A stretch of 52,413 nucleotides of DNA, filler included, from Jimgerdemannia flammicorona (lineage: Eukaryota): NCBI GenBank assembly GCA_003990765.1. It is 2 parts of 2 records of this genome, joined end to end, with 100 filler letters (N's around TTAATTAATTAA, not from the genome) between each part and the next. Parts side by side here need not be neighbours in the genome. Positions count along the whole stretch, not along the records: positions 1 to 26,158 come from RBNJ01000754.1; 1 more part is not named here. One strand, written 5' to 3'. Of the stretch, positions 1 to 52,413 are shown piece by piece; the first letter of the stretch is position 1; the number at the start of each line of letters is the position of its first letter. The notes below the pieces were generated by a model. That model did not search any database. It was not told the origin of the DNA and was given only the letters and a program-made list of their open reading frames with translations. Both the position numbers and the translations under genes were made by a program.

Positions 1-177
1 TTCCTTACAAGCAATCTAAGAGATAACAAGACAGTTAAAGATAAGAAGTTTGAGGACTATAAGACCTTGGGAAGGCACTCCAATAAGAACTTGCTTATAA
101 CAACTTGAGTTAGTCTAAGAGATATACCTTGAAGAGAATCTGGCATATTTGAAGGACTCAGCGACCACTACGTGACA
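1..177 (+). mobile_element. 3' end of an LTR (family B), cut by the window start
   Basis: Aligns closely with 38171-38350; both copies end at the same point in ...GTGACA (LTR-type CA terminus) and diverge immediately after. Confidence 0.8.
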
Positions 178-1134
178 ATATATAACATTAATGTTCGAAC
201 ATAGCAGTATCAGGAAATCAGGGCTTGATAATAAAAAGTTGATTGATGAAATCTGGGTCATAAAATACATTTATATGGTTGCTGATATAATGCTTTCAGA
301 AAGTTGCATCTTATTCCTACAGTTTGCGCCCTGTAACTCGACTAATTTGTAATGAACTCCACTCGTTTATCCTCCTATGGAATTTATGAGCTGCTTTCAT
401 AATAATATTGTGCAAGCACATGGCAGAAAGGGCCCATGGATGTAAGATCTCCGAGATTTCGTGGTGACTTGCATGTGCCTGCTGCGGCTTCATCACCCGC
501 CCACATGCTAAATCTAGGCCGATGTGGGTTGCTATAATTGGCTTGGGAGGTAAAGCTCACACGAGCACGAGGAATAAACATTAGGCAGAACATATTTGTA
601 CGGAGAGCATCCAAACCTTCCACGGGGCCGGCCCCGCTGCACGCTCCTAACTATTACGTCAATCCTGTCCAAGGACCAGCTGCATAAGGATCGTCGGTAG
701 GATCGGGTATGTGATGACTGCGTTTGAGGCTGGATACCCTCTTTGCTAGATGGTGGAGGATACCCTTTCGTCACTGTACATACGTCACATCTTTCGAGCG
801 CTTCATTCATTTCCGTTGCTTCCAGTTTCAACCAGGAATACATATTAGAAAAACAAGTTCGATTGCACAAAATCCGGGTCCCAGCTTCGAATTTATATCT
901 ATGCGAAATTACTTTAACGGAGCTTTATTCTTGACAAAAGAATCATGCTCGACTTTCGAAGTTCGTGAAAATGAGCCACAAAACGTGTATAATCCAATAA
1001 TTGTCGTTTATATAAAATAAAATCAGATGAATAATGAACCCAAAAAAGAAAGTGCGCGTGAAGAGCGAATAACTCTAACGACAATAAACAACGACGAAAA
1101 GGGGAATAGAACGAAAAAATACCATGAATACATT

Positions 1135-2579
1135 TTAGAAGCACAACACATCGCACATGTCCACAACCCTTTTAATTGTGATCCTATCACCTTCCCATTT
1201 AATGTTTGCGACACCCGGTGATATGGTCATAAAAATTGTCAGATCTTCTTCCGCCGAGGATAGCGAATCAACATTGTTGTACAGATCGTCCCGAAATTTG
1301 ATAGCACCAAGCTCTTTAATTCCTTCGGCTCGTTCGGTATTGCGGATACTTTGATCGCTTGCGGAACCCGCAAAGAACATCACCATCTCGCCATTTCCCA
1401 TCACCTCCATTTGCAGCTGAGCATGGATGCAGAGATACACTAGTAATCGTATGCTCGACCGAGATTGCCGTACGCTTTTCTCGTTGCCAAATCTAGAAAG
1501 GGTCTCGATTACTGAATCGGTCTTAGCGTCCAAGAACGAGAGCAGATTCTCCCGGATGGTATGCGCGTTGTCCGGCAGATCGGAAAATGGATCGTAGTTA
1601 ACGTCTGCCTGGAATTTATCTTCGACGTTCATTGGCTCGGGGATTTTGTTCAGCAGAAGGCTCGAAAATTCGGATCCCACACGCACCACCAGCATAGCAA
1701 TTTTCGATGACTTGCTCAGCTTCGAATCCAACGCTTGAATCTCATCAAAGATTGTATCGTGTGTGGCGAAGACTTTGTCGGCTGGTCGTAGAGAGATTGG
1801 GTCGTTAAGAAGAACGGTATTCCAGATGGTAGCCAACTGACTACTGATTCCATGCCTAACAACGCGTTTCAGGACGGATTTGCTGGGTTGTGTGCCGGAA
1901 AAGCTGTTCACTCGCTCGTTATACCATTGGTAGATATTTTCGTAACGTAGTGTTTTCTGTTTAATCATGCTCTCAATAATTTTCACTGTCGTCTGAGATA
2001 TCTTCATCAGAATATCTTTGAACGTGACAGGGTTAGCACCATTCATTGCGAAGACCCCGCTGTTGCTGACGGATCCATCTCGATAAAGGCTCCTTTCGAG
2101 TTGAACTTGCTTCTCCAAGTCTATAATCTTCCTCACCATCGTCGTTCCTTGGTTCTTCCTATCTTCAATTTCATTAATATACTTGTCCTTATCATCGCGC
2201 TGGCGCTGAAGTTCATACTTGAGTTCCGCGATTTGCCGTTTTAGCTGTTCAAGCTCCTTATTTTTTCGTTCTAACTCTTCGCGTAGCGTCTCAAGTTCCG
2301 AATGTATCCTTTCCGTGGTGGTCTTGGAATTGTCGGATTGTGTGTTGTTTTCCCGGGGATATACTACACTATTGGTTTGGTGCCCATGATCGCTGGTTGG
2401 CGCCGTGGTGTCACGACTGGCTTGTCGAGGTGATATAAACTTTTTAAGTATCCGCCGAAACTGTGGTGAAGAGTGGTCATCATGAGCGTTAATACGGTTC
2501 GGAGGGTGAACGAAAGCCTATTGATCTTAGCAGCTGGACTTACGTATTGCCATAATGATAATAGGGATGCGCATCGCAT
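1135..2579 (-). CDS. Coiled-coil protein with putative GrpE/Mieap-like C-terminal domain, copy A1 (~453 aa; exons 2579-2544, 2460-1135)
   Basis: The frame of the 334-aa ORF stays open upstream to 2517 and encodes heptad-rich ELETLREELERKNKELEQLKRQIAELKYELQRQ. An 83-nt GTAAG...CCACAG phase-0 intron joins it to the ATG at 2579; the same ATG context (ctactgaaATG) and intron occur in copy A2. The family assignment is inference from the terminal motif pattern. Confidence 0.85.
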
Positions 2580-3686
2580 TTCAGTAGGTTGTAGACGAAA
2601 AATTTTAGACCGCAGTGAGAAACGAGGTCTATGCCAATATGCCAGTAATTATTTGACGAGGTGTCATGCAGGTGTGTTTTGTTGACCAAATTATCTAGGC
2701 GCTTGCTGAAAGGGCCAACAAACATCGGAATTTGGTGGGGACACCGACATAAAAGGCATGTTCACCCATCGGGGCGCGCAAAAAGCACGGCGGGCGGAGT
2801 TGGACCTTGTAATCCCATTGGTGGTCATCTCCAAAAGTTCTGAACCCTCGCCGACATCTCCGACATATGTACACAAGCGAAACCGACAGGGAAAGAGACC
2901 AATGTATTTAGGGAGAGTGCGAAACGTGATGAAGCTGCTAGTTGCGATGTTTGCAAACAGAGCGAAGAGAAAGGAATAGTCGATCTGACAATTTGAAAAA
3001 GAGGTTACACGGCATTTGATTTAAAACCTTTGACAACAAACCGCAGCAGGACCCATGTCAATAGGACTCCATAGAAATTGTGGCTGCAAGCAGGTTTGTG
3101 AAGTTCCAAGCTCTGGTATTCGCAAGACCTGGTTTCGAGGCTCGTGGGCTGGATGACATCGATCGTAAATGCTCTTGTTGGACTCGTTAAATAGAAGGGA
3201 AACAACACATCACCGGTGGAGATGTGATGAACACAAGACAACTGTGCGCTAAGCTAGCTTGGGAGACGTAAACAAATGTGGGAAAGATTATATTGACAAG
3301 GACCAGTGCATACAAATAACCGGCGTTCAGGTCCCTCCCGATTGGGCCCTGAGGCACCAATGTTCCTGATTACATATTTCGCCGATATGTCCTTCGTAAT
3401 GATATATTTTTTAACTTTGACTAGTAGGGATCACCATGGATGGCTTCCGGAAACCCGCACCCGGAACAGGCACATATAATTTGTCCGGAGAAATGTATCC
3501 TCAGGACATCATTCTGTTCCGCACGTCGATGGGCTCACGTACGTAGTAACTATGTTGCGCACAGCACGTCATACTATTGCTTATTTCCTTCAACATCAAA
3601 AAACACCCCCAAGTTGCGATTAAGATAGATCCATTTATCTGTTACGTGCTAAGGCCTCCGTTTGTCATAATCAATCCGACTCCGAC
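2580..3686. promoter_or_regulatory. Putative bidirectional promoter between A1 and B1
   Basis: ~1.1 kb between divergent ATGs (2579 -, 3687 +), alignable with 11079-12012. No specific sites identified. Confidence 0.55.
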
Positions 3687-6600
3687 ATGTCATTCTTTGC
3701 ATCGTCGTCTGGGGCAAATAAAATGCCGGTAAAATTCGATGATAGCCCACGCGCTATCGTCGCGATTGACTTCGGAACCTCTCATTCCGGTTATGCTATG
3801 GTGAGTTTTACTATGGTTGACTTAATCCCGAATCCTTTGTCATTCTACATTATTTGAATATTTCGTATTCTGATCCGAGAATCATCCATCATACTCGCGC
3901 TCACAAATTATTAGATGCATGTCGCAGACACCGATGTCGATGCGCGTTATGACTGGGATGATGCACCTCAGCCATACTGCAAAAATCTCACATCTATTCT
4001 TTACAAGTATGATCCAAGTACCGCAAATCCCTCCGTCGAAAATTGGGGGTACACTGGTACGAGTTGTTTCCATCCTTGATCTCCCCGAAGAAAAAAAATA
4101 AAAATAAAATTACTCACAGACTTTTTGCACATCTCTACCGTCCATGTAATGCTATGCAGCAAAAAAAATAGCAATGAGGAATATCTCCAACGCCAATCAT
4201 CAATACATCGATCGCTTCAAGCTCTATTTGGACGAGAAAGTCACAGATCTGCCAGCACTTCCCGCAGGAAGAACCGCATTGGAAGTGATTGCAGACCTTC
4301 TGCGAAACTTGTACGTCATGATTCTTTCAGACATTGAGGCCAAATGGGGTGGCACAATAGGCGCCGATAACATCATTTGGTTTTTAACCGTACCCGCGAT
4401 GTGGACGGAGAAAGCGAAGCAAGGCATGAGGGAGGCCGCAGCCATGGCGGGGCTGGTAAGCTATTTTATTGCGCGTGACATGGTCTTGAAGGTTTATCAA
4501 GCAGATTCTATATTTAATAATGTATATACATAATACACTCTCATGACCTTCAATGCATTAAGGTTCCGAAACCCTACGAAAACAGCCTCAAGCGACTGAA
4601 AATCGTATTGGAGCCGGAGGCCGCAGCAATGGCATGTTGTCAACAATCGGAACAGTTTTCACTTGTACCTGGAGAAACATTCATGATTGTTGATGCTGGT
4701 GGGGGAACAGTTGATTTGGTGAGAATGGTTTACTATGTTTCTTTAGAATCATGAGTCGAACGAGCCTCTCCTTATTACCAGTTATCCCTCTTCTCTATCA
4801 AAGACTGTCCACGAAATTCTTCACGATCCGAATACCAACATTGAGTCGCTACGGGAGATTTCTCGTGGGCACGGCAAATCGTGTGGATCTACATTTGTTG
4901 ATGAAGAATTTCTCAAATTTTTCAAAGGAAAACTTGGGGCAGATAATGTTGAAAATTTTCGTGCGTCGAACATATCAGCTTGGTTTAAAATAATGAAAGA
5001 GTGGGAAGGTCTCAAGGTATGGGAGCACTTCAAAGTATTTTATTTATATACGCTCGTAGTAAAGGTATAGGGCGATTGGTTGTTTAATTTCAATTTCACT
5101 TATACCGTTTCCCCTCTAACCTCAAACAGTGTAGTTTTAAAGGGAGTGAAGACCAAGAGGAGTATACTATTGAACTTCCATCCATGTTGCGTAAAATCCT
5201 ACCCAGAAAAAAAAAAGATGTCGTCAGCTACGAATCCGGGAATGAAGATGACGAAGATGGCGAAGACGACGACAAAATCACTATAACCGCAGCAGATTTT
5301 CGTAGAATGTTTGATCCAGTTATCAATGACGTGCTAACACTTGTGGAAAGCCAGCTACAAGATGCTTGCCATGCGCTCGATATAGAGCGACAGGAAATTC
5401 TGCCAAGACCAACATCATATCCGTCGGTGCGAGTGTGATTGATAAGATGTTCTTTGTTGGCGGATTCTCGAACAGCCCATACTTGTGGAAAAAAGCCAAA
5501 GAGAAATTCGGTTCCCGTGTAAAACTGTTCCGGCCCAGTGACCCTGGCAGTGCTGTTGTTAAAGGAGCTGCGTGGTGCGGCAGATTTCCACGGTATGTTA
5601 TTGAGTTGCTCATAATTAGCATAAGCTAACATTGAACATTGATTGGCAATCTCATCAGCTGCTAACCCCAAACGTGACATTATTTAAAAAAATAGATTTA
5701 TCAGTAGTCGCCGTAGCCGACTCACTTATGGTATCAAAACCTCCGGGCCTTGGACTCCCGATAACCCAGCTGGGGAATCGGCAAAAATATGGAACGAGGT
5801 TCGTAATTTCTAGGTTCCATATACTTTGGAACTTATATGGCTTATATCATTATGGAAACTTGATATCAGCGCATAAAACGTCAGAGAACTCAAAATAAAC
5901 ATGTATAGCTAATATGATTTAACTTATGATGTGGTATTCCAGGATGAACAGATGGACTATGCAGATAATTTATTCCATGTCATAGTAAACATAAATCAAG
6001 AGGTGGGAATCAAGGAGGTTATTTCAACTCCGTAAGTATATATATACCCTATATAATTTCTGAACTTTGTTTGCTGTGACCCTTCTGATGGCCAGATTTC
6101 TACTCATTTGTGCCGAAACAGGTTTATTCCGGTCAATTCGGATCAAGATTTCGCTGAATTGGAACTATACACAACTGATTTACCGAACGAAACGTACATG
6201 ATCCCTTCCATGAAACTTGGGCCAACGTTAAAGGTGCCACTTACCACAACCGCCATTGAAAATTCGCTCCCTTTGAGAATCCAATTTGTTCAAGATGTGA
6301 GTGGCAGTATGGATGGTGAAAAGCTTCTTGCATGCAAGGACGGGCTTAAAGTAATTAGCCGAAAATTTGCAAACGAAGTCGATGAAGTTGGTCTGATCAA
6401 ATTTGGACCCGCTGTTGAGATCGTCAGGTATTTGCAATATACCGAATGGTTCATGTCATTTGAATTCAATTTTACCAATCTTAATAATGCTCGGCTCTTA
6501 CGTATTTCGATACATTATCAACTAGCGCGATTCAACCGCATTCAACTAACATTGAAAACGAGATCGATAGTCTTTGCGTCGGTGGTATGACCGCTTTGTA

Positions 6601-7078
6601 CGACGGCATCGTTAAAGGAGTCCAAATTCTCAAGGAACGTGAAGAAATCTCCGGGCAGTCAGAAACAAAGAACATCCTTCTGGTCTGCACGGATGGAGCA
6701 GAGAACTACTCCAAAACCAAATTTTCTGAGATCGAAGCTCTGCTCAAAGACCCAGGTATCTCCAACTTCAAAACGATACTTGCCATTGCTGGGGACGTGA
6801 ACACAAACGCTGCGCTCCATCAGCTATGCACTTCGGACGAGTGCAAAGCATATTGCGAAGTCATTCATGTCCGCGATTCCGGAGATGGTATCAAGGAGGC
6901 ATTCAGGGCGATGGATAAAAAAGTGCAGCTGCTCAAATCCCGTCATTTGCTCGAAGGCAAAGCCATCAGGTTAGATATGGAATTTGGGGGAACACATATT
7001 GAGGCAGAGGCCTTCGTTAAGGCATCTGGGGCGAGGAAAACCATTACGATGGATTTTTATGCAAAGAGATCCGAGTAA
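3687..7078 (+). pseudogene. HSPA12-like Hsp70 with inserted VWA domain, copy B1, 1-nt frameshift in exon 6 (pseudogene or sequence error); exons 3687-3800, 3915-4056, 4160-4455, 4563-4718, 4804-5016, 5130-5592, 5696-5798, 5943-6031, 6122-6427, 6526-7078
   Basis: Hsp70 motifs [64 protein letters not shown] motifs DVSGSM, GGMTALYDG, VCTDGAEN; all introns GT-AG. Spliced length 2435 nt is not divisible by 3: CAG-GAAAT-TCT (5391-5401) versus CAG-GGACAA-TCT in B2 leads to TGA at 5436-5438. Confidence 0.85.
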
Positions 7079-9010
7079 TTTGCTTTCGACCTACTGCTCA
7101 TTTCGTTTTGCGCTCGACGGTATTCTGATTCGCATGGTTTTGATACCATTTTTTTTTATTTTGCGGGATAACATAACTCAGGAATTCATTGACATATTAT
7201 TGCTTTGGCCGAAATTAAATAACCACTCAATATTGGTCCTTTGGCAATAAATGTTGAAAGATGTTTGACGGAAATAAATATGGTCATTGTGTTATTGTCG
7301 AAAATTGGCGTCGTTATGACGAACTGATATTATGTTTAAACACATCGAGTGCCTAAATATAATTATTAACGTAGTTCAAATTTCGGCAAGGCCAAGTCAA
7401 TTCAGTTTAGTTTCAATCGCTTCAAGTCAATCTCCTAGCACATAACCTCTTATTTCGTAGCGATTAGTCGTTAGCAATTTCGTATCTACAAGCGGTTTTA
7501 CGCATCCCTCCCGCCCATCCCTCTTGGTCTCGAGGTGTAAAAAAACGACACCTTCGCATATGAACGCGAATGGGGGGCCTTGGTTCCATATAGCCAAACC
7601 CATCGGGTGACATTTGCGACTCGAACTTTACGCGAAGGGGCGTTTTCGCGCGACATTTATTTCTACATTCTATACAACTCAAACTTTTATGCGAAAGGAC
7701 ACTTTGTTGCTAATAAATTTTTTATCCTCGACTTTCTCCAGTATTTTGACAACACCTCAGAGACATAGTATACAGGACACTTTAGTTATGGATGTAGCGT
7801 AGTTTGGGAGCAGATGGGCCTTTGATTATGTTTGGATTAAAATCTGCGAAGATATATTATATACAATGATAACGAATTTGACTATTTTCGGGACGAAAAC
7901 TACACGTTTCGAACCATTAGCACAGTTCGTTCAACCAGATACAAATCAAATCCTGGTATGTTGTCATTAACACAAATATATACTGCATCTCTGTGGCAAT
8001 ATTTGGACATACAGCCTGAGCGTTTTCTCCGAGAATCGCAAGTGCAATTCCGTCAGTTGCGATTAATATTGTGCCACTCGCGAAAGCATTAAATGGGCCC
8101 AAACCATTCCAAACCATCCCTCGACCGCCGTACCCTGTTACTGTTAGTTTCAGATCCAGCTGACGGTCTAACTATCGTCAGTATGTTGTCTCAATTAGAT
8201 ATCAATATATATAATACTCCAGCGCTGTGGTCTGGCTCTTTCTGGGGAAGTATATACGACTACAAGTTCGTTCTCCGGAAATTGGACAGTGCTTGGCTGA
8301 CATCTGATCGGCGAGCATTATAACTAGCTATTCATACTAGCCACTATTTCGTTGGCGATATTCTGTTCGCTTTGGCAAAATCCCTATTTGCTCTACTCTT
8401 TTTTTTTTTTTTTTTTCCAGCACTTATGCCCATGCCTGTGTGGAAGTAACAATGGTTTTTGCATCGCACTTCAACTAAGACGCCACAGCAGTATCAGGAA
8501 ATCAGGGCTTGATAATAATAAAGTTAATTGATGAAATCTGGGTCGTAAAATAAATTTATAAGGTTGCTGATATAATGCTTTCAGAAAGTTGCTTCGCAAT
8601 TATATCTTATTCTTACGGTTTGCGCCGTGTAACTCGACTAATTTGTAAATGAACTCTACTCCTATAGAATTTATGCTCGTATCGAGTTGCTTTCATAATA
8701 ATATTGTGCAAGCACATGGCAGGAAGGGTCCATAGATGTAAGATCTCCGAGATTCGTGGGCGACTTGCATGTGCCTGCTGCGGCGTCATCACTGCTATAA
8801 TTGGCTTGGGAGGTAAAGCTCACACGAGCACGCGGAATAAACATTAGGCAGAACATATTCGCCAAAACCATGTATATACGGAAAGCACCACCTGAGCATC
8901 CAAAACCGATACTCTATATCTTCCACGGGGTCGCTGCCTGCGCCTAACTATTACGTCAAGGACCTGCCAAATTCTAGGTTTGAGGAAATTTTATGACCGT
9001 TCGGTATTCC

Positions 9011-9150
9011 ATGCTAGATAGGAACGAATAGTGGAGGATATCTCTTATACTAGATAGGAACAAATGGTGGAGGATACTCTTATGCTAGATAGGAACGAAC
9101 GGTGGAGGATACTCTCTTATACTGGATAGGAACGAATGGTGGAGGATACC
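9011..9150. repeat. Minisatellite, 4 copies of a ~35-nt unit (consensus ~TGCTAGATAGGAACGAATGGTGGAGGATACTCTCTTA)
   Basis: Four adjacent imperfect copies with no spacers; unit 1 has only one shortened copy at ~743-770. Confidence 0.9.
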
Positions 9151-9564
9151 CTTTGCTACTGTACATACGTCACTTTTTTCGAGCGCTTCATTCATCCCCG
9201 TTGCTTCTGGTTCCCCCATAGACCGAGGAACACCAAAGGGCCGGTACTCTCCTCCCAACCAGGAATACATATTGGAAAAACATGTTCGATTGCGTAAAAT
9301 CCCAGTCCCAGTTTTGAATTTATATATATATATATGCGAAATTACGTTAACGGGGCTTTTTTTTCTTGACAAATCGACTTTCGAAGTTCTTGAGAATGAT
9401 GGGAACTGAGCACGGCAGAGCCCATTCAAAAATTGTCGTCTATATATAAAATAAAATTAGATGAATAAAAACCCAAAAGTAGTGCACATGAAGAGCGATA
9501 ACTCTAGCAATAATAAACGACTACGAAAAAGGGGAACGAATGAAAAAAATACCATGTATATATT

Positions 9565-11078
9565 TTAGAAGCACAACACATCGCATTTGTTCTCAATCTG
9601 ATCACCAATTGTGACCCTATCACCTTCCCATTTGATGTTCGCGACGCCCGGTGAGATGGTCATACAAACTGTCAGATCTTCTTCCGCCGAGGATAGCGAA
9701 TCAACTATGTTGTATAGATCGTTCCGAAATCTAATGGCATCAAGCTCTTTAACTCCTTCGGTTCGTTCGACGTTCCGGATACTTTGATCGCTTGCGGTAC
9801 CCGCAAAGAACACCACCATCTCGCCATTTCCCATCACCTCCATTTGCAGCCGAGCATGGATGCAGAGATACACCAGGAATCGTACGCTCGACCGAGATTG
9901 CCGTACGCTTTCCTCGTTGCCAAATATAGCAAGGGTCTCGGTTACTGAATCGGTCTTAGCATCCAAGAACGAGAGCAGATCCTTCCGGATGTTAAACGTT
10001 TTGTATGACAGATCGGAAAACGGATCGTATTTGACGGCTGCATGGAATTTATTTTCGACGTTCATTGGCTCGGGGATTTTCTTCAGTAGAAGGCTTGCAA
10101 ATTCGGATCCCACACGCGCCACCAGCATAGCAATCTTCGATGACTTGCTCGGCTTTAAGTCCAACGCTTGAATCTCATCAAAGATTGTATCGTGTGTGAC
10201 GAAGACTTTGTCGGCTGGTCGTAGAGTGATTGGGTCGTTAAGAAGAACGGTATTCCAGATGGTAGCCAACTGACTGCTGATTCCATGCTGAACAACGCGT
10301 TTCAGGACGGATTTTTTAAGTCGTGTGTTCTCAGAGTTGGAAAAGCTGTTCACTCGCTCGTTATACCATTTGTTGATATTTTCGTAACGTAGTCCCTTCT
10401 GTTCACTCATGCCCTCGATAATTTTCACCCTTATCAGAGATATCTTCTTCCAAGTCTTTGCGAACCTCTCAGGGTTAGCACCATCCATTACGAACAGCCC
10501 GCTCTTTTGTTCGCTGACGTATCCATCTTGAGTTGGTGGGCAAAGGCTCCTTTCGAGTTGAATTTTCTTCTCCAAGTCTCCCATCCTCCCCGCCATCGCC
10601 GTTTTTTCTTTAGTATACTTGTCCTTCTGACGCTGAAGTTCGTTCGTGAGGTCCGCGACTTTCCGTTCCCATGCTTTAACCGTGTCTTTTAGCTGTTCAT
10701 GAAACTTCTCCTGGTGTTCGAGTTCATCCTTGTGTTTGATATTGGTTTGTTCTAACTCTTCGCGTAGTGTCTCAAGTTCCGAATTCAACTTTTCCACGGT
10801 AGTCTTGAGATCGTCGGACCGTGTGTTGTTTTCCCAGTGATGTAGAACTTCCAGCTCGGTGCCCACAGTTGCACTATTAGTTTGGTGCCCATTATCACTA
10901 GTTGGCACCGCGGTGTAACGATTGTCTTGTCGTGGTACGGATTTCTTAAGTACCCGCAGAATCTGCGGTGAAGAGTGGTCATCATAAGCGTTAATACGGT
11001 TCAGAGGGTGAACGAAGGCCTATTGATCTTGGCGGTTGGACTTACGTTTTGACATAATTGGGATGTGGAAGGTGGCAT
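9565..11078 (-). CDS. Coiled-coil protein with putative GrpE/Mieap-like C-terminal domain, copy A2 (~476 aa; exons 11078-11046, 10962-9565)
   Basis: The 447-aa ORF frame is open upstream to 11019. Exon 1 MPPSTSQLCQN joins through an 83-nt GTAAG...CCGCAG phase-0 intron. Long N-terminal heptad region; clear paralogue of A1. Confidence 0.85.
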
Positions 11079-12012
11079 TTCAGTAGGCTGTAGACGTTAT
11101 TCCTCCGAAATTTTTTAGATCGCAGTGAGAAACGGCGTTTTGTTGTCAATTTAAGACCAAAGTATCTGGGTGCTTGCTGAAAAGGTCAACAAACATCGGG
11201 ACACCGACATAAAAGGCATGGTTACTCATCGGGGCACGCAAAGAGCACGGCGGGCAGAGTCGGACCACAACCCTCGTGATCACCGATCCCGATTCATCCA
11301 AAAGCGGTTTCCTCATGCATCAAATCTCTGAACCCTCGCTGATATCTCCAACATATTTACACGTTTGATAGTGGTTTATTGGGATATCGCAGCAAGCGAA
11401 CCCGACAGGGAAAGTGACCGATGTATATATATAGGGAGAAAGAGGTTACACAGGATTTGATCTAACTTAAAACATTTGACAACAGGCCGCAGCACCCCAA
11501 GTTTCGGGGGAGAACTCATGTCAATAGACTCCATGGAAATTGTGGTTTTGCGAAGCTCTAGGCTCTAGTATTCACAAGGCCTGGTTTCGAGGCTCGTGAG
11601 CTGAGTGACATCGATCGTAAATGCTGGACTCACTGAAATGAAGGGAAAAAACACATTGCCGGTGAAGATGTGAACACAAAGCAACTGTGCGCTAAGCTAG
11701 CTTGGGAAACGTAAATAAATGTGGGAAAGATTAAGTAAACGGCGTTCAGGTCCCTCCCGATTGAGCCAGCGTTCCTGATTACATATTTCGCTGATATGTC
11801 CGTCGTAATGATAGGGATCGCCACGGATGGCCCGCATGCACATATAATTTGTCCGGAGAAATTTATCATCGACTTGAGGTCTCTGTTCCGCACGTCGACG
11901 AACTCACGTACGTAGTACCTATGTTGCGCACAGCACTTATTTCCTTCAAGATAAATCCATCAATCTGTTAAGTGCAAAAGCCTCCGTTTTTCAGAATCAA
12001 TCCGACTCCAAC
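11079..12012. promoter_or_regulatory. Putative bidirectional promoter between A2 and B2
   Basis: ~0.93 kb between divergent ATGs; homologous to 2580-3686. Confidence 0.55.
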
Positions 12013-15000
12013 ATGTCGCCCTTTGCATCGTCATCTGGAGCAAATGAAATGCTGTCAGAATTCGATGATAACACACGTGTTATCGTTGCTATTGACTTCG
12101 GAACCTCCCATTCCGGTTATGCTATGGTGAGTATTACTATGGGTGACTTAATACCGAATCCTTTGTCGTTCTACATTATTTGAATATTTCGTCTTCTGAT
12201 CCGAGAACCATCCATCATACTCGCGCCCACAAATTATTAGATGCATGTCGACGACACTTCGGCCGCTGTCGAAGCGCAATATCGGTGGAAGAATCAACCT
12301 CAACCATACTGCAAAAATCTCACATCCATCCTCTACAAGTATGATTCAAGTACAGCGAATCCCTCCGTCGAAAATTGGGGATACACTGGTACGAGTTGGT
12401 TCCATCCTTGCCCTCCTCCCCAAAAGAAAATGACTCATAAACGTTTGCACATGTCTACCGTTCATGTAATGCTATACAGCACGGAATTTGGCGATCGGAA
12501 AAAAATTAAAAGAACGACAATATATCGATCGCTTCAAACTCTATTTGGATGAGGATATCGCAAACCTACCGGCACTTCCCACAGGAAGAACCGCATTGGA
12601 AGTGATTGCAGATCTTCTACGAAACTTACATGTTATGATTCTCTCAGAAATCGAGGGCAAATGGGGTGGCATGGTGGGGGCCGATAACATCGTTTGGTTT
12701 TTAACCGTACCCGCGATGTGGACGGAGAAAGCGAAGCAAAGCATGAGGGAGGCCGCAATCATGGCGGGGCTGGTAAGTTATTTATTGCGCCTGTGTAGCG
12801 TAACCATGGTTTTGAATATGTAACTGGCATGTTATATAATTACATAATGTACATAATACACTCCATGTCCTTCAATGCATCAAGGTTCCGGAAAATGAAA
12901 ACAACCTTAGGCGACTGAAAATTGTTTTAGAACCGGAGGCCGCAGCAATGACATGTTGTCAACAATCGCAACAGTTTTCGCTTGTACCTGGAGAAACATT
13001 CATGGTTGTTGATGCTGGTGGCGGAACAATTGATTTGGTGAGAATAATTTATTATGTTTCCTTAGAATTATGAGTCGAACGAGCCTCTCCTTATTATCGG
13101 TTATCCTTTTTCACTATAAAGACTGTTCACGAAATTCTTCACGATCCGAACACCAACACTGAGTCGCTACGGGAGATTTCTTGTGGGCACGGAAAATCGT
13201 GTGGATCTACATTTGTCGATGAAGAATTTCTCAAATTTTTCAAAGAAAAGCTTGGGGGAGATATTATTGACAGTTTTCGCGCATCACACGGGGCACCTTG
13301 GTTAGAAATAATGAACGCGTGGGAAGTTCTCAAGGTATGAGAGGACATTCAAAGGCCTTTATTTACGCTCGTGATAAAGGTATCGGGTGATTGATCATTT
13401 AACTTTGCACCGTTTTTCTCTAACATCAAACAGTGTGGTTTTGACGGAAATGAAAATGCAAAAGAGTATATTCAACTTCCATATAAGTTGCGCCAAATCC
13501 TAGTCAGAAACAACACAGATGTCTTCAACAACTACGATTCCGATAGTGATGAAGAGGAATTCGACAAAGTTACTATAACAGCATCAGATTTTTGTAGAAT
13601 CTTCGATCCAGTCATCAATAACGTGATAACACTAGTTGAAAAACAGCTACAAAGAGGTTGTCATACGCTTGATATAGAGCGACAGGGACAATCTGCCAAG
13701 ACCAACATATCCGTCGGCGCATGTGTGATTGATAAGATGTTTTTTGTTGGTGGATTCTCGAACAGCCCATATTTGTGGAAAAAAGCCAAAGAGAAATTCG
13801 AGTCCCGTGTAAAAATGTTCCGGCCCAGTGACCCTGGCAGTGCTATTGTTAAAGGAGCCGTGTTGTGTGGCAGATTTCCACGGTATGTGATTGAGTTACT
13901 CATAATTTAGTTAACATCGATTATTAATCTCGTCATCTCCTAACCCAAAACACGACATTAATTAAACAAATAGTTTCATCAGTAGTCGCCGTAGCCGACT
14001 CACTTATGGTGTCAAAACCTCCGGGCCTTGGACTCCTGATAATCCGGCTGGGGAATCTGTAAAAGTATGGAACGAGGTTCGTAATTTCTAGGTTCCATAT
14101 ACTTTGGAACTTACAGGGCATATACATAACATATCTTTATGGCAACTTGATGTCAGTGCATAAAAATCCAGAGAGCTCAAAATGAACATGCATAGCTAAT
14201 ATGATTTAACTTATGTCGCGGTATTCCAGGATGAGCAGATGGACTACGCAGATAATTTATTTCATATCATAGTAAATGTAAATCAAGAGGTGGGAATCAG
14301 GGATGTTATTTCAACCCCGTAAGTATTTATATTATTCTTGAACTTTGTTTGCTGTGACTCTTCTGATGGTCGGATTTCTACTCATTTGTGTTGAAACAGG
14401 TTTATTCCGGTCAGTTCGGATCAAGATTTTGCTGAATTGGAACTATACACAACTGATTTATCGAACCAAAAGTACGTGATCCCTTCCATGAAACTCGGGG
14501 CAACGTTAAAGGTGCCACTTACCACAACCGCCATTGAAAATTCGCTCCCTTTGAGAATACAATTTGTTCAAGATGTGAGTGGCAGTATGGATGGTGAAAA
14601 GCTTCTTGCATGCAAGGATGGACTTAAAGCAATCTGCCGCAAATTGGCAAACGAAGCCGATGAAGTTGGTTTGATCAAATTTGGGTCCGCTGTTGAGATC
14701 GTCAGGTATTTGCAATATTCCGAATGGTTCATGCCATTTCAATTACAATTTTACCAATCTTAATAATGCTCGGCTCTTACGTATTTCGATACATTATCAA
14801 CTAGCGCTATTCAACCGCTTTCAACTAACATTGAAAACGAGATCGATAGTCTTCGTGTCGGTGGTATGACCTCTTTGCACGACGGCATCGTTAAAGGACT
14901 CCAAATGCTCAAGAAACGTGAAGAAATCTCCGGGCAGTCAGAAACAAAGAGCATCCTTTTCGTTTGCACGGATGGAGAAGAGAACAGCTCCAAAACCAAA

Positions 15001-15357
15001 TTTTCTGAGATCGAAGCTCTGCTCAAAGACTCAAGTATCTCCAACTTCAAAATGATGTTTGCCTTTGCTGGGAACACGAACACAAACGCTGCACTATATC
15101 AGCTATGCACTTCGGACGAGTGCAAAGCTTATTGCGAAGTTGTTCGTGTCCACGATTCCGGAGATGGTATCAAGGAAGCATACAAGGCGATGGACAAAAA
15201 AGTGCAGCTGCTCAAATCCGGCCATTCGCTCGAAGACAAAGCCATTAGGTTGGATATGAAATTTGGGGGAACGCATATTACAGCCGAGGCTTTCGTTGAG
15301 GCATCTGGGGCGAGGGAAACGGTTACGGTGGATTTTTATTCGAAGACATACACATGA
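12013..15357 (+). CDS. HSPA12-like atypical Hsp70 with inserted VWA domain, copy B2, intact (~806 aa); exons 12013-12126, 12241-12388, 12480-12772, 12885-13037, 13122-13334, 13434-13882, 13974-14076, 14230-14318, 14400-14705, 14805-15357
   Basis: Nine GT-AG introns give a 2421-nt open frame. Actin-fold ATPase motifs [46 protein letters not shown] / GGMT / CTDG; HSPA12-type tail [32 protein letters not shown]. Confidence 0.92.
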
Positions 15358-18300
15358 TCTGCATGTAAAATATTTTTCGATCTACTGTTCCATGTTTTTG
15401 AAACCATTTTCTATTTTGCGGATGACGTGACTGTCTATATTGCTTCAACCGAAATTAAATAACCGCTCATAACTTATTCAGTATTGGTCCTTGACATTAA
15501 GTGTTGAAAGATGGTTGACGGAAATAAATATGATCATTCGAAAATTGGATTGTCATGACGAACTGATATTATGTTTAAATACATCGAGTGCCTGACTACC
15601 AATAAAAATTTTATCCTCGACTTTCTCACAACACGTCAGAGACATAATATACAGAACACTTCAGTTATGGATGTAACGTAGTTTGAGATAGTGACTATAT
15701 TTGAATTAAAGTCTTCGAAGATATATTATATACAGTTTGACTATTATCGGGATGTGTTGTACGAAAACGGCACGTTTTGAACCATTAGTACAGTTCGTTC
15801 AATCCGACACAAATCAAATCCTGGTATGCTGTTATTAACGTGGCAATATTTGGGCATACAGCCTGAGCATGACCTGCGAGCATCAATGTCAAGGGTAACT
15901 CTGTCAGTTGCGACTAATATTGTATCAACTCACGAAACGCATTAAATGGGTGCCATAGACCTTCGGCCGTGAACTACCCTTTCCAACCTCGACGTTCTGC
16001 ACGTGACTCGCTATCACCCATGAAATATTGTCTTGAGCAAATTTTCTGTATGAAACCGGACGGAAATTACAAGGGAACGCTGCTGCGCGTGATAATTAAA
16101 GATCCCTCCGACGTTCAAAATGGCGGAAACGCGCCTTCGAAACGTTCCAAATCAAAGTGGCTTATATTCCCGCTTTTCGGAAATTTCCTGAGGTTTCCTT
16201 TGTGGGTGTTTGCCTTTGACGATTCCATTTTTGGCATTCTACGCTACGCTTTTGCAGAAATTATTGACAAGAGTTCTAGCTGCGAGATGTGCGGCCAAAG
16301 CCCATTTACGATAACAACGACGGCGAAGAATGATTTTGCTGCACTCCCTTCCGGCAGTGTGAACTTTAAATTCGGGATTTCTAGTTGGGTAAACCTAACC
16401 CATTGGTCCATCTCCCTGCGGCCAAGCGGTCGATCCTCCTGAGAACAATATTACCCCCCTTCCCATGCTTAAACAAGTTTCGAGTCATGCAAATCAAATC
16501 GGGCGCGAGATCCACAATCGCCGCTATCACAAGCGTCGCATGCTACCCCTTCGCGAACTCGGAACGTGAGCGAATCATCGCCGGCTTGTTTCGTATTTCA
16601 GACAATAAGTCAAGGAGTTGGTGCATTGGCGGCTCCCCAAATTGTTGGCGTCATTATGCATTGTCGCCACGCGCGTCCATTGGCTTCGAGTTTCATTTGT
16701 GGGTCTCACATCATAGTTTTTTGAATAGGCATCATGGGGCCTCGATCTGGCGTCTTTCCCAATCGTTCTTTCCCTTTTCCGTCTCGCTAAACATTTCCAC
16801 TGGAAAAGGGCAGGTCCCCCCTTTTTTTTTTCTTTTTTTTCTTTTTTTTTTTTTTCGGGGTGCGTGAATAGATTTGGGATTGGGGGATTGGGCAGAGATG
16901 AAAGCAAGGGGCAGCATAGGCCCTCTTTGGGCATTAGCCATTCCCTCACTAGACATCTTGCCTCCTCGAGGAAGACCGCCGTGGGTCCCGAGGCGATTTG
17001 GCAACGAAGCCCATTGCGCAATTTAATTGCGCTGCAAAGATCCCCAATTGCCGAATTTCCCACCAGAGACGGTTTTCATGTGCTTGCTGCGGCCTTATCG
17101 TCATCGGCGGAGTGCCTGGGTTGAAAAGTGCGTTTCATATATGTCAAGCTTTTTTTTTTTCCTTTCTACCTCGCTAAATACATGTTCTCCGATGCCTTGT
17201 GGCCAGTTCGACGAGGCTCAGACCCGTGCTCCGGAAGCGGCTCTCCGCTCGGAATACAGTCACAAAATGGGCAGCTGACCCGGAAATTGCCCGCCCATTC
17301 CGAGCTGGTCCGATTGGCCGATGGGCGTCCATCACGTCTCGGGATACCGGATTGGGTGTGGCACGAGATTAAGACCGGGGCTGGAACGGTTGGTTTGAGG
17401 AAGGCGCTATTATGTCTTGAGCTTAAGGCAAGGCGACGCCAAGGAGTTGACTCACCGGCGGGAAGACTGTCCGGAGGAGTTCTCGCACGTGTGCGGGAGG
17501 CGTTTTTTTTTTTTTCTTCTTCTTAGCGCTGAAGTCTTGGCGCAAGGAAAAAACAAATCACGTCTACAGGCCATGGTAGAGGGCTGAAAGGCGTTCTGTA
17601 CACAATACAAGTCACGGTCTAACTGTCACGCCTGTGTGGGCGCCCTTACGCTCATTGTGTGTGTCTCCTCTGACACCCACTAACAGTTCCAGGCCGTCTC
17701 ACACGACCCAACATGACATGACATGTTTTTTCCTGGACTTCATTCCCATTATAGCCAGTCAATATTTGTCCACGTACACAAAACACAAATGTAGCGCCTC
17801 TTATCAAAGTCACAGAAAAGAATAAACTATAAAAAGGAAAAGACCAGAAAACATCTGACCCCGCTATTTCGTTAACCCCAAACCCAAAACGTAACATAAA
17901 CTATAGGCTTCCCGACCCCAGTCCCGCGGAGATTGCCTCGATTGATAGTTGTCGTAGATCGTACCCATTGGGCTGATCGCCAGGGGGTAAGGGGGTAGAG
18001 TTCATCCGATTTCGGTCACGGAGAAATGAAACCTACCAGGTTTAGGAGGGTTCAGATCGTTCCCAAAATCGGTCCTAATCCGCGAAGCAGCCCGATAGCT
18101 CTTTGACGGAGCCGTCCGAAATGGACAAAGCGGCAAATACGCCGTGGAAGCTTCCCATCTGCTTTCCCAATTCGTTCCCTAAGACCACGATTGCGAGGAG
18201 CTTAGCAACTTCGTGAATGAAACCCAGCCTTGATTTGTCGCCTTGCAGATCTGCTCGATCGATGGTCCGTGCGCAGTGCTCCCGCCAGGAAGTGTCGCCT

Positions 18301-19096
18301 AAACGTGGTGCCGTTTCACCGCGGCCACCGAGTCAAATATTACACCCTTCTCGGCGAGAACTCGGTGCCTGCGTAACGCAGTACCAATTAATCCCTTCCT
18401 TCGCGGCCGCCGTGCATAGGTCACAAGGATCTTTCAATAGCTTTGTTGACGCATCTTGACGTGGGTGGGGGACAAAAAAAAAGAAGATTAAGATTTCATC
18501 CATTTTCGTGGGACTAGAGACACGATCAGCGTCGGGCTGGTTCGCCGGCGCTCACGGAATTCAAACGATTGCTGGTGTTTGGGTGATACGCAAGAGGTGG
18601 TCCGTGCGCTGTCTAAATCCTTCCTGAAATAATAGAGTGCCTCGCGTGCTCTGCGTTCTCGACAGGTGCTCTGGAGCCGAGTCGTGGACGCACCGAGGGC
18701 ATCGTCCGTGAGACTCTTTGAGTGTCAGGGGGAGGGGGACTGGCCCTGCTGGGTCGAATGTTTGCACAACAAGGCGGGATCGGGGCATCGATGAGTCTGC
18801 GTTGACGCGTCTTGTGTAAACCTGCTGGGCGGGCGGCTAGTCGAATATCCGATCGTGAGTCATATTGAAAATATTAATGGGAGGAGCGATTTTTGACAGT
18901 TTGTGAAGATGTCTTGGCAATAGCAATCTAGGTCTAGGTCAATGGATGTATAGTGTACTATATACTAATAACGTAGACGTACCAAGATGGAGGGGGGTGT
19001 TGTAGCACCGCATCCAAGCCTTATTATTAGATGACGTCATCGATTAAAGGGTGACGCGTTTCATAGTCAAAAATCACATGATCATTCGAATGTAAG

Positions 19097-19272
19097 GTGA
19101 TATCACTATATGATATCACTATACGTGACATCAACTATATGATATCACTATATATGACATCACTATATGATGTCACTGTATGTGACATCATCATTTGTGA
19201 CACTACATTACCATATGTGACATAACATCATATATTATGTAACATCACCATATGTGACATCACTATATGTGA
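19097..19272. repeat. Degenerate minisatellite, ~13-16-nt unit TGA(C/T)ATCACTATA(TG)
   Basis: About ten imperfect tandem copies visible; two more GTGACATC at ~19367 and ~19382. Confidence 0.85.
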
Positions 19273-20099
19273 CCTCGTAAATCGTCGGTGATATAAATTA
19301 TGAGTAACATCTTTTTGTGATACATATATATATTTTGTGGTATAATTACGAGTACGTCTTTATATGGTGACATCTCATATAGTGACATCAATCTTTCCCT
19401 TGGATTAGATATGCTTCGCGAAAAAAAATATCCTTTTATAAAACTCATTATACAAAAGGAAAGCCTCTCTCATATCCTCCTATTTCTGCTTTCGCCCTTT
19501 CGCAACCTTTCTATTGAATTATTCACTGTCCCTATTCACCTCGCAAACATTCTTGTGATAGCTGTATGATCATAATTTAGCCCCTCATGGTTCTTCTCAA
19601 TTTCGTCCTCCCAAACTCTCAACCGTATTTTTTACGTACGGAGCCAACTGAGGCCAATGAAAAAGGAGTTACTAGTGCTTCCACCATCGGAAACTCTGTG
19701 GTGTTGATGGTGATAAAGTAATTGCCGTTCGGCTCTATGCTTTCCCAGGATAAATATCTTTCGTCAGATTGCAGCAATCTATTATTTCGTCCAACGATGA
19801 CAAGAACGATCCTAAATATCAGATGTACTATTTTTATGTTGGATCAGGATTCCAGGATCCTTAATAATACTCGCAAACGATCTGACATACCAAACAACCT
19901 TGCTGTCCCACGGAAGGAGGACAAGTCACGATATACCCCAGAAGCATTCTGAGGCAATAAATTTCAGATACTCACGTGTAAGACTGATGGAGGAAAAACT
20001 CAATAGGAATCATTAGATTTGTGTGTGGGCTCCTGAGGCATATCTGATACTGAATTGATAATAAATTATATCTCTTCAGAAATACTCATAGAAGTACTC

Positions 20100-21720
20100 T
20101 GCTAAGTATCAATAATGAACTCTAAACATTTGTAAGATAAAAAAATTTCAATATTTATATCTATATATTAAATATCTGTTATATTGGATCTTATTAAGTT
20201 TTATTAGTAACTGTCATACTAGTTCCTACACAGTATTTATTAAGAAACCTTAGATGATAATACTATTAAAAGTAATAGAGATAACTTATTAATATAAACT
20301 TTGTAATATAGTATATAAGTAGTAGTATTAATAATATATATCTCTTAATCTGTTATATATCTGAATTGGATTGTAAAAATAAAATTTCAAAATAAAAATA
20401 AAAAGATCAAAAATATTAAATAGAAATCAAAAAATTAAATTGCTAAAAAATTTACTTTTATTTTTTTTAAATATATTATAATTTTTTTTTTTTATAATTT
20501 TATAATAAATATTAAGTCAAAAAAAAAAAATTAAAATTAAAATTAAAAAATTAAAAAAAAATTTACAGCCAAATTTAGCTATAAAATGCATATGGAACAA
20601 ATTTAATAAAGCTTAAACTATAAAGTTTGATAACTTATCTCATAAGTTTAGACAAAATAACTAATATATAGTTAATATTAAAACTAAATTATTTGTCATT
20701 TTAAATATATCCCTTTGACTGTAGATAAGATTGTCTTTTAAAATTATTTAGCAGATAAATTAAAGTTTGAAAAAAATGATTTTTTGAAACATTGTTTTTC
20801 TGTTAAAAATATATCTCAATTTGTTTAAAAACAATTTTTTTTTTTTTTATAAAATTTTTACCAAAGATAGAATTATTATATAAAAAATTATTGGTAAATT
20901 TTTTTTTAAAAAGCTATTATGATTTTAAAAGTTATAAACTTTTAAAATCTTGCCTCTAAATATAGGTGCAAAACAGTCAAAGGAATATGTATTTTTATTT
21001 TTTATTACTAGAAATTTATATAATAAATATATATTCTATCTAAAAATTTCTTTTTTATAATTTAAATTTATTATTATTATTTATTATTCATATTATCTAT
21101 CTATATATCAAAGTTTATTTCTAATATTATATTATTATAATTCAGTTTTATTGAGTTAACAAATATGATAATAGTTTATTTGCTTAAATAAATATTATGT
21201 AAGTTAGTATTTATATAAAATAATAATATAAATATAAAAAATTAATAGTAGATATAATATATTTATAATTTATTTTAGTCTAAGTATTTCTAAATAGTTC
21301 TGATAATTAGAAAAGATAAAAAAAAAAAAGAATATTATAATTTTAAAACTTTAAAGCAAATTACTTTATTTAAGTTTAAGTTATTGAGATATATAATAAT
21401 TTAATTAAGTAATTTTATATTTTAAACATAACTATTATTAATAATAAATTTATTTAAATTATTTTTAGAATATTATTAATTATTAATTATTAAACCATTT
21501 CAGTATATATATATATTTTTTTTAAAAAAAAAATTAATAAACGTAAACTAAAACATAAATATATTATAATTTTATAATTTACTTATAAAAAATTAATTTT
21601 TAATTTTTATTTTATTTTTATAGTCAACTTTATACTGTATGCCCATTTAAATACAAATTAACTAAGGGGTTTATATATATATTAATATTCATATCTATTT
21701 TTATGTCTTTTTATTAAAGG
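20100..21720. other. Extremely AT-rich non-coding block, probably a heavily C-to-T-decayed repeat
   Basis: No ORF >60 aa, almost no CpG, long A/T runs, abrupt return to normal GC at ~21725. Origin from a decayed TE is inference. Confidence 0.7.
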
Positions 21721-22068
21721 TTTAGTAGACAGTAATGAAAAGGAATGTGGATCGTACAGAGGAGGCGGAGATTTCACTTACATACCACGCTGTGTCCTTC
21801 CTAACTCTCATAGAAGCGTTGGCTCAAATTTTCGAAAAGGGCGGGACCGTGCTGACGATGGCTTGGTTGGTGTTCAAGCACTGCAAGTCAGATGTATTCG
21901 GCCACGTAGGCATGAAACTGCGCAGCTGCACGATGGAAGTGATGGCGGTGATGTCATGGCAACTAATGCAGTCCCGTCACGTGGGTGTGAGCAGCCCCCT
22001 TTTTCTACTTCATCTGATAACGAACACACGAACCACAGTGAATATCCCCCTACCTCCTCAACCCTACC

Positions 22069-24292
22069 ATGTCCTTCCGCCATCCCGAAAACGCCCACAC
22101 CGACCGCCTTAACATCGCCCACAAACGTATCGGCTCCGTCGACCTGCCTCACCGTCTCTTTAGCCAACAGAAACGACGCAAATTTGCCGACACGCCGCAA
22201 AGTAACGGCAGAGTGTGGCACGAAGAAGGAGACTATCACCACACCAACGCGCCCGCTTTTCTACCCTCTCCTGCTGATGTGATAAAGGAGAATGATAGGT
22301 TGGAGTCTGAGCTGAGAGAGTTCATAAGTGCCGGAAACAACTTCTACCACAACGCCACGCCAAGCGACCCACCTTTCCCCTCCTCCTCCATTGGCACCGG
22401 TATCCATCTGCCATCGGCCACTGGAATGCAGAGGATGGGCGGAATGGGGTCTGAATCGAAAGAAATTACGCGAACCGGATCCAATTTGCACCATGACGAT
22501 AGACGTATCCACCCGCCCTCACCGTTCCCGGCTTTGCCTTGCAGCGACTCACCTTCGCCGCAAGCACATGACACAATATGGCCCGAACTTAGAGAACCCA
22601 CAAAAGCCAGTCACGGCTACTGGCGTAAAACCCTTCCTTCGCTCTCCTCACGCTCGCCGTCTCCGGTGTCGAAGTATCGTGATGAGGCCCGCGAGTCTTA
22701 CCATGGCGACATGTTCACCCGCTTGCCGTCACTTACTCGCTCAATTTCCCCCCGCTCCGCATCCTTGACGCCGCCTCTGCATTACAGTAGTGAAACCGCG
22801 CATGTCCCCCACGGCAACACGCATTTAAACTACCCCTACGGAGGCGTGCTCACACACCGGCCCTTGCTCCCAATCGCTAACTTCTCACACACCGCGCCGG
22901 ACTTGCACAGTGGCGGCGTGCAATCGGCCTCTGGCCCAACCTCCACATCGTTTCAATCAGCATCTGACTTGTACAACGACGACAGGCTCACCGAACTTCC
23001 TTTGCTGGCCCCGCCAAACGTTACCCGCGCCGCGCCCGACTGCTACCCTAGTGACATGCACACGGGTGACCTACCTCCTTCCTTCCTACATCCGACATTT
23101 TTAAAAGTGACATGCTTACCTTGTCTCTCTCAAACTTCTTCCTCATTCAGATATCTCCCATGGTGAAAGGCCTTCCCTAGCCGTCTTCAACCCTTCACAC
23201 ATGGCACCGGACTTCAATCGTGGACACACGTACCCGACGTTCGACTCACCCTCTCCCCACGTCGCAGCCGATTTCTACAAAACAGATATGCGCCCGGTCT
23301 TCACTCTCACGCCTCCCCACGTCGCATCCGGCTTCAAAAAATTAGACATGCTCACTCTCTATCCCTCGCTCCCACCCTCGGACTTTACCTACACTGTACC
23401 CGATTTATATAAGAGCACTGCACAATCGCTTCCACCACACACCTTCTCTAACCCCGCACCGAACATTCACCAACGCGACACGACCGACCTCTCCTCCTCC
23501 GCTTCATCCGGGTCCTACCAAAGCGACACGCTCACCCACCAACCGCCTACTAATCACTCCCACACATCATCGAGCTTCCAGCCCGTCAACACCGAACTAC
23601 TACCTCACCACGGCCTCATCTGGCTCCCTCCAAACGCCTACCTCCGCGGCCCGCAACCCCAGCCCCCCACCTCCCGACCAACACCAAAGATTCTCTGCAT
23701 TGATCTGACGTCCTCCCCTTCGCTCTCCCCCAGAGCGTCGGTTGACATGGATGAAGTTGTTCAGGATCCGGTAACATTTGACGCAAGTTCGAGGCCGACA
23801 TACGGAATCTCATCCTCCAGAGCTTTGTCTTTCGAACCTCCATTGCACGTATCTCCTTCTCCCGCCATCACCCTCGGCCGCCCCACCGGCCACGCTCGCG
23901 GCTCGCGCAACCTCCCCAGGCACGCGACGAACACACTGAAGGATTGGCTTGTTATCCACAAGCATCACCCATACCCGATGGATTGGGAGAAGGAAGGGTT
24001 GGCGCGCTCGACAGGGCTCTCCGTGAACCAGGTCGATCAGTGGTTCATCAATGCTAGGAGAAGGTATCTAGAGGTTGAGAAAGGAGAGGGAATGGGCAGC
24101 GAGGAAGTGGAGGTGGATGAGTTGGGGAGTGAGTGTGAGAGTGAGAGTGGAGGTAGAGAGGTAGATAGTGCGATAGAAGAGAAGGAGAAGGAAGAGAAGG
24201 GAAAAGAGAAGGAGAAAGCAGAGAAGGAAAAAGTGGAGGAGAAGGGGAAAGAGGAGAAGGAGATAGAGGAAAAAGACGATAAGGAAGAGTAA
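22069..24292 (+). CDS. TALE-class (KN/TGIF/Cup9-like) homeodomain transcription factor, with a frame break at ~23050-23200 (intron or frameshifts)
   Basis: Homeodomain RNLPRHATNTLKDWLVIHKHHPYPMDWEKEGLARSTGLSVNQVDQWFINARRRYL (~23906-24070) with the PYP loop and WFINARRR. Two consecutive Pro/Ser-rich ORFs (22069-23166, 23201-24292) in different frames share an internal repeat; Glu/Lys-rich tail. Confidence 0.8.
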
Positions 24293-26158
24293 ATGAATGG
24301 TAAGGGTGGTGGGAACGTCACGAAAGAGGGAAGGGATAAATAAGGACGAGATTTAAATGAGAAATTATGGTTGTCATTGTAACTAGTAAAAGGAGGGGTT
24401 TTATGTTGAACATTACCCACTCTCGGTAGCTTTACATAGCACATTGAAATAGTGTCAATCGCCTAATCTCACATTTGTAGGTATATACGTGTCTTGGGAC
24501 ATGACGCCTCCTTACGTTATATTGAAGTCTAAATAGTATGCTATGGACAAAACCTTTCCAGTGGCATATTTGAATCCCCTGACAAGTTTCCATTGTCTTG
24601 TTTGGAGGAGCACACGCCAATCGCGCGGCCAGTCACCCAAGAGGTTGGCGCGGCCTCTTTGTAAAACGATCTCGACTGTCCTTAATCAATATACTCCCAT
24701 GTCCAGAGCCTATGTTTCCCTCTGCTGACATGCGCTTTTTGGTATGGCCGTTGGCTTCGAGATGTGGGGGCCATTTTTCTTTTCCGTCCGTCGCACTTGG
24801 GGCATGTATCGGGGAGTAAACTGCCTTTTAAACGGGGAAGGTCGAGCCATCAAGCTTTAGAGATTGCTTCGGAAGGACACAATTATAAAAATATCTTTTG
24901 GATTGTATGAAAAATCTACAAAGAATTGTGGCCCAATTTTCTTTGTGCTTGGCGCGGTTGCAGCAGGCTTGGACATGTGGTTTACCGATGTGCTATTCCG
25001 CGTCGTCGTGGTATTGTCCCTCGGAAAAAATAAAATCACCCGTACGTACCGAATCACACGTCAAAGCCGTGTATTTTGGAATACGTTTTTCCTTTCATGT
25101 GGTAATTCGGAATATCATTCACTTCCCTTCATACAGTAATTCGGAATTCCATTCACTTCCATTCACGCCGTATTTTAATACACGTTTTACTTCACCCCTG
25201 CATTTATCCTCGACACTCAGCTATATTTCGCTTACGAGGACTCAGTTACAAGTGGGGCGCTTCAAGTGTCTTCCATTCACATGATGATCATTCTCGCATT
25301 GTGTGAAAGTTGCTTCTCCCTCCATCCCTTTCTGCAAGTACATAGGCTTGTCTCTATGAGAAATGTCCTTCGCACAAATATGTCCTGCTCACATGCATGT
25401 TGAAAATCAATTTTGAGCTTGGGTTTCAAGCTATTTTCTGGGTGTTTGCTTGCCTACATTATATATTAATTACTACGGTCCGCGGATAGACCATGGTCAT
25501 ATATCCGGTTGTTAACTATGTGGTCGTCAACTATTCTAGACTGCTGGGATAAGTATTTTGTTGTTGATATTTTGACACGGAAATTCGAAGCAAGAATTTC
25601 GACCGTTCCACCCTTTATCTTTTAGGAGAAGGTATGAGTAATTAGTACAAAAAATTCATTCAGAGCGAGTTTTTCGTCTGGTTTATGAACGGGGTCGGGA
25701 TAGTCATTCTCTTCTCCATCGTCTTTTGGTATATCCCAACACTGGTATATTTGCCGGATTGGTGACTGCACTAACAAACATTAAACCTTTTGCTTCCTTC
25801 AAAGTCAATGATATCCTCAATCTTGTCAGTGCGACAAATGAGAACCGGAATGTCTTCGCCATCTAATGGGAAGAGGTTCAGGTGCTGAATACTGATCGGC
25901 GAGTTGTATGTCTAAGCCCCTGCTGCCAACGTTACAATGTCTGGCTAATGGGTTTGCTCATGTGCTCTCAAAGAAAAAAAATCATTAGGAACAGCTTAGA
26001 TAGGCTTGGTTCAAAGCAAATATATACTTCCAAGGATAATGACCAGGAGCCTGAAGATGTGGAACTGATAAACGGATGCTGGCAAGATAATTTTGATGCG
26101 TACGTGCCAATTGAGGACACTGACAGTACATATTTTGCAAGGTCGGAATGTAAAAAAA

Positions 26159-26258
26159 NNNNNNNNNNNNNNNNNNNNNNNNNNNNNNNNNNNNNNNNNN
26201 NNTTAATTAATTAANNNNNNNNNNNNNNNNNNNNNNNNNNNNNNNNNNNNNNNNNNNN
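26159..26258. other. Synthetic gap/contig spacer (44 N + TTAATTAATTAA + 44 N)
   Basis: Exactly 100 nt; the central palindromic 12-mer puts TAA in all six frames, a linker design. Confidence 0.95.
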
Positions 26259-26362
26259 AAGAAAAGGAAAAGGAGGGGGAGAACCCCCAAGGGGAAAAGG
26301 AAAGGGGGAGGGATCGTTGAAATTATAAAAAATAGATCGGAAAAAAAGGGCAGTCCAAACGA

Positions 26363-26404
<42 letters not shown>

Positions 26405-26527
26405 GAAATCATCCTTGGGACTCCATGGTTAAAACAAGAGAACTCTATGATCGATTGGGTAAACCATTCTCTGACCATCAAGAAAGGACACTTACCATAA
26501 ATAATCATCTATAATTAGCTATATAGT

Positions 26528-27639
26528 AGCTAGAAGATTGTGAGCTTACTTTCTACTCTGGTCCACTTTCTGATACAAAGAATGAGTCTGTTTTTAAGAG
26601 AAGTCTACTATATTTTAGTCTGCTTGCTAGATAAGCCTGAAGAGAATTTGAGTTAAATTCCTATAAAGTCTGCCATCATGTTACAAAGCCAGTCTTCTGA
26701 TGCAACTGCCAGTCATTCAATATAACTCTGTACAAATGAAGCCAGTCTCTGATGTAACTTTGCTAAGAAGAATCTGAGTTACTATTCAGGAACCCAATAT
26801 TTCCAGAGAGCTCTATAGGAATCTTACCACAAGCCCATCTATCTGACACAACTTTACAGTAGAGCTAAGTCATTTAATATAACCCTATGTAAACAAAGTC
26901 AGTCTTTGATATAACTTGCTAAGAATTTCCACTATCTGAGTTATTTTCCAGAAGCTCACTGATTCAGAAAGAATCTATATCATCTACTATTTTCAAGTTA
27001 TCTACCATATTTAAGAAGTCAACTGATTTAGAAGAATCTATTCCAAACTGAGTTATCTGAGTTATCTGAATTATCTGCCATCTGAGTTATCTGAATTATC
27101 TGCCATCTAAGTTATTTCTCAGAGAGACTACCAATTCAGAAAGAATTGGTATCATCTGCCATTTTCGAGTTATCTACCATATTTAAAAAGCCTACGGATT
27201 CAGGAGAATCCATATCAAACTAAATTATCCAAGTTATCCAAAATATCTGCCATCTGAGTTATTTCCCAGAGAGACTGCTGATTTAGGAAAATCCACAATC
27301 AAATCAAGTTATCAGCTAAATTTAAAGAAGAAAACCACTAAATTAGCAGACCATCATACTACATAAGATCATTTTGCCAGAAATTGCTTATTTTCAGAGA
27401 TCATAATGCCATACAGAGACTGTCATACTATTTGCTGCTATACCTAAGAACTATCCCAATAAGAAAATCACCAAGATCTCTCATAGATATCCAGCTTTCA
27501 CTATTATACTACTAAATACTAAGAATCTCAGAAATCTTAGAATATTTTATTACTTTTTGACAAAGTAACTATAGGCTCAAGCCAAACTACATCAAACCCC
27601 AACCTTGTAATTTGCCTCCATTGAGCCAGGTACATTACA
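26528..27639 (+). mobile_element. Decayed, 5'-truncated LTR of family A (solo or 3' LTR), opposite orientation to the element at 38351-47542
   Basis: Matches the reverse complement of ~46042-47104 and ends at the same ...TTACA terminus; no PBS follows. Confidence 0.85.
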
Positions 27640-28067
27640 ATGCATATACAATATTTAAGGAGAAAGATCTATAGTCTTTATAATTTAAAAACAGAACCAC
27701 CAACTCTATAACAATCTATATTATCCCTGGACTAGTGAAAATGAACTTTGTTTATCAAATTTCTTATCTTCAAATCAAAAATATCAAATAGAGTGACTGA
27801 TGAATTTATGGATGCTATCAGTAAAGATTATATAGTAATAGATAGTTTGAATGTCTTGAGTCACAGTATATAGATATTATCAAAGACTGACAATGCAATC
27901 TATGTTCTGAAATATATATTTGAATACTAAAGCTGATCATATATTATTATATATATTAATTCATTTATATATAATTATATATATAGAAAATCTTTAGAAA
28001 AAATATTCCACCTTTCTAAAATTATGAAATATGGACTGGAGAGTATGTCCTCTATTATCAAAACCCC

Positions 28068-28527
28068 TGTAATGGTTTTAGTTTCTTTAAGAGGAAGTAA
28101 CTAAGTTCAGGTGATTCTGGTAGACCTGAAGTAGTTCAAAAAGATACTTAAAGGTTTTAGTATTCTCAAAGAAATTCTGGAAGAAAATATTCTGAGCTTT
28201 ATTCAAGCAAAGAATAAGGATATTTATAGAATCTAAAAGAAAGATCTGAAAGGTTCTCTGAAAAAAAGCAAAAAGCCAAAAAATGGGTTTTCAGCAAAGA
28301 TGACTAATAATATTCTACTATATTCCAAAAGGTTCTATAACTAGCTAAGATATAAGACTTAGTTCTAAGAAAAGACAAAAATGTTCTAATGAAGTCTTGG
28401 TGCTAAGAGAAGATTTCCAGACAATCAAAAGATGCTGGAATAAGATAGAATATATAAGAAAAGGTAAGAAAAGACTAGCAAAAAAAATACTAAGACTAAA
28501 ATATGATAATGAAATTATTACATCACA
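28068..28527 (-). mobile_element. 3' LTR (family C, ~460 nt) of the chromovirus remnant
   Basis: Imperfect inverted termini TGTAATG...CATCACA; on the minus strand it follows a purine tract (AAGAAGAA, 28528-28535) and contains TATAAAT then AATAAA; lies downstream of the integrase once the LINE is removed. Confidence 0.65.
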
Positions 28528-28637
28528 TTCTTCTTAAGAACCAATGTTCTTATTAATTCTTAGGTAATATAAGACTAAATATACTTAACCAAAATTTCTA
28601 AAACTTATATTGGTATATTGATAAGAACTAGCCATCC

Positions 28638-31600
28638 CGGTACCTCTTAGGTTACACAACTTTTGGAAAGCAACTACAATATCGTTTTTGGAGAAAAGAG
28701 ACTAGCAACATAGTGACTGACAGGCAATCTGAGGTGCATACTGGGTAGGGTGGCCCGAGCGCATTTGACTGGCAGCACATGGGGAGAGGCCCTGGCCTGG
28801 GGGGAGATATGAGGGGGCTGCTGGTAGGTAGATAAGGTAGGGAAGGAGGCAGAAGTAGAGGACAGAGATCAGAGAGGGTGAGCTTTGTGAGACAGTGAAG
28901 GGGAGAAGGCAGATGATGGGACTGGAGGGTTGGTTGAGAAAAGGCAAGGAAATGGAGAAGGCAATAGTACATGGGAGAGTAGCCCTTGGCAGAGGGAGCA
29001 GTGGGGCTGGAGGTGTAGCAGCTGGGGGGAGTGTGATGGCTGATGGAGACAGGACTGCTAATCTGGAAAAAAATCCAGATGTGACAGTGGATGGTGCAGC
29101 TGAGTGACTGGGGCTTGGGAGATAAGGAGATTTGGCAGATGGTGTGATAGGCCTGGCAGTGGCACCATTACTCAAAAAATCGATCTCAGTATTTGCAGTA
29201 ATACTATGCTTCCAGGACAGCAAAAATGGTACTGGGGCTGATTGCTAAGCAGGTGGCTGGAGTGGCATCTGTAAAGTTTTTGAAGAGACTGGATGGAGTG
29301 GAGGTGGGCTTTGAGGAGGCTGAGCCTTTGGAGAAAGTATTGAAGGTTGGATTGATAGTTGGAGAGGTGTATGTTCCAATGGCATGGTGCCTGAAATGGG
29401 ATCCCAGAGTGATCCAACTGCTGGTGAAAGGGGTGCTCACAGTGACAGTGATGGAGACAAGAAAGAGAGTTGAGAAGGTTATAGCAGAGTATAGAGAGTT
29501 GGTGGATATTGGATTCAGGGTCTGGGAGGGGACCTCACTCAGGACTGGAGATGTAGATGTGAGGATTCAGCTGGCAGAAAAGGAGGCCACCAGGAAGACA
29601 GGGACTGACCTTCCAGTATAGTCTGGGGGGTGATCATGTGCAAGGTAACAAGGGTGAAGGAGAGTGAGGAGGAGGAAGAGGACCTATTGGAAGTACTGGA
29701 AGAGTTGAGTGGTGTGGTGGAATGGCAGGTGAAGGCTTGGAAGGCCTTTGAGGAGGTGAGGTAGTGGATGGGAAGTAGATTTGAGTGAGTAAGGAGCAGT
29801 AGGAATGAGATCAGGGATATAAGAGACAGAGGGAACTGCTGGTGAAGATGAAGGGTAGGCCTCAGAAGGATATGAGTAAGATGGTGGACATGGGGGGGGC
29901 CAAAGTGAGTGTCTGGGCAGGTGAGGGAAGTGGGAGTGCTGGGAAGGGGACTGGCAAGAACAGGGAGGTGACTGGCAAGGACCTGTATGCAGATGGTATG
30001 CTGGAGGTTTGGGATGAGACATGGGAGGACTCTCCTACCCCTACTTCCCTTATCAGGTGGGGCCCAGCTTTCCAAAGTAGGGTGGTAGAGAATGTATCAA
30101 TGCAAGGGGCCCAGTGAGTGCAATTTGGAGTCCTGGAGATGGCGAAAGGGGGACAAGTGGTGGCAGTTGGTGAGGAGGAACTAGTGGACATCCCAGAGGA
30201 GTAGGATGAGGCTGTGAGTGCTGGGGCTGACACCACAATGCTGGATGGTGGGAGGCTGGCGACCTCTGGAGGAAAGGAGGTGGGGAACCTACTTTGGATA
30301 TGCAGGATAATGAACAACCTGGTGGCCAAGGAGCTGGGAGAGGTGGATTTGAGGGTAATGAGTGATGAGCATTGGGTGAGAATCCTGTAGAGGGAGGGGG
30401 TGGTGATGGCATTGAAGGCAGAAATTCTTGCAGTGTATCTGGAGGAGGAGGGCTATGAGGTAGATAAGGAGTGGGAGGCAGAGATGGCAGGAGTTGCAGG
30501 AGAGAGGGCTGAATACTGCTGGACCAAGTATCATGGACTGTAGCTCTGGCAGGAAGCCTGTCTGGAGTACCACGAGGAATTCAAGGAGAAGGCAGATGGG
30601 GAGATGAATGAACTGTTGGCTGGACTGGAGGCTCAGAGGGCTGAAGAGGAGGCAGTGACCATAGAACATAATCTGGACTCGGCACAGGAGGAGATAAATA
30701 TAGAGCAGTAAAGAAAGCTTGATAATATACCATTTTTTACTATAAATAGTACAACTAACATTTTTTCTTTGAACATGAATGGGTTACAGGGTACTCATCA
30801 ATGTAAGAACATTTTTACTTGGCTGAAGGGATTGGAGGCCAATCTCTTCCTCTTGCAGGATGTCAGGTGTGAGGATGACTTGGATAGACTGGAATGGATG
30901 AAGGAGTGGGGAGGTGAGACAGTCTGGAAGGGCAAGGTTGGGATTCTGGTGTAGAAAGGCAGAGGGGAGATAAGGGATATGTGGAGCTGGGGGGATAGAT
31001 TGGTCTAGGGAGAGTGGATACACACAGATTGGGAGCCAGTTATGGTGGACTCCTATTACTGCCCTGCAGTACAGGGTGAGTGTGTGAATTGGGTGAAGAG
31101 TCTACAGGATAGTGGAATTCTTGTAGAGGTTGGGGTGGATGTGCTCAGGGGGGACTTCAATATGGTCCAAGATGTGTTGAGGGATAGAACTGATGGAGGA
31201 TAAGGAGCTGAGGGTCGGAGTGGAGGACTGGCAGCATGGGAGGAAGTGGAAAGACTGAGTGCTCTGGTGGATGCAGGTAGAGAATGTTGGGGGGATAGGA
31301 GGGTATATATGCACTGGGCTGGGGGCCTGGAGATGAGGATTGATTGGATTCTGACCTGGGGCTTGGATGTTTGGAAGTCACTAGAGGTGGAATGGTGTCC
31401 TTGGTCGGATCATTGGGGGCTTTTAGGGCAGGGACATTTTGGGGGAAGTGGGGATGGGCCTGGACATTGGCATCTCAATTCCTCCTTACTAGATGATAAG
31501 ATCCAGTGAGATGAGTGGGCTGAAGACATTCAACTGCAAGTGGAGTACTGGAAGCAGAAAGGTGCCCCAGTTGCTATTCGGTGGATGAGGATGAAGGAGA

Positions 31601-34476
31601 TGGCCAGGACCTTCTGGAGTGAGGCTGGTAAGGAGGCTGGGAAACAGAGGAGGTGGCAGGTGCAGTGGGCTTCTAGTAGACTGTCTAGACTCTTGGAGGA
31701 ATGGGCAAGACTGGTGACATTGGAGGGGAAGGAGGACTGGAGACTGATAAGAGTAAGATTGGAGGTGGTTAAACTACAACAGATGCTACGGAATGAGGAA
31801 GAGGCAAGGGTCCAGGGTCTGGTGGCATAGCTTCATTGGCAGGGGTTGGAGGAAGGAGAGCAGCCCTCAAAGTTTCTCACAAGAGCTCTTTAGGCAAGAA
31901 GGGTGCAACAAAGATAGGAGGGGGTGCTTGATGCTGATGGTATATTAGTGCATAGTGTACAAGACATTCTTGGATCATTAAAGGAGTATTGGAGTGGATT
32001 ATAGAGTGAGAAGGAGGGTGGGGCAGATACTGAGGACATTGACTGAGCGTTGGAGGATTGGCACCCTATACAAGCAGATGGGCTGGGTGACTTAGTACTG
32101 CTAGTGCAAGAGGAGGAGATCTGCCAGGTTCTTGCCACAACAACTTTGGGTATGGCACCTGGGCAGGATGGTCTGCCCTGGGACTTCTGGAAAAAGATGG
32201 TAGGAGTCTCAGGAGTACTGAAAGAGATGATGGCACTGTATGATTGGATTCTACAGATGGGGAGATGGGTGGGAGACCAGGATCTGGGGCTGGTGACATT
32301 GCTTTATAAAAACATAGGAAGGCGAGAGGACTGGAAGAACTAGAGGCCAATTATTCTACTGGATATGGACAGAAAGTTGGTTACCAAGGTGGTGGTCACA
32401 AGGTTGCAAAAGGTGGCCCAGCAAGTCTTGGGTGATGAGCAGAGGGGCTTTGTTGGAGGCTGGCTCATCAGAGATGGCACAGTATGTGTTCATGGAGTTA
32501 TTGAAGGGGCACAAGCCAGTGGACTAGATGAGTATCTAGTCTGTCTGAACCAGGAGAAGGCTTATGACCAAGTGCAATAGGTCTGGCTGGTGAAAGTATT
32601 GGATAGGATTGGGGTCCCACACCAGTTCAGAACAGCCATGGTCAGCCTACTGGAAGGAAGTAGGGCTGCACTCATGTATAATGGACACAGAGAGTTAGCA
32701 TTTCCCCTGGATAGGGGGGTGCCCCAGGGGGACCCACTGTCCCCCATTTTGTATGCTCTTTCTCTGGAGCCTTTCATAGATAGAATCAGGCAGAAGATAG
32801 TGGGACTCTCTATCTTTGGCATTGGGTGGAAAGTAGGGGCATTTGCAGATGACATAGTGGTCAGCCTGTGATTAATTGCAGATGTAGAGAAGCTCAAGAA
32901 GACAGTGGAGTGGTATGAGGCAAACTCCAGGGCTAGGCTTAATTGGCATAAGTGCAAAACATTGGTGTTAGGCAATGGTCTGGTGGGAGGGGAGATTATT
33001 GGTACCATTATCCCTACTGGTGAGGCAGTATGGTACTTGGGTACTTATATGTCAGTATATGGGTCAGTTCTGCCTAGACTTTGGTGGGAGCAGTGGGTTG
33101 GCATCTGGGAGGAGGCCCTGTAGAGTTGTGGGGGCCACCAACTGTCTCTGGCAGGATGCATTTCAATTCTGAACGTCTATTGGCTGCCAAAGTTGTGGTA
33201 TCTGGCTTATTATCTGGACTTCCCAGCTTGGGTGGTGAAGTGATTGATGAAGCTGGCCAAGGGGTGGATCTGGGCTGGAAGGCAGAGTCAGATCAGCTGG
33301 AAGGTCTTATTCTTACCAGTGGTGAGTGGGGGACTTGGGCTGGTGGACTTTCCTAAGAGGCTGCACTGCTTGAGAGCATGGTGGCTAAAGTTAGTGGTGG
33401 AGTTGAGAGGGGGTGGTTGGGTCCCCCTACTGCAGAAAGTCTGGGAGATGAGGTCCTCTCCAAGGGGTTTGACTGGTAATCTCCTAGCACTTGTGGACCT
33501 TCAGAACACTGAACAATTGCAATACAAAGGCTTCTGGTGGAGAGTGGCAGAGGGGGCATGCTGCATTGGAATTAGGTGGCAGAGAAATGAAGGGGAGGCA
33601 GCTTGGGACCCAGCGATGTGGAGATGGGACCAAGTGTTACTGAGTGGTATTCCCTTAATTGAGTTTGACATTTGTAATGAGATTGAATACCAATGGGGAC
33701 TGGGCCAGGACCTGTGGCCTAGCAGTTGGCAAGGAGTAGGAATTGGCGAGGAGTGGGACTAGCATAGTATTTGGGCCTGGAGTGCTGAGGTGAGGTGGTG
33801 GCTGCTGCCAAAGTACTGGGTGATCTGGTGGTGTGTATTGAGGCAGAATGTCATGCTCAACTTCTGCTCAGATCACCTTATTGAGGAAGGTTGCTTCGAC
33901 TATAAAGAGTGTTTAAATGTAGGGCAGGAAGGGGAATATGTACAGATGCCTGAACATTGGCTAGGAGAGTGTGAGGTACTTAGTACCTTTTGGAAGAACA
34001 TTGGGGATCATTTGGAGGTAGTGTGTAGGGGAGCTGGCATGTGGGGGTAATGGGAGGATTTAAGGGATAGATTGGAGGGGGGGGTGGGGAAGGAATGACT
34101 GACATTAGGCTGGGCTTTGGCCATTTGGGTGGGGCTGGCCAGTCACTGGTTGTTTGTTTTTGAGGATAGGAGGATACTTGGCTCAGAGGTCAGGCTGCTG
34201 AGGTAGCATAGCCTTATGGAAGACACCTTGACAGGCTGGTGGCTTGGTTGAGGGTTACAGGGGGGTCGAAGGTGTCATTTGATAGAGAAAATCTGTAGGC
34301 AGAGTGGGGGGAGGGTTAGAGTTGTGGGTGAGAAAGTGGTCTTTGTTCATATAGGTGGAGGGAGTGGTACTCCTATGGGGATTGGGTAGTGGAAGAGTCT
34401 TCTGTAAACTTATTGATAGATAGGTAATAAATGGCAGAGTCCAAGTGACTATAATAAAAAAAAAAAAAAAAAAAAA
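28638..34476 (+). mobile_element. Full-length (~5.8 kb) L1/Tx1-like LINE, inactivated by stops and frameshifts
   Basis: 15-bp target-site duplication AAGAACTAGCCATCC (28623-28637 and 34477-34491), AATAAA running into a poly-A tail, ORF1 remnant ~28700-30710 and ORF2 with EN, RT and C-terminal Cys/His motifs. Confidence 0.93.
30742..34389 (+). pseudogene. LINE ORF2 (APE endonuclease - reverse transcriptase - zf-RVT-like), multiple in-frame stops
   Basis: EN motifs SLNMNG, LQDV, GDFN, RIDWIL, SDHW; RT motifs PGQDGLP, QEKAYD, GVPQGDPLSPILY, AFADD, YLG; C-terminal C...C...EHWLGEC. Start codon reads ATA where copy 3 has ATG (49944). Confidence 0.9.
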
Positions 34477-34491
34477 AAGAACTAGCCATCC

Positions 34492-36000
34492 TTGTATAGG
34501 ACAGAGGGGCTATTATCAGACTAACCAACTGAGAGTAATTTGAACTCAGCTATTAGCTACATTTTGGTAGACTTCTTGTTCACTAGATGTTCTGTTAGTT
34601 CTAGAGTCCCAAAGTAAACTTCTGACATATAAGATACTGATTATTGTCATAGGTCATCAATAATCTAAAGAAGTCACTATAGGGATTAGGTTATATATTT
34701 TACCTCAAAATCTTGAACCAGATCTTGAGAGTTTTAGAGATTGATAAAAAGTTCTCAGATAGTATCATATTCAGGATAGCTCATCCACTTAACCAGATAT
34801 TTAGGATTACAGTAGTAGGTTTGTTTGTCAAAAATTTTCCCAAATTCATACTCAATATGATCTTCAATAATTACAGGGGTAGATGGTTTGGAAATTTAAC
34901 CAGAGTAGAGTGGTGACTGGTTCCAGGTCTTGAGATGTGATCTATGAAAGACTGGGTATATTCTTATGATTTCAGATAACTTGAGATAGTAGGAGGATAT
35001 ATAGACTTGTTCAGTAATCTTAAAGGATTCAATATACTTGAGTTAAAACTTATTCAATAGATGGTTGACTTGAGATAATATCTTGAGGTTCTCAGTTGAC
35101 TATAAGACTTGATTACCAATAGTATAGGTGACATTATGGCATTACTTGTTAGTATACTTAGATTGATACTATTGGGCCTTCTGGAGGTTCATAGTAGCAA
35201 TCTTGAGTAGTTTATCTATTTTGTCTATGAGGTTCTTGGTAGTAGAGACTTGTATTTGACTACTTTTCTTGAAAGAGACTAGACTTGCAGGGGTCTCAGG
35301 ATCTTGATAAAGGAGTAGCAAAAAAGGAAAAATATCAATAGATGATTGGATGGTATTATTGTATATAAATTCTATATAGGTCAAGTATTGATCCCAATTA
35401 TCTTGTTCATAAAAAACATAGTTTCTGAGTATCTGTTCTAGAGTTCTGTTCATGTTCTCAGTTTGTCCATCAGTTTATAGATGAAAAGTAGTAAATATAG
35501 CAAATTGGATTCCCAGAGTCTTTAAGAGAGTTTGCCAAAAGTAACTGATGAACTTGAGCTCACAATTACTGACAATTACTTATAGTAGGCCATAGTGATG
35601 GAAGATAGAATTGAAGAAGATTCTTACAATCTCTGATATAGTAGCATTGGTAGTAGTTGGTTCAGAAACCAGAGTTTTGATTAGACAGTAAACAAATATG
35701 GTTATAACATCAGCACCAGATTGTATATATAGTAGTTAAGTTACAAAGTCTATTGTAACTTGCTTAAATTTGTTAATCAGAATTAGTCATAGTTATAGCA
35801 AACCAGCTAGTACTTGGTTGGTAGACTTGTTGTTCTAATAGAGGTTATAGCTGGTAATATAGTTCTTGATTTTCTTAACTATACTTAACTAATAGTAGTA
35901 ACACTAGATGTTCTTAACTGTTTTCTCAATTCTATAATAACTAGCAAGGAGAGAATCATGGTGTTCTTGTAGTATCTTATAGCAAAGGTTCATATTATGA
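34492..36000 (-). mobile_element. Ty3/Gypsy chromovirus remnant (family C): integrase + chromodomain, heavily decayed
   Basis: Minus strand reads HDSLLASYYRIEKT (decayed HHCC region), NRTLEQILRNYVFYEQDNWDQYL (IN core) and KYLVKWMSYPEYDTI*EL (~34750-34803, chromodomain). Continues at 28528-28637 across the LINE TSD. Confidence 0.85.
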
Positions 36001-36940
36001 GCCATCTTTCTCCAGTAACATTCAGATTACACAATCTTTTAGTAACACTTTTGATACAGTTTCTGGAGAAAAGCTACTAGTATCATAGCAACCAATGAGC
36101 ATTCCAAGATATATACTGGGCAGGGTAGCCCAGGTGCATTCAACTGGCAGTATATAGGGAGGGGCTCTGGCTTGGGTGGAAGCATGAGGGGCCTGCTGGT
36201 GGGAGGCCATAGTAGGGGAGAGGGCAGTGCTGGAGGCCAGGAGATAGGAAGGGTGAGCTTTGTGGAGAAGGTGAAGGGGGGTCAGCAGGGAGCTGGGCTG
36301 GAGAGGTAGCTGAGGGGGGAAAAGGTGACAGCAAAGACTGCAGGACAGTGGCCTCCAGTGAGAGTCTCTCTGGGGGGCTGGAGTAGTGGAGCTGGTGGTG
36401 TGGGGGCTAAGGAGGTGACTGCTGATAGAAGCATAATGGGTGATCAGGAAAAAAATCTAGATGAGACTGCTGATAGTAGACTGAGCAGTGGGAATAGCAT
36501 AAGGCCAAGCAATCTGATGGATGGTGTAATGGGACTGGTGGTAGCACCATTACTCAAGAAGTTGATCTCAGAGTTTGCAGTCACCTTATACTTCCAGGGC
36601 TTGGCAGTGATAGTGAAAATGGTCTTGGGGCTAATTGCTAAACAGGTGGCAGAAGTAATATCTGTGAAGTTTCTGAAGAGACTAGAAGGAGTAGAGGTGG
36701 GCTTTGAGGAGACTGGACCATTGGAGGAGGCACTGAAGACAGGATTGACAATTGGAGAGGTGTGTGTTCTGATAGTATACTGTCTGAGGTGGGACCCCAA
36801 GGTGGTGCAATTGCTAGTGAAGAGGGTGTCTATAGTGATGGCTGAGGAGACAAGGAGGAGGGTTGTAGATATTATGACAGAGTATAGTAAGATGGTCAAT
36901 GTTGGGTTCTAGGTCTGAGTGGGGACCTCATTTAGGACTA
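36000..36940 (+). mobile_element. 5' fragment of a second LINE copy (5' UTR + N-terminal ORF1), 3'-truncated
   Basis: VKMVLGLIAKQVAEVISVKFLKRLEGVEVGFEE matches ORF1 at 29226; 5' end CCAGTAACATTCAGATTACACAA resembles the starts of the other two LINEs; homology stops at ~36940. Confidence 0.85.
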
Positions 36941-38350
36941 CAAGCATCTCAAAGAATATAAAAGAAGGATGAAAGAACTGCAGTAGCAGCAACCAACAAG
37001 ACCCACTAATCCCAAAATAGCCCAAAGACTTACTACAAATGAAATGCCTACTGCTAACCAAACCTCAAGATCAAGAAACCACTAAGACACCTCAGTCAAA
37101 GAAAGAATGTTCCAAGACATCAGAAGAGCCATGAGGACCCACACAAGAATGACTCCTAGTGTCAACCTGGGTATTGCAGATCCTTATCACTTTATACTCT
37201 ATCACTATGAAATGGAAACAAGGGTCATCATTGATACCAAATGCCTCCAAATATTGCAGGAGTATGAAATAGAAAACCTCCTCTGCCAGGAGTTCCCACA
37301 GACCAGCCCTCAAGAGTTATAAGATGCCACCTCCATGGATATATGTGAAGCAAGGACAGCTAAGAAGATCTATCAGATCTTCAGGCATGCACTATGCTCA
37401 ATCTCCAACTTGGAGTATGTTAGAGTCTCAGACTTCAGAGACCTGTCAGCCTGCCATATCAATGCACTAGAAGCCAGGGTGGCTACAGAAGCCCAGTCCA
37501 CTATCACCCTCAATAGTGATGAAGTAGAAGACTTCTGGTATCCCATTCTTCATGACAACTCAAACCAATTTCTACAAGGATTGATCTCAGTATTCGAAGG
37601 CCCAAGATCCCACATTTGTTCTCTATTTTGTAGAAGAGAACCTTATAGACTGGAGAGCCCCAGATCTCCTTGTTCCTGCCACCACTGCCACTGAATGTGA
37701 TGATGTCATTGGTGATGATGTCATTCCATGTGGCATATGTGAAGCACACAAAGCATGCAAAGTACATAAAATGCATGACCTATGTGATGATAATAAATTC
37801 GTGGACCTTATATCCTTTGAAGACATCCTGACCTCTGATGAGAATGAAGCCCCTATGGTCTTGAACATTCTGCTCTAAAGTCCTTTGGTTATACTGAATT
37901 ATGCCAGCACTGACATTCTGATGTGATACTGAAATTATGTCAGCACCAGCATTCTGATGTATTACTGAAATTATACCAGTATCCTGAACCTGTACAACCA
38001 TCAGTACCAACCCTGAAACTTAGTAGTTTTTCCTATCCTGGCATTTTATTTTAGTTATTGGAATATATATTTAGCTTTATATCTTAGTAACCATTGAATT
38101 ATATTTTGTATAAATACCTCTCTTATTTTTTCTGAAATAAAGTCAGTTCCTCTCAGTACAATACACACAATTCCTTGCATGTAATCTAAAGAGATAACAA
38201 GACAGTTTAAAGATAAGAAGTTTGAGGACTATAAGACCTTGGAAAGGTACTTCAATAAGAACTTGCTTATAACAAACTTGAGTTAGTCTAAGAGATATAC
38301 CTTGAAGAGAATCTGACATATTTGAAGGACTCAGTAACCACTATGTGACA
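36941..38350 (+). mobile_element. 3' part of an LTR element (family B): degenerate ORF (~36963-37694) then LTR ending at 38350; LTR start not resolved
   Basis: TATAAATA (~38109) then AATAAA (~38136), ...TGTGACA terminus, homology to 1-177, short internal direct repeats at ~37890-37985. It abuts and truncates the family-A 3' LTR. Confidence 0.65.
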
Positions 38351-38492
38351 TTATACAGTTTTCTGTAGCAATGGTTGCTGGTTACTATGCTGTATATTTA
38401 TATCATCTGGCTAATTGTTTGCATCATCTAGCTAATTGTTTGTGTCATCTAGCTAAGATATAATTTGGGTGATATGTCTTTGGTTTGTCACA

Positions 38493-39107
38493 TCAGCCCC
38501 CACTGAAGGATAGTCTATCCCAGACTGTTCTTCAGTCATCATCCCAGTGTGGGTAAGCATCTTCTGCATCAATACCTATTCTATCATCTTTGTCATCTGT
38601 ACTATGGTTACTCTATTCCAAGGGTTCTTCTTCTTCTTCTGGGAATAGGATTTCAACAGCATTGATGATGCTCAGGTAGGTGGCCAGATTCATTCCTCAT
38701 ACATCCCACCAGGAGAATTGTGCTTGTAACAAGGCTGCAGGGTTACATTTATAAAGAGTATAAAGCCTATCTGCAGCAGTAATATCTCTTCTTGATAGTC
38801 CTGTAGTACTTCAGATATATGTTTGTTCTGGAGCTGGGAGATTCTGCAATTATTCTCCAATTGCATAGTGGGCCTGAAGTTGGTGGACCTGTAGCAATCG
38901 TCTGGCCAGGACAAGATTCTCTTGATGAATCTGAACTCTCTGAAGAGTATTTCCATTGACTTCTCGGAATTGGGATAGAGAGACTGGCAGTGATTGAAAT
39001 GAGCTGAGGATAAGAGTCTGAAGATGGTTGTCAACTCTCTGATTCATGATGTGAGAAGTATATCTTGAGGTGGTTGATATGTACTGGTGTCCTGAGGGTT
39101 TGTCCAT
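38493..39107 (-). pseudogene. Extra ORF (~200 codons) between integrase and PPT, unknown function
   Basis: MDKPSGHQY...HYAIGE*LQNLPAPEQTYI*STTGLSRRDITAADRLYTLYKCNPAALLQAQFSWWD continues in one frame through TAA/TGA stops explicable as single C>T changes. Confidence 0.55.
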
Positions 39108-39109
39108 CC

Positions 39110-40030
39110 ATGCTTCTTAAATAGATGCTGGTTCCTCTGATGTTGTATACTAAATAGGGTCCTTCCCATTTGGACTCCAGTTTGGTAGCAAAATTTGTTT
39201 CAATCATGCTTCTCCAAACTAGTACTTGATCTCCAATCTTGATCTTCTGGTCCTTCTGTTTCTAGTCATAGTCCTTCTTTTGTCTTTCTTGGGCTTTGGT
39301 AATCTGAACTTGGGCCTGATTACATAACTGTTCTGCCTTCTTGAAGAGGTCTCTGAGATTCTCATGGTCAGCAGTTCTGGTTTTCTTGGCAAACATCATT
39401 TCGAATGGCTTTTGTTTGGTGGAGGCAGCAGGGGTGTTCTAAATTTCCCATAGGATCTCAGGTAAGCAGAGGTCCCAATTAATAGGATTGACTTGGGCAA
39501 GTCCTTTCTTGATTGTCTGATTTATTCTTTATGTCATGCCATTGGTCTGAGGGTGGTATGATGTGGTCTATTTGAGGTGGATCTTGTGAATTCAGGTATA
39601 ACTTGTAATTATATTGTTGATGAATTCTGTACCTTAGTCAGAGATGAGTTCTTCTGGGGGTCCATATCTGAGTGTGAGTCCATGGAGAAGGCCTACAATG
39701 GTTAAGGCATCTGAGATTTCCATTGGGAAAGTTTTGGACAACTTAGTCAGATGTTCTATAAATACAAGGATGTATTTGTTTCTTTTTGGTATAACTGGTA
39801 GGAGTTCAATTATATCTATTCCCTATCTCTGAAAGATATTGTCTAGTGGTGTGATTGGTTATAATGGTGCTTGGTAGTTCTTCCTTCCTTGGTACTTCTG
39901 GCAGGTATTGCATTTCTTGAGTATGTCCCAGACTTGTATCCTTAGGTTGGGCCAATGTTGGTATATTGTTCACAGCTTCTCTTCTATATTTACCTATCCT
40001 TGGTGGGCTTTCTGATGTTCTTTTTGGATG
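39110..40030 (-). pseudogene. Integrase of element A
   Basis: HWPNL...CNTCQ, GIDIIE, SD*GTEF, SYHPQTNGMT, WDLCLPEILW and GPY/F-type WEGPY motifs on the minus strand. Confidence 0.85.
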
Positions 40031-40129
40031 AGATTTTCTTGTGCCTCAATGGTCTTGGGAGCTTTCTTTAAGATATAGTTCCTCAGGACACTCTTCTTCT
40101 GGTTCATTGGGGCTGCTGGAAAAGTACAT

Positions 40130-41490
40130 CAACATTGTTGTGAGCTTTTCCTGCTTTGTGGATGATGGTGATTTTGTAATTCTGAAGGATAAGGATCCAG
40201 CAGGCTAAGATTCTGGTGGGTTCCTTGTGGTTGAATAACTATTTGAGAGCTGCATGGTCTGTGATCAGAGTGAATCTTTTTCCAATGAAGTAATGTTTGA
40301 ACAGAGTACTGCCCATATGACTGCAAGGCATTCCAGTTTAATGCTACCATAGTTCATCTACTGCTGATTGATAGCTTGGCTTGCATAAGCTATCATATGG
40401 TATTGTTGGTCAGATCCTTCTTGGGCTAGAACTGCTCTGAGGCCATCTTTAGAAGTATCTGTGTACAAGATGAATTGCTTCTGTAGATTGGGGCATACAA
40501 GAATTGGTACTGTGGTCATGTGGTTCTTGAGTTCCTTGAAGGCTTTTTCTTGTGATTCTGTCTATTTGTAAGGTACTCCTTTCTTGAGAAGGACTTGGAT
40601 AGGGGCAGTAATCTGGGCAAAGTTCTTGATAAACCTTCTATAGTAGGATACTAGCATCAGGAATGATAATGTTTCCTTTGGGGTCTTGGGTACTGACCAG
40701 TTGTTGATCTTCTCAGTTTTCTTTGGGTCTGCATGGGTTCCTTCTTTTGAAACTATGAATCTAAGGAATTTGAGTTTTTGTTTCCTGAAGTAGTATTTCT
40801 TTGCATTTAATCTCAAGTGGTTCTTGCAGGTGAGCTTGAAGAATTCCTCTAGGTGATGCAGGTATTCTTTGAAATTTGCTGAATAGATGTTGGAATCATC
40901 CATGTATACAATCAGGCAGGGGTGGATCAAGGGGACATAGACTGAATTCATCATCCTCTGAAAGGTGGGGGGGTATATTGCAAAGTCTAAAGGGCATTTA
41001 GAGATATTTAAACAGTTTTCCTAGAGTAAGGAAGGCTGTCTTTTGAATGTCTTTGGGGTCCATAGAGATCTCATGGAATCCTGTGAAAAGGTCCATACTG
41101 CTGAAGTATCTGGTATCTTGTAACTGATCCAAAGGTCATCAATTCTGGGCAAAGGATATGCATCCTTTTCAGTGACTGAATTGAGTTACCTGTAGTCTAC
41201 ACAGAGTCTCCATCCTCTCTTCTTTGGTACAATAAGTATAGGGCTGGCCCAAGGGCTGGTAGAGGGTCAGATGACTCCATTGTCTAAGAGTTCTTGAATG
41301 TGCTCCTTTTTGAATGTTTTCAAGTGATGGGGTATTCTATAGGGTTTCTGCTGAATTGGTGTTGCATTTTCTGTATTTATGCTGTAGTGATATGATGAGT
41401 TATATATCAGGTTGCCAAAGTTGGTGGTGAAGATATTTTGATATTTGTTGAGAAGTTCTACTAGTTGCTGCTGCTGCTGGGGCATCAATT
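40130..41490 (-). pseudogene. Reverse transcriptase + RNase H of element A
   Basis: PIQQKPYRIP, LCVDYR*LN, DAYPLPRID, VYMDD, LVSYYRRFIKNFAQITAPI, FILYTDTS. Confidence 0.92.
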
Positions 41491-41923
41491 CTTCTCCAAT
41501 GTTGGTGGAAGGATTTACTGTCTCCTGGGTCGCAGAGGGGCCTTTCCTTTCTTCTGAGACCCTTTGCTATTTCCTGATAGGTTTAGTTCATAAACTTTTC
41601 TATAATTTCAGTTGAAAAAATGCACCAGATGCCCTGATGGTTCCTTTTGACAAGATGATGGTCTCCCAACTTTGGTTGGTTGCTCAGGAGTGCACTGGGT
41701 TCATCTTGTCAAGGAAGGTATATCCTTCTATGTCCAGGTGTGGTATATCTTCATTGGGTTCAAAGAAGAGATTTATGGAGTCAGGTGGTACAAAGATTTT
41801 GAAGGTGGTTTGCTCTCCAGGCTCCAGAATGAGGCTCTTGTGCAGTTTGACTGGTTGGTGATATACTTGCTGGGGGACATTCCTCTTGAGGTAGTTGACT
41901 TGAAGGAGATGTACTTCCTTCTT

Positions 41924-42265
41924 GTCTGAACTTCCAAATCCTTTAGCTTGTCTTGTTCCTTCAGTCAGTTCAGAGACTTCTTATAATTGTGTGGTCTTGA
42001 CTTTCATGAAGTCTGCTTGGGCAATCTTCTGTTCTTTAATGATTTGGTGCCATTTTGCACTGCTATTATAAAGGATGACTTTGATTTTGCCTGTATATCC
42101 TGAGTCAATAGTTCCTCCTTCTACAGTTATCTCTTATCTGGCAAGTCCAGACCTTGAGGTCAGTTGGATATAGGCTCCTTGGGGTGGCTGCATGGCTAGT
42201 CCAGTTCTGATCATGAATGTTTTTTCAGGCTTGATAGATTCATCCTCCAGACTGTGAAGGTCATA
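41924..42265 (-). pseudogene. dUTPase domain within pol of element A
   Basis: All five trimeric-dUTPase motifs in order: YDL, SRSGLA, GGTIDSGYTG, KIAQ, RQAKGFGSS; one in-frame TAA at ~42134. Confidence 0.9.
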
Positions 42266-43619
42266 CTGGATGGGCTTTGGTCAGGGGTTTGGCCTTGAGA
42301 TGTAGCAGGGCATACTGGGCAATATCCTTACTGAGTTTGGGCTGTCCTAGGGCTGAAGCTCTACTAGCAGAGAGCCTCCAGGCTCTGAGGTTGAGGTGTG
42401 ACCATCTGGTTCCAGTAGAGGGGTCTCAGAAATAGTTGATTCCTCTTCTTCCTATTGGGTCTAGGGCTTCCATGAAGTTGGTGGCATCTTCTACCCATCC
42501 TTAATGGGTTGCATGTCTAATGAGAGCTAGGATGTCTTCTTCCAAATTGTAGATCTTGAGAGTTCTTCTTTCTGACTTCCTGGTTTGGCCTTTTTGGATC
42601 TGGCTTCAGTTATCTCCTCTCTTCAATGTGTGGATTGCAACATCATGACTGAGATAGATCTTCTGATGCCTGTAGTCTCAGAAATCTGGGTGTCTTCCAT
42701 AGTTGCAATATCCCATTGCTTGGAAATTATGTTCTCAGTTGTTGATCTCTTGTTGTCTTGGGAATTGGTACCCATCTTGGTTATAAGTTGGTGGAAGAGT
42801 AGACAAGAAGAATACTTCTGTCTGGGTGAAGAGGCCTTGTCCTCTGAATTGGCTTTGCAACTTGGTGGTAACTTCCTGGAAGATAGTTGACTGTGCAACT
42901 GTGTTTGGGGGTTCTGGTCTCTGGGGTCTCTGTCTCTCCTATTGGTCTAGTAGATAGCACTGATAGCAGTAGTCTTGGGGAGAGTGGAAGACCATTTGGT
43001 GTGGACATCTTCCTAGCTGAAAAGCCTTTTCTTGGTGAGTTTCTTTCTTGGGAATAATGGTGATTATACTGGGTCCTTCTTCTATGTTCCAAGGGTCATT
43101 ATCTTCAGATGGTGTCCAGCAAGAGTTATCCCAGGGAATGAGTTCAGGGACTTCTTCCTCTTCAGGTACTTCTTGTTCAGGAGCTTCTTGGTCAGGAACT
43201 TCTTCTCTCTCAGATATTTCTTGTTCCCAAATTTCTTGCACTTCTGCAGCTTTGGCTGCAGATATTTCTGGAGCATGTCTGCATTTCTTCTTCTTCTTTC
43301 TGCACTCAGAGCAGGCTGTACCAGGCGAATTCCTTTTCCCAATGATCTTGGAGGAATGCTCAGAACACTTGTGTCTCTTGAGGCAGGTGAGAAATCCTTT
43401 GATTTCTCCTGCAATGGCTCCAATAGTAATGGGGATAGTGATCTTGGCCCACACATTGTCTTCTGGTCTATCATCTACCAGGTTAATTCAGAGATTAAGT
43501 CTGGGGTCATTTCCATCTTCAGATTCCTCCTCCTCCTCTGTGGTAGACACTTCACTGCTGGTATATTCTTCCTGAATGGTGCCCTTCTTCTTCTTCTTTG
43601 ATTGCTCATAGCTAGTCAT

Positions 43620-43990
43620 CTTAACTCTGTACTTCTTGCCTTGGTAGTCAAACTTGAGTACTTGTTGTCCAATATCAACAACTGCATTCATTTCCTTCAT
43701 CCAGTTGGTGCCAAGGATCATGTCATAGGTGACAGCTTCAGTGACAACAGCTTTGGGGATAGAGAACTGAATGTGTCCAAGAGAAATAGTGATGTTTTGT
43801 ACTTCTCCAAGAGGTTGAGTTTGGGCTCCATCTGTTACTATGATGCTGAGGTTGGACAGTCTATCAATGGGCCATTGGAGGGTGTCCAGGAACCATTTGG
43901 CAATGACACAGACAGCTGCTCTTGTGTCTATGAGGATTTTCGCCTTTTGTCCTCCAATATTTCTATATAGGTAGGTGCTGACATATCTTT
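43620..43990 (-). pseudogene. Aspartic protease of element A
   Basis: ILIDTRAAVCVI (DTG decayed to DTR by G>A) and DMILGTNWMKEMNAVVD. Confidence 0.85.
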
Positions 43991-44449
43991 CAGCTGCTTG
44001 GACAGAGATGGGGGCTGGTTCTTGCTGTGGGATTGGAGCTCAGCCAGTGTTAGACCTGGTGGTTCTCAGTAATTTATTTCAAACTCCAGCTAGTGTCAGT
44101 TGCAGGAACTGCAGGAGAGGGACTTCCATCTTGGCTTCTTGAATCTTCTGCCAGGCTTCATTGTAGATATCTCTAGACATAGTCTTCAGGGTGTACTTCT
44201 TCTTGGGGTTTGAAGCAGCAGGTTCCTGTTGTTCTTGTTCCATTTCTTCATCCTCTGGTGGTAGCTCATTTGTCTTGGGAACAAAAGGTAGAGGAGGCTG
44301 GAGAGGTATTTCTACTTATTCCTCTTTATGTTCTTCATCTTCCTCTCAGATGATTCTTCTGCTGATATTCCTGGATGGTCTTCCTATAGGTCTCTTCCTT
44401 TTCTCTGCTGGATAGACTTTTTTCTGAGCAGTAATCTTGGTAGGGTACA

Positions 44450-45648
44450 AGTCTAGGTTACTGTAGTCTTCACTGTTGCTTGCTTCCTCAAAATCTTCAA
44501 TAGGATGAACCTCAGTCTTTTTGTACTAAGTGTCATTCCTTTGGTTTGATGATTCTGAGTCCCTTCAGTCACTTCTTTTGTTATCACATTCAGTGGCATA
44601 ATGTCCAAATTGTCTACAGTGAAAGCATTGGACTTGGGCTCTGTCTCAGATAGAGTATCTTCTTTCTTCTTGCTGGTAATTCCTATTATCTCTTGGTGGA
44701 TAACCTTGGCTCCTCTGTGGTGGATATCCTTTGTTGTCTTGGTAGCTCCAATTTTCGTGTGTGGTGAGTTTTTCAATCTGTCCAACCAATCAATCCAACT
44801 TGGAGCTGAGATCTTGGATTTCACTTCTGTCCTTCTTTCCTTCTTTGGCTTCTTTCTTCAGATCTTTCTTGTCCTTGAAGGAGTCCTTGTAGGGCTTTGA
44901 CCAGGATGTCTTCTTTATCTTCTTTCTTATCATGATCACTCCAGGTAATTCCTTGTCTGACATCAAAGAATCCTTGGGCTGCATCTACTTGCTCTTCAGA
45001 TCTTCTGATGTCTAGGGTGTGGACATGCTGGGCAATGTTCAGTGGAAATCCATTCATAAAGGTCATTGGACCTATGATGTCCTGGTTGGTGGCATTGAAC
45101 CCAGCAGTATACATTCTGTTCTGGATTCTTGTGAAGAAAGCTCTGGGCAATTCTCCAAGATTCATCTTCATCCCCATGATAAATTCTTGAGCCTTGTGGT
45201 GGGTTTCATTTTCTGCATACTTTTCGATGAGCCAGTAGACCATAGCCACATATTCTAGCTCATAAGACATTGCTGCTTGTATCTGTCTCACTAGTTCTGA
45301 ATTTGGGTTATATGCTGTTTGGTGGAAGATTCCTCTGGCTGGTTCTCTGAGCTGAGCCTTGGAGATAGTGATTTTTCTTTCATCTGAGAGATTTCTCAGG
45401 GCTGCAATTCCTTCAATTCCATCAAGGAATTCTCTAGGGTCTTCCTCTGGGTATCCTGTAAAGGTTGGCAGTGAGGTGGCCATTTTGTTACCACTTTCTT
45501 CTGATTCTGGTTCTGGTCTGGATTCTGATTCTGGTTCACTTTCTGAGCTATTACTGGAGATAGGGGTGCTTGGGTATCCTGAGGATGGTGTTCTGGACCT
45601 TAGACAAAGTGGAATGAGCCTAGGTATTCTTGTAGGAGCTACTTCCAA
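44450..45648 (-). pseudogene. gag of element A (capsid + CCHC zinc knuckle); may extend upstream to ~46010
   Basis: LPTFTGYPEEDPREFLDGIE capsid start; CFHCRQFGHYATEC knuckle at ~44587-44628; frameshift near 44830-44900. Confidence 0.85.
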
Positions 45649-46021
45649 TTCTATAAGAACTTGTGGTAAAGGTTCTATTGGTGAGATTGATGGGCCTGAT
45701 ATGGGATATCTGTCTGTAAGATCTCAGGCTTATATAATGAGATCTTCTAGTTCTTGTACAAGTTCTTCAAAATCTCCAACAGGGCCACCAGTGTTTTCTA
45801 GTTGATCTGGTTGGGGATGTCAGGCTATACTGGCTTCTGGTTCTGGTTGAGATCCTTCTGATGCTGGGTAGTTGGCAAGTCTTGATGTGATTACTTCTCT
45901 TTCTGTCCATATGCTGGTGATAACTGGTTCTCCTGTAGTGGCAGAGATTGGTGTTGTATCAAATATATCCAGTTTGACTGTGGGTTCTTGTGAGCTGAAA
46001 AGTCACATCAATTTTGAAAGT

Positions 46022-46039
46022 TTCCCAGTTGACCCTCCA
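46022..46039 (-). promoter_or_regulatory. Primer-binding site TGGAGGGTCAACTGGGAA of element A
   Basis: Starts with TGG two nucleotides after the LTR's CA. Its complement fits a tRNA 3' end with a U discriminator; tRNA-Cys (or Gln) is inferred, not verified. Confidence 0.75.
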
Positions 46040-46041
46040 AA

Positions 46042-47542
46042 TGTAACATGCCTGGCTCAATGGAGGCAAATTACAAGGTTGGGGGTTGATGTAGTTTGGC
46101 TTGAGCCCCCAGTTACTTTGTTAAAAGCAACAAAATGTTCTAAGATTCCTGAGGTCCTTGGTGTTTAGTGGTATAATAGTCAAAGTGGGATATCTGCGAG
46201 TGATTTCCTTATTGGGATAGTTCTCTGGGAGTAGCAGCGATTTGTTTGAATGGGTTTCCTTCTTAGGTCAACTGGGAATTGGCAGAATTTCGTGTGTAGC
46301 ACGAGCAGTTTCCTTATGTGTGACAGTCTGGCAATTTAGCGGTTTTCCTTCTTGAGTGGCGGCGATCTCTTGTGTGATGATCTCTGTGTAGCCGATTTCT
46401 GGCATGGCATTCTTGGCGGACTTCTTTATGCGGATTTAGTGGATAACTCGATTTGGTGCAGATTCTCCAAAAGTGGCGGGCTTCTTGAATGTCGCAGATT
46501 CTTCTTACTGGGAATTATACTGGCAGCGGATTCTTCTGTATCGGCTCACTGGGAACAAATGAATAACTCAGCGGCGAGTAACTCAGATAACTCGGATAAC
46601 TCAGATGTCACGGATTCTTCCTGAATTGGCAGCTTCAACTGGGAATACGGATAACTTGAAAATAGCAGATGACGCGGATTCTCCTGAATCGGCGGACTTC
46701 TTGAAAACGGCAGCTTCAACTGGGAATTAACTCGGATGGCATGAGTTCTTCCAAATCGGGCTCTTCTGGGAATAATAACTCGGATGGCGTGGATTTTTCC
46801 TGAATTGGTGGCTTCAACTGGGAAATGTGCTGGCGGCTTCTTGGAAAGGGTCTCTTGGTAAAGTTGCATCAAAGACTGGCTTCATTTGCATGAATGGATC
46901 ACTGCAAAGTTGTGTCAGAAACTGGCTTAAGCAAGGCAGCTTTCTCTTAGGCAGTGGAAACTGGGGTTCTTCAGGCTTATCTGGCAAGTGTACCAATAAC
47001 AATAATTCCAAAGGCAGCAAAGTTCTTCCTTGAACTTGGCAGCAAAATCAGCCTTGTATTGGAAAGTGGACCAGAGTGGGGAAATAAGCTCACAATCTCC
47101 TAGCAGTGGCTGTAGAGTTCCTCTTGAAGTGTGGTAGGCAGACTTGTCTGTTGCTTTAATTTCAGACTCTTCTTTGTATTGGAAAGCAAACTGGAGTTGA
47201 AATGTGTTCTGATTTTCAGACTGAGGTTTATTCACTCTTGTCTCTGGGGTATTTTATACAGTTGTGGTTGCTATCTAGTTACTACATTGCTAATTATAGA
47301 TTACTATCTATGGCAAGTGTTCAGGTCTTGCATGGGTGTGCAGATCTTGCACAGGTGTGCAGGTCTTACACAGATATACCTTATCTGGTAGTCTGGCTAT
47401 TTATACAGTTTTCTGCAGCAATGGTTGCTGGTTACTATGCTGTGTGTTTGCATCATCTGGCTAATTGTTTGCATCATCTAGCTAATTATTTGTGTCATCT
47501 AGCTAAGATATAATTCAGGTGGTATATCTTTGATTTGTCACA
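46042..47542 (-). repeat. 5' LTR of element A (~1.5 kb)
   Basis: Termini TGTAACA...TGTCACA on +; minus-strand TATAAA (~47253-47258) then AATAAA (~47228-47233); homologous to 38351-38492 and 26528-27639. Confidence 0.9.
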
Positions 47543-47914
47543 CTATAAAGACATGTCAGCACCTATCTATATGGAGATATTGGAGGACAACAGATGAAAA
47601 TTCTCATAAACACAGAAGTAGCTGTCAGTATCATCATCAAATAATTCCTGGATACCCTCTAATGGCCCATTGATGGAATATCTAATCTCAGCATTATAGT
47701 AGCAGATGGAGCCTGAACTCAACCTCTTGGAGAAGTATGAAACATCACTATCTCCCTGGGATACATTCAGTTCTCAATTCCAAATGCTGTTATCACTAAA
47801 GCTATTACTTATAATATGATTCTTGGTACCAACTAGATGAAGGAAATGAATAGAGTTGTTAATATCAGTTAGTAAGTACTCAAGTTTGACTACTGAGGTA
47901 AGAAGTACAGAGTT
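47543..47914 (+). mobile_element. Protease-region fragment of an older family-A-like element, opposite orientation
   Basis: Homologous to the reverse complement of ~43620-43995 (e.g. ATGATTCTTGGTACCAACTAGATGAAGGAAATGAAT); more decayed. Confidence 0.85.
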
Positions 47915-50900
47915 GGATCTTTCACCAGTCACATTCAGGTGACACAAGACTCAGATAACACTTTTCACAACATTTTTGGTAAAAGGAGACTATCAACATA
48001 GACAGCAATGAATGTACTAGTGAGTATGTCAGCCAGGGAAGCAGCAGTGCCCTTGACTGGCAACATGTCAAGAGGAGACAGGGAGATGGTTTGGGGATAC
48101 TAGAGCCTTCTATGGTTGGTTGCAGCATTGGTGGAGAGAGGGGCAGATTGAGACAACAAGGAGGGGGGAGGATGATCTTTGCTGACAAGGTCAAGATGGA
48201 GAGAATGGCATCTGGTCTGGATAGTTGGTTGGGACTGGGAAAAGTGTCAACAGCTGCAGTTGGGGGACAGAGAGGGGCTCCCATGGGAGAGTCAGACAGT
48301 AGGGGAGGGGGGGAGTAGAGGCTGGAGATGTAACTGCTGATGGAGCTGTGACTGGGAATCTGAAAAAAAAATCCAGATATGATAGTTGTTGGTAGATCAG
48401 GACAGGAGAAGAGCATGAGGCCTGGAGACCTGGCAGATGGTATGACTTTTATGGTGTCAGTACCATTACTCAAAAAGTCACAGTCAGAATTCATCATCAC
48501 ATTGTGCTTCCGAGGCTTAGCAGTGACTATAAGGATGATTCTATTGTTGGTGGTGCAGGAGGTGAAGGGGGTGGCTTCAGTGAAGTTCTTGAAGAGGAAA
48601 GAAGGGGTCAAGGTTGGGTTTAAGGAAGAGGTGTTGTTGTTGGAGGCCATGAAGAAGAGGGTAGTAGTGGGTGAAGTAGTAGTTCCTATGGCCAGGTGTA
48701 TGTACTGGGACTCCTGAGTGGTGCATTTGACAGTGTTGGATTTTCCTATAATGTCATGGGAGAGGGCCAGGGAGCTGATTGTAGAGGTGGTCAAGGAGTA
48801 TGGGGAGATTGTGGACATTGGGTTCAGAGTTTGAGAGAGTACTGAACTCTGGATAGGAGATATTAACATCAGGGTGAGACTGGCTGGAAGAGTGAATATA
48901 GGGAAGACAAGGGACTGGCCTGCTACTCTTAAGTGGAGACAAGTTGAGTGCAAGGTCTCACAGATAAAAGGGACACCAGAGGAATAGAAGTACTTGCTGG
49001 AGGCTCTTGAGGATCTGGCCAGAGTAGTTGAGAGGAGGAGACTGGCTTGGAAGAAGTATGAGGCCAAGATGGTGGTAGAGATCATGGATGGAAAGAGGAT
49101 CAGGATGGATAAGGGGATCTGGGAGAAGATGCAGGGGAGGCGAATCCAGAAGAAGTTGTTGGAGAAGCTGAGAGGGGGTGTAGCAGATAGCGAGACAGGA
49201 GAAGATAGTGCTGGACTGAGAGAGAGTGCCTGGGCTGAGGAGCATAGGATGGCTCAGAATGCAGCCCAGGGTGGATCAAACATGGAGAAACTGGGCAGCA
49301 TAGTGGAGGATGCAGAAATGGGAGAGAAAGTATACCCTCAGTATGGTGTCCCAAGTGGGGCAGCAGGGGAGGAGGAACTACTGGACATACTAAAGGAGGA
49401 GTGGGATGAGTTGGGGAGGAGGAGCACTTTGGTGGGCCCTGTGGTTGGGGTTGAGAAAGTTGCCCAGGGTGTTACTGAGGCAGTGGATGAAGAGAAGTGG
49501 CTATGGAAGACTCTAGAGGGGGTGGCAGCTGAGGAGTTAGGGGGAGAGGACTTCTGGGTACTAAGAGATAGGCATTGGGAGAAAATTCTTTATGGGGAGG
49601 AGGTGCCAAGGAAGATTAGGAATGAGATCTGGTGGTGCTCTTGGAGTTGGAGGAATATCAAGTTGATGATCAGAGAGAGGAGGCTCATTGGGAGATTATA
49701 AATGACCAGGTGGCATACTTGTGGAGTTTGAGGAAGGGGTTGGAGAAGTGGAGAGTAGTATGCACAGATTATTGGATAGAAATGGAGGTTGTGGATTGGG
49801 TGGAGTGTCAGGAAATCTTGGAAGCACTGGATGCTCAGGCTGTAGCAGAGGATGAGTTAAAGGCAGAGCAGTATGTAGATCTGGCTGGTGATGGATGAGT
49901 ATAGAATTCTAGACTGGGCCCTCAATATCAAATATTTTTCAATATGAATAGTATAACTAGAATCTTTTCTTTGAACTTGAATGGGTTGAGGGGAGCAGTA
50001 TAGTGAAGGAATATCTTTGGCTGGCTGAGGGGACTGGATGTAGATCTCTTCTTACTACAGGATGTATGATATGAGATAGACATGGACTTACAGGACTGGA
50101 CTAGAGAATGGGGTAGAGCAACTGTGTGGACTGGGCAAGTGGGCATTCTGGTTTGAAAGGAGATGGGGGACATTGGGGACATTGGACATTTGGGGAGTAG
50201 GTTGGTGTGGAGAGTATGGAAGAGGCCTGGGTAGAACTCTTTGACTGTTGGGTTGTGTTATTGCCTGGCTGAGAGGGGGGAATTCATAGATTGGATCAGA
50301 GACCTGAGAGAGGCTGGTGTTAAGGGTGAGGCAGAGATTGTTGCCTGGGGGATAATTTCAACATAGTACATAATAATGAGATAGACAGAACTAATGGTAG
50401 GAGAGAAATGAGTGGCAGAAGTGGTGGGTTGGATGATTGGATGACGATTGAGAGGTTTAGCTCCTTGGTTGACTTGGGGTGACAGTTTTGGGTGGATTGC
50501 TGAATTTATACCCACTGAGTAGCAGGGCTGGACTCCAGGATTGACTGGGTATTGATGGCAGAGTGCTGGAGAGTGGATGTCTAGAACATACTGAAGGTGG
50601 TTTGGTGCCTATGGTTGGATCACTGGGGTCTGATTGGGAGTGGGAGATTTGGGGGAAGTGGGGATGGGCCCAGACATTGGTGACTGAATTCTTCTTTGCT
50701 GAAGGATGGTTCCTTATGGACAGATAGAGAGGTGGAAGTTATTGAGAAGATTGGTAGGTGGTAGGAGCAGGGATTGGTGATTGAAGATCACTGGTTGCAG
50801 CTGAAATCAAGTGCTCAGAGGTACTGGAGGGAGGCAGGAAAAGAAAGGAGTACTCAGCAGTAGTGGCAAGTGCAATGGGCTTTACAGAGATTGGCAGCAC

Positions 50901-52413
50901 TTCTGGAGAGATGGGTGGGATTGCTGGAGGATTGGGGGGCAGCTAATTGGCGAATTCTGTGGATATAAAAGGAAGTAGATAAGCTAAAGGAAGTGCTATG
51001 AATGGAGGAAGAGGTTCAGCTGAAGGGGATGGTAGTGAGGTTGAAGTAGCAGGGGTTGGAGGAGGGGGAGAGGCCCACTAGATTTCTTTCACAGTTGCTA
51101 CAAGTTCGGAGGACCAGACAGTAGTGGGAGGGTATTTTGGATGAGGATAGAGAGATGGTGACAGGGACTCCTAAGATTCTGGAATTGCTGAGGACTCGCT
51201 GGGGGAATTTATGGAGTGAGGAAGAAGGGGGTGAGGATTTCCTGAACATTGAACAGCAGTTGGAGAATTGGCATCTGGACCCAGCTCTGGGCCTGGGGAC
51301 ACTGGGAGATCTAGTGTGGGGGGAGGAAGTATGCAAGGTCTTGGCTTCAACAAGCAAGAGGACAGCTCTAGGAGAGGATAGACTTTCCTGGGATTTTTGG
51401 AAGAAGATGGCTGGGGTAGAGATAGTATTGGAGGAGATGATGGAGATGAGTGGTGAGGTCCTTTAGTCTGGAACTTAGATTGGGAACCAGTGCCTAGAGC
51501 TGGTCTCCTTGCTCTATAAGGATAAGAGGAGAAGAGAAGATTGGAAGAACTGGCAACTGATCATACTCCTCAACATGAACTACAAGCTGGTAATAAAGAT
51601 CTTGGTGACTAGGCTATAGGGGATCACTCAGCAGGTACTAGGAGTTGAGCAGAGGGGATTTGTTGGTGGTCAGTTGATCTGAGATGGAACTGCCTGAGTT
51701 CATGTGGTGATTGAAGGGGCTTGGGCAGCTGGAGTGGATGGCCAGTTAGTGTTTCTGGATCAGGAGAAGGCATATGCCAGGGTGAGGAGAGTCTGGCTAG
51801 AGAGAGAGCTGAAATGTGTTGGAGTTCCCCCAGCATTCAGGAGGTCATTAATCAGTTTATTGGAGGACAGTCAAGCAGCATTAATAATAAATGGGTACAG
51901 AGGTGTGACTTTTCTGCTAGGTTGTGGAGTGCTGCAAGGGGATCCTTTGTCACCCATCCTATATGCCCTTTCCTTGGAGCCCCTACTGGATAGGATTCAG
52001 TGTTGAATTGGGGGTTTGGATATTTTGGGGATAAACTGGAAGATTGGGGCTTTTGTGGATAATATGGTGGTTGGACTGGATTCATTAGTGGATGTGGAGG
52101 AATTAAGAAGAACAGTGGAATAGTATGAGAGGGGCTCAGGTGCTTGACTCAACTGGCACAAATGTGAGACTCTGGTGCTAGGCAGCAGAATAGTTGGTGG
52201 TGATGTAATTGTAACAGTAGTTCTAGCTGGTGAACTGGTCTGGTACTTGGGGATATACTTTTTAGTTTATAGGTCCCTTCTGCCCTGTGTATGATAGAAA
52301 TAGCAGCTACTAGTATGAGGGAATATTCTCTTGAGATGGGGTGGTTGGCATATATTCTTGGCAGGAAGGATGATGGTGCTGAATGTGTATTGGCTGCCAA
52401 AGCTATAGTTTTT
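47915..52413 (+). mobile_element. Third L1/Tx1-like LINE (ORF1 ~48000-49900; ORF2 from 49944), decayed, running off the window end
   Basis: ORF1 VASVKFLKRKEGVKVGF; ORF2 SLNLNG, LLQDV, FLDQEKAY, GVLQGDPLSPILYALSLEP, AFVDN (decayed FADD); many TAG/TGA. Confidence 0.9.

Follow-up and report, generated by a model that had tools for sequence, protein, structure and literature searches.

The DNA analysed here, a window of 52,413 nucleotides (filler included) from the Endogonales fungus Jimgerdemannia flammicorona (GCA_003990765.1), contains a pair of genes, A and B, that is present twice. A unit of ~8.3 kb is repeated in tandem (17 collinear same-strand self-BLAST matches), and each copy pairs a 10-exon gene A with a 2-exon gene B on the opposite strand, arranged head to head (Table 1). 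The two start codons, in divergent orientation, are separated by 1107 nt (copy 1) or 934 nt (copy 2). The largest match (3622-7067 versus 11948-15346) is 85.4% identical over 3483 columns, and a second large match (829-2146 versus 9256-10603) is 84.2% identical over 1367 columns, both with E = 0. Identity across the BLAST matches is 80-91%, and one 67-base piece reaches 98.5%. Coding sequence, A introns, B 5' untranslated region, core intergenic region and flanks all fall at 86-88%; an 83-base and a 33-base stretch lie above this (92% and 91%, respectively). Because identity is flat over coding and non-coding DNA, constraint on both copies may be weak. Nothing else resembling A or B is present in the remaining 36 kb of the window.

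All four genes are transcribed, as seen in spliced contigs from the public RNA run X1, which skip exactly the modelled introns of A1, B1 and B2, plus two of those of A2. A1 is represented by one 2593-nt contig, aligned to 3654-7184, that skips all nine introns, and A2 by low-depth contigs with joints at 12387>12479 and 14074>14228. The B1 contig skips 2461-2543 and extends to 3146, and the B2 intron is skipped at 10962>11046. Splice borders (GT..AG) are at homologous positions in the two copies for all nine A introns and the B intron. The preliminary description had held that a head-to-head pair was duplicated as a unit with its exon structure preserved, and both points are borne out by the collinear matches, the gene models and the spliced contigs; the locus is confirmed as a tandem segmental duplication of a head-to-head, co-transcribed gene pair. 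The core of the region between the genes is 86.8% identical to copy 2.

Table 1. Features of the duplicated A/B locus (positions in the window; aa, amino acids)
Feature	Copy 1	Copy 2	Strand	Basis
Duplicated unit (B, shared intergenic region, A)	200..8097	8484..15950		BLAST matches between copies; region-wise identity
A CDS, 10 exons	3687..7078 (811 aa counting the RNA's extra A)	12013..15357 (806 aa, intact)	+	A1: RNA contig, GT..AG borders, translation; A2: gene model, two introns seen in RNA
A exons 1-5	3687-3800, 3915-4056, 4160-4455, 4563-4718, 4804-5016	12013-12126, 12241-12388, 12480-12772, 12885-13037, 13122-13334	+	
A exons 6-10	5130-5592, 5696-5798, 5943-6031, 6122-6427, 6526-7078	13434-13882, 13974-14076, 14230-14318, 14400-14705, 14805-15357	+	
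A1 1-nt frameshift site, AAA in window (ggaaatt)	5395..5397		+	One base short versus RNA contig
Motif taken to be phosphate-1	3762..3791	12088..12117	+	Direct reading; actin-fold/Hsp70 ATPase domain
TVPAMW...AKQGMREAA block	4387..4440	12704..12757	+	Aligned to DnaK ITVPAYF...AG (phmmer)
Phosphate-2 motif DAGGGTVD	4692..4715	13011..13034	+	Aligned to DnaK DLGGGTFD
Adenosine-binding motif	5450..5485	13740..13775	+	Aligned to DnaK LVGGQTRMP
vWA core with MIDAS	6294..6706		+	DVSGS, GGMT and CTDG motifs
MIDAS motif DVSGS	6294-6317	14572-14595	+	
MIDAS motif GGMT	6581-6598	14860-14877	+	
MIDAS motif CTDG	6686-6706	14965-14985	+	
B CDS	1135..2579 (453 aa)	9565..11078 (476 aa)	-	
B exon 1, coding part	2544-2579	11046-11078	-	
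B intron	2461-2543	10963-11045	-	
B exon 2	1135-2460	9565-10962	-	
B1 5' untranslated region, 567 nt or longer	2580..3146		-	RNA contig to 3146; first in-frame ATG at 2579
Core shared intergenic region, candidate bidirectional promoter, at most 507 nt	3147..3653			Gap between B1 and A1 contig ends
Intron in B2 3' untranslated region, 12 nt past stop codon		9440..9552	-	Contig joint 9439>9553, CT..AC on + strand
B1 coiled coil	2080..2340		-	AF2 model helices 41-104 and 107-127 of exon 2
B1 conserved C-terminal domain, largely helical, ~310 aa	1138..2070		-	Hallmark of Endogonales B family; alignment
B C-terminal tail (83 aa in B1), weak resemblance to GrpE C-terminal domain	1138..1386	9568..9819	-	Profile comparison

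The A1 and A2 proteins are identical at 640 of 804 aligned residues (79.6%). Spliced A2 aligns to E. coli DnaK (phmmer, E = 2.6e-8 at Z = 1, 18.3 bits) in two collinear stretches that span TVPA..AG, EP.AAA, D.GGGT.D and VGG, and the nearest Atlas cluster to exon 3, a language-model look-alike, is the 'Heat shock 70 kDa protein 12B family' (0.93). Further downstream, the MIDAS is complete in both copies (DxSxS, T and D). The VWA_2 model matches the exon-9 ORF at E 2.4e-4 and 22.1 bits, below the Pfam cut-off of 27 bits, with only half of the vWA domain falling in that exon; the weak best PDB match is a vWA protein. As proposed in the preliminary description, A is an Hsp70-type ATPase domain followed by a vWA domain; the former is HSPA12-like by language-model resemblance, and the latter has a complete metal-binding MIDAS. 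The nucleotide-binding domain retains its ATPase motifs, and the vWA domain takes the place of the canonical lid. Two exon searches of 5.8 billion proteins found no A-type protein; A itself was likewise not recovered, so these searches are uninformative about paralogues.

In the window, the A1 frame meets a stop 14 codons beyond the AAA site, as would be expected if copy 1 were decaying and a full-length ATPase were encoded by copy 2 only. However, the deepest spliced RNA contig on the locus has one more A, behind 5394, and reads through, restoring the 811-aa frame. Six of the seven indels between A1 and A2 exons are multiples of three, the seventh being the frameshift site itself, and A stayed open by chance in none of 5000 simulations. 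Decay is very improbable given these data, and the most likely source of the frameshift is a homopolymer error in the assembly, or else a difference between strains.

The B proteins are identical at 319 of 441 residues (72.3%), and B1 matches the public hypothetical protein P0001 at 98% identity. A disordered N-terminus is followed by a coiled coil of ~90 residues, a helical domain of ~200 residues and a short C-terminal tail. A coiled coil had been proposed, and AF2 helices agree with a long one; Pfam gives only coiled-coil families here, all below cut-off, and structural matches are also only to coiled coils. The C-terminal domain is modelled at pLDDT 67.5 and pTM 0.73. In fold searches with B, Foldseek returns no match at E <= 0.001, and the best VIA-align hits (Z 6.3-7.1) involve helices only, with GrpE not listed. 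Seven representatives among 1.84 billion are related to B at E <= 1e-10, and relatives were found in Endogonales fungi and one further fragment only. At least four further B-type clusters are present in J. flammicorona, and the family includes lineage-specific paralogues whose coiled coils vary and are repetitive. B is a lineage-restricted protein without a match to a known fold.

The earlier designation of B as GrpE-like survives, weakly, for the tail. Against a profile of 11 GrpE sequences, the tail gives an hhalign probability of 18-20% (P 0.0011-0.0013), the match covering the last ~33-53 columns, C-terminal in both proteins, and spanning the FDPxxHxA...GY block of GrpE. The observed score of 24.7 exceeds those of all 300 column shuffles (null mean 9.9, maximum 20.1). 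Taken singly, five of the 11 GrpEs match in the same register and score at least as high as 79 to 81 of 81 decoy ORFs from E. coli, and six do no better than decoys (Mann-Whitney on scores, p = 0.048). Other results count against the designation: the Pfam GrpE model matches none of eight family members even at E <= 10, the whole C-domain profile has a probability of 0.3% against E. coli GrpE, and GrpE is absent from the fold searches. A HMMER profile of the tail finds no PDB sequence at E <= 10, and the tail is modelled mostly at pLDDT below 50.

The preliminary description also noted patchy protein divergence in both genes, and this is reproduced by dN/dS per 60 codons (A, 0.25-1.10; B, 0.37-1.71). 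Overall, A is moderately constrained, with dN/dS of 0.42 between copies. For B, dN/dS is 0.88 (K0/K4 0.161/0.129), with estimates overall of about 0.9-1.25; in the two copies compared, values are 1.35-1.71 in the coiled coil and 1.58 in one C-domain window. All 11 B indels are multiples of three, and simulated random mutation with these 187 substitutions leaves the frame open in only seven of 5000 runs. The evolutionary rate of B is close to neutral, but its frame is maintained.

GrpE is the coiled-coil dimeric nucleotide-exchange factor of the Hsp70 DnaK, and it may be that A and B form a comparable module, a dedicated ATPase with B as its cofactor, a reading we hold tentatively, as having somewhat less than an even chance. 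As in DnaK-GrpE (PF00012/PF01025), a gene for an Hsp70-type ATPase adjoins one for a coiled-coil protein, in which a long N-terminal helix or coiled coil is followed by a helical segment and then by a small domain at the C-terminus; the tail aligns weakly to the GrpE block. In contrast, A has a vWA domain and no canonical lid, the helical domain of B is about four times the size of the short GrpE bundle, none of the B members matches Pfam GrpE, no J-protein is seen in the duplicated unit, and A and B are divergent eukaryotic genes with introns rather than an operon. Animal HSPA12A and HSPA12B, and HSPA12-like expansions, are atypical Hsp70s. A shares their TVPAxW...AKQxMRxAA block, and its nearest Atlas cluster bears the HSPA12B family name, but it has a C-terminal vWA/MIDAS domain; to our knowledge, no partner protein has been described for HSPA12, and the literature titles and abstracts searched mention no vWA fusion or exchange factor for it. 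AAA+ MoxR-vWA couples (RavA-ViaA, CbbQ-CbbO, NorQ-NorD) also pair an NTPase with a MIDAS-type vWA protein that would dock on a target. In NTPase-vWA conflict systems (PMC7159879), an NTPase likewise works with a MIDAS-type vWA domain. Unlike the NTPases of these couples and systems, A is of the actin-fold Hsp70 type rather than AAA+, and its vWA domain is fused in the same chain.

It is also possible, though we consider it somewhat doubtful, that A and B are otherwise unrelated genes that happen to have an intergenic region in common and were passengers on one duplication, the tail resembling GrpE through a chance beta-hairpin pattern. B would then be a fast-drifting, lineage-specific coiled-coil protein with its own job, for example as a scaffold or tether. 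Compact fungal genomes commonly contain divergent neighbours, and segmental duplication of any kind copies neighbours together. The near-neutral rate of B, its narrow distribution, its lack of a known family or fold, and the flat identity between copies all fit such an account, as do the further B-type clusters in J. flammicorona compared with no A-type protein (in exon searches that miss A itself). However, the tail scores above every shuffle and most real decoys, its match to GrpE lies at the C-terminus of both proteins, the neighbour is an ATPase of exactly the class that a GrpE-like protein would serve, and the B frame is open against expectation.

An unlikely alternative is a role in conflict or non-self recognition, with A as a switch powered by ATP, its vWA domain sensing a ligand, and B as a rapidly diversifying effector, decoy or guarded target. 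Duplication of the pair could then generate new specificities, in loose analogy to plant NLR pairs or to the NTPase-vWA conflict systems of prokaryotes. Head-to-head plant NLR pairs, such as RPS4/RRS1, RGA4/RGA5 and Pik-1/Pik-2, are similarly divergent, with a short common intergenic region, and duplicated as a pair. The likeness is one of gene arrangement only: A and B have no integrated decoy domain, and the sensor/executor analogy drawn previously is not supported: Pfam scans of both give no NB-ARC, NACHT, LRR or death-type domain. Nor do scans find TIR, HET, death-fold or nuclease/pore-type effector domains. Rates in B that equal or exceed the synonymous one, in the coiled coil and one C-domain window, with the frame kept, are compatible with an immunity role, and the variable paralogues would fit it too; however, relaxed constraint commonly gives high dN/dS in coiled coils. 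Prokaryotic type III CoCoNuT defence operons encode together Hsp70-like NBD/SBD, extensive coiled-coil and MIDAS-bearing TerY-type vWA proteins (PMC11090510). These are McrBC-derived restriction operons with HEPN nucleases; no such parts occur at the A/B locus, and the likeness lies in domain types, homology of components aside.

In the ATPase-cofactor module that we favour, B would dimerise through its coiled coil and serve A as a dedicated cofactor, acting through its tail as a GrpE-like nucleotide-exchange factor, or as an adaptor. Through its MIDAS, A would engage a client at an acidic residue and, by its ATP cycle, hold or remodel that client. A and B may have been duplicated and have diverged as a pair because they would share a single regulatory region, no longer than ~0.5 kb.

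The A and B genes occupy a segmental duplication whose two copies stand in tandem, about 8.3 kb apart from one period to the next; its borders are given in the table together with those of the other features. In self-BLAST, its two copies share 17 same-strand collinear matches at 80-91% identity, the longest extending over 3483 and 1367 columns, and one 67-base piece reaches 98.5%. Nucleotide identity is flat, at 86-88% across the coding sequences, the A introns, the B 5' UTR, the core intergenic DNA and the flanks. Each copy carries a ten-exon gene for an Hsp70-type ATPase with a vWA domain (A1 and A2) and, head to head with it, a two-exon coiled-coil gene (B1 and B2); the other 36 kb of the window hold no third copy of A or B. 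The preliminary description had such a pair duplicated as a unit, and the self-BLAST matches, the splicing of the transcripts and the intron positions of A (nine of nine common to A1 and A2) all agree with it. There are also two repeats: a dispersed repeat abuts the left edge of copy 1, and a short tandem repeat lies downstream of B2, where its copy 1 counterpart aligns only in patches.

Coordinates of the genes, transcripts and other features in the window
Feature	Position	Strand	Description
Duplication, copy 1	200-8097		contains A1 and B1
Duplication, copy 2	8484-15950		contains A2 and B2
Gene A1	3687-7078	+	coding sequence, ten exons
Gene A2	12013-15357	+	coding sequence, ten exons
A1 transcript	3654-7184	+	single 2593-nt contig
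A1 frameshift	5395-5397	+	in an A-run
B1 transcript	1813-3146	-	1250-nt contig
B1 intron	2461-2543	-	skipped in contig
B1 5' UTR	2580-3146	-	at least 567 nt
Core between B1 and A1	3147-3653		RNA-free, at most 507 nt
B2 intron	10963-11045	-	skipped in contigs
B2 3'-UTR intron	9440-9552	-	skipped in contigs
Divergent end of P0002	9440-9588	-	about 60 added, unrelated residues
Tandem repeat	9011-9161		unit of 35-37 bases, about 4 copies
Dispersed repeat	1-182 and 38171-38355		92% over 185 columns
Homeobox open frame	23111-24292	+	TALE class
Retroelement fragments	40562-41020 and 43488-44039	-	RVT_1 (E 1.6e-8), gag-type aspartyl protease (E 6.3e-9)
Inverted repeat pair	43623-43990 and 47547-47914		368 bases, 83%
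Low GC	20001-22000		GC 0.198
Negative GC skew	22001-24000		-0.34
Positive GC skew	28001-34000		+0.34 to +0.46
Positive GC skew	48001-52000		about +0.5
N runs (two)	near 26158-26258		

Exon borders were drawn from the alignment of copy 1 with copy 2 and then compared with contigs from X1, the sole public sequencing run that contains this stretch. The label of this run, "RNA?", is a guess, and the run is treated here as RNA because its contigs lack introns. The A1 contig skips nine GT..AG introns exactly where they were predicted, the B1 contig skips one intron, the B2 contigs skip one intron and another in the 3' UTR, and low-depth contigs skip two introns of A2. All four genes are thus transcribed and spliced. 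Contig depth, which is a poor measure of expression, is higher in copy 1 (63 for A1 and about 32-44 for B1) than in copy 2 (about 10 for B2 and about 1-3 for A2).

A2 is an intact frame of 806 aa in 10 exons. The A1 frame is interrupted in the assembly by a frameshift, and the X1 contig has one extra A at this run, giving a frame of 811 aa; because the additional base in the RNA contig restores the frame, the frameshift is read as an assembly error or a strain difference, not as decay. B1 and B2 encode 453 and 476 aa, respectively, with a short first coding exon in each. In the public model of B2, the hypothetical protein P0002 of 538 aa, the frame is abandoned at ...DQIENK. The RNA contig instead retains the B2 stop after ...CDVLCF and has an intron removed 12 nt downstream of it, in the 3' UTR. 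The C-terminus of P0002 is probably a mis-annotation.

The two copies of A differ with a dN/dS of 0.42 (dN 0.116, dS 0.273), a K0 of 0.111, a K4 of 0.253 and an intron K of 0.171. Of the seven indels in exons, only the one at the A-run has a length not divisible by three, and the intron indels are of arbitrary length. The pattern as a whole fits moderate constraint on A. For B, dN/dS is 0.88, with a K0 of 0.161 and a K4 of 0.129 on 138 four-fold sites only. The 11 indels that separate B1 from B2 all have lengths divisible by three, and when the same 187 substitutions were simulated 5000 times, B was left free of stops in only 7 cases. The B frame is therefore maintained despite its near-neutral rate. 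The overall pattern in B fits a mixture of constraint and fast change, in which relaxed and diversifying selection are inseparable with two sequences.

From start codon to start codon, the distance between A and B is 1107 nt in copy 1 and 934 nt in copy 2. The length of the B1 5' UTR sets the upper limit on the RNA-free core between the B1 and A1 transcripts. This UTR is unusually long and fills more than half of the start-to-start space. Matches to the heat-shock-element consensus number 22 in the window against 20.6 expected, and neither of the two intergenic regions contains a canonical element.

Gene A had been described beforehand as an Hsp70-type ATPase with a vWA domain, and this identity is upheld by its alignment to DnaK and by MIDAS residues in both copies. 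Spliced A2 matches E. coli DnaK in phmmer with 18.3 bits and an E-value of 2.6e-8 (single target), in two collinear stretches that align A2 160-276 to DnaK 138-240 and A2 401-474 to DnaK 329-405. In this match, 22 residues of A (letters omitted) and FFVGG stand opposite their counterpart motifs in DnaK, and the alignment reaches the first strand past the interdomain linker. The phosphate-1, connect/E, phosphate-2 and adenosine motifs of the Hsp70 superfamily are all present in A, collinear and alignable to DnaK. The Pfam HSP70 family has no single-exon match at E <= 0.1, the domain being spread over 8 exons. For exon 3, which contains the block TVPAMW...AKQxMRxAA, the closest cluster in the Atlas is "Heat shock 70 kDa protein 12B family protein" (0.93, 166 of 256 features), a lead that comes without an E-value. 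The cluster agrees with TVPAxW..AKQxMRxAA as a signature of HSPA12, and A is a candidate HSPA12-like Hsp70.

The C-terminus of A2 is a vWA domain rather than a lid, preceded by a region of about 100 residues. The only Pfam match for A is that of the exon-9 ORF, which covers just the first half of the domain, to VWA_2 at 22.1 bits (cut-off 27, E 2.4e-4); the exon-10 ORF has no match. By direct reading, A1 and A2 both have a complete MIDAS site, with DVSGS, GGMT and CTDG in the expected order and spacing. Family models need more sequence than any one exon of A provides, and exon-wise searches against PDB sequences gave, apart from a weak match to a vWA protein at E 0.91, only rows attributed to chance (dUTPase, SspH2 repeats, septin).

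Searches of 5.8 billion proteins with exon 10 of A and exon 6 of A2 found nothing at E <= 0.001, and are uninformative on relatives, since A itself is not among the proteins matched. A is thus absent from the collection searched and apparently has no entry in public protein sets, so that the gene itself would be new to annotation: though transcribed, it appears to be absent from the public annotation of this species, in which the neighbouring B genes are annotated. Patterns from A found no match in a metagenome scan and none in a scan of prokaryote genomes, where the strict back-translated form of TVPA[IM]W...AKQxMRxAA also had 0 matches.

B belongs to a small family of coiled-coil proteins from Endogonales. 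The Jimgerdemannia flammicorona hypothetical protein P0001 matches B1 at 98% identity, the main exon of B2 gives the same reading as P0002, and a word-index protein search with B returned these two proteins only. When the last 311 residues of B were compared exhaustively (phmmer) with 1.84 billion representatives, 9 proteins matched at E <= 0.001. Seven of them are real relatives (E <= 1e-10), namely P0001, four further J. flammicorona proteins, one protein of Endogone sp. FLAS-F59071 and one unnamed fragment of 253 aa. The two weakest matches (E ~1e-4), repeat proteins from a bryozoan and from a relative of Clostridium, are regarded as chance. In all of the real relatives, a variable and often repetitive coiled coil is followed by a conserved domain of about 310 aa that ends in C-x-V. 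Pfam finds only coiled-coil families in B, all below threshold, and a metagenome scan with B patterns (6 of the 8 family sequences used) gave no match.

AlphaFold models of B, built on 8-row alignments, have a pLDDT of 64.6 for the full protein and of 67.5, with a pTM of 0.73, for the C-domain. They comprise a long helix (model helices 41-104 and 107-127), a core of helices predicted with confidence and, at the tail, a beta hairpin in a region of poor model quality. The long helix, which might be a counterpart of the dimerising helix of GrpE, has coiled-coil structural matches at Z 6-7. Foldseek gave no match to the models at E <= 0.001, and the best VIA-align values, Z 7.1 in the coiled coil alone and Z 6.3, do not exceed the noise range that the tool gives for models made of helices. 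The nearest Atlas clusters to the C-domain are unnamed Ascomycota proteins (0.91-0.93). MIEAP and GIL1_IRKI_C, at only 0.77-0.82 in the Atlas and with no Pfam support, were rejected as identities for this domain.

The preliminary description called the partner "coiled-coil/GrpE-like". The coiled coil stands; for the likeness to GrpE there is a weak resemblance in the tail, and family and whole-domain comparisons do not bear it out. The GrpE family PF01025 matches 0 of the 8 B-family members at E <= 10 and neither full-length B1 nor B2 at E <= 0.1, and the C-domain profile aligns to E. coli GrpE with a probability of 0.3%. Against PDB sequences, the whole C-domain profile returns 33 rows with E-values of 0.07-10, most of which are coiled-coil proteins and none GrpE, and the tail profile returns 0 at E <= 10. 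The fold searches list no GrpE chain; their top matches, at Z <= 7.1, are to helices of a generic kind, and in these tools a missing match excludes no fold.

One short hhalign stretch pairs V.L.SDLH.AV in B with FDPxxHxA, the most conserved block of GrpE and part of the pattern FDPxxHxA ... GY ... RPAxV of its C-terminal beta domain, and the B tail was consequently tested alone. The probability is 1.1% (P 0.047) against E. coli GrpE and 18-20% (P 0.0011-0.0013, 33 columns) against a profile of 11 GrpEs, consisting of that of E. coli and ten diverse ones from plasmid-collection records; the tail itself is modelled at low confidence. Tail residues 27-59 align to GrpE 145-178, and low stringency lengthens the match to 53 columns; in B and GrpE alike it lies at the very C-terminal end. 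The observed score of 24.7 is reached by none of 300 column-shuffled tails (null mean 9.9, s.d. 2.1, maximum 20.1), and the reversed tail scores 12.4. As decoys, 81 real E. coli ORFs of at least 170 aa score 11.6 on average and 20.1 at most. Nearly all of these fall below five of the 11 single GrpEs, which score 24.9, 21.0, 20.2, 18.7 and 16.2 in the same register, and the other six are indistinguishable from them (Mann-Whitney test of GrpEs against decoys, p = 0.048 for the scores and p = 0.010 for the P-values). At the level of sequence, the resemblance of the B tail to the GrpE C-terminal domain is weak: the signal appears real and is statistically non-trivial, and homology is not established. 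It may be that the tail corresponds to a GrpE wing, a reading raised from unlikely to roughly even odds.

A and B are divergent, have at most about 0.5 kb of promoter space in common, are co-transcribed in one run and were duplicated whole. Divergence, shared promoter space, co-transcription and joint duplication do not set a module apart from mere neighbours. The single most likely reading, although we place it somewhat short of an even chance, is that of a dedicated ATPase-cofactor pair, and the locus may be regarded as a candidate module of this type. An incidental pair of neighbours, which would show the same arrangement, is nearly as likely; the locus would then be an ordinary segmental duplication that happens to carry an unusual fusion gene and an orphan.

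The ATPase-cofactor reading may be carried further, in a scheme that we consider unlikely. HSPA12-type Hsp70s in bacteria, amoebae and this fungus would each be served by a dedicated coiled-coil exchange factor that derives from GrpE, evolves fast and is encoded by the adjacent gene, and the fungal ATPase would use its MIDAS vWA domain as a client clamp. The two genes would then form a switch for remodelling or defence that is complete in itself, and its components would duplicate and diversify as cognate pairs. The likeness to head-to-head NLR pairs that had been drawn beforehand is not supported, as Pfam finds no immunity-type domains (NB-ARC or NACHT with LRR, WD40, ANK or TPR) in the A exon ORFs or the B-family members. 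A role of the A-B pair in immunity is unsupported and has a low, though not negligible, likelihood.

To our knowledge, no mechanism, partner, co-chaperone or defined biochemical cycle has been described for HSPA12-type Hsp70s. The locus offers a concrete and testable candidate partner for an HSPA12-like ATPase, in this case a transcribed one with a vWA docking domain in place of the usual lid, and its two diverged cognate A-B pairs are a built-in control for specificity. Among the titles and abstracts listed in literature searches, none concerns an HSPA12-vWA fusion, an HSPA12 exchange factor or this locus. PMC11090510 describes prokaryotic CoCoNuT defence operons that combine Hsp70-like NBD/SBD, coiled-coil and MIDAS-type vWA proteins; the likeness to the A-B pair is a thematic parallel only.

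Elsewhere in the window, some 8 kb downstream from the duplication, the homeobox open frame matches Homeobox_KN at E 4.6e-16 and Homeodomain at E 2e-5. The retroelement fragments and the inverted repeat pair look like the remains of a decayed LTR-retrotransposon. Base composition beyond the duplication is very uneven, both in GC content and in GC skew.

Follow-up and report, generated by a model that had tools for sequence, protein, structure and literature searches.

Hsp70s of the HSPA12 type are widespread, humans included. A 2026 review gives their function as unknown and reports that HSPA12A/B have no alpha-helical lid (PMC13580251). The window analysed here, 52,413 nt of Jimgerdemannia flammicorona DNA (GCA_003990765.1; positions 1-26,158 from RBNJ01000754.1), contains a gene (hereafter, B2) in which Hsp70-type and VWA sequence are combined. 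This locus raises the question of whether the VWA domain lies inside the beta domain of the Hsp70-type protein, as the initial annotation proposed, or is appended to it, and what such an arrangement might be for.

Gene structure and transcript-like contigs

The B2 gene and its parts are located as follows, with positions counted along the whole window.

12013..15357, + strand: gene B2, 10 exons, 806 aa, nine introns (all GT-AG), open frame
12013-12126, 12241-12388, 12480-12772, 12885-13037, 13122-13334, + strand: exons 1-5
13434-13882, 13974-14076, 14230-14318, 14400-14705, 14805-15357 (stop included), + strand: exons 6-10
12013..13882, + strand: Hsp70-type nucleotide-binding domain, exons 1-6, about aa 18-455, from the profile and the model of the homologue P0020 (see below)
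13974..14529, + strand: N-terminal part of the SBD-beta-like domain, exons 7, 8 and start of 9, about aa 457-564, profile positions ~420-532
14530..14705, + strand: VWA insert, first part, aa 565-622, with the MIDAS DxSxS at 14572-14586 (aa 579-583)
14706..14804, + strand: intron 9, 99 nt, GT-AG, with two in-frame TAA codons, within the VWA domain
14805..15222, + strand: VWA insert, second part, aa 623-762, with T645, D679, a three-Cys motif and the last VWA helix
15223..15357, + strand: C-terminal tail and stop, aa 763-806 (44 aa), from the profile match and the P0020 model strands
about 15244-15264, 15274-15297 and 15313-15333, + strand: three tail beta strands, which complete the SBD-beta-like domain

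The spliced length of 806 aa was reproduced with these nine introns, and the Hsp70-VWA-Hsp70 layout claimed earlier was recovered. From FIPVSS... through the residues at aa 550-564, the last of which is encoded up to 14529, exon 9 stays open directly into the VWA region, and exon 10 ends with the tail and the stop codon at 15355-15357. Both Hsp70/VWA junctions are inside exons (9 and 10) with no stop codon.

Contigs matching B2 exactly in runs X1 and X2, whose RNA nature is presumed, are spliced at introns 2 and 9; intron 9 is skipped by record 8 of X2, and the loose end of record 5 of X1 is compatible with its removal. An intron-less contig of 2593 nt, from a copy ~90% identical and a run presumed to be RNA, carries the ATPase part, the VWA domain and the tail in one piece, in agreement with a single transcript rather than separate Hsp70 and VWA ones. 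Two 1.1-kb environmental contigs hold uninterrupted ORFs with a B2-like layout (P0002 and P0005), and a public partial gene model of 162 aa (P0007) is identical to B2 aa 495-656.

B2 is a lidless member of the Hsp70 superfamily

Family members were found by word-seeded protein search with exon 4 of both gene copies (E up to 10); word-seeded searches with exon 10 and exon 6, restricted to longer proteins, gave no match. A profile of 575 positions was built from 54 VWA-less relatives only. B2 aa 18-564 matched positions 6-532 of this profile with 508.7 bits, and the alignment included the Hsp70 motifs aiDFGTs, vlEPEAAA, vvDaGGGT and VGGFs. With phmmer, B2 matched relatives of ~576 aa at E ~1e-90 over aa 20-575, and P0053, HSPA12B-like by its source name, at E 1.1e-83. 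Pfam PF00012 had no match on single B2 exons or on P0020; it does match the relatives P0039, P0031 and P0129.

With this motif set and a beta domain following the ATPase domain, B2 is a member of the Hsp70 superfamily. It has no alpha-helical lid (SBD-alpha), the chain ending 7 residues past the last strand; the lack of a lid, as in the HSPA12 type, argues against a canonical Hsp70 and not against membership of the superfamily. Over its full length, C-terminal strands included, B2 is collinear with the clade of HSPA12-type or 'Hsp70 family protein' sequences, which share with it the ATPase domain, the lidless beta domain and the final FG-x-T-E-I ... F strands, and, outside the Endogonales clade, differ from it in having no domain at the VWA loop (among the 120 relatives listed).

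An Atlas look-up of exon 6 led to PF00012 clusters (score 0.92; a lead only), and PF27033 is the precomputed domain given for many relatives. PDB sequence matches of exons 6 and 3 (e.g., dUTPase and SspH2) were dismissed as chance matches.

The VWA domain has a complete MIDAS

The insert had been put at ~220 aa, which proved too long, as we find ~203 aa (aa 565-767). In Pfam scans, B2 exon 9 alone scored 27.0 bits with VWA_2, exactly the cut-off of 27, and the second half of the B2 VWA domain alone gave no VWA match. P0007 reached 35.1 bits in the VWA_2 scan, and the Pfam VWA model (174 positions) is near-complete in two homologues, covering positions 3-167 in P0002 and 2-165 in P0020 (46.6 bits, residues 552-717). 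The second part of the B2 domain also carries the three-Cys motif LCxSxxCxxYC at 15103-15135.

The MIDAS of B2 is complete (D579, S581, S583, T645 and D679), with T645 in GGMT at 14869-14871 and D679 in CTDG at 14971-14973, both in exon 10. Among the rows of the family alignment that cover each site, DxSxS is present in 10 of 10, the T in 11 of 12 and the D in 9 of 9, the sole exception being one garbled gene model. P0002 matched the VWA domain of ITIH1 (PDB 6fpy) at E 1.4e-4 with the DxSxS, T and D positions aligned; 6fpz aligns at the same place, and its aligned sequence has Ala for the first Asp. ITIH1 is the closest solved VWA by sequence, in a match restricted to the first 110 VWA residues, and is, unlike B2, a secreted plasma protein without an ATPase. 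A search of the PDB with profile A1, whose DxSxS columns had been dropped, gave no match. The residues of B2, the row counts and the ITIH1 alignment together bear out the earlier statement that all MIDAS residues are intact. These residues and the whole VWA fold are kept among members that are 32-54% identical, and the intact MIDAS would favour real ligand binding rather than a dead decoy.

The C-terminal tail belongs to the Hsp70-type beta domain

Downstream of the VWA domain, B2 aa 756-803 matched the VWA-less profile as a second piece, at positions 527-573 of 575. The tail alone scored 16.5 bits, a value reached by none of 2000 shuffles (highest 5.4). In full-length context the tail scores are modest (10.4 bits in B2; 0.9-2.9 bits in P0005, P0020 and P0002), and the tails of the VWA family matched profile positions 516-573 in nine of nine sequences tested. 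The 34-aa C-terminal segment within this tail corresponds to B2 aa 768-801, from 15238. In proteins named HSPA12A-like or HSPA12B-like, the C-termini read ...TFAETEIKVEA...KVDFLQD (P0129) and ...MKFGGTEIEVTG...KVDFL (P0053).

The last ~40 aa of B2 align to the C-terminal strands of VWA-less relatives, P0129 and P0053 included, as the initial annotation had expected of the HSPA12 C-terminus. Because the tail aligns to these strands, the VWA domain replaces a short loop; such a loop is what the alignment shows at this site in the VWA-less relatives, in keeping with the replacement proposed earlier. That the domain is inserted and not appended also follows from the two-piece profile match flanking it and from the pairing of the tail with strands upstream of it (see below). 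The alignment used was A4; local MAFFT trials had shown that the VWA-only fragments stay in register with no more than 12 distant VWA-less rows. A 105-row alignment (A3) was set aside for misplacing the VWA-only fragments, and an hmmalign display for pushing the tails into insert columns.

Predicted structure of a homologue

The structural evidence comes from the homologue P0020 rather than from B2 itself. P0020 is an Endogone protein, 55% identical to B2, whose gene model lacks ~27 aa of the ATPase domain. Its AF2 model has a mean pLDDT of 83.5 and a pTM of 0.71. The beta domain is predicted with 11 strands: eight in the SBD-beta-like part upstream of the VWA domain (pLDDT 86-93) and three in the tail (746-752, 756-763 and 769-775; block pLDDT 77-90). 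The last VWA helix spans 718-737, and the joints are short, with ~4 residues leading into the VWA domain and ~8 out of its last helix.

VIA-align placed residues 20..780 of the model on DnaK 2..505, that is, on the ATPase domain and the beta basket, with 430-445 residues aligned and a Z of ~26. For chains with the nucleotide-binding domain only, ~320 residues were aligned over 19..434 of the model, and the DnaK and Hsc70 nucleotide-binding domains gave Z values of 24.6-26. The model thus resembles DnaK (PDB 4b9q, 7kru and 5nro) in the fold of the ATPase domain and beta basket at 13-20% identity, and differs from it in having no lid, a larger beta domain and a VWA domain in a basket loop. Since the output of VIA-align is limited to the end residues of the aligned stretch, we infer the particular DnaK loop: the insertion site probably corresponds to an outer loop of the beta basket, in the L5,6 region.

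When the two P0020 flanks were folded as separate chains, ipSAE values of 0.68, 0.68 and 0.67 were obtained, against 0.02 for the best of three controls; the ipSAE mark is reached by 51 of 78 solved complexes vs 2 of 108 mismatched pairs. Contacts agreed to at least 81% in these runs, with a partner pLDDT of at least 69. Strand 501-507 is predicted to pair antiparallel with 745-752, and residue 542 to contact 761. A beta-sandwich formed from segments on both sides of the VWA domain, which had been predicted for B2, is thus what the P0020 model suggests, both in its comparison with DnaK and in the strand pairing of its flanks. For the fragment P0005, AF2 predicted the VWA domain with confidence and both flanks with low confidence (block pLDDT 29-59 and 36-50), a result that would speak neither for nor against a nested fold.

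Duplication, distribution and selection

B2 has a tandem paralogue, and each copy has a neighbour on the opposite strand.

3687..7078, + strand: copy 1, tandem paralogue of B2, 87% nucleotide identity, same exon plan
6252-6427 and 6526-6943, + strand: VWA insert of copy 1; tail at 6944-7075
9565..11019, - strand: ORF for a coiled-coil protein, head-to-head with B2
1135-2517, - strand: paralogous coiled-coil ORF, head-to-head with copy 1

Copy 1 has the same layout as B2 at 6252-7078, as stated in the initial annotation. Compared with B2, its exon 6 lacks 1 nt (about 5394-5398), so that copy 1 is frameshifted as assembled here; a transcript-like contig of copy-1 type, from a run presumed to be RNA, is spliced and in-frame at a depth of 63. 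The two coiled-coil ORFs are 67% identical over 495 aligned columns, and the Hsp70-VWA gene and the coiled-coil gene were duplicated together as one 8.3-kb unit. In the neighbour of B2, the Pfam matches were all to coiled coils, with none to GrpE. Against the PDB, three of its five weak matches were human GRPEL1, with a non-significant best E of 0.23 on the coiled-coil stretch. This neighbour is a possible candidate partner of B2. An Atlas look-up of the same protein returned unnamed fungal clusters and a MIEAP lead at 0.83.

The VWA-less relatives (the ~576-aa 'Hsp70 family protein' clade) are found in animals, chytrids, Mucorales and cyanobacteria. In the list of 120 relatives, no sequence from outside the Endogonales clade had a domain at the VWA loop; extra length in the others was N-terminal, C-terminal or due to tandem duplication. 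In a FastTree phylogeny of 39 sequences, with vertebrate sequences left out, the Endogonales clade has a support of 0.998 and VWA domains on both sides of its deepest split. Its sister group is the chytrids, without the VWA domain, and the single HSPA12A-like animal sequence in this vertebrate-free tree branches far from B2. The insertion probably had a single origin, in an ancestor of the Endogonales-specific clade.

Between copy 1 and B2, dN/dS is 0.49 in the VWA domain and 0.39 in the tail, and it is below 1 in all segments apart from the beta segment of exon 9, which has 44 codons (0.91, based on 8 differences). The introns differ by a JC distance of 0.153, vs a dS of 0.15-0.19. A dN/dS near 0.5 indicates that constraint is probably only moderate. 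Two draft paralogue gene models, which may be mis-spliced, are poor in VWA sequence: P0028 lacks the middle of the domain, and P0022 retains just a DxSxS-like remnant before the tail. Together with the copy 1 frameshift, these models suggest that some family copies may be decaying.

Possible roles of the nested VWA domain

In integrins, MIDAS-bearing VWA domains are inserted via two adjacent connections, the beta-I domain in the hybrid domain and the alpha-I domain in the beta-propeller. In this way a shift of the last helix can be relayed to the host domain, and beta-I communicates with the hybrid domain. Integrins differ from B2 in being extracellular receptors with an unrelated host domain; the sequence relationship goes no further than the VWA fold, and the coupling is drawn by analogy; the best integrin match in the sequence search had an E of 0.81.

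On balance, we think it somewhat likely that B2 and its tandem copy are cytosolic, lidless HSPA12-type Hsp70 ATPases with a MIDAS-VWA domain in a beta-domain loop as a partner-docking module. In this nested design, the ATPase domain and about eight strands precede the VWA domain, and the 44 aa downstream add three final strands to the same sheet. The ligand of the MIDAS metal would be an acidic side chain on one particular partner. With both of its ends tied into the sheet, the VWA domain could let the ATPase cycle and the binding of partners affect each other, much as beta-I and the hybrid domain do in integrins. The VWA domain would thus probably serve the HSPA12-type ATPase of B2 as a built-in, metal-dependent module for docking partners.

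B2 is a clear case of a domain nested within an Hsp70 beta basket, of which we found no description in the literature searched. With a well-understood docking domain set into its substrate-binding sheet, B2 suggests where on the beta domain partners are met, in terms of its faces, and comparison of a MIDAS mutant with the wild type gives an experimental handle on HSPA12-type proteins. A bolder form of the docking idea, which we regard as decidedly doubtful, is an intracellular integrin-like Hsp70 switch, in which an acidic partner motif at the MIDAS would shift the last VWA helix and gate the ATPase cycle, or the reverse. The helix would pull directly on a strand of the substrate-binding sheet, and the partner could be the co-duplicated coiled-coil neighbour, possibly GrpE-like, or a foreign protein. 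Such a switch, if true, would be a new coupling of ligand recognition to the Hsp70 engine and the first functional handle on the HSPA12 family.

A role in immunity or conflict, the 'sensor or decoy' of the initial annotation, seems unlikely to us. The VWA domain would then be an integrated bait for foreign proteins whose binding the ATPase reports or amplifies, in parallel with the integrated domains of plant NLRs and with vWA-bearing prokaryotic conflict systems. The family is multi-copy, tandemly duplicated and under moderate constraint (dN/dS about 0.5), and PMC13580251 describes a massive expansion of HSPA12 genes in bivalves. In prokaryotic conflict systems, vWA domains are co-chaperone and effector-coupling parts, according to PMC7159879, where MoxR AAA+/vWA pairs join an ATP-driven remodeller to a peptide-binding vWA domain, a logic that B2 would share; B2 differs from these pairs in its Hsp70-type rather than AAA+ ATPase and in having the vWA domain nested in one polypeptide. 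CoCoNuT defence operons encode TerY-type VWA proteins, and a figure key for these operons also names an Hsp70-like domain (PMC11090510). However, a Pfam scan found no effector, death-fold or NTPase-oligomerisation domain in B2 or 17 neighbouring ORFs, and a MIDAS conserved down to 32% identity is more readily explained by a conserved endogenous ligand than by an arms race. No MoxR AAA+ gene appeared in the Pfam scan of the 17 long ORFs (at least 110 aa) across the window, from which spliced genes could escape. Quite unlikely, in our view, is that the VWA domain serves self-assembly or cofactor docking, substituting for the lid that HSPA12 proteins lack (PMC13580251) or binding the coiled-coil neighbour as a two-protein machine. 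The head-to-head pairing of each copy with a paralogous coiled-coil gene in a duplicated 8.3-kb unit and the GRPEL1 matches would suit such a machine, but these matches are non-significant and fall on a coiled coil, where chance matches are common, and Pfam found no GrpE in the neighbour.

Very unlikely is a lineage-specific fusion drifting to loss, with a VWA domain of no specific function. The copy 1 frameshift, the VWA-poor P0028 and P0022, and introns that differ between the copies about as much as synonymous sites do would be expected of drift; against it stand the MIDAS and whole fold kept across members 32-54% identical, the dN/dS below 1 outside the exon 9 beta segment, and the spliced in-frame copy-1-type contig, and the two draft models are possibly mis-spliced. 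An annotation artefact, with Hsp70 and VWA as separate genes or the VWA domain appended and followed by an unrelated 44-aa extension, is almost certainly not the explanation. Public family models are indeed fragmentary (P0003 and P0004 start within the VWA domain, and P0007 is partial), and Pfam sees no Hsp70 domain on single exons or P0020. However, both junctions lie within exons, one intron-less contig covers everything, and the tail is homologous to the family C-terminus and pairs in the P0020 prediction with strands upstream of the VWA domain.

The VWA domain is inserted in the Hsp70 beta domain

Three independent kinds of test, on sequence, predicted structure and in-silico complementation, agree that the VWA of B2, the Hsp70-type ATPase gene of the window, is inserted rather than appended. 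The window is eukaryotic, and a 10-exon gene model for B2, with 9/9 introns GT-AG, gives an open frame of 806 aa, equal to the length in the initial annotation. Neither the beta/VWA nor the VWA/tail junction falls at an intron, the sole intron of the region (14706-14804) lying within the VWA.

Features of the Hsp70-VWA genes
12013-15357 (+), B2, complete 10-exon gene
14400-14705 (+), exon 9 of B2, from the beta segment (end at 14529) into the start of the VWA without interruption
14805-15357 (+), exon 10 of B2, from mid-VWA (GGMT, CTDG) through the C-terminal tail to the stop codon
3687-7078 (+), copy 1, tandem paralogue of B2

A profile of 575 positions, built from 54 VWA-less relatives of 545-625 aa with Endogonales paralogues left out, matched B2 on both sides of the VWA, at aa 18-564 (positions 6-532, 508.7 bits) and aa 756-803 (positions 527-573, 10.4 bits, conditional E 7e-6). 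The initial annotation had staked the insertion on the last ~40 aa aligning with the HSPA12 C-terminus, and the tail indeed aligns to the profile end. Alone, the 51-aa tail scored 16.5 bits, a value reached by 0/2000 shuffles (maximum 5.4), and the reversed tail scored -0.6. The post-VWA tail matched positions 516-573 in 9/9 VWA-bearing sequences tested, at low scores of 0.9-2.9 bits for P0020 (an Endogone protein of 783 aa with the B2 architecture; 55% identity, 422/769 aligned residues) and for P0005 and P0002, unbroken ORFs from environmental contigs of 1.1 kb that share the B2 order of beta segment, VWA and tail. In the family alignment, relatives have a loop of a few residues (e.g. ...DISSTVGTLDRP / VLVSLNFGKTEIA...) at the same site where the family has ~200 aa.

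P0020, modelled by AF2 (34-row alignment, mean pLDDT 83.5, pTM 0.71), has strands on both sides of the VWA.

Elements of the P0020 model, by residue
To about 432, ATPase domain
Between 437 and 545, 8 strands
Strand 550-557 to helix 718-737, classical VWA
746-752, 756-763 and 769-775, 3 strands (block pLDDT 77, 90 and 84)

Its top Foldseek matches were DnaK, BiP and Hsc70 chains with ATPase domain and beta basket (E about 1e-17). VIA-align matched model residues 20..780 to DnaK 2..505, aligning 430-445 residues (Z about 26), whereas ATPase-only chains aligned over about 320 residues at 19..434; the extra ~110 thus belong to the beta domain, and the alignment extends to the tail end. The insertion site may correspond to the L5,6 region of DnaK, VIA-align giving range ends only.

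Folding of the P0020 flanks as separate chains (residues 433-549 and 738-783) gave ipSAE values of 0.68, 0.68 and 0.67, compared with 0.02 for the best of 3 controls; the ipSAE mark of this test is reached by 51/78 solved complexes and 2/108 mismatched pairs. Contact agreement between runs was at least 81% and partner pLDDT at least 69, with strand 501-507 antiparallel to 745-752 and residue 542 contacting 761. This supports a predicted single sheet formed by both flanks, on model confidence rather than measurement. For the fragment P0005, AF2 was confident in the VWA only (flank block pLDDT 29-59 and 36-50). The profile matches, the P0020 model and the two-chain folding bear out the earlier proposal of a VWA inside the beta domain.

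Copy 1 and probable transcription as one unit

Copy 1 is 87% identical to B2 in nucleotides and shares its exon plan and its layout, the layout as had been noted before. Exon 6 of copy 1 lacks 1 nt that B2 has (about 5394-5398), which puts the copy out of frame in the assembly, with a stop after ...DIERQEILPRPTSYPSVRV; this may be strain-specific or an assembly error. Between the two copies, dN/dS of the VWA, the tail and exon 9 was 0.49, 0.39 and 0.33, respectively, and synonymous divergence (0.15-0.19) was equal to intron divergence (0.153).

Two contig sets, X1 and X2, whose RNA kind was guessed and not recorded, were compared with the genes. An X2 contig of 2593 nt (depth 63, roughly 90% identical to B2) begins upstream of exon 3, reaches the 3' end and is intron-less, skipping introns 4, 7, 8 and 9 at GT..AG boundaries and the remaining ones with small offsets at sites of copy divergence. 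It carries the CAT insertion of copy 1 after 13705 and has no gap at the 1-nt deletion site, so it comes from an in-frame copy-1-type gene; we read it as mRNA of such a gene, a processed DNA copy being less likely. Separate transcripts for Hsp70 and VWA, which the initial annotation had named as refuting the insertion, were not indicated by this contig, of guessed RNA origin. Splicing of intron 2 is seen in an exact-match contig of X1; a further X1 contig starts at the acceptor of intron 9, and its eight loose letters match the end of exon 9. An X1 contig of depth 3.3 adds one A to the exon 3 A7 run at 12498, which would shift the frame; a homopolymer error is likely, as protein homology continues through the site.

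Distribution and evolution of the insertion

At E up to 0.001, an exhaustive search with exon 10 returned only 17 proteins. The VWA half and the C-terminal tail are both covered by six of these (P0001-P0006, 32-54% identity). P0007, at 100% identity, is a partial gene model in public records for Jimgerdemannia flammicorona; it equals B2 aa 495-656 and therefore joins exons 8, 9 and 10 exactly as in our model, which places the window in this species of Endogonales or in a very close relative. Querying with exon 4 of both copies in a word-seeded search gave 120 relatives, including P0020, further Endogonales paralogues (P0028, P0039, P0033 and P0022) and many VWA-less proteins of ~576 aa from chytrids, Mucorales, basidiomycetes, cyanobacteria and animals, the animal set including proteins named HSPA12A-like or HSPA12B-like at source. 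Among the 120 listed relatives, none outside Endogonales had anything at the insertion loop; the other long members had N- or C-terminal extensions or tandem duplications, and extra domains elsewhere in the family are appended, not inserted. Three VWA-less proteins of 777-781 aa (P0041, P0056 and P0126) extend by 230-320 aa at the C-terminus, and no Pfam family matched these extensions.

A FastTree phylogeny was built from 39 sequences (558 retained columns), excluding fragments and tandem-duplicate proteins. In it the eight Endogonales sequences formed one clade (support 0.998), sister to VWA-less spizellomycete chytrids (0.99), with VWA-bearing members on both sides of its deepest split. The simplest reading is a single insertion in an Endogonales ancestor. 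P0022, nested in the clade with P0028 (0.926), retains only a DxSxS-like remnant (LVDDTKSM) ahead of the tail, and in P0028 the central part of the VWA is missing; either secondary loss or mis-splicing in draft gene models could account for this.

Hsp70-type and VWA domains were already familiar, as was the nesting of VWA domains in general; the host protein and the insertion site are new. Full-text literature searches turned up no described Hsp70/HSPA12 protein with a fused or inserted VWA; the supplementary catalogue of Hsp70 derivatives in PMC13580251 could list some.

VWA and ATPase motifs

The VWA is complete, P0002 and P0020 matching Pfam VWA positions 3-167 and 2-165 of 174. The MIDAS residues, all described as intact in the initial annotation, are indeed present in B2 (D579, S581, S583, T645 and D679) and likewise in copy 1. 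Among family rows covering each motif, DxSxS was found in 10/10, T in 11/12 and D in 9/9; the sole miss (T) was P0033, whose gene model is garbled at that site. The family residues align with the MIDAS motif of ITIH1 (E 1.4e-4), the closest solved VWA by sequence. The ATPase motifs of B2 were matched in the VWA-less profile alignment, and the protein is without an alpha-helical lid, in agreement with HSPA12A/B as described in excerpts of a 2026 review (PMC13580251). A three-cysteine motif, LCxSxxCxxYC, lies within the VWA (15103-15135; copy 1: 6824-6856) and could be a metal site or disulfide; it is kept in most family members, with the first Cys lost in P0020 and P0006.

Possible function and a candidate partner

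B2 thus combines this architecture with intact ATPase and MIDAS motifs and a tight two-point insertion. We infer that the VWA would serve as the partner-docking module of a lidless Hsp70-type ATPase, binding a specific protein at an acidic residue through the MIDAS metal. Because the last VWA helix leads, after about 8 residues at most, into the strand paired with 501-507, the ATPase cycle may be coupled to ligand binding. Integrin beta-I and hybrid domains show coupling of such a kind. An ATP-driven remodeller working with a peptide-binding vWA, the idea in common with B2, has a precedent in MoxR-vWA pairs, according to extracts of PMC7159879.

A coiled-coil gene, head-to-head with each Hsp70-VWA copy and co-duplicated, is a candidate partner; an 8.3-kb duplication therefore carried the divergent gene pair.

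Coiled-coil ORFs (paralogous, 67% identical)
9565-11019 (-), beside B2
1135-2517 (-), beside copy 1

In both, a coiled coil lies at the N-terminus and the C-terminal region is conserved. In Atlas they lie near large fungal clusters (0.93), with a weak MIEAP lead (0.83). GRPEL1 accounted for 3/5 weak PDB matches, and GrpE likeness was limited to non-significant PDB matches (best E 0.23).

Other features of the window

23111-24292 (+), ORF with TALE-class homeobox (Pfam Homeobox_KN, E 4.6e-16)
43488-44039 (-), ORF with retroviral-type aspartyl protease (gag-asp_proteas, E 6e-9)
20001-22000, very AT-rich stretch (GC 0.198 at 20-22 kb)

The protease ORF is a retrotransposon remnant. Long stretches have strong GC skew (+0.34 to +0.51), the AT-rich or skewed regions being 20001-22000, 28001-34000 and 48001-52000, suggesting strand-biased repeats.

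Follow-up and report, generated by a model that had tools for sequence, protein, structure and literature searches.

In this study, we compared the two copies (A and B) of an Hsp70-like gene that lie in tandem in a 52,413-nt window from Jimgerdemannia flammicorona, the window being the whole stretch of DNA that was analysed. We consider, with moderate confidence, that the three diverged patches in the NBD of these paralogues (P1, P2, and P3) are near-neutral, indel-prone loops, and that the paralogues themselves have been partly homogenised by gene conversion. From the synonymous and nonsynonymous rates we infer relaxed constraint in the patches rather than weak positive selection. An exon patch that is more diverged than its adjoining intron is not by itself evidence of adaptive change. 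The trap arises here because dS is raised along with dN, one of the patches has been replaced outright, and the intron used for comparison is itself an outlier.

A unit of approximately 8.3 kb is present twice in tandem; both times it contains a minus-strand coiled-coil gene and a divergent atypical Hsp70 gene on the plus strand. Copy B of the Hsp70-like gene (12013..15357, plus strand) has ten coding exons (12013-12126, 12241-12388, 12480-12772, 12885-13037, 13122-13334, 13434-13882, 13974-14076, 14230-14318, 14400-14705, and 14805-15357) and an intact ORF of 806 amino acids. Its nine introns are all GT..AG and 81-153 nt long, and the reading frame is open. Copy A (3687..7078, plus strand) has the same ten-exon structure (3687-3800, 3915-4056, 4160-4455, 4563-4718, 4804-5016, 5130-5592, 5696-5798, 5943-6031, 6122-6427, and 6526-7078), and the two proteins share 79.6% amino-acid identity. 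Contigs from two sequencing runs, X1 and X2, which were taken as RNA by guess and whose contigs do skip introns, support these models. Copy A is expressed: one X2 contig of 2593 nt spans 3654-7184 and skips nine of nine predicted introns. The 17-nt loose end of this contig before 3654 corresponds to 3522-3538, which is followed by GTACGT, with an AG at 3652-3653, and marks a 5'UTR intron of 115 nt (GT..AG, 3539..3653, plus strand). In copy B, introns 2, 7, and 8 are skipped exactly by X1/X2 contigs (3/9 confirmed), and the P2 sequence was recovered in an X1 contig.

Judging from their sequences, copies A and B encode an atypical Hsp70 with an NBD, an SBD-beta-like domain, and a vWA domain, lacking a helical lid. 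Among 20 homologues found with exon 6, Pfam HSP70 was listed for 15 and its gathering score was reached by 13; the scores were weak (18-57 bits), and copies A and B align throughout with the HSP70-scoring homologues. A profile of 64 homologues matches E. coli DnaK (2kho) with E=2.4e-28 over DnaK 4-513, covering the NBD and SBD-beta. Single exons were less informative: the Pfam search gave an HSP70 match for none of the ten and vWA in exon 9 as its sole match, comparison of single exons with the PDB gave chance-level matches only, and the word-index homologue search with exon 6 and exon 10 gave no match. The phosphate-1 (DxGT[TS]), phosphate-2 (DxGGGT), EP.AAA connect, and adenosine (VGG...P) motifs of the NBD are present in both copies, and their columns are nearly invariant across the 64-sequence alignment. 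The fold was tested on the homologue P0151 as a stand-in for A or B. In its AF2 model, mean pLDDT per 10-residue block exceeds 85 throughout residues 21-550 apart from two dips, to 73 and 76, and the top Foldseek matches of this model were all DnaK/BiP/Hsc70 (best E=3e-23), with a TM by target of 0.56-0.64 against ATP-state DnaK/BiP. In the predicted structure of this stand-in, the Hsp70 fold of a two-lobed NBD and a beta-sandwich SBD is present.

Neither a C-terminal helical lid (SBD-alpha) nor an EEVD tail was found in copies A and B. A vWA domain comes after the beta-sandwich strands instead, set into the last strands of the SBD-beta-like sandwich in the homologue alignment, and the proteins end in ...DFYSKTYT and ...DFYAKRSE. 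Exon 9 of copy B matches Pfam VWA_2 (E=7.3e-6) with 27.0 bits, a score that just equals the cut-off of 27. The DVSGS motif is identical in both copies, with GGMT[S/A] and CTDG then in exon 10, and by inspection the T and D are assigned to a putative MIDAS (DxSxS...T...D). The vWA part of the P0151 model is poor (pLDDT <50). The gene is nuclear and intron-bearing, and the N-terminus of the protein is acidic on inspection. A literature search turned up no publication on this fungal Hsp70-vWA gene among the entries listed, and we know of no J-domain or exchange-factor partner for the protein.

Across the gene as a whole, the copies differ as much in exons (311/2414 = 0.129) as in introns (122/904 = 0.135, plus 73 gap columns). 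The amino-acid differences are clustered, with an index of dispersion of 2.12 in 15-residue bins that was reached by 0 of 2000 permutations. The initial annotation, whose three pairs of peptide strings read exactly as quoted, described the patches as more diverged than the adjacent introns while the catalytic motifs were near-identical. The motifs bear this out, being the same or one residue (V/I) apart in the ATPase core, and the exon-intron contrast holds for P1 and P2 and fails for P3. P1 differs at 17/48 nt and intron 1 at 7/114 (Fisher p=7e-6), and P2 at 24/39 nt and intron 2 at 16/91 (p=2e-6). P3 (30/114, or 63/213 when extended) is more diverged than intron 4 (10/84; p=0.013 and 0.0015, respectively) but its divergence does not exceed that of intron 5, embedded in it (24/99; p=0.75 and 0.35). 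Intron 5 (13335-13433) is the most diverged intron (p=0.0026 against the others). Intron 1 (B 12127..12240, A 3801-3914, plus strand) is unusually conserved: it is 114 nt in both copies, without an indel, and its 7 differences, as previously counted, contrast with 13/33 at four-fold sites in exons 1+2 in a post hoc comparison (Fisher p=1.1e-5) and with the other introns (p=0.012). The contrast between P1 and its intron therefore arises in part because intron 1 is unusually conserved. A search of the whole window against Rfam gave 0 matches, so no known RNA explains this conservation, which could equally reflect constraint on the intron. Across the nine introns, divergence is positively but non-significantly related to that of the flanking exons (rho 0.44, p=0.23).

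P1 (B 12247..12300, plus strand; A 3921-3968, VADTD--VDARYDWDDAP) forms a hairpin loop after the phosphate-1 motif and contains a 6-nt indel. Its DnaK counterpart is approximately residues 21-31, and the family has an insertion of 7 residues here. The two copies of P1 are still homologous at the nucleotide level (z=5.5 against shuffles), and they show repeated charge changes and few synonymous ones (pS 0.32, pN 0.363). P2 (B 12482..12520, plus strand; A 4162-4203, KKIAMRNISNANHQ) is an A-rich, low-complexity loop of lobe IB. Although both flanks are conserved, the nucleotide similarity of the copies in P2 is no better than that of shuffled sequences (z=0.64), and pS (0.75) is saturated, with pN at 0.58. 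P2 reads as a complete sequence replacement of 13-14 codons, not a run of substitutions. P3 (B 13257..13568, plus strand; A 4939-5276) runs from the end of exon 5 across intron 5 and the start of exon 6 through an acidic run, has in-frame indels of 3 and 9 nt, and gives a pS of 0.349 and a pN of 0.284. On the profile alignment, P2 corresponds to about DnaK 55-88 and P3 to about DnaK 246-295, which we take, by the usual subdomain boundaries, to lie in IB and IIB. The earlier placement of the patches in lobes IB and IIB is thus right for P2 and P3 and wrong for P1, which is in IA or at the IA/IB border, in the hairpin that follows the phosphate-1 loop. Each of the three patches falls in a region that is variable and indel-bearing across 62 homologues, and the differences between A and B correlate with low conservation in these 62 other sequences (Spearman rho -0.33, p=2.6e-13).

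Rate estimates rest on two sequences, so that lineages are not separable and tracts not datable, and misaligned positions close to indels could raise pS as well as pN, drawing omega towards 1. By the Nei-Gojobori method, pS and pN are 0.398 and 0.335 in the three patches and 0.245 and 0.072 in the rest of the NBD. The initial annotation had named raised dS in the patches as the mark of a conversion mosaic rather than of selection, and most of this expectation is borne out, more weakly when P2 is left out. With a patch-specific synonymous rate, pairwise codon ML gives an omega of 1.17 in the patches and 0.32 in the rest (LRT against 1, p=0.66), with a patch/rest ratio of synonymous rates of 1.89 (p=0.066); all estimates that give the patches a synonymous rate of their own lie at 1.17-1.32, without significance in any of them (p=0.24-0.73). 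A partition drawn from the homologues alone, independent of the A/B comparison, gives 0.84-1.14 (p 0.45-0.95 against 1). Only when one synonymous rate is imposed on the NBD does omega exceed 1 significantly: 2.06 in the patches (LRT p=4e-4), 1.84 without P2 (p=0.004), 3.7 in P1 alone (p=0.003), and 1.74 in extended P3 (p=0.015). These estimates do not establish the proposed diversifying selection, and the sliding-window check put forward for it found a 30-codon Nei-Gojobori omega that was never above 1 inside the patches.

We ran 2000 neutral simulations in which the worst windows were picked greedily. The observed pN_patch/pS_patch of 0.84 is close to the neutral mean of 0.77 (P=0.30), and pS_patch/pS_rest of 1.62 was reached by 23/2000 (P=0.0115). 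With P2 excluded, dS is no longer significantly raised in the patches (ratio 1.40, P=0.094; LRT p=0.61), and a uniform-rate model, with omega above 1, therefore stays compatible for P1 and P3. If one synonymous rate is assumed for the NBD, the ratio pN_patch/pS_rest of 1.36 was reached by 1/2000 runs, and its value without P2, 1.21, by 0/2000. Outside the NBD, the vWA core of exon 10 has an omega of 2.1 at very low dS (p=0.15).

Silent divergence is 0.202 in 12249-13953 and 0.105 elsewhere, a two-level segmentation that was reached by 7/300 permutations, and along the gene pS rises and falls with pN (rho 0.53, p=0.002, 32 windows). A candidate gene-conversion tract of low silent divergence lies at 14691..15090 of copy B (plus strand; A 6413-6811), comprising the end of exon 9, intron 9, and the first 95 codons of exon 10. 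Of its silent sites, 5/135 differ (3/98 in the intron and 2/37 at four-fold sites; permutation p=0.002). The intron 1 segment was not significant as a low tract in the same silent-site scan (permutation p=0.32). We infer gene conversion as the cause of the silent mosaic; the patchy conversion that had been offered as the alternative to selection is thereby supported in part, by one significant low-divergence silent tract. Four-fold divergence is lower in the neighbouring coiled-coil gene (17/144 = 0.118) than in the Hsp70-like gene (60/288 = 0.208), which leaves the neutral baseline uncertain.

We propose the following sequence of events. The patches are NBD loops and helices (the hairpin after phosphate-1, IB, and IIB) that vary in sequence and length across the family. 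Constraint would be nearly absent in them, so that substitutions accumulate at about the neutral rate (omega ~1), in-frame indels would be tolerated in the low-complexity A-rich and acidic runs, and P2 would be a case in which all of a 13-14-codon stretch was exchanged. Purifying selection maintains the ATPase core that separates the patches (omega ~0.3). Gene conversion has probably homogenised some stretches, 14691-15090 being the clearest case and ~160 bp around intron 1 a possible one, while the diverged patches may have kept, or gained, deeper divergence. Homogenised stretches and patches with retained or gained divergence would together make a patch more diverged than its adjoining intron.

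The coiled-coil genes were duplicated along with the Hsp70-like genes. The neighbour of B (9136..11266, minus strand) has a long exon ORF at 9565-11019 that encodes an N-terminal coiled coil and a C-terminal domain, with minus-strand CT..AC joints at 9439-9553 and 10962-11046 in X1/X2 contigs, and it is 99% identical to the hypothetical protein P0153, named from J. flammicorona. Its paralogue beside A (750..2806, minus strand; long exon ORF 1135-2517) shares 329/494 residues with it (67%) and 75.7% nucleotide identity over 2237 columns (pS 0.153, pN 0.131). The initial annotation had linked the patches to contact with GrpE. According to one review, GrpE acts on the Hsp70s of bacteria and organelles, and IIB is the target of every NEF type (PMC4753570). 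The protein described here is atypical and lidless, no GrpE gene was found beside its own, and it differs from a GrpE-dependent (DnaK-type) Hsp70 in its nuclear gene, its acidic N-terminus, and a neighbour without a GrpE match among the Pfam rows listed; the link is not supported. In Pfam, the neighbour matched only generic coiled-coil families, and GrpE was absent from the best 25 of 36 and 51 rows. The top PDB sequence match of the coiled coil was mitochondrial GrpE, at a non-significant E=0.27. In the ESM Atlas, a GrpE cluster row had a sub-threshold TM of 0.38 over 110 residues, and the ESM Atlas/PDB look-ups also gave a sub-threshold match to MIEAP. Complex prediction with the stand-in P0151 NBD and P0153 scored 0.00 (mark 0.34), which is evidence neither way.

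Four other explanations of the patches were weighed. Diversifying selection on three NBD surface patches, which would confer paralogue-specific partner or client specificity against a background of introns and core, is in our view unlikely. The shared-rate estimates of omega and the ratio pN_patch/pS_rest in the simulations speak for it, as do the transcription of both copies and P1 itself, where acidic residues are swapped for basic or neutral ones while adjoining conserved codons are identical. Lobe IIB is the surface used by all Hsp70 exchange factors (PMC4753570), and tandem HSPA12-type pairs in oyster are reported to have Ka/Ks >1 in 14/30 cases (PMC11268181). These points are countered by the local synonymous rate, the a-priori partition, and the sliding windows, none of which supports omega above 1, by the rise of dS in the patches, and by P2, which is a replacement rather than a set of substitutions. 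Furthermore, intron 5 is as diverged as the P3 that surrounds it, and sequence variation and indels occur in these regions throughout the family, as in unconstrained loops. The X2 contig and copy A in the window differ by only six substitutions (three synonymous and three not), and all six lie outside the patches. Rather improbable, in our judgement, is a difference of history instead of rate, in which the patches, above all P2, would be ectopic micro-conversion imports from other family members or products of local indel turnover. The loss of detectable A/B nucleotide homology in P2 between conserved flanks, its saturated pS, and the in-frame indels in all three patches would fit such a history. 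There are also more family members from which imports could come: X1/X2 contigs match 5438-5591 and 14005-14057 at at least 90% and then run on unlike the window, depth is 170 over 5176-5569 compared with about 40-60 nearby, and other paralogues are in databases (P0151, P0003). However, a search of the 52-kb window gave no sequence that could have donated P1, P2, or the acidic run, and the homology of the two P1 copies is still plain.

The remaining two explanations have very little probability. If the patches were the contact surface for a GrpE-like factor, possibly the coiled-coil neighbour, each copy would have co-evolved with its own partner. The neighbour is indeed co-duplicated, divergently transcribed, and fast-evolving, P2 and P3 are in IB and IIB, and its coiled coil gave the two GrpE hints described above. 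Both hints are non-significant and come from a single long helix, the Pfam matches are generic, P1 is outside IB, and the patches behave as neutral loops. GrpE belongs to bacteria and organelles (PMC4753570), and the acidic N-terminus also argues against this reading. Equally improbable is a decay of copy A as a pseudogene, or an origin of the patches in assembly artefacts, with the patches as nothing more than decay. This reading draws on an A-run in exon 6 of copy A (AAA, 5395..5397, plus strand) where the window is one base short and the frame is broken; the CDS in the window is 2435 nt (remainder 2), with a stop after the frame break. The spliced X2 contig carries one more A behind 5394 (depth 63.4), is without the frameshift of the window, and keeps an open frame before and after the break. 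The patch sequences of copy A (exons 2, 3, 5, and 6) match this contig with 0-1 differences per piece, P2 of copy B is present in X1, and the A/B differences are clustered, not spread. Decay and artefact are thus already largely refuted. Three of the six X2 variants are B-like, which we considered as ongoing conversion; the idea was dropped, since a new mutation in copy A of the window strain gives the same pattern. Near-neutral loops in partly homogenised paralogues remain our preferred explanation.

What remains of interest is an expressed tandem fungal relative of Hsp70 whose substrate-binding domain houses a vWA domain and whose partner in the unit is a fast-evolving coiled-coil gene. If the patches were selected specificity surfaces, the genes would offer a small, testable system for the gain of new partners by Hsp70-type ATPases. 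Gene-conversion mosaics of tandem paralogues have the same heterogeneous silent divergence, with diverged islands beside near-identical stretches; here, by comparison, there are two sequences, one tract at scan-level significance, and unpolarised tracts. Canonical Hsp70/DnaK (PF00012) shares the actin-fold NBD motifs, linker, and beta-sandwich. The Hsp70-like protein is only about 15-16% identical to DnaK, lacks the lid and EEVD, carries the vWA domain before the last strands, and belongs to a family with long loops of its own in the hairpin after phosphate-1, IB, and IIB. Its motif pattern (TVPA.W, EPEAA, VGGF..SPYL) may resemble that of HSPA12. HSPA12-type Hsp70s of animals, which are tandemly expanded in bivalves, are likewise divergent Hsp70-like ATPases in tandem duplicates, with high Ka/Ks between adjacent copies, whereas the present proteins are fungal and vWA-bearing, with their nearest named relatives in Endogonales. 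In oyster, 89/113 HSP70 genes are HSPA12, and the 14/30 tandem pairs noted above come from the same study (PMC11268181). PMC7159879 describes prokaryotic conflict systems (MoxR-vWA ternary and GTPase-Hsp70) that combine a chaperone-type NTPase with a peptide-binding vWA in fast-diversifying, multi-copy genes. Neither an effector domain nor a connection with conflict is evident in the present genes. The coiled-coil and Hsp70-like-vWA genes could be a tandem-amplifying, fast-diversifying module in Endogonales, with the NBD lobe surfaces (hairpin loop, IB, and IIB) and the MIDAS face of the vWA domain as specificity surfaces under diversifying selection and each copy co-evolving with its partner, a speculative scenario to which we assign a low probability. 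Such a module would be a eukaryotic, single-polypeptide analogue of prokaryotic chaperone-ATPase and vWA recognition systems: the latter are spread over several genes and rely on a MoxR AAA+ ATPase or a GTPase, whereas here the ATPase and vWA domains are joined in one eukaryotic polypeptide.

The 11901-15500 region matches a second gene copy in the window at 3622-7070 (blastn, 84.9% identity over 3481 columns). Copy B (12013-15357, + strand) has ten coding exons, nine GT..AG introns of 81-153 nt and an open 806-codon frame. Copy A (3687-7078, + strand) has the same exon-intron structure, and its frame is broken in exon 6, where an A-run (5395-5397) is one base short. Contigs of two public sequence runs, X1 and X2 (presumed to be RNA), were aligned to 3600-15400. 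A single 2593-nt X2 contig spans copy A from 3654 to 7184; it lacks all nine predicted introns (9/9), with borders as predicted, and carries the missing A, its other differences being 6 bases and one 3'UTR T-run. Run X2 therefore contains an intact, spliced transcript of copy A, and the frameshift in the window reflects either an assembly error or a difference between strains. Contig joints confirmed introns 2, 7 and 8 (3/9) of copy B, and a 17-nt loose end of contig marks a 5'UTR intron of copy A at 3539-3653 (+ strand). The window DNA is eukaryotic. The duplicated unit of ~8.3 kb comprises the Hsp70-like gene and a divergently transcribed minus-strand neighbour gene. Conserved promoter/5'UTR blocks lie 5' of both Hsp70-like copies (3460-3540 and 11840-11910), with a TATA-like CATATAATTTGTCCGGAGAAAT, next TCTGTTCCGCACGTCGA...CTCACGTACGTAG, and then the 5'UTR intron. 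Further X1 and X2 contigs match 5438-5591 and 14005-14057, the short coding stretches of highest conservation, at no less than 90% and are unlike the window beyond them, indicating that these near-identical segments are common to further members of the family. Contig depth is 170 over 5176-5569 versus about 40-60 nearby.

Individual exons give Pfam too little length to match, apart from exon 9 (VWA_2), and the family, fold and patch mapping rest on homologues and alignments to them, not on spliced A/B proteins. As the query of an exhaustive HMMER search, exon 6 recovered 201 proteins (E<=0.001), and the closest named homologues come from Endogonales (Jimgerdemannia flammicorona and Endogone sp.), including P0151, a full-length 797-aa "VWFA domain-containing protein". 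Pfam HSP70 is listed for 15 of 20 scanned homologues, and 13 of the 20 reach the gathering score. A 64-homologue profile matched E. coli DnaK at residues 4-513 (E=2.4e-28), covering the nucleotide-binding domain (NBD), linker and beta-sandwich. AlphaFold models P0151 with confidence over residues 21-550, and this model matches ATP-state DnaK/BiP; A and B are alignable with the homologues throughout, the helical lid being absent. By these homologue, profile, model and alignment results, A and B encode an atypical Hsp70 without a helical lid; it is probably cytosolic, and we presume a likeness to animal HSPA12. By alignment, the vWA domain (14400-15357; A 6122-7078) is inserted into the beta-sandwich, between its final strands, at the place where relatives without it join the strand "..V.F" directly to "FG.TEI.V.A". 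Another HMMER relative, P0058 (919 aa), has an N-terminal caspase domain (Peptidase_C14, E=7.6e-26) instead of vWA; the Hsp70-like ATPase is joined to different end domains in different lineages.

The A and B proteins are identical at 640/804 residues (79.6%), and the residues that differ lie in clusters (index of dispersion 2.12, matched by 0/2000 permutations). The initial annotation drew attention to three diverged exon patches, delimited here as P1 (12247-12300), P2 (12482-12520) and P3 (13257-13568, spanning intron 5). Its three peptide pairs and the 7/114 differences in intron 1 were read correctly, as were the near-identical catalytic motifs: the ATPase motifs are the same in A and B or one residue apart. 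Its claim that the patches are more diverged than adjacent introns holds for P1 (17/48 nt versus 7/114 in intron 1, Fisher p=7e-6) and P2 (24/39 versus 16/91 in intron 2, p=2e-6), but not for P3 against intron 5, which lies inside it: P3 as first drawn differs at 30/114 nt versus 24/99 (p=0.75), and as extended at 63/213 (p=0.35). Against intron 4 (10/84), P3 as first drawn is more diverged (p=0.013). None of the other eight introns is as diverged as intron 5 (p=0.0026 versus the others), and gene-wide divergence is equal in exons (0.129) and introns (0.135, with a further 73 gap columns). Taking the DnaK subdomain limits to be IA 1-37, IB 38-111 and IIB 228-310, the proposed location in lobes IB and IIB fits P2 (about DnaK 55-88, IB) and P3 (through its acidic run, about 246-295, IIB), but P1 aligns to about 21-31, a hairpin past the phosphate-1 loop with a 7-residue family insertion, in IA or at its border. 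All three patches occupy sites that vary within the family in sequence and length, and A/B differences tend to fall at positions poorly conserved in 62 further homologues (rho -0.33, p=2.6e-13).

The selection tests compare two sequences only, A and B. Nei-Gojobori estimates for the whole gene are dS 0.273, dN 0.115 and omega 0.42; pS and pN are 0.398 and 0.335 in the three patches and 0.245 and 0.072 in the rest of the NBD. An equal rise of dS and dN had been named as evidence against selection; dS is indeed raised in the patches (Fisher p=0.021), but less than dN. We then used a pairwise Goldman-Yang-type codon likelihood (F3x4, kappa estimated; custom code, not PAML) with the rest of the NBD (omega 0.32) as reference. 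With a patch-specific synonymous rate, omega_patch was 1.17 (LRT of omega=1, p=0.66); with a shared rate it was 2.06 for the three patches (p=4e-4), 1.84 without P2 (p=0.004) and 3.7 for P1 alone (p=0.003). The ratio of synonymous rates, patches to remaining NBD, was 1.89 (p=0.066). Because the patches had been picked for being diverged, two controls were run. A partition defined from homologues alone, made of the 20, 25 or 33% of NBD columns lowest in conservation, gave omega 0.84-1.14, in no case departing from 1 (p=0.45-0.95). Simulations with the family-variable third neutral and the most diverged windows chosen greedily gave a null mean pN_patch/pS_patch of 0.77 (observed 0.84, P(null >= observed) 0.30), pS_patch/pS_rest of 1.04 (observed 1.62, P=0.0115) and pN_patch/pS_rest of 0.77 (observed 1.36, P=0.0005). 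The patches act like neutral sequence with a divergence roughly 1.5-fold deeper than the rest of the domain, and omega >1 follows only under a uniform neutral rate, which is rejected with P2 included and not rejected without it (ratio 1.40, P=0.094). P2 lies within an A-rich low-complexity stretch, its A/B likeness is no better than that of shuffled sequence (z=0.64 versus 5.5 for P1), and it is not a run of substitutions. An A7 run within P2 (12499-12505, copy B exon 3) has an extra, frame-breaking A in a low-depth X1 contig and none in an X2 contig, which is an error or a slippage polymorphism. Outside the patches, the first 95 codons of exon 10 (14805-15090; vWA core, MIDAS loops) show 21 nonsynonymous changes and only 4 synonymous ones (ML estimate of omega 2.1, p=0.15, non-significant), inside a tract of low silent divergence.

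Silent divergence is itself a mosaic. A and B show 60/288 differences at four-fold sites (0.208) and 122/904 at aligned intron positions (0.135); silent divergence is 0.202 within 12249-13953 and 0.105 elsewhere, as reached in 7/300 permutations. A scan found one significant low tract, 14691-15090 (5/135 silent differences, permutation p=0.002), low at introns (3/98) and four-fold sites (2/37) alike and best explained by gene conversion. Intron 1 (7/114) has diverged much less than the four-fold sites in exons 1 and 2 (13/33, p=1.1e-5) and is not significant as a scan segment (p=0.32); a ~160-bp conversion tract (12091-12250, 8 differences) or constraint on the intron is possible, and Rfam contains no family matching it. 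Along the gene pS and pN co-vary (rho 0.53, p=0.002). The neutral baseline is uncertain: divergence is 17/144 (0.118) at four-fold sites of the neighbour gene (pS 0.153), 137/695 (0.197, with 236 gap columns) in the intergenic spacer and 79/272 (0.29) in the 3' flank.

The neighbour gene lies at 750-2806 beside copy A and at 9136-11266 beside copy B, on the minus strand and divergent from the Hsp70-like copy in each case. It is spliced in X1/X2 contigs, its copies share 67% protein identity, and it evolves almost neutrally (pN 0.131, pS 0.153). The protein is 99% identical to a J. flammicorona hypothetical protein (P0153) and consists of an N-terminal coiled coil and an unassigned domain; among the 25 best of 36 and 51 Pfam matches, the families are generic coiled coils. 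Its top PDB sequence match is a mitochondrial GrpE (one helix, E=0.27, sub-threshold), and an ESM Atlas structure match to GrpE has a TM of 0.38, below the bar; these are leads, not evidence. At 9821-10189, one of two X2 contigs equals the window and the other, of higher depth, differs from it at 35 of 369 nt (90.5% identity), which points to a third, closer copy or an allele in the X2 organism. A 35-37 nt tandem repeat (9011-9158, about 4 copies, 84-91% matches) lies at the 3' end of the B-linked gene.

Elsewhere in the window, an ORF at 23111-24292 (+) has a Homeobox_KN (TALE) domain (E=4.6e-16), and one at 43488-44039 (-), probably left behind by a retrotransposon, encodes an aspartyl protease of retroelement type (gag-asp_proteas, RVP_2). 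Composition is unusual over 20001-34000 and 48001-52000, with GC 0.198 at 20-22 kb, GC 0.56 and GC skew -0.34 at 22-24 kb, and GC skew +0.34 to +0.51 at 28-34 kb and 48-52 kb. Between 26159 and 26258, 88 N were counted, and an A40 run occupies 26364-26403.

We regard as the probable account, held with some reserve, relaxed loops drifting neutrally beside a core under purifying selection, with intermittent gene conversion. The patch loops would lack constraint, tolerating substitutions, slippage-type indels and one replacement, and would drift at the neutral rate; purifying selection would hold the ATPase core, and gene conversion would intermittently homogenise stretches of A and B. Since conversion needs similarity, the diverged patches would be spared by it. 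Real diversifying selection on the patches, for which the shared-rate estimates speak and against which the homologue-defined partition speaks, is a minority prospect that we consider unlikely. Less likely again is that patch sequences were imported from, or turned over via, other paralogues; further family members are indicated by the contigs, and P2 has the look of a replacement, while P1 retains its A/B likeness.

Co-evolution with a GrpE-like partner, which the neighbouring coiled coil might bring to mind, is very improbable. GrpE serves bacterial and organellar Hsp70s, exchange-factor families all target IIB, and HscA and HscC are Hsp70s without need for GrpE, as described in sections of PMC4753570. 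The reading of the patches as GrpE contacts is unsupported, as nothing here ties the lidless, probably cytosolic A/B protein to GrpE. Pseudogene decay or artefact, which the broken frame of copy A in the window could suggest, has a negligible share of our confidence beside its intact spliced transcript.

Literature listings, which do not extend to subscription journals, yielded no publication describing a fusion of Hsp70 and vWA in fungi. Combinations of a chaperone ATPase with vWA are described in prokaryotic conflict systems in part of PMC7159879. In the oyster, as given in sections of PMC11268181, HSPA12 accounts for 89 of 113 HSP70 genes, and Ka/Ks exceeds 1 in 14 of 30 tandem pairs. Atypical Hsp70 genes in tandem are already known to diverge fast. 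Both the gene family and its divergence pattern belong to known kinds.
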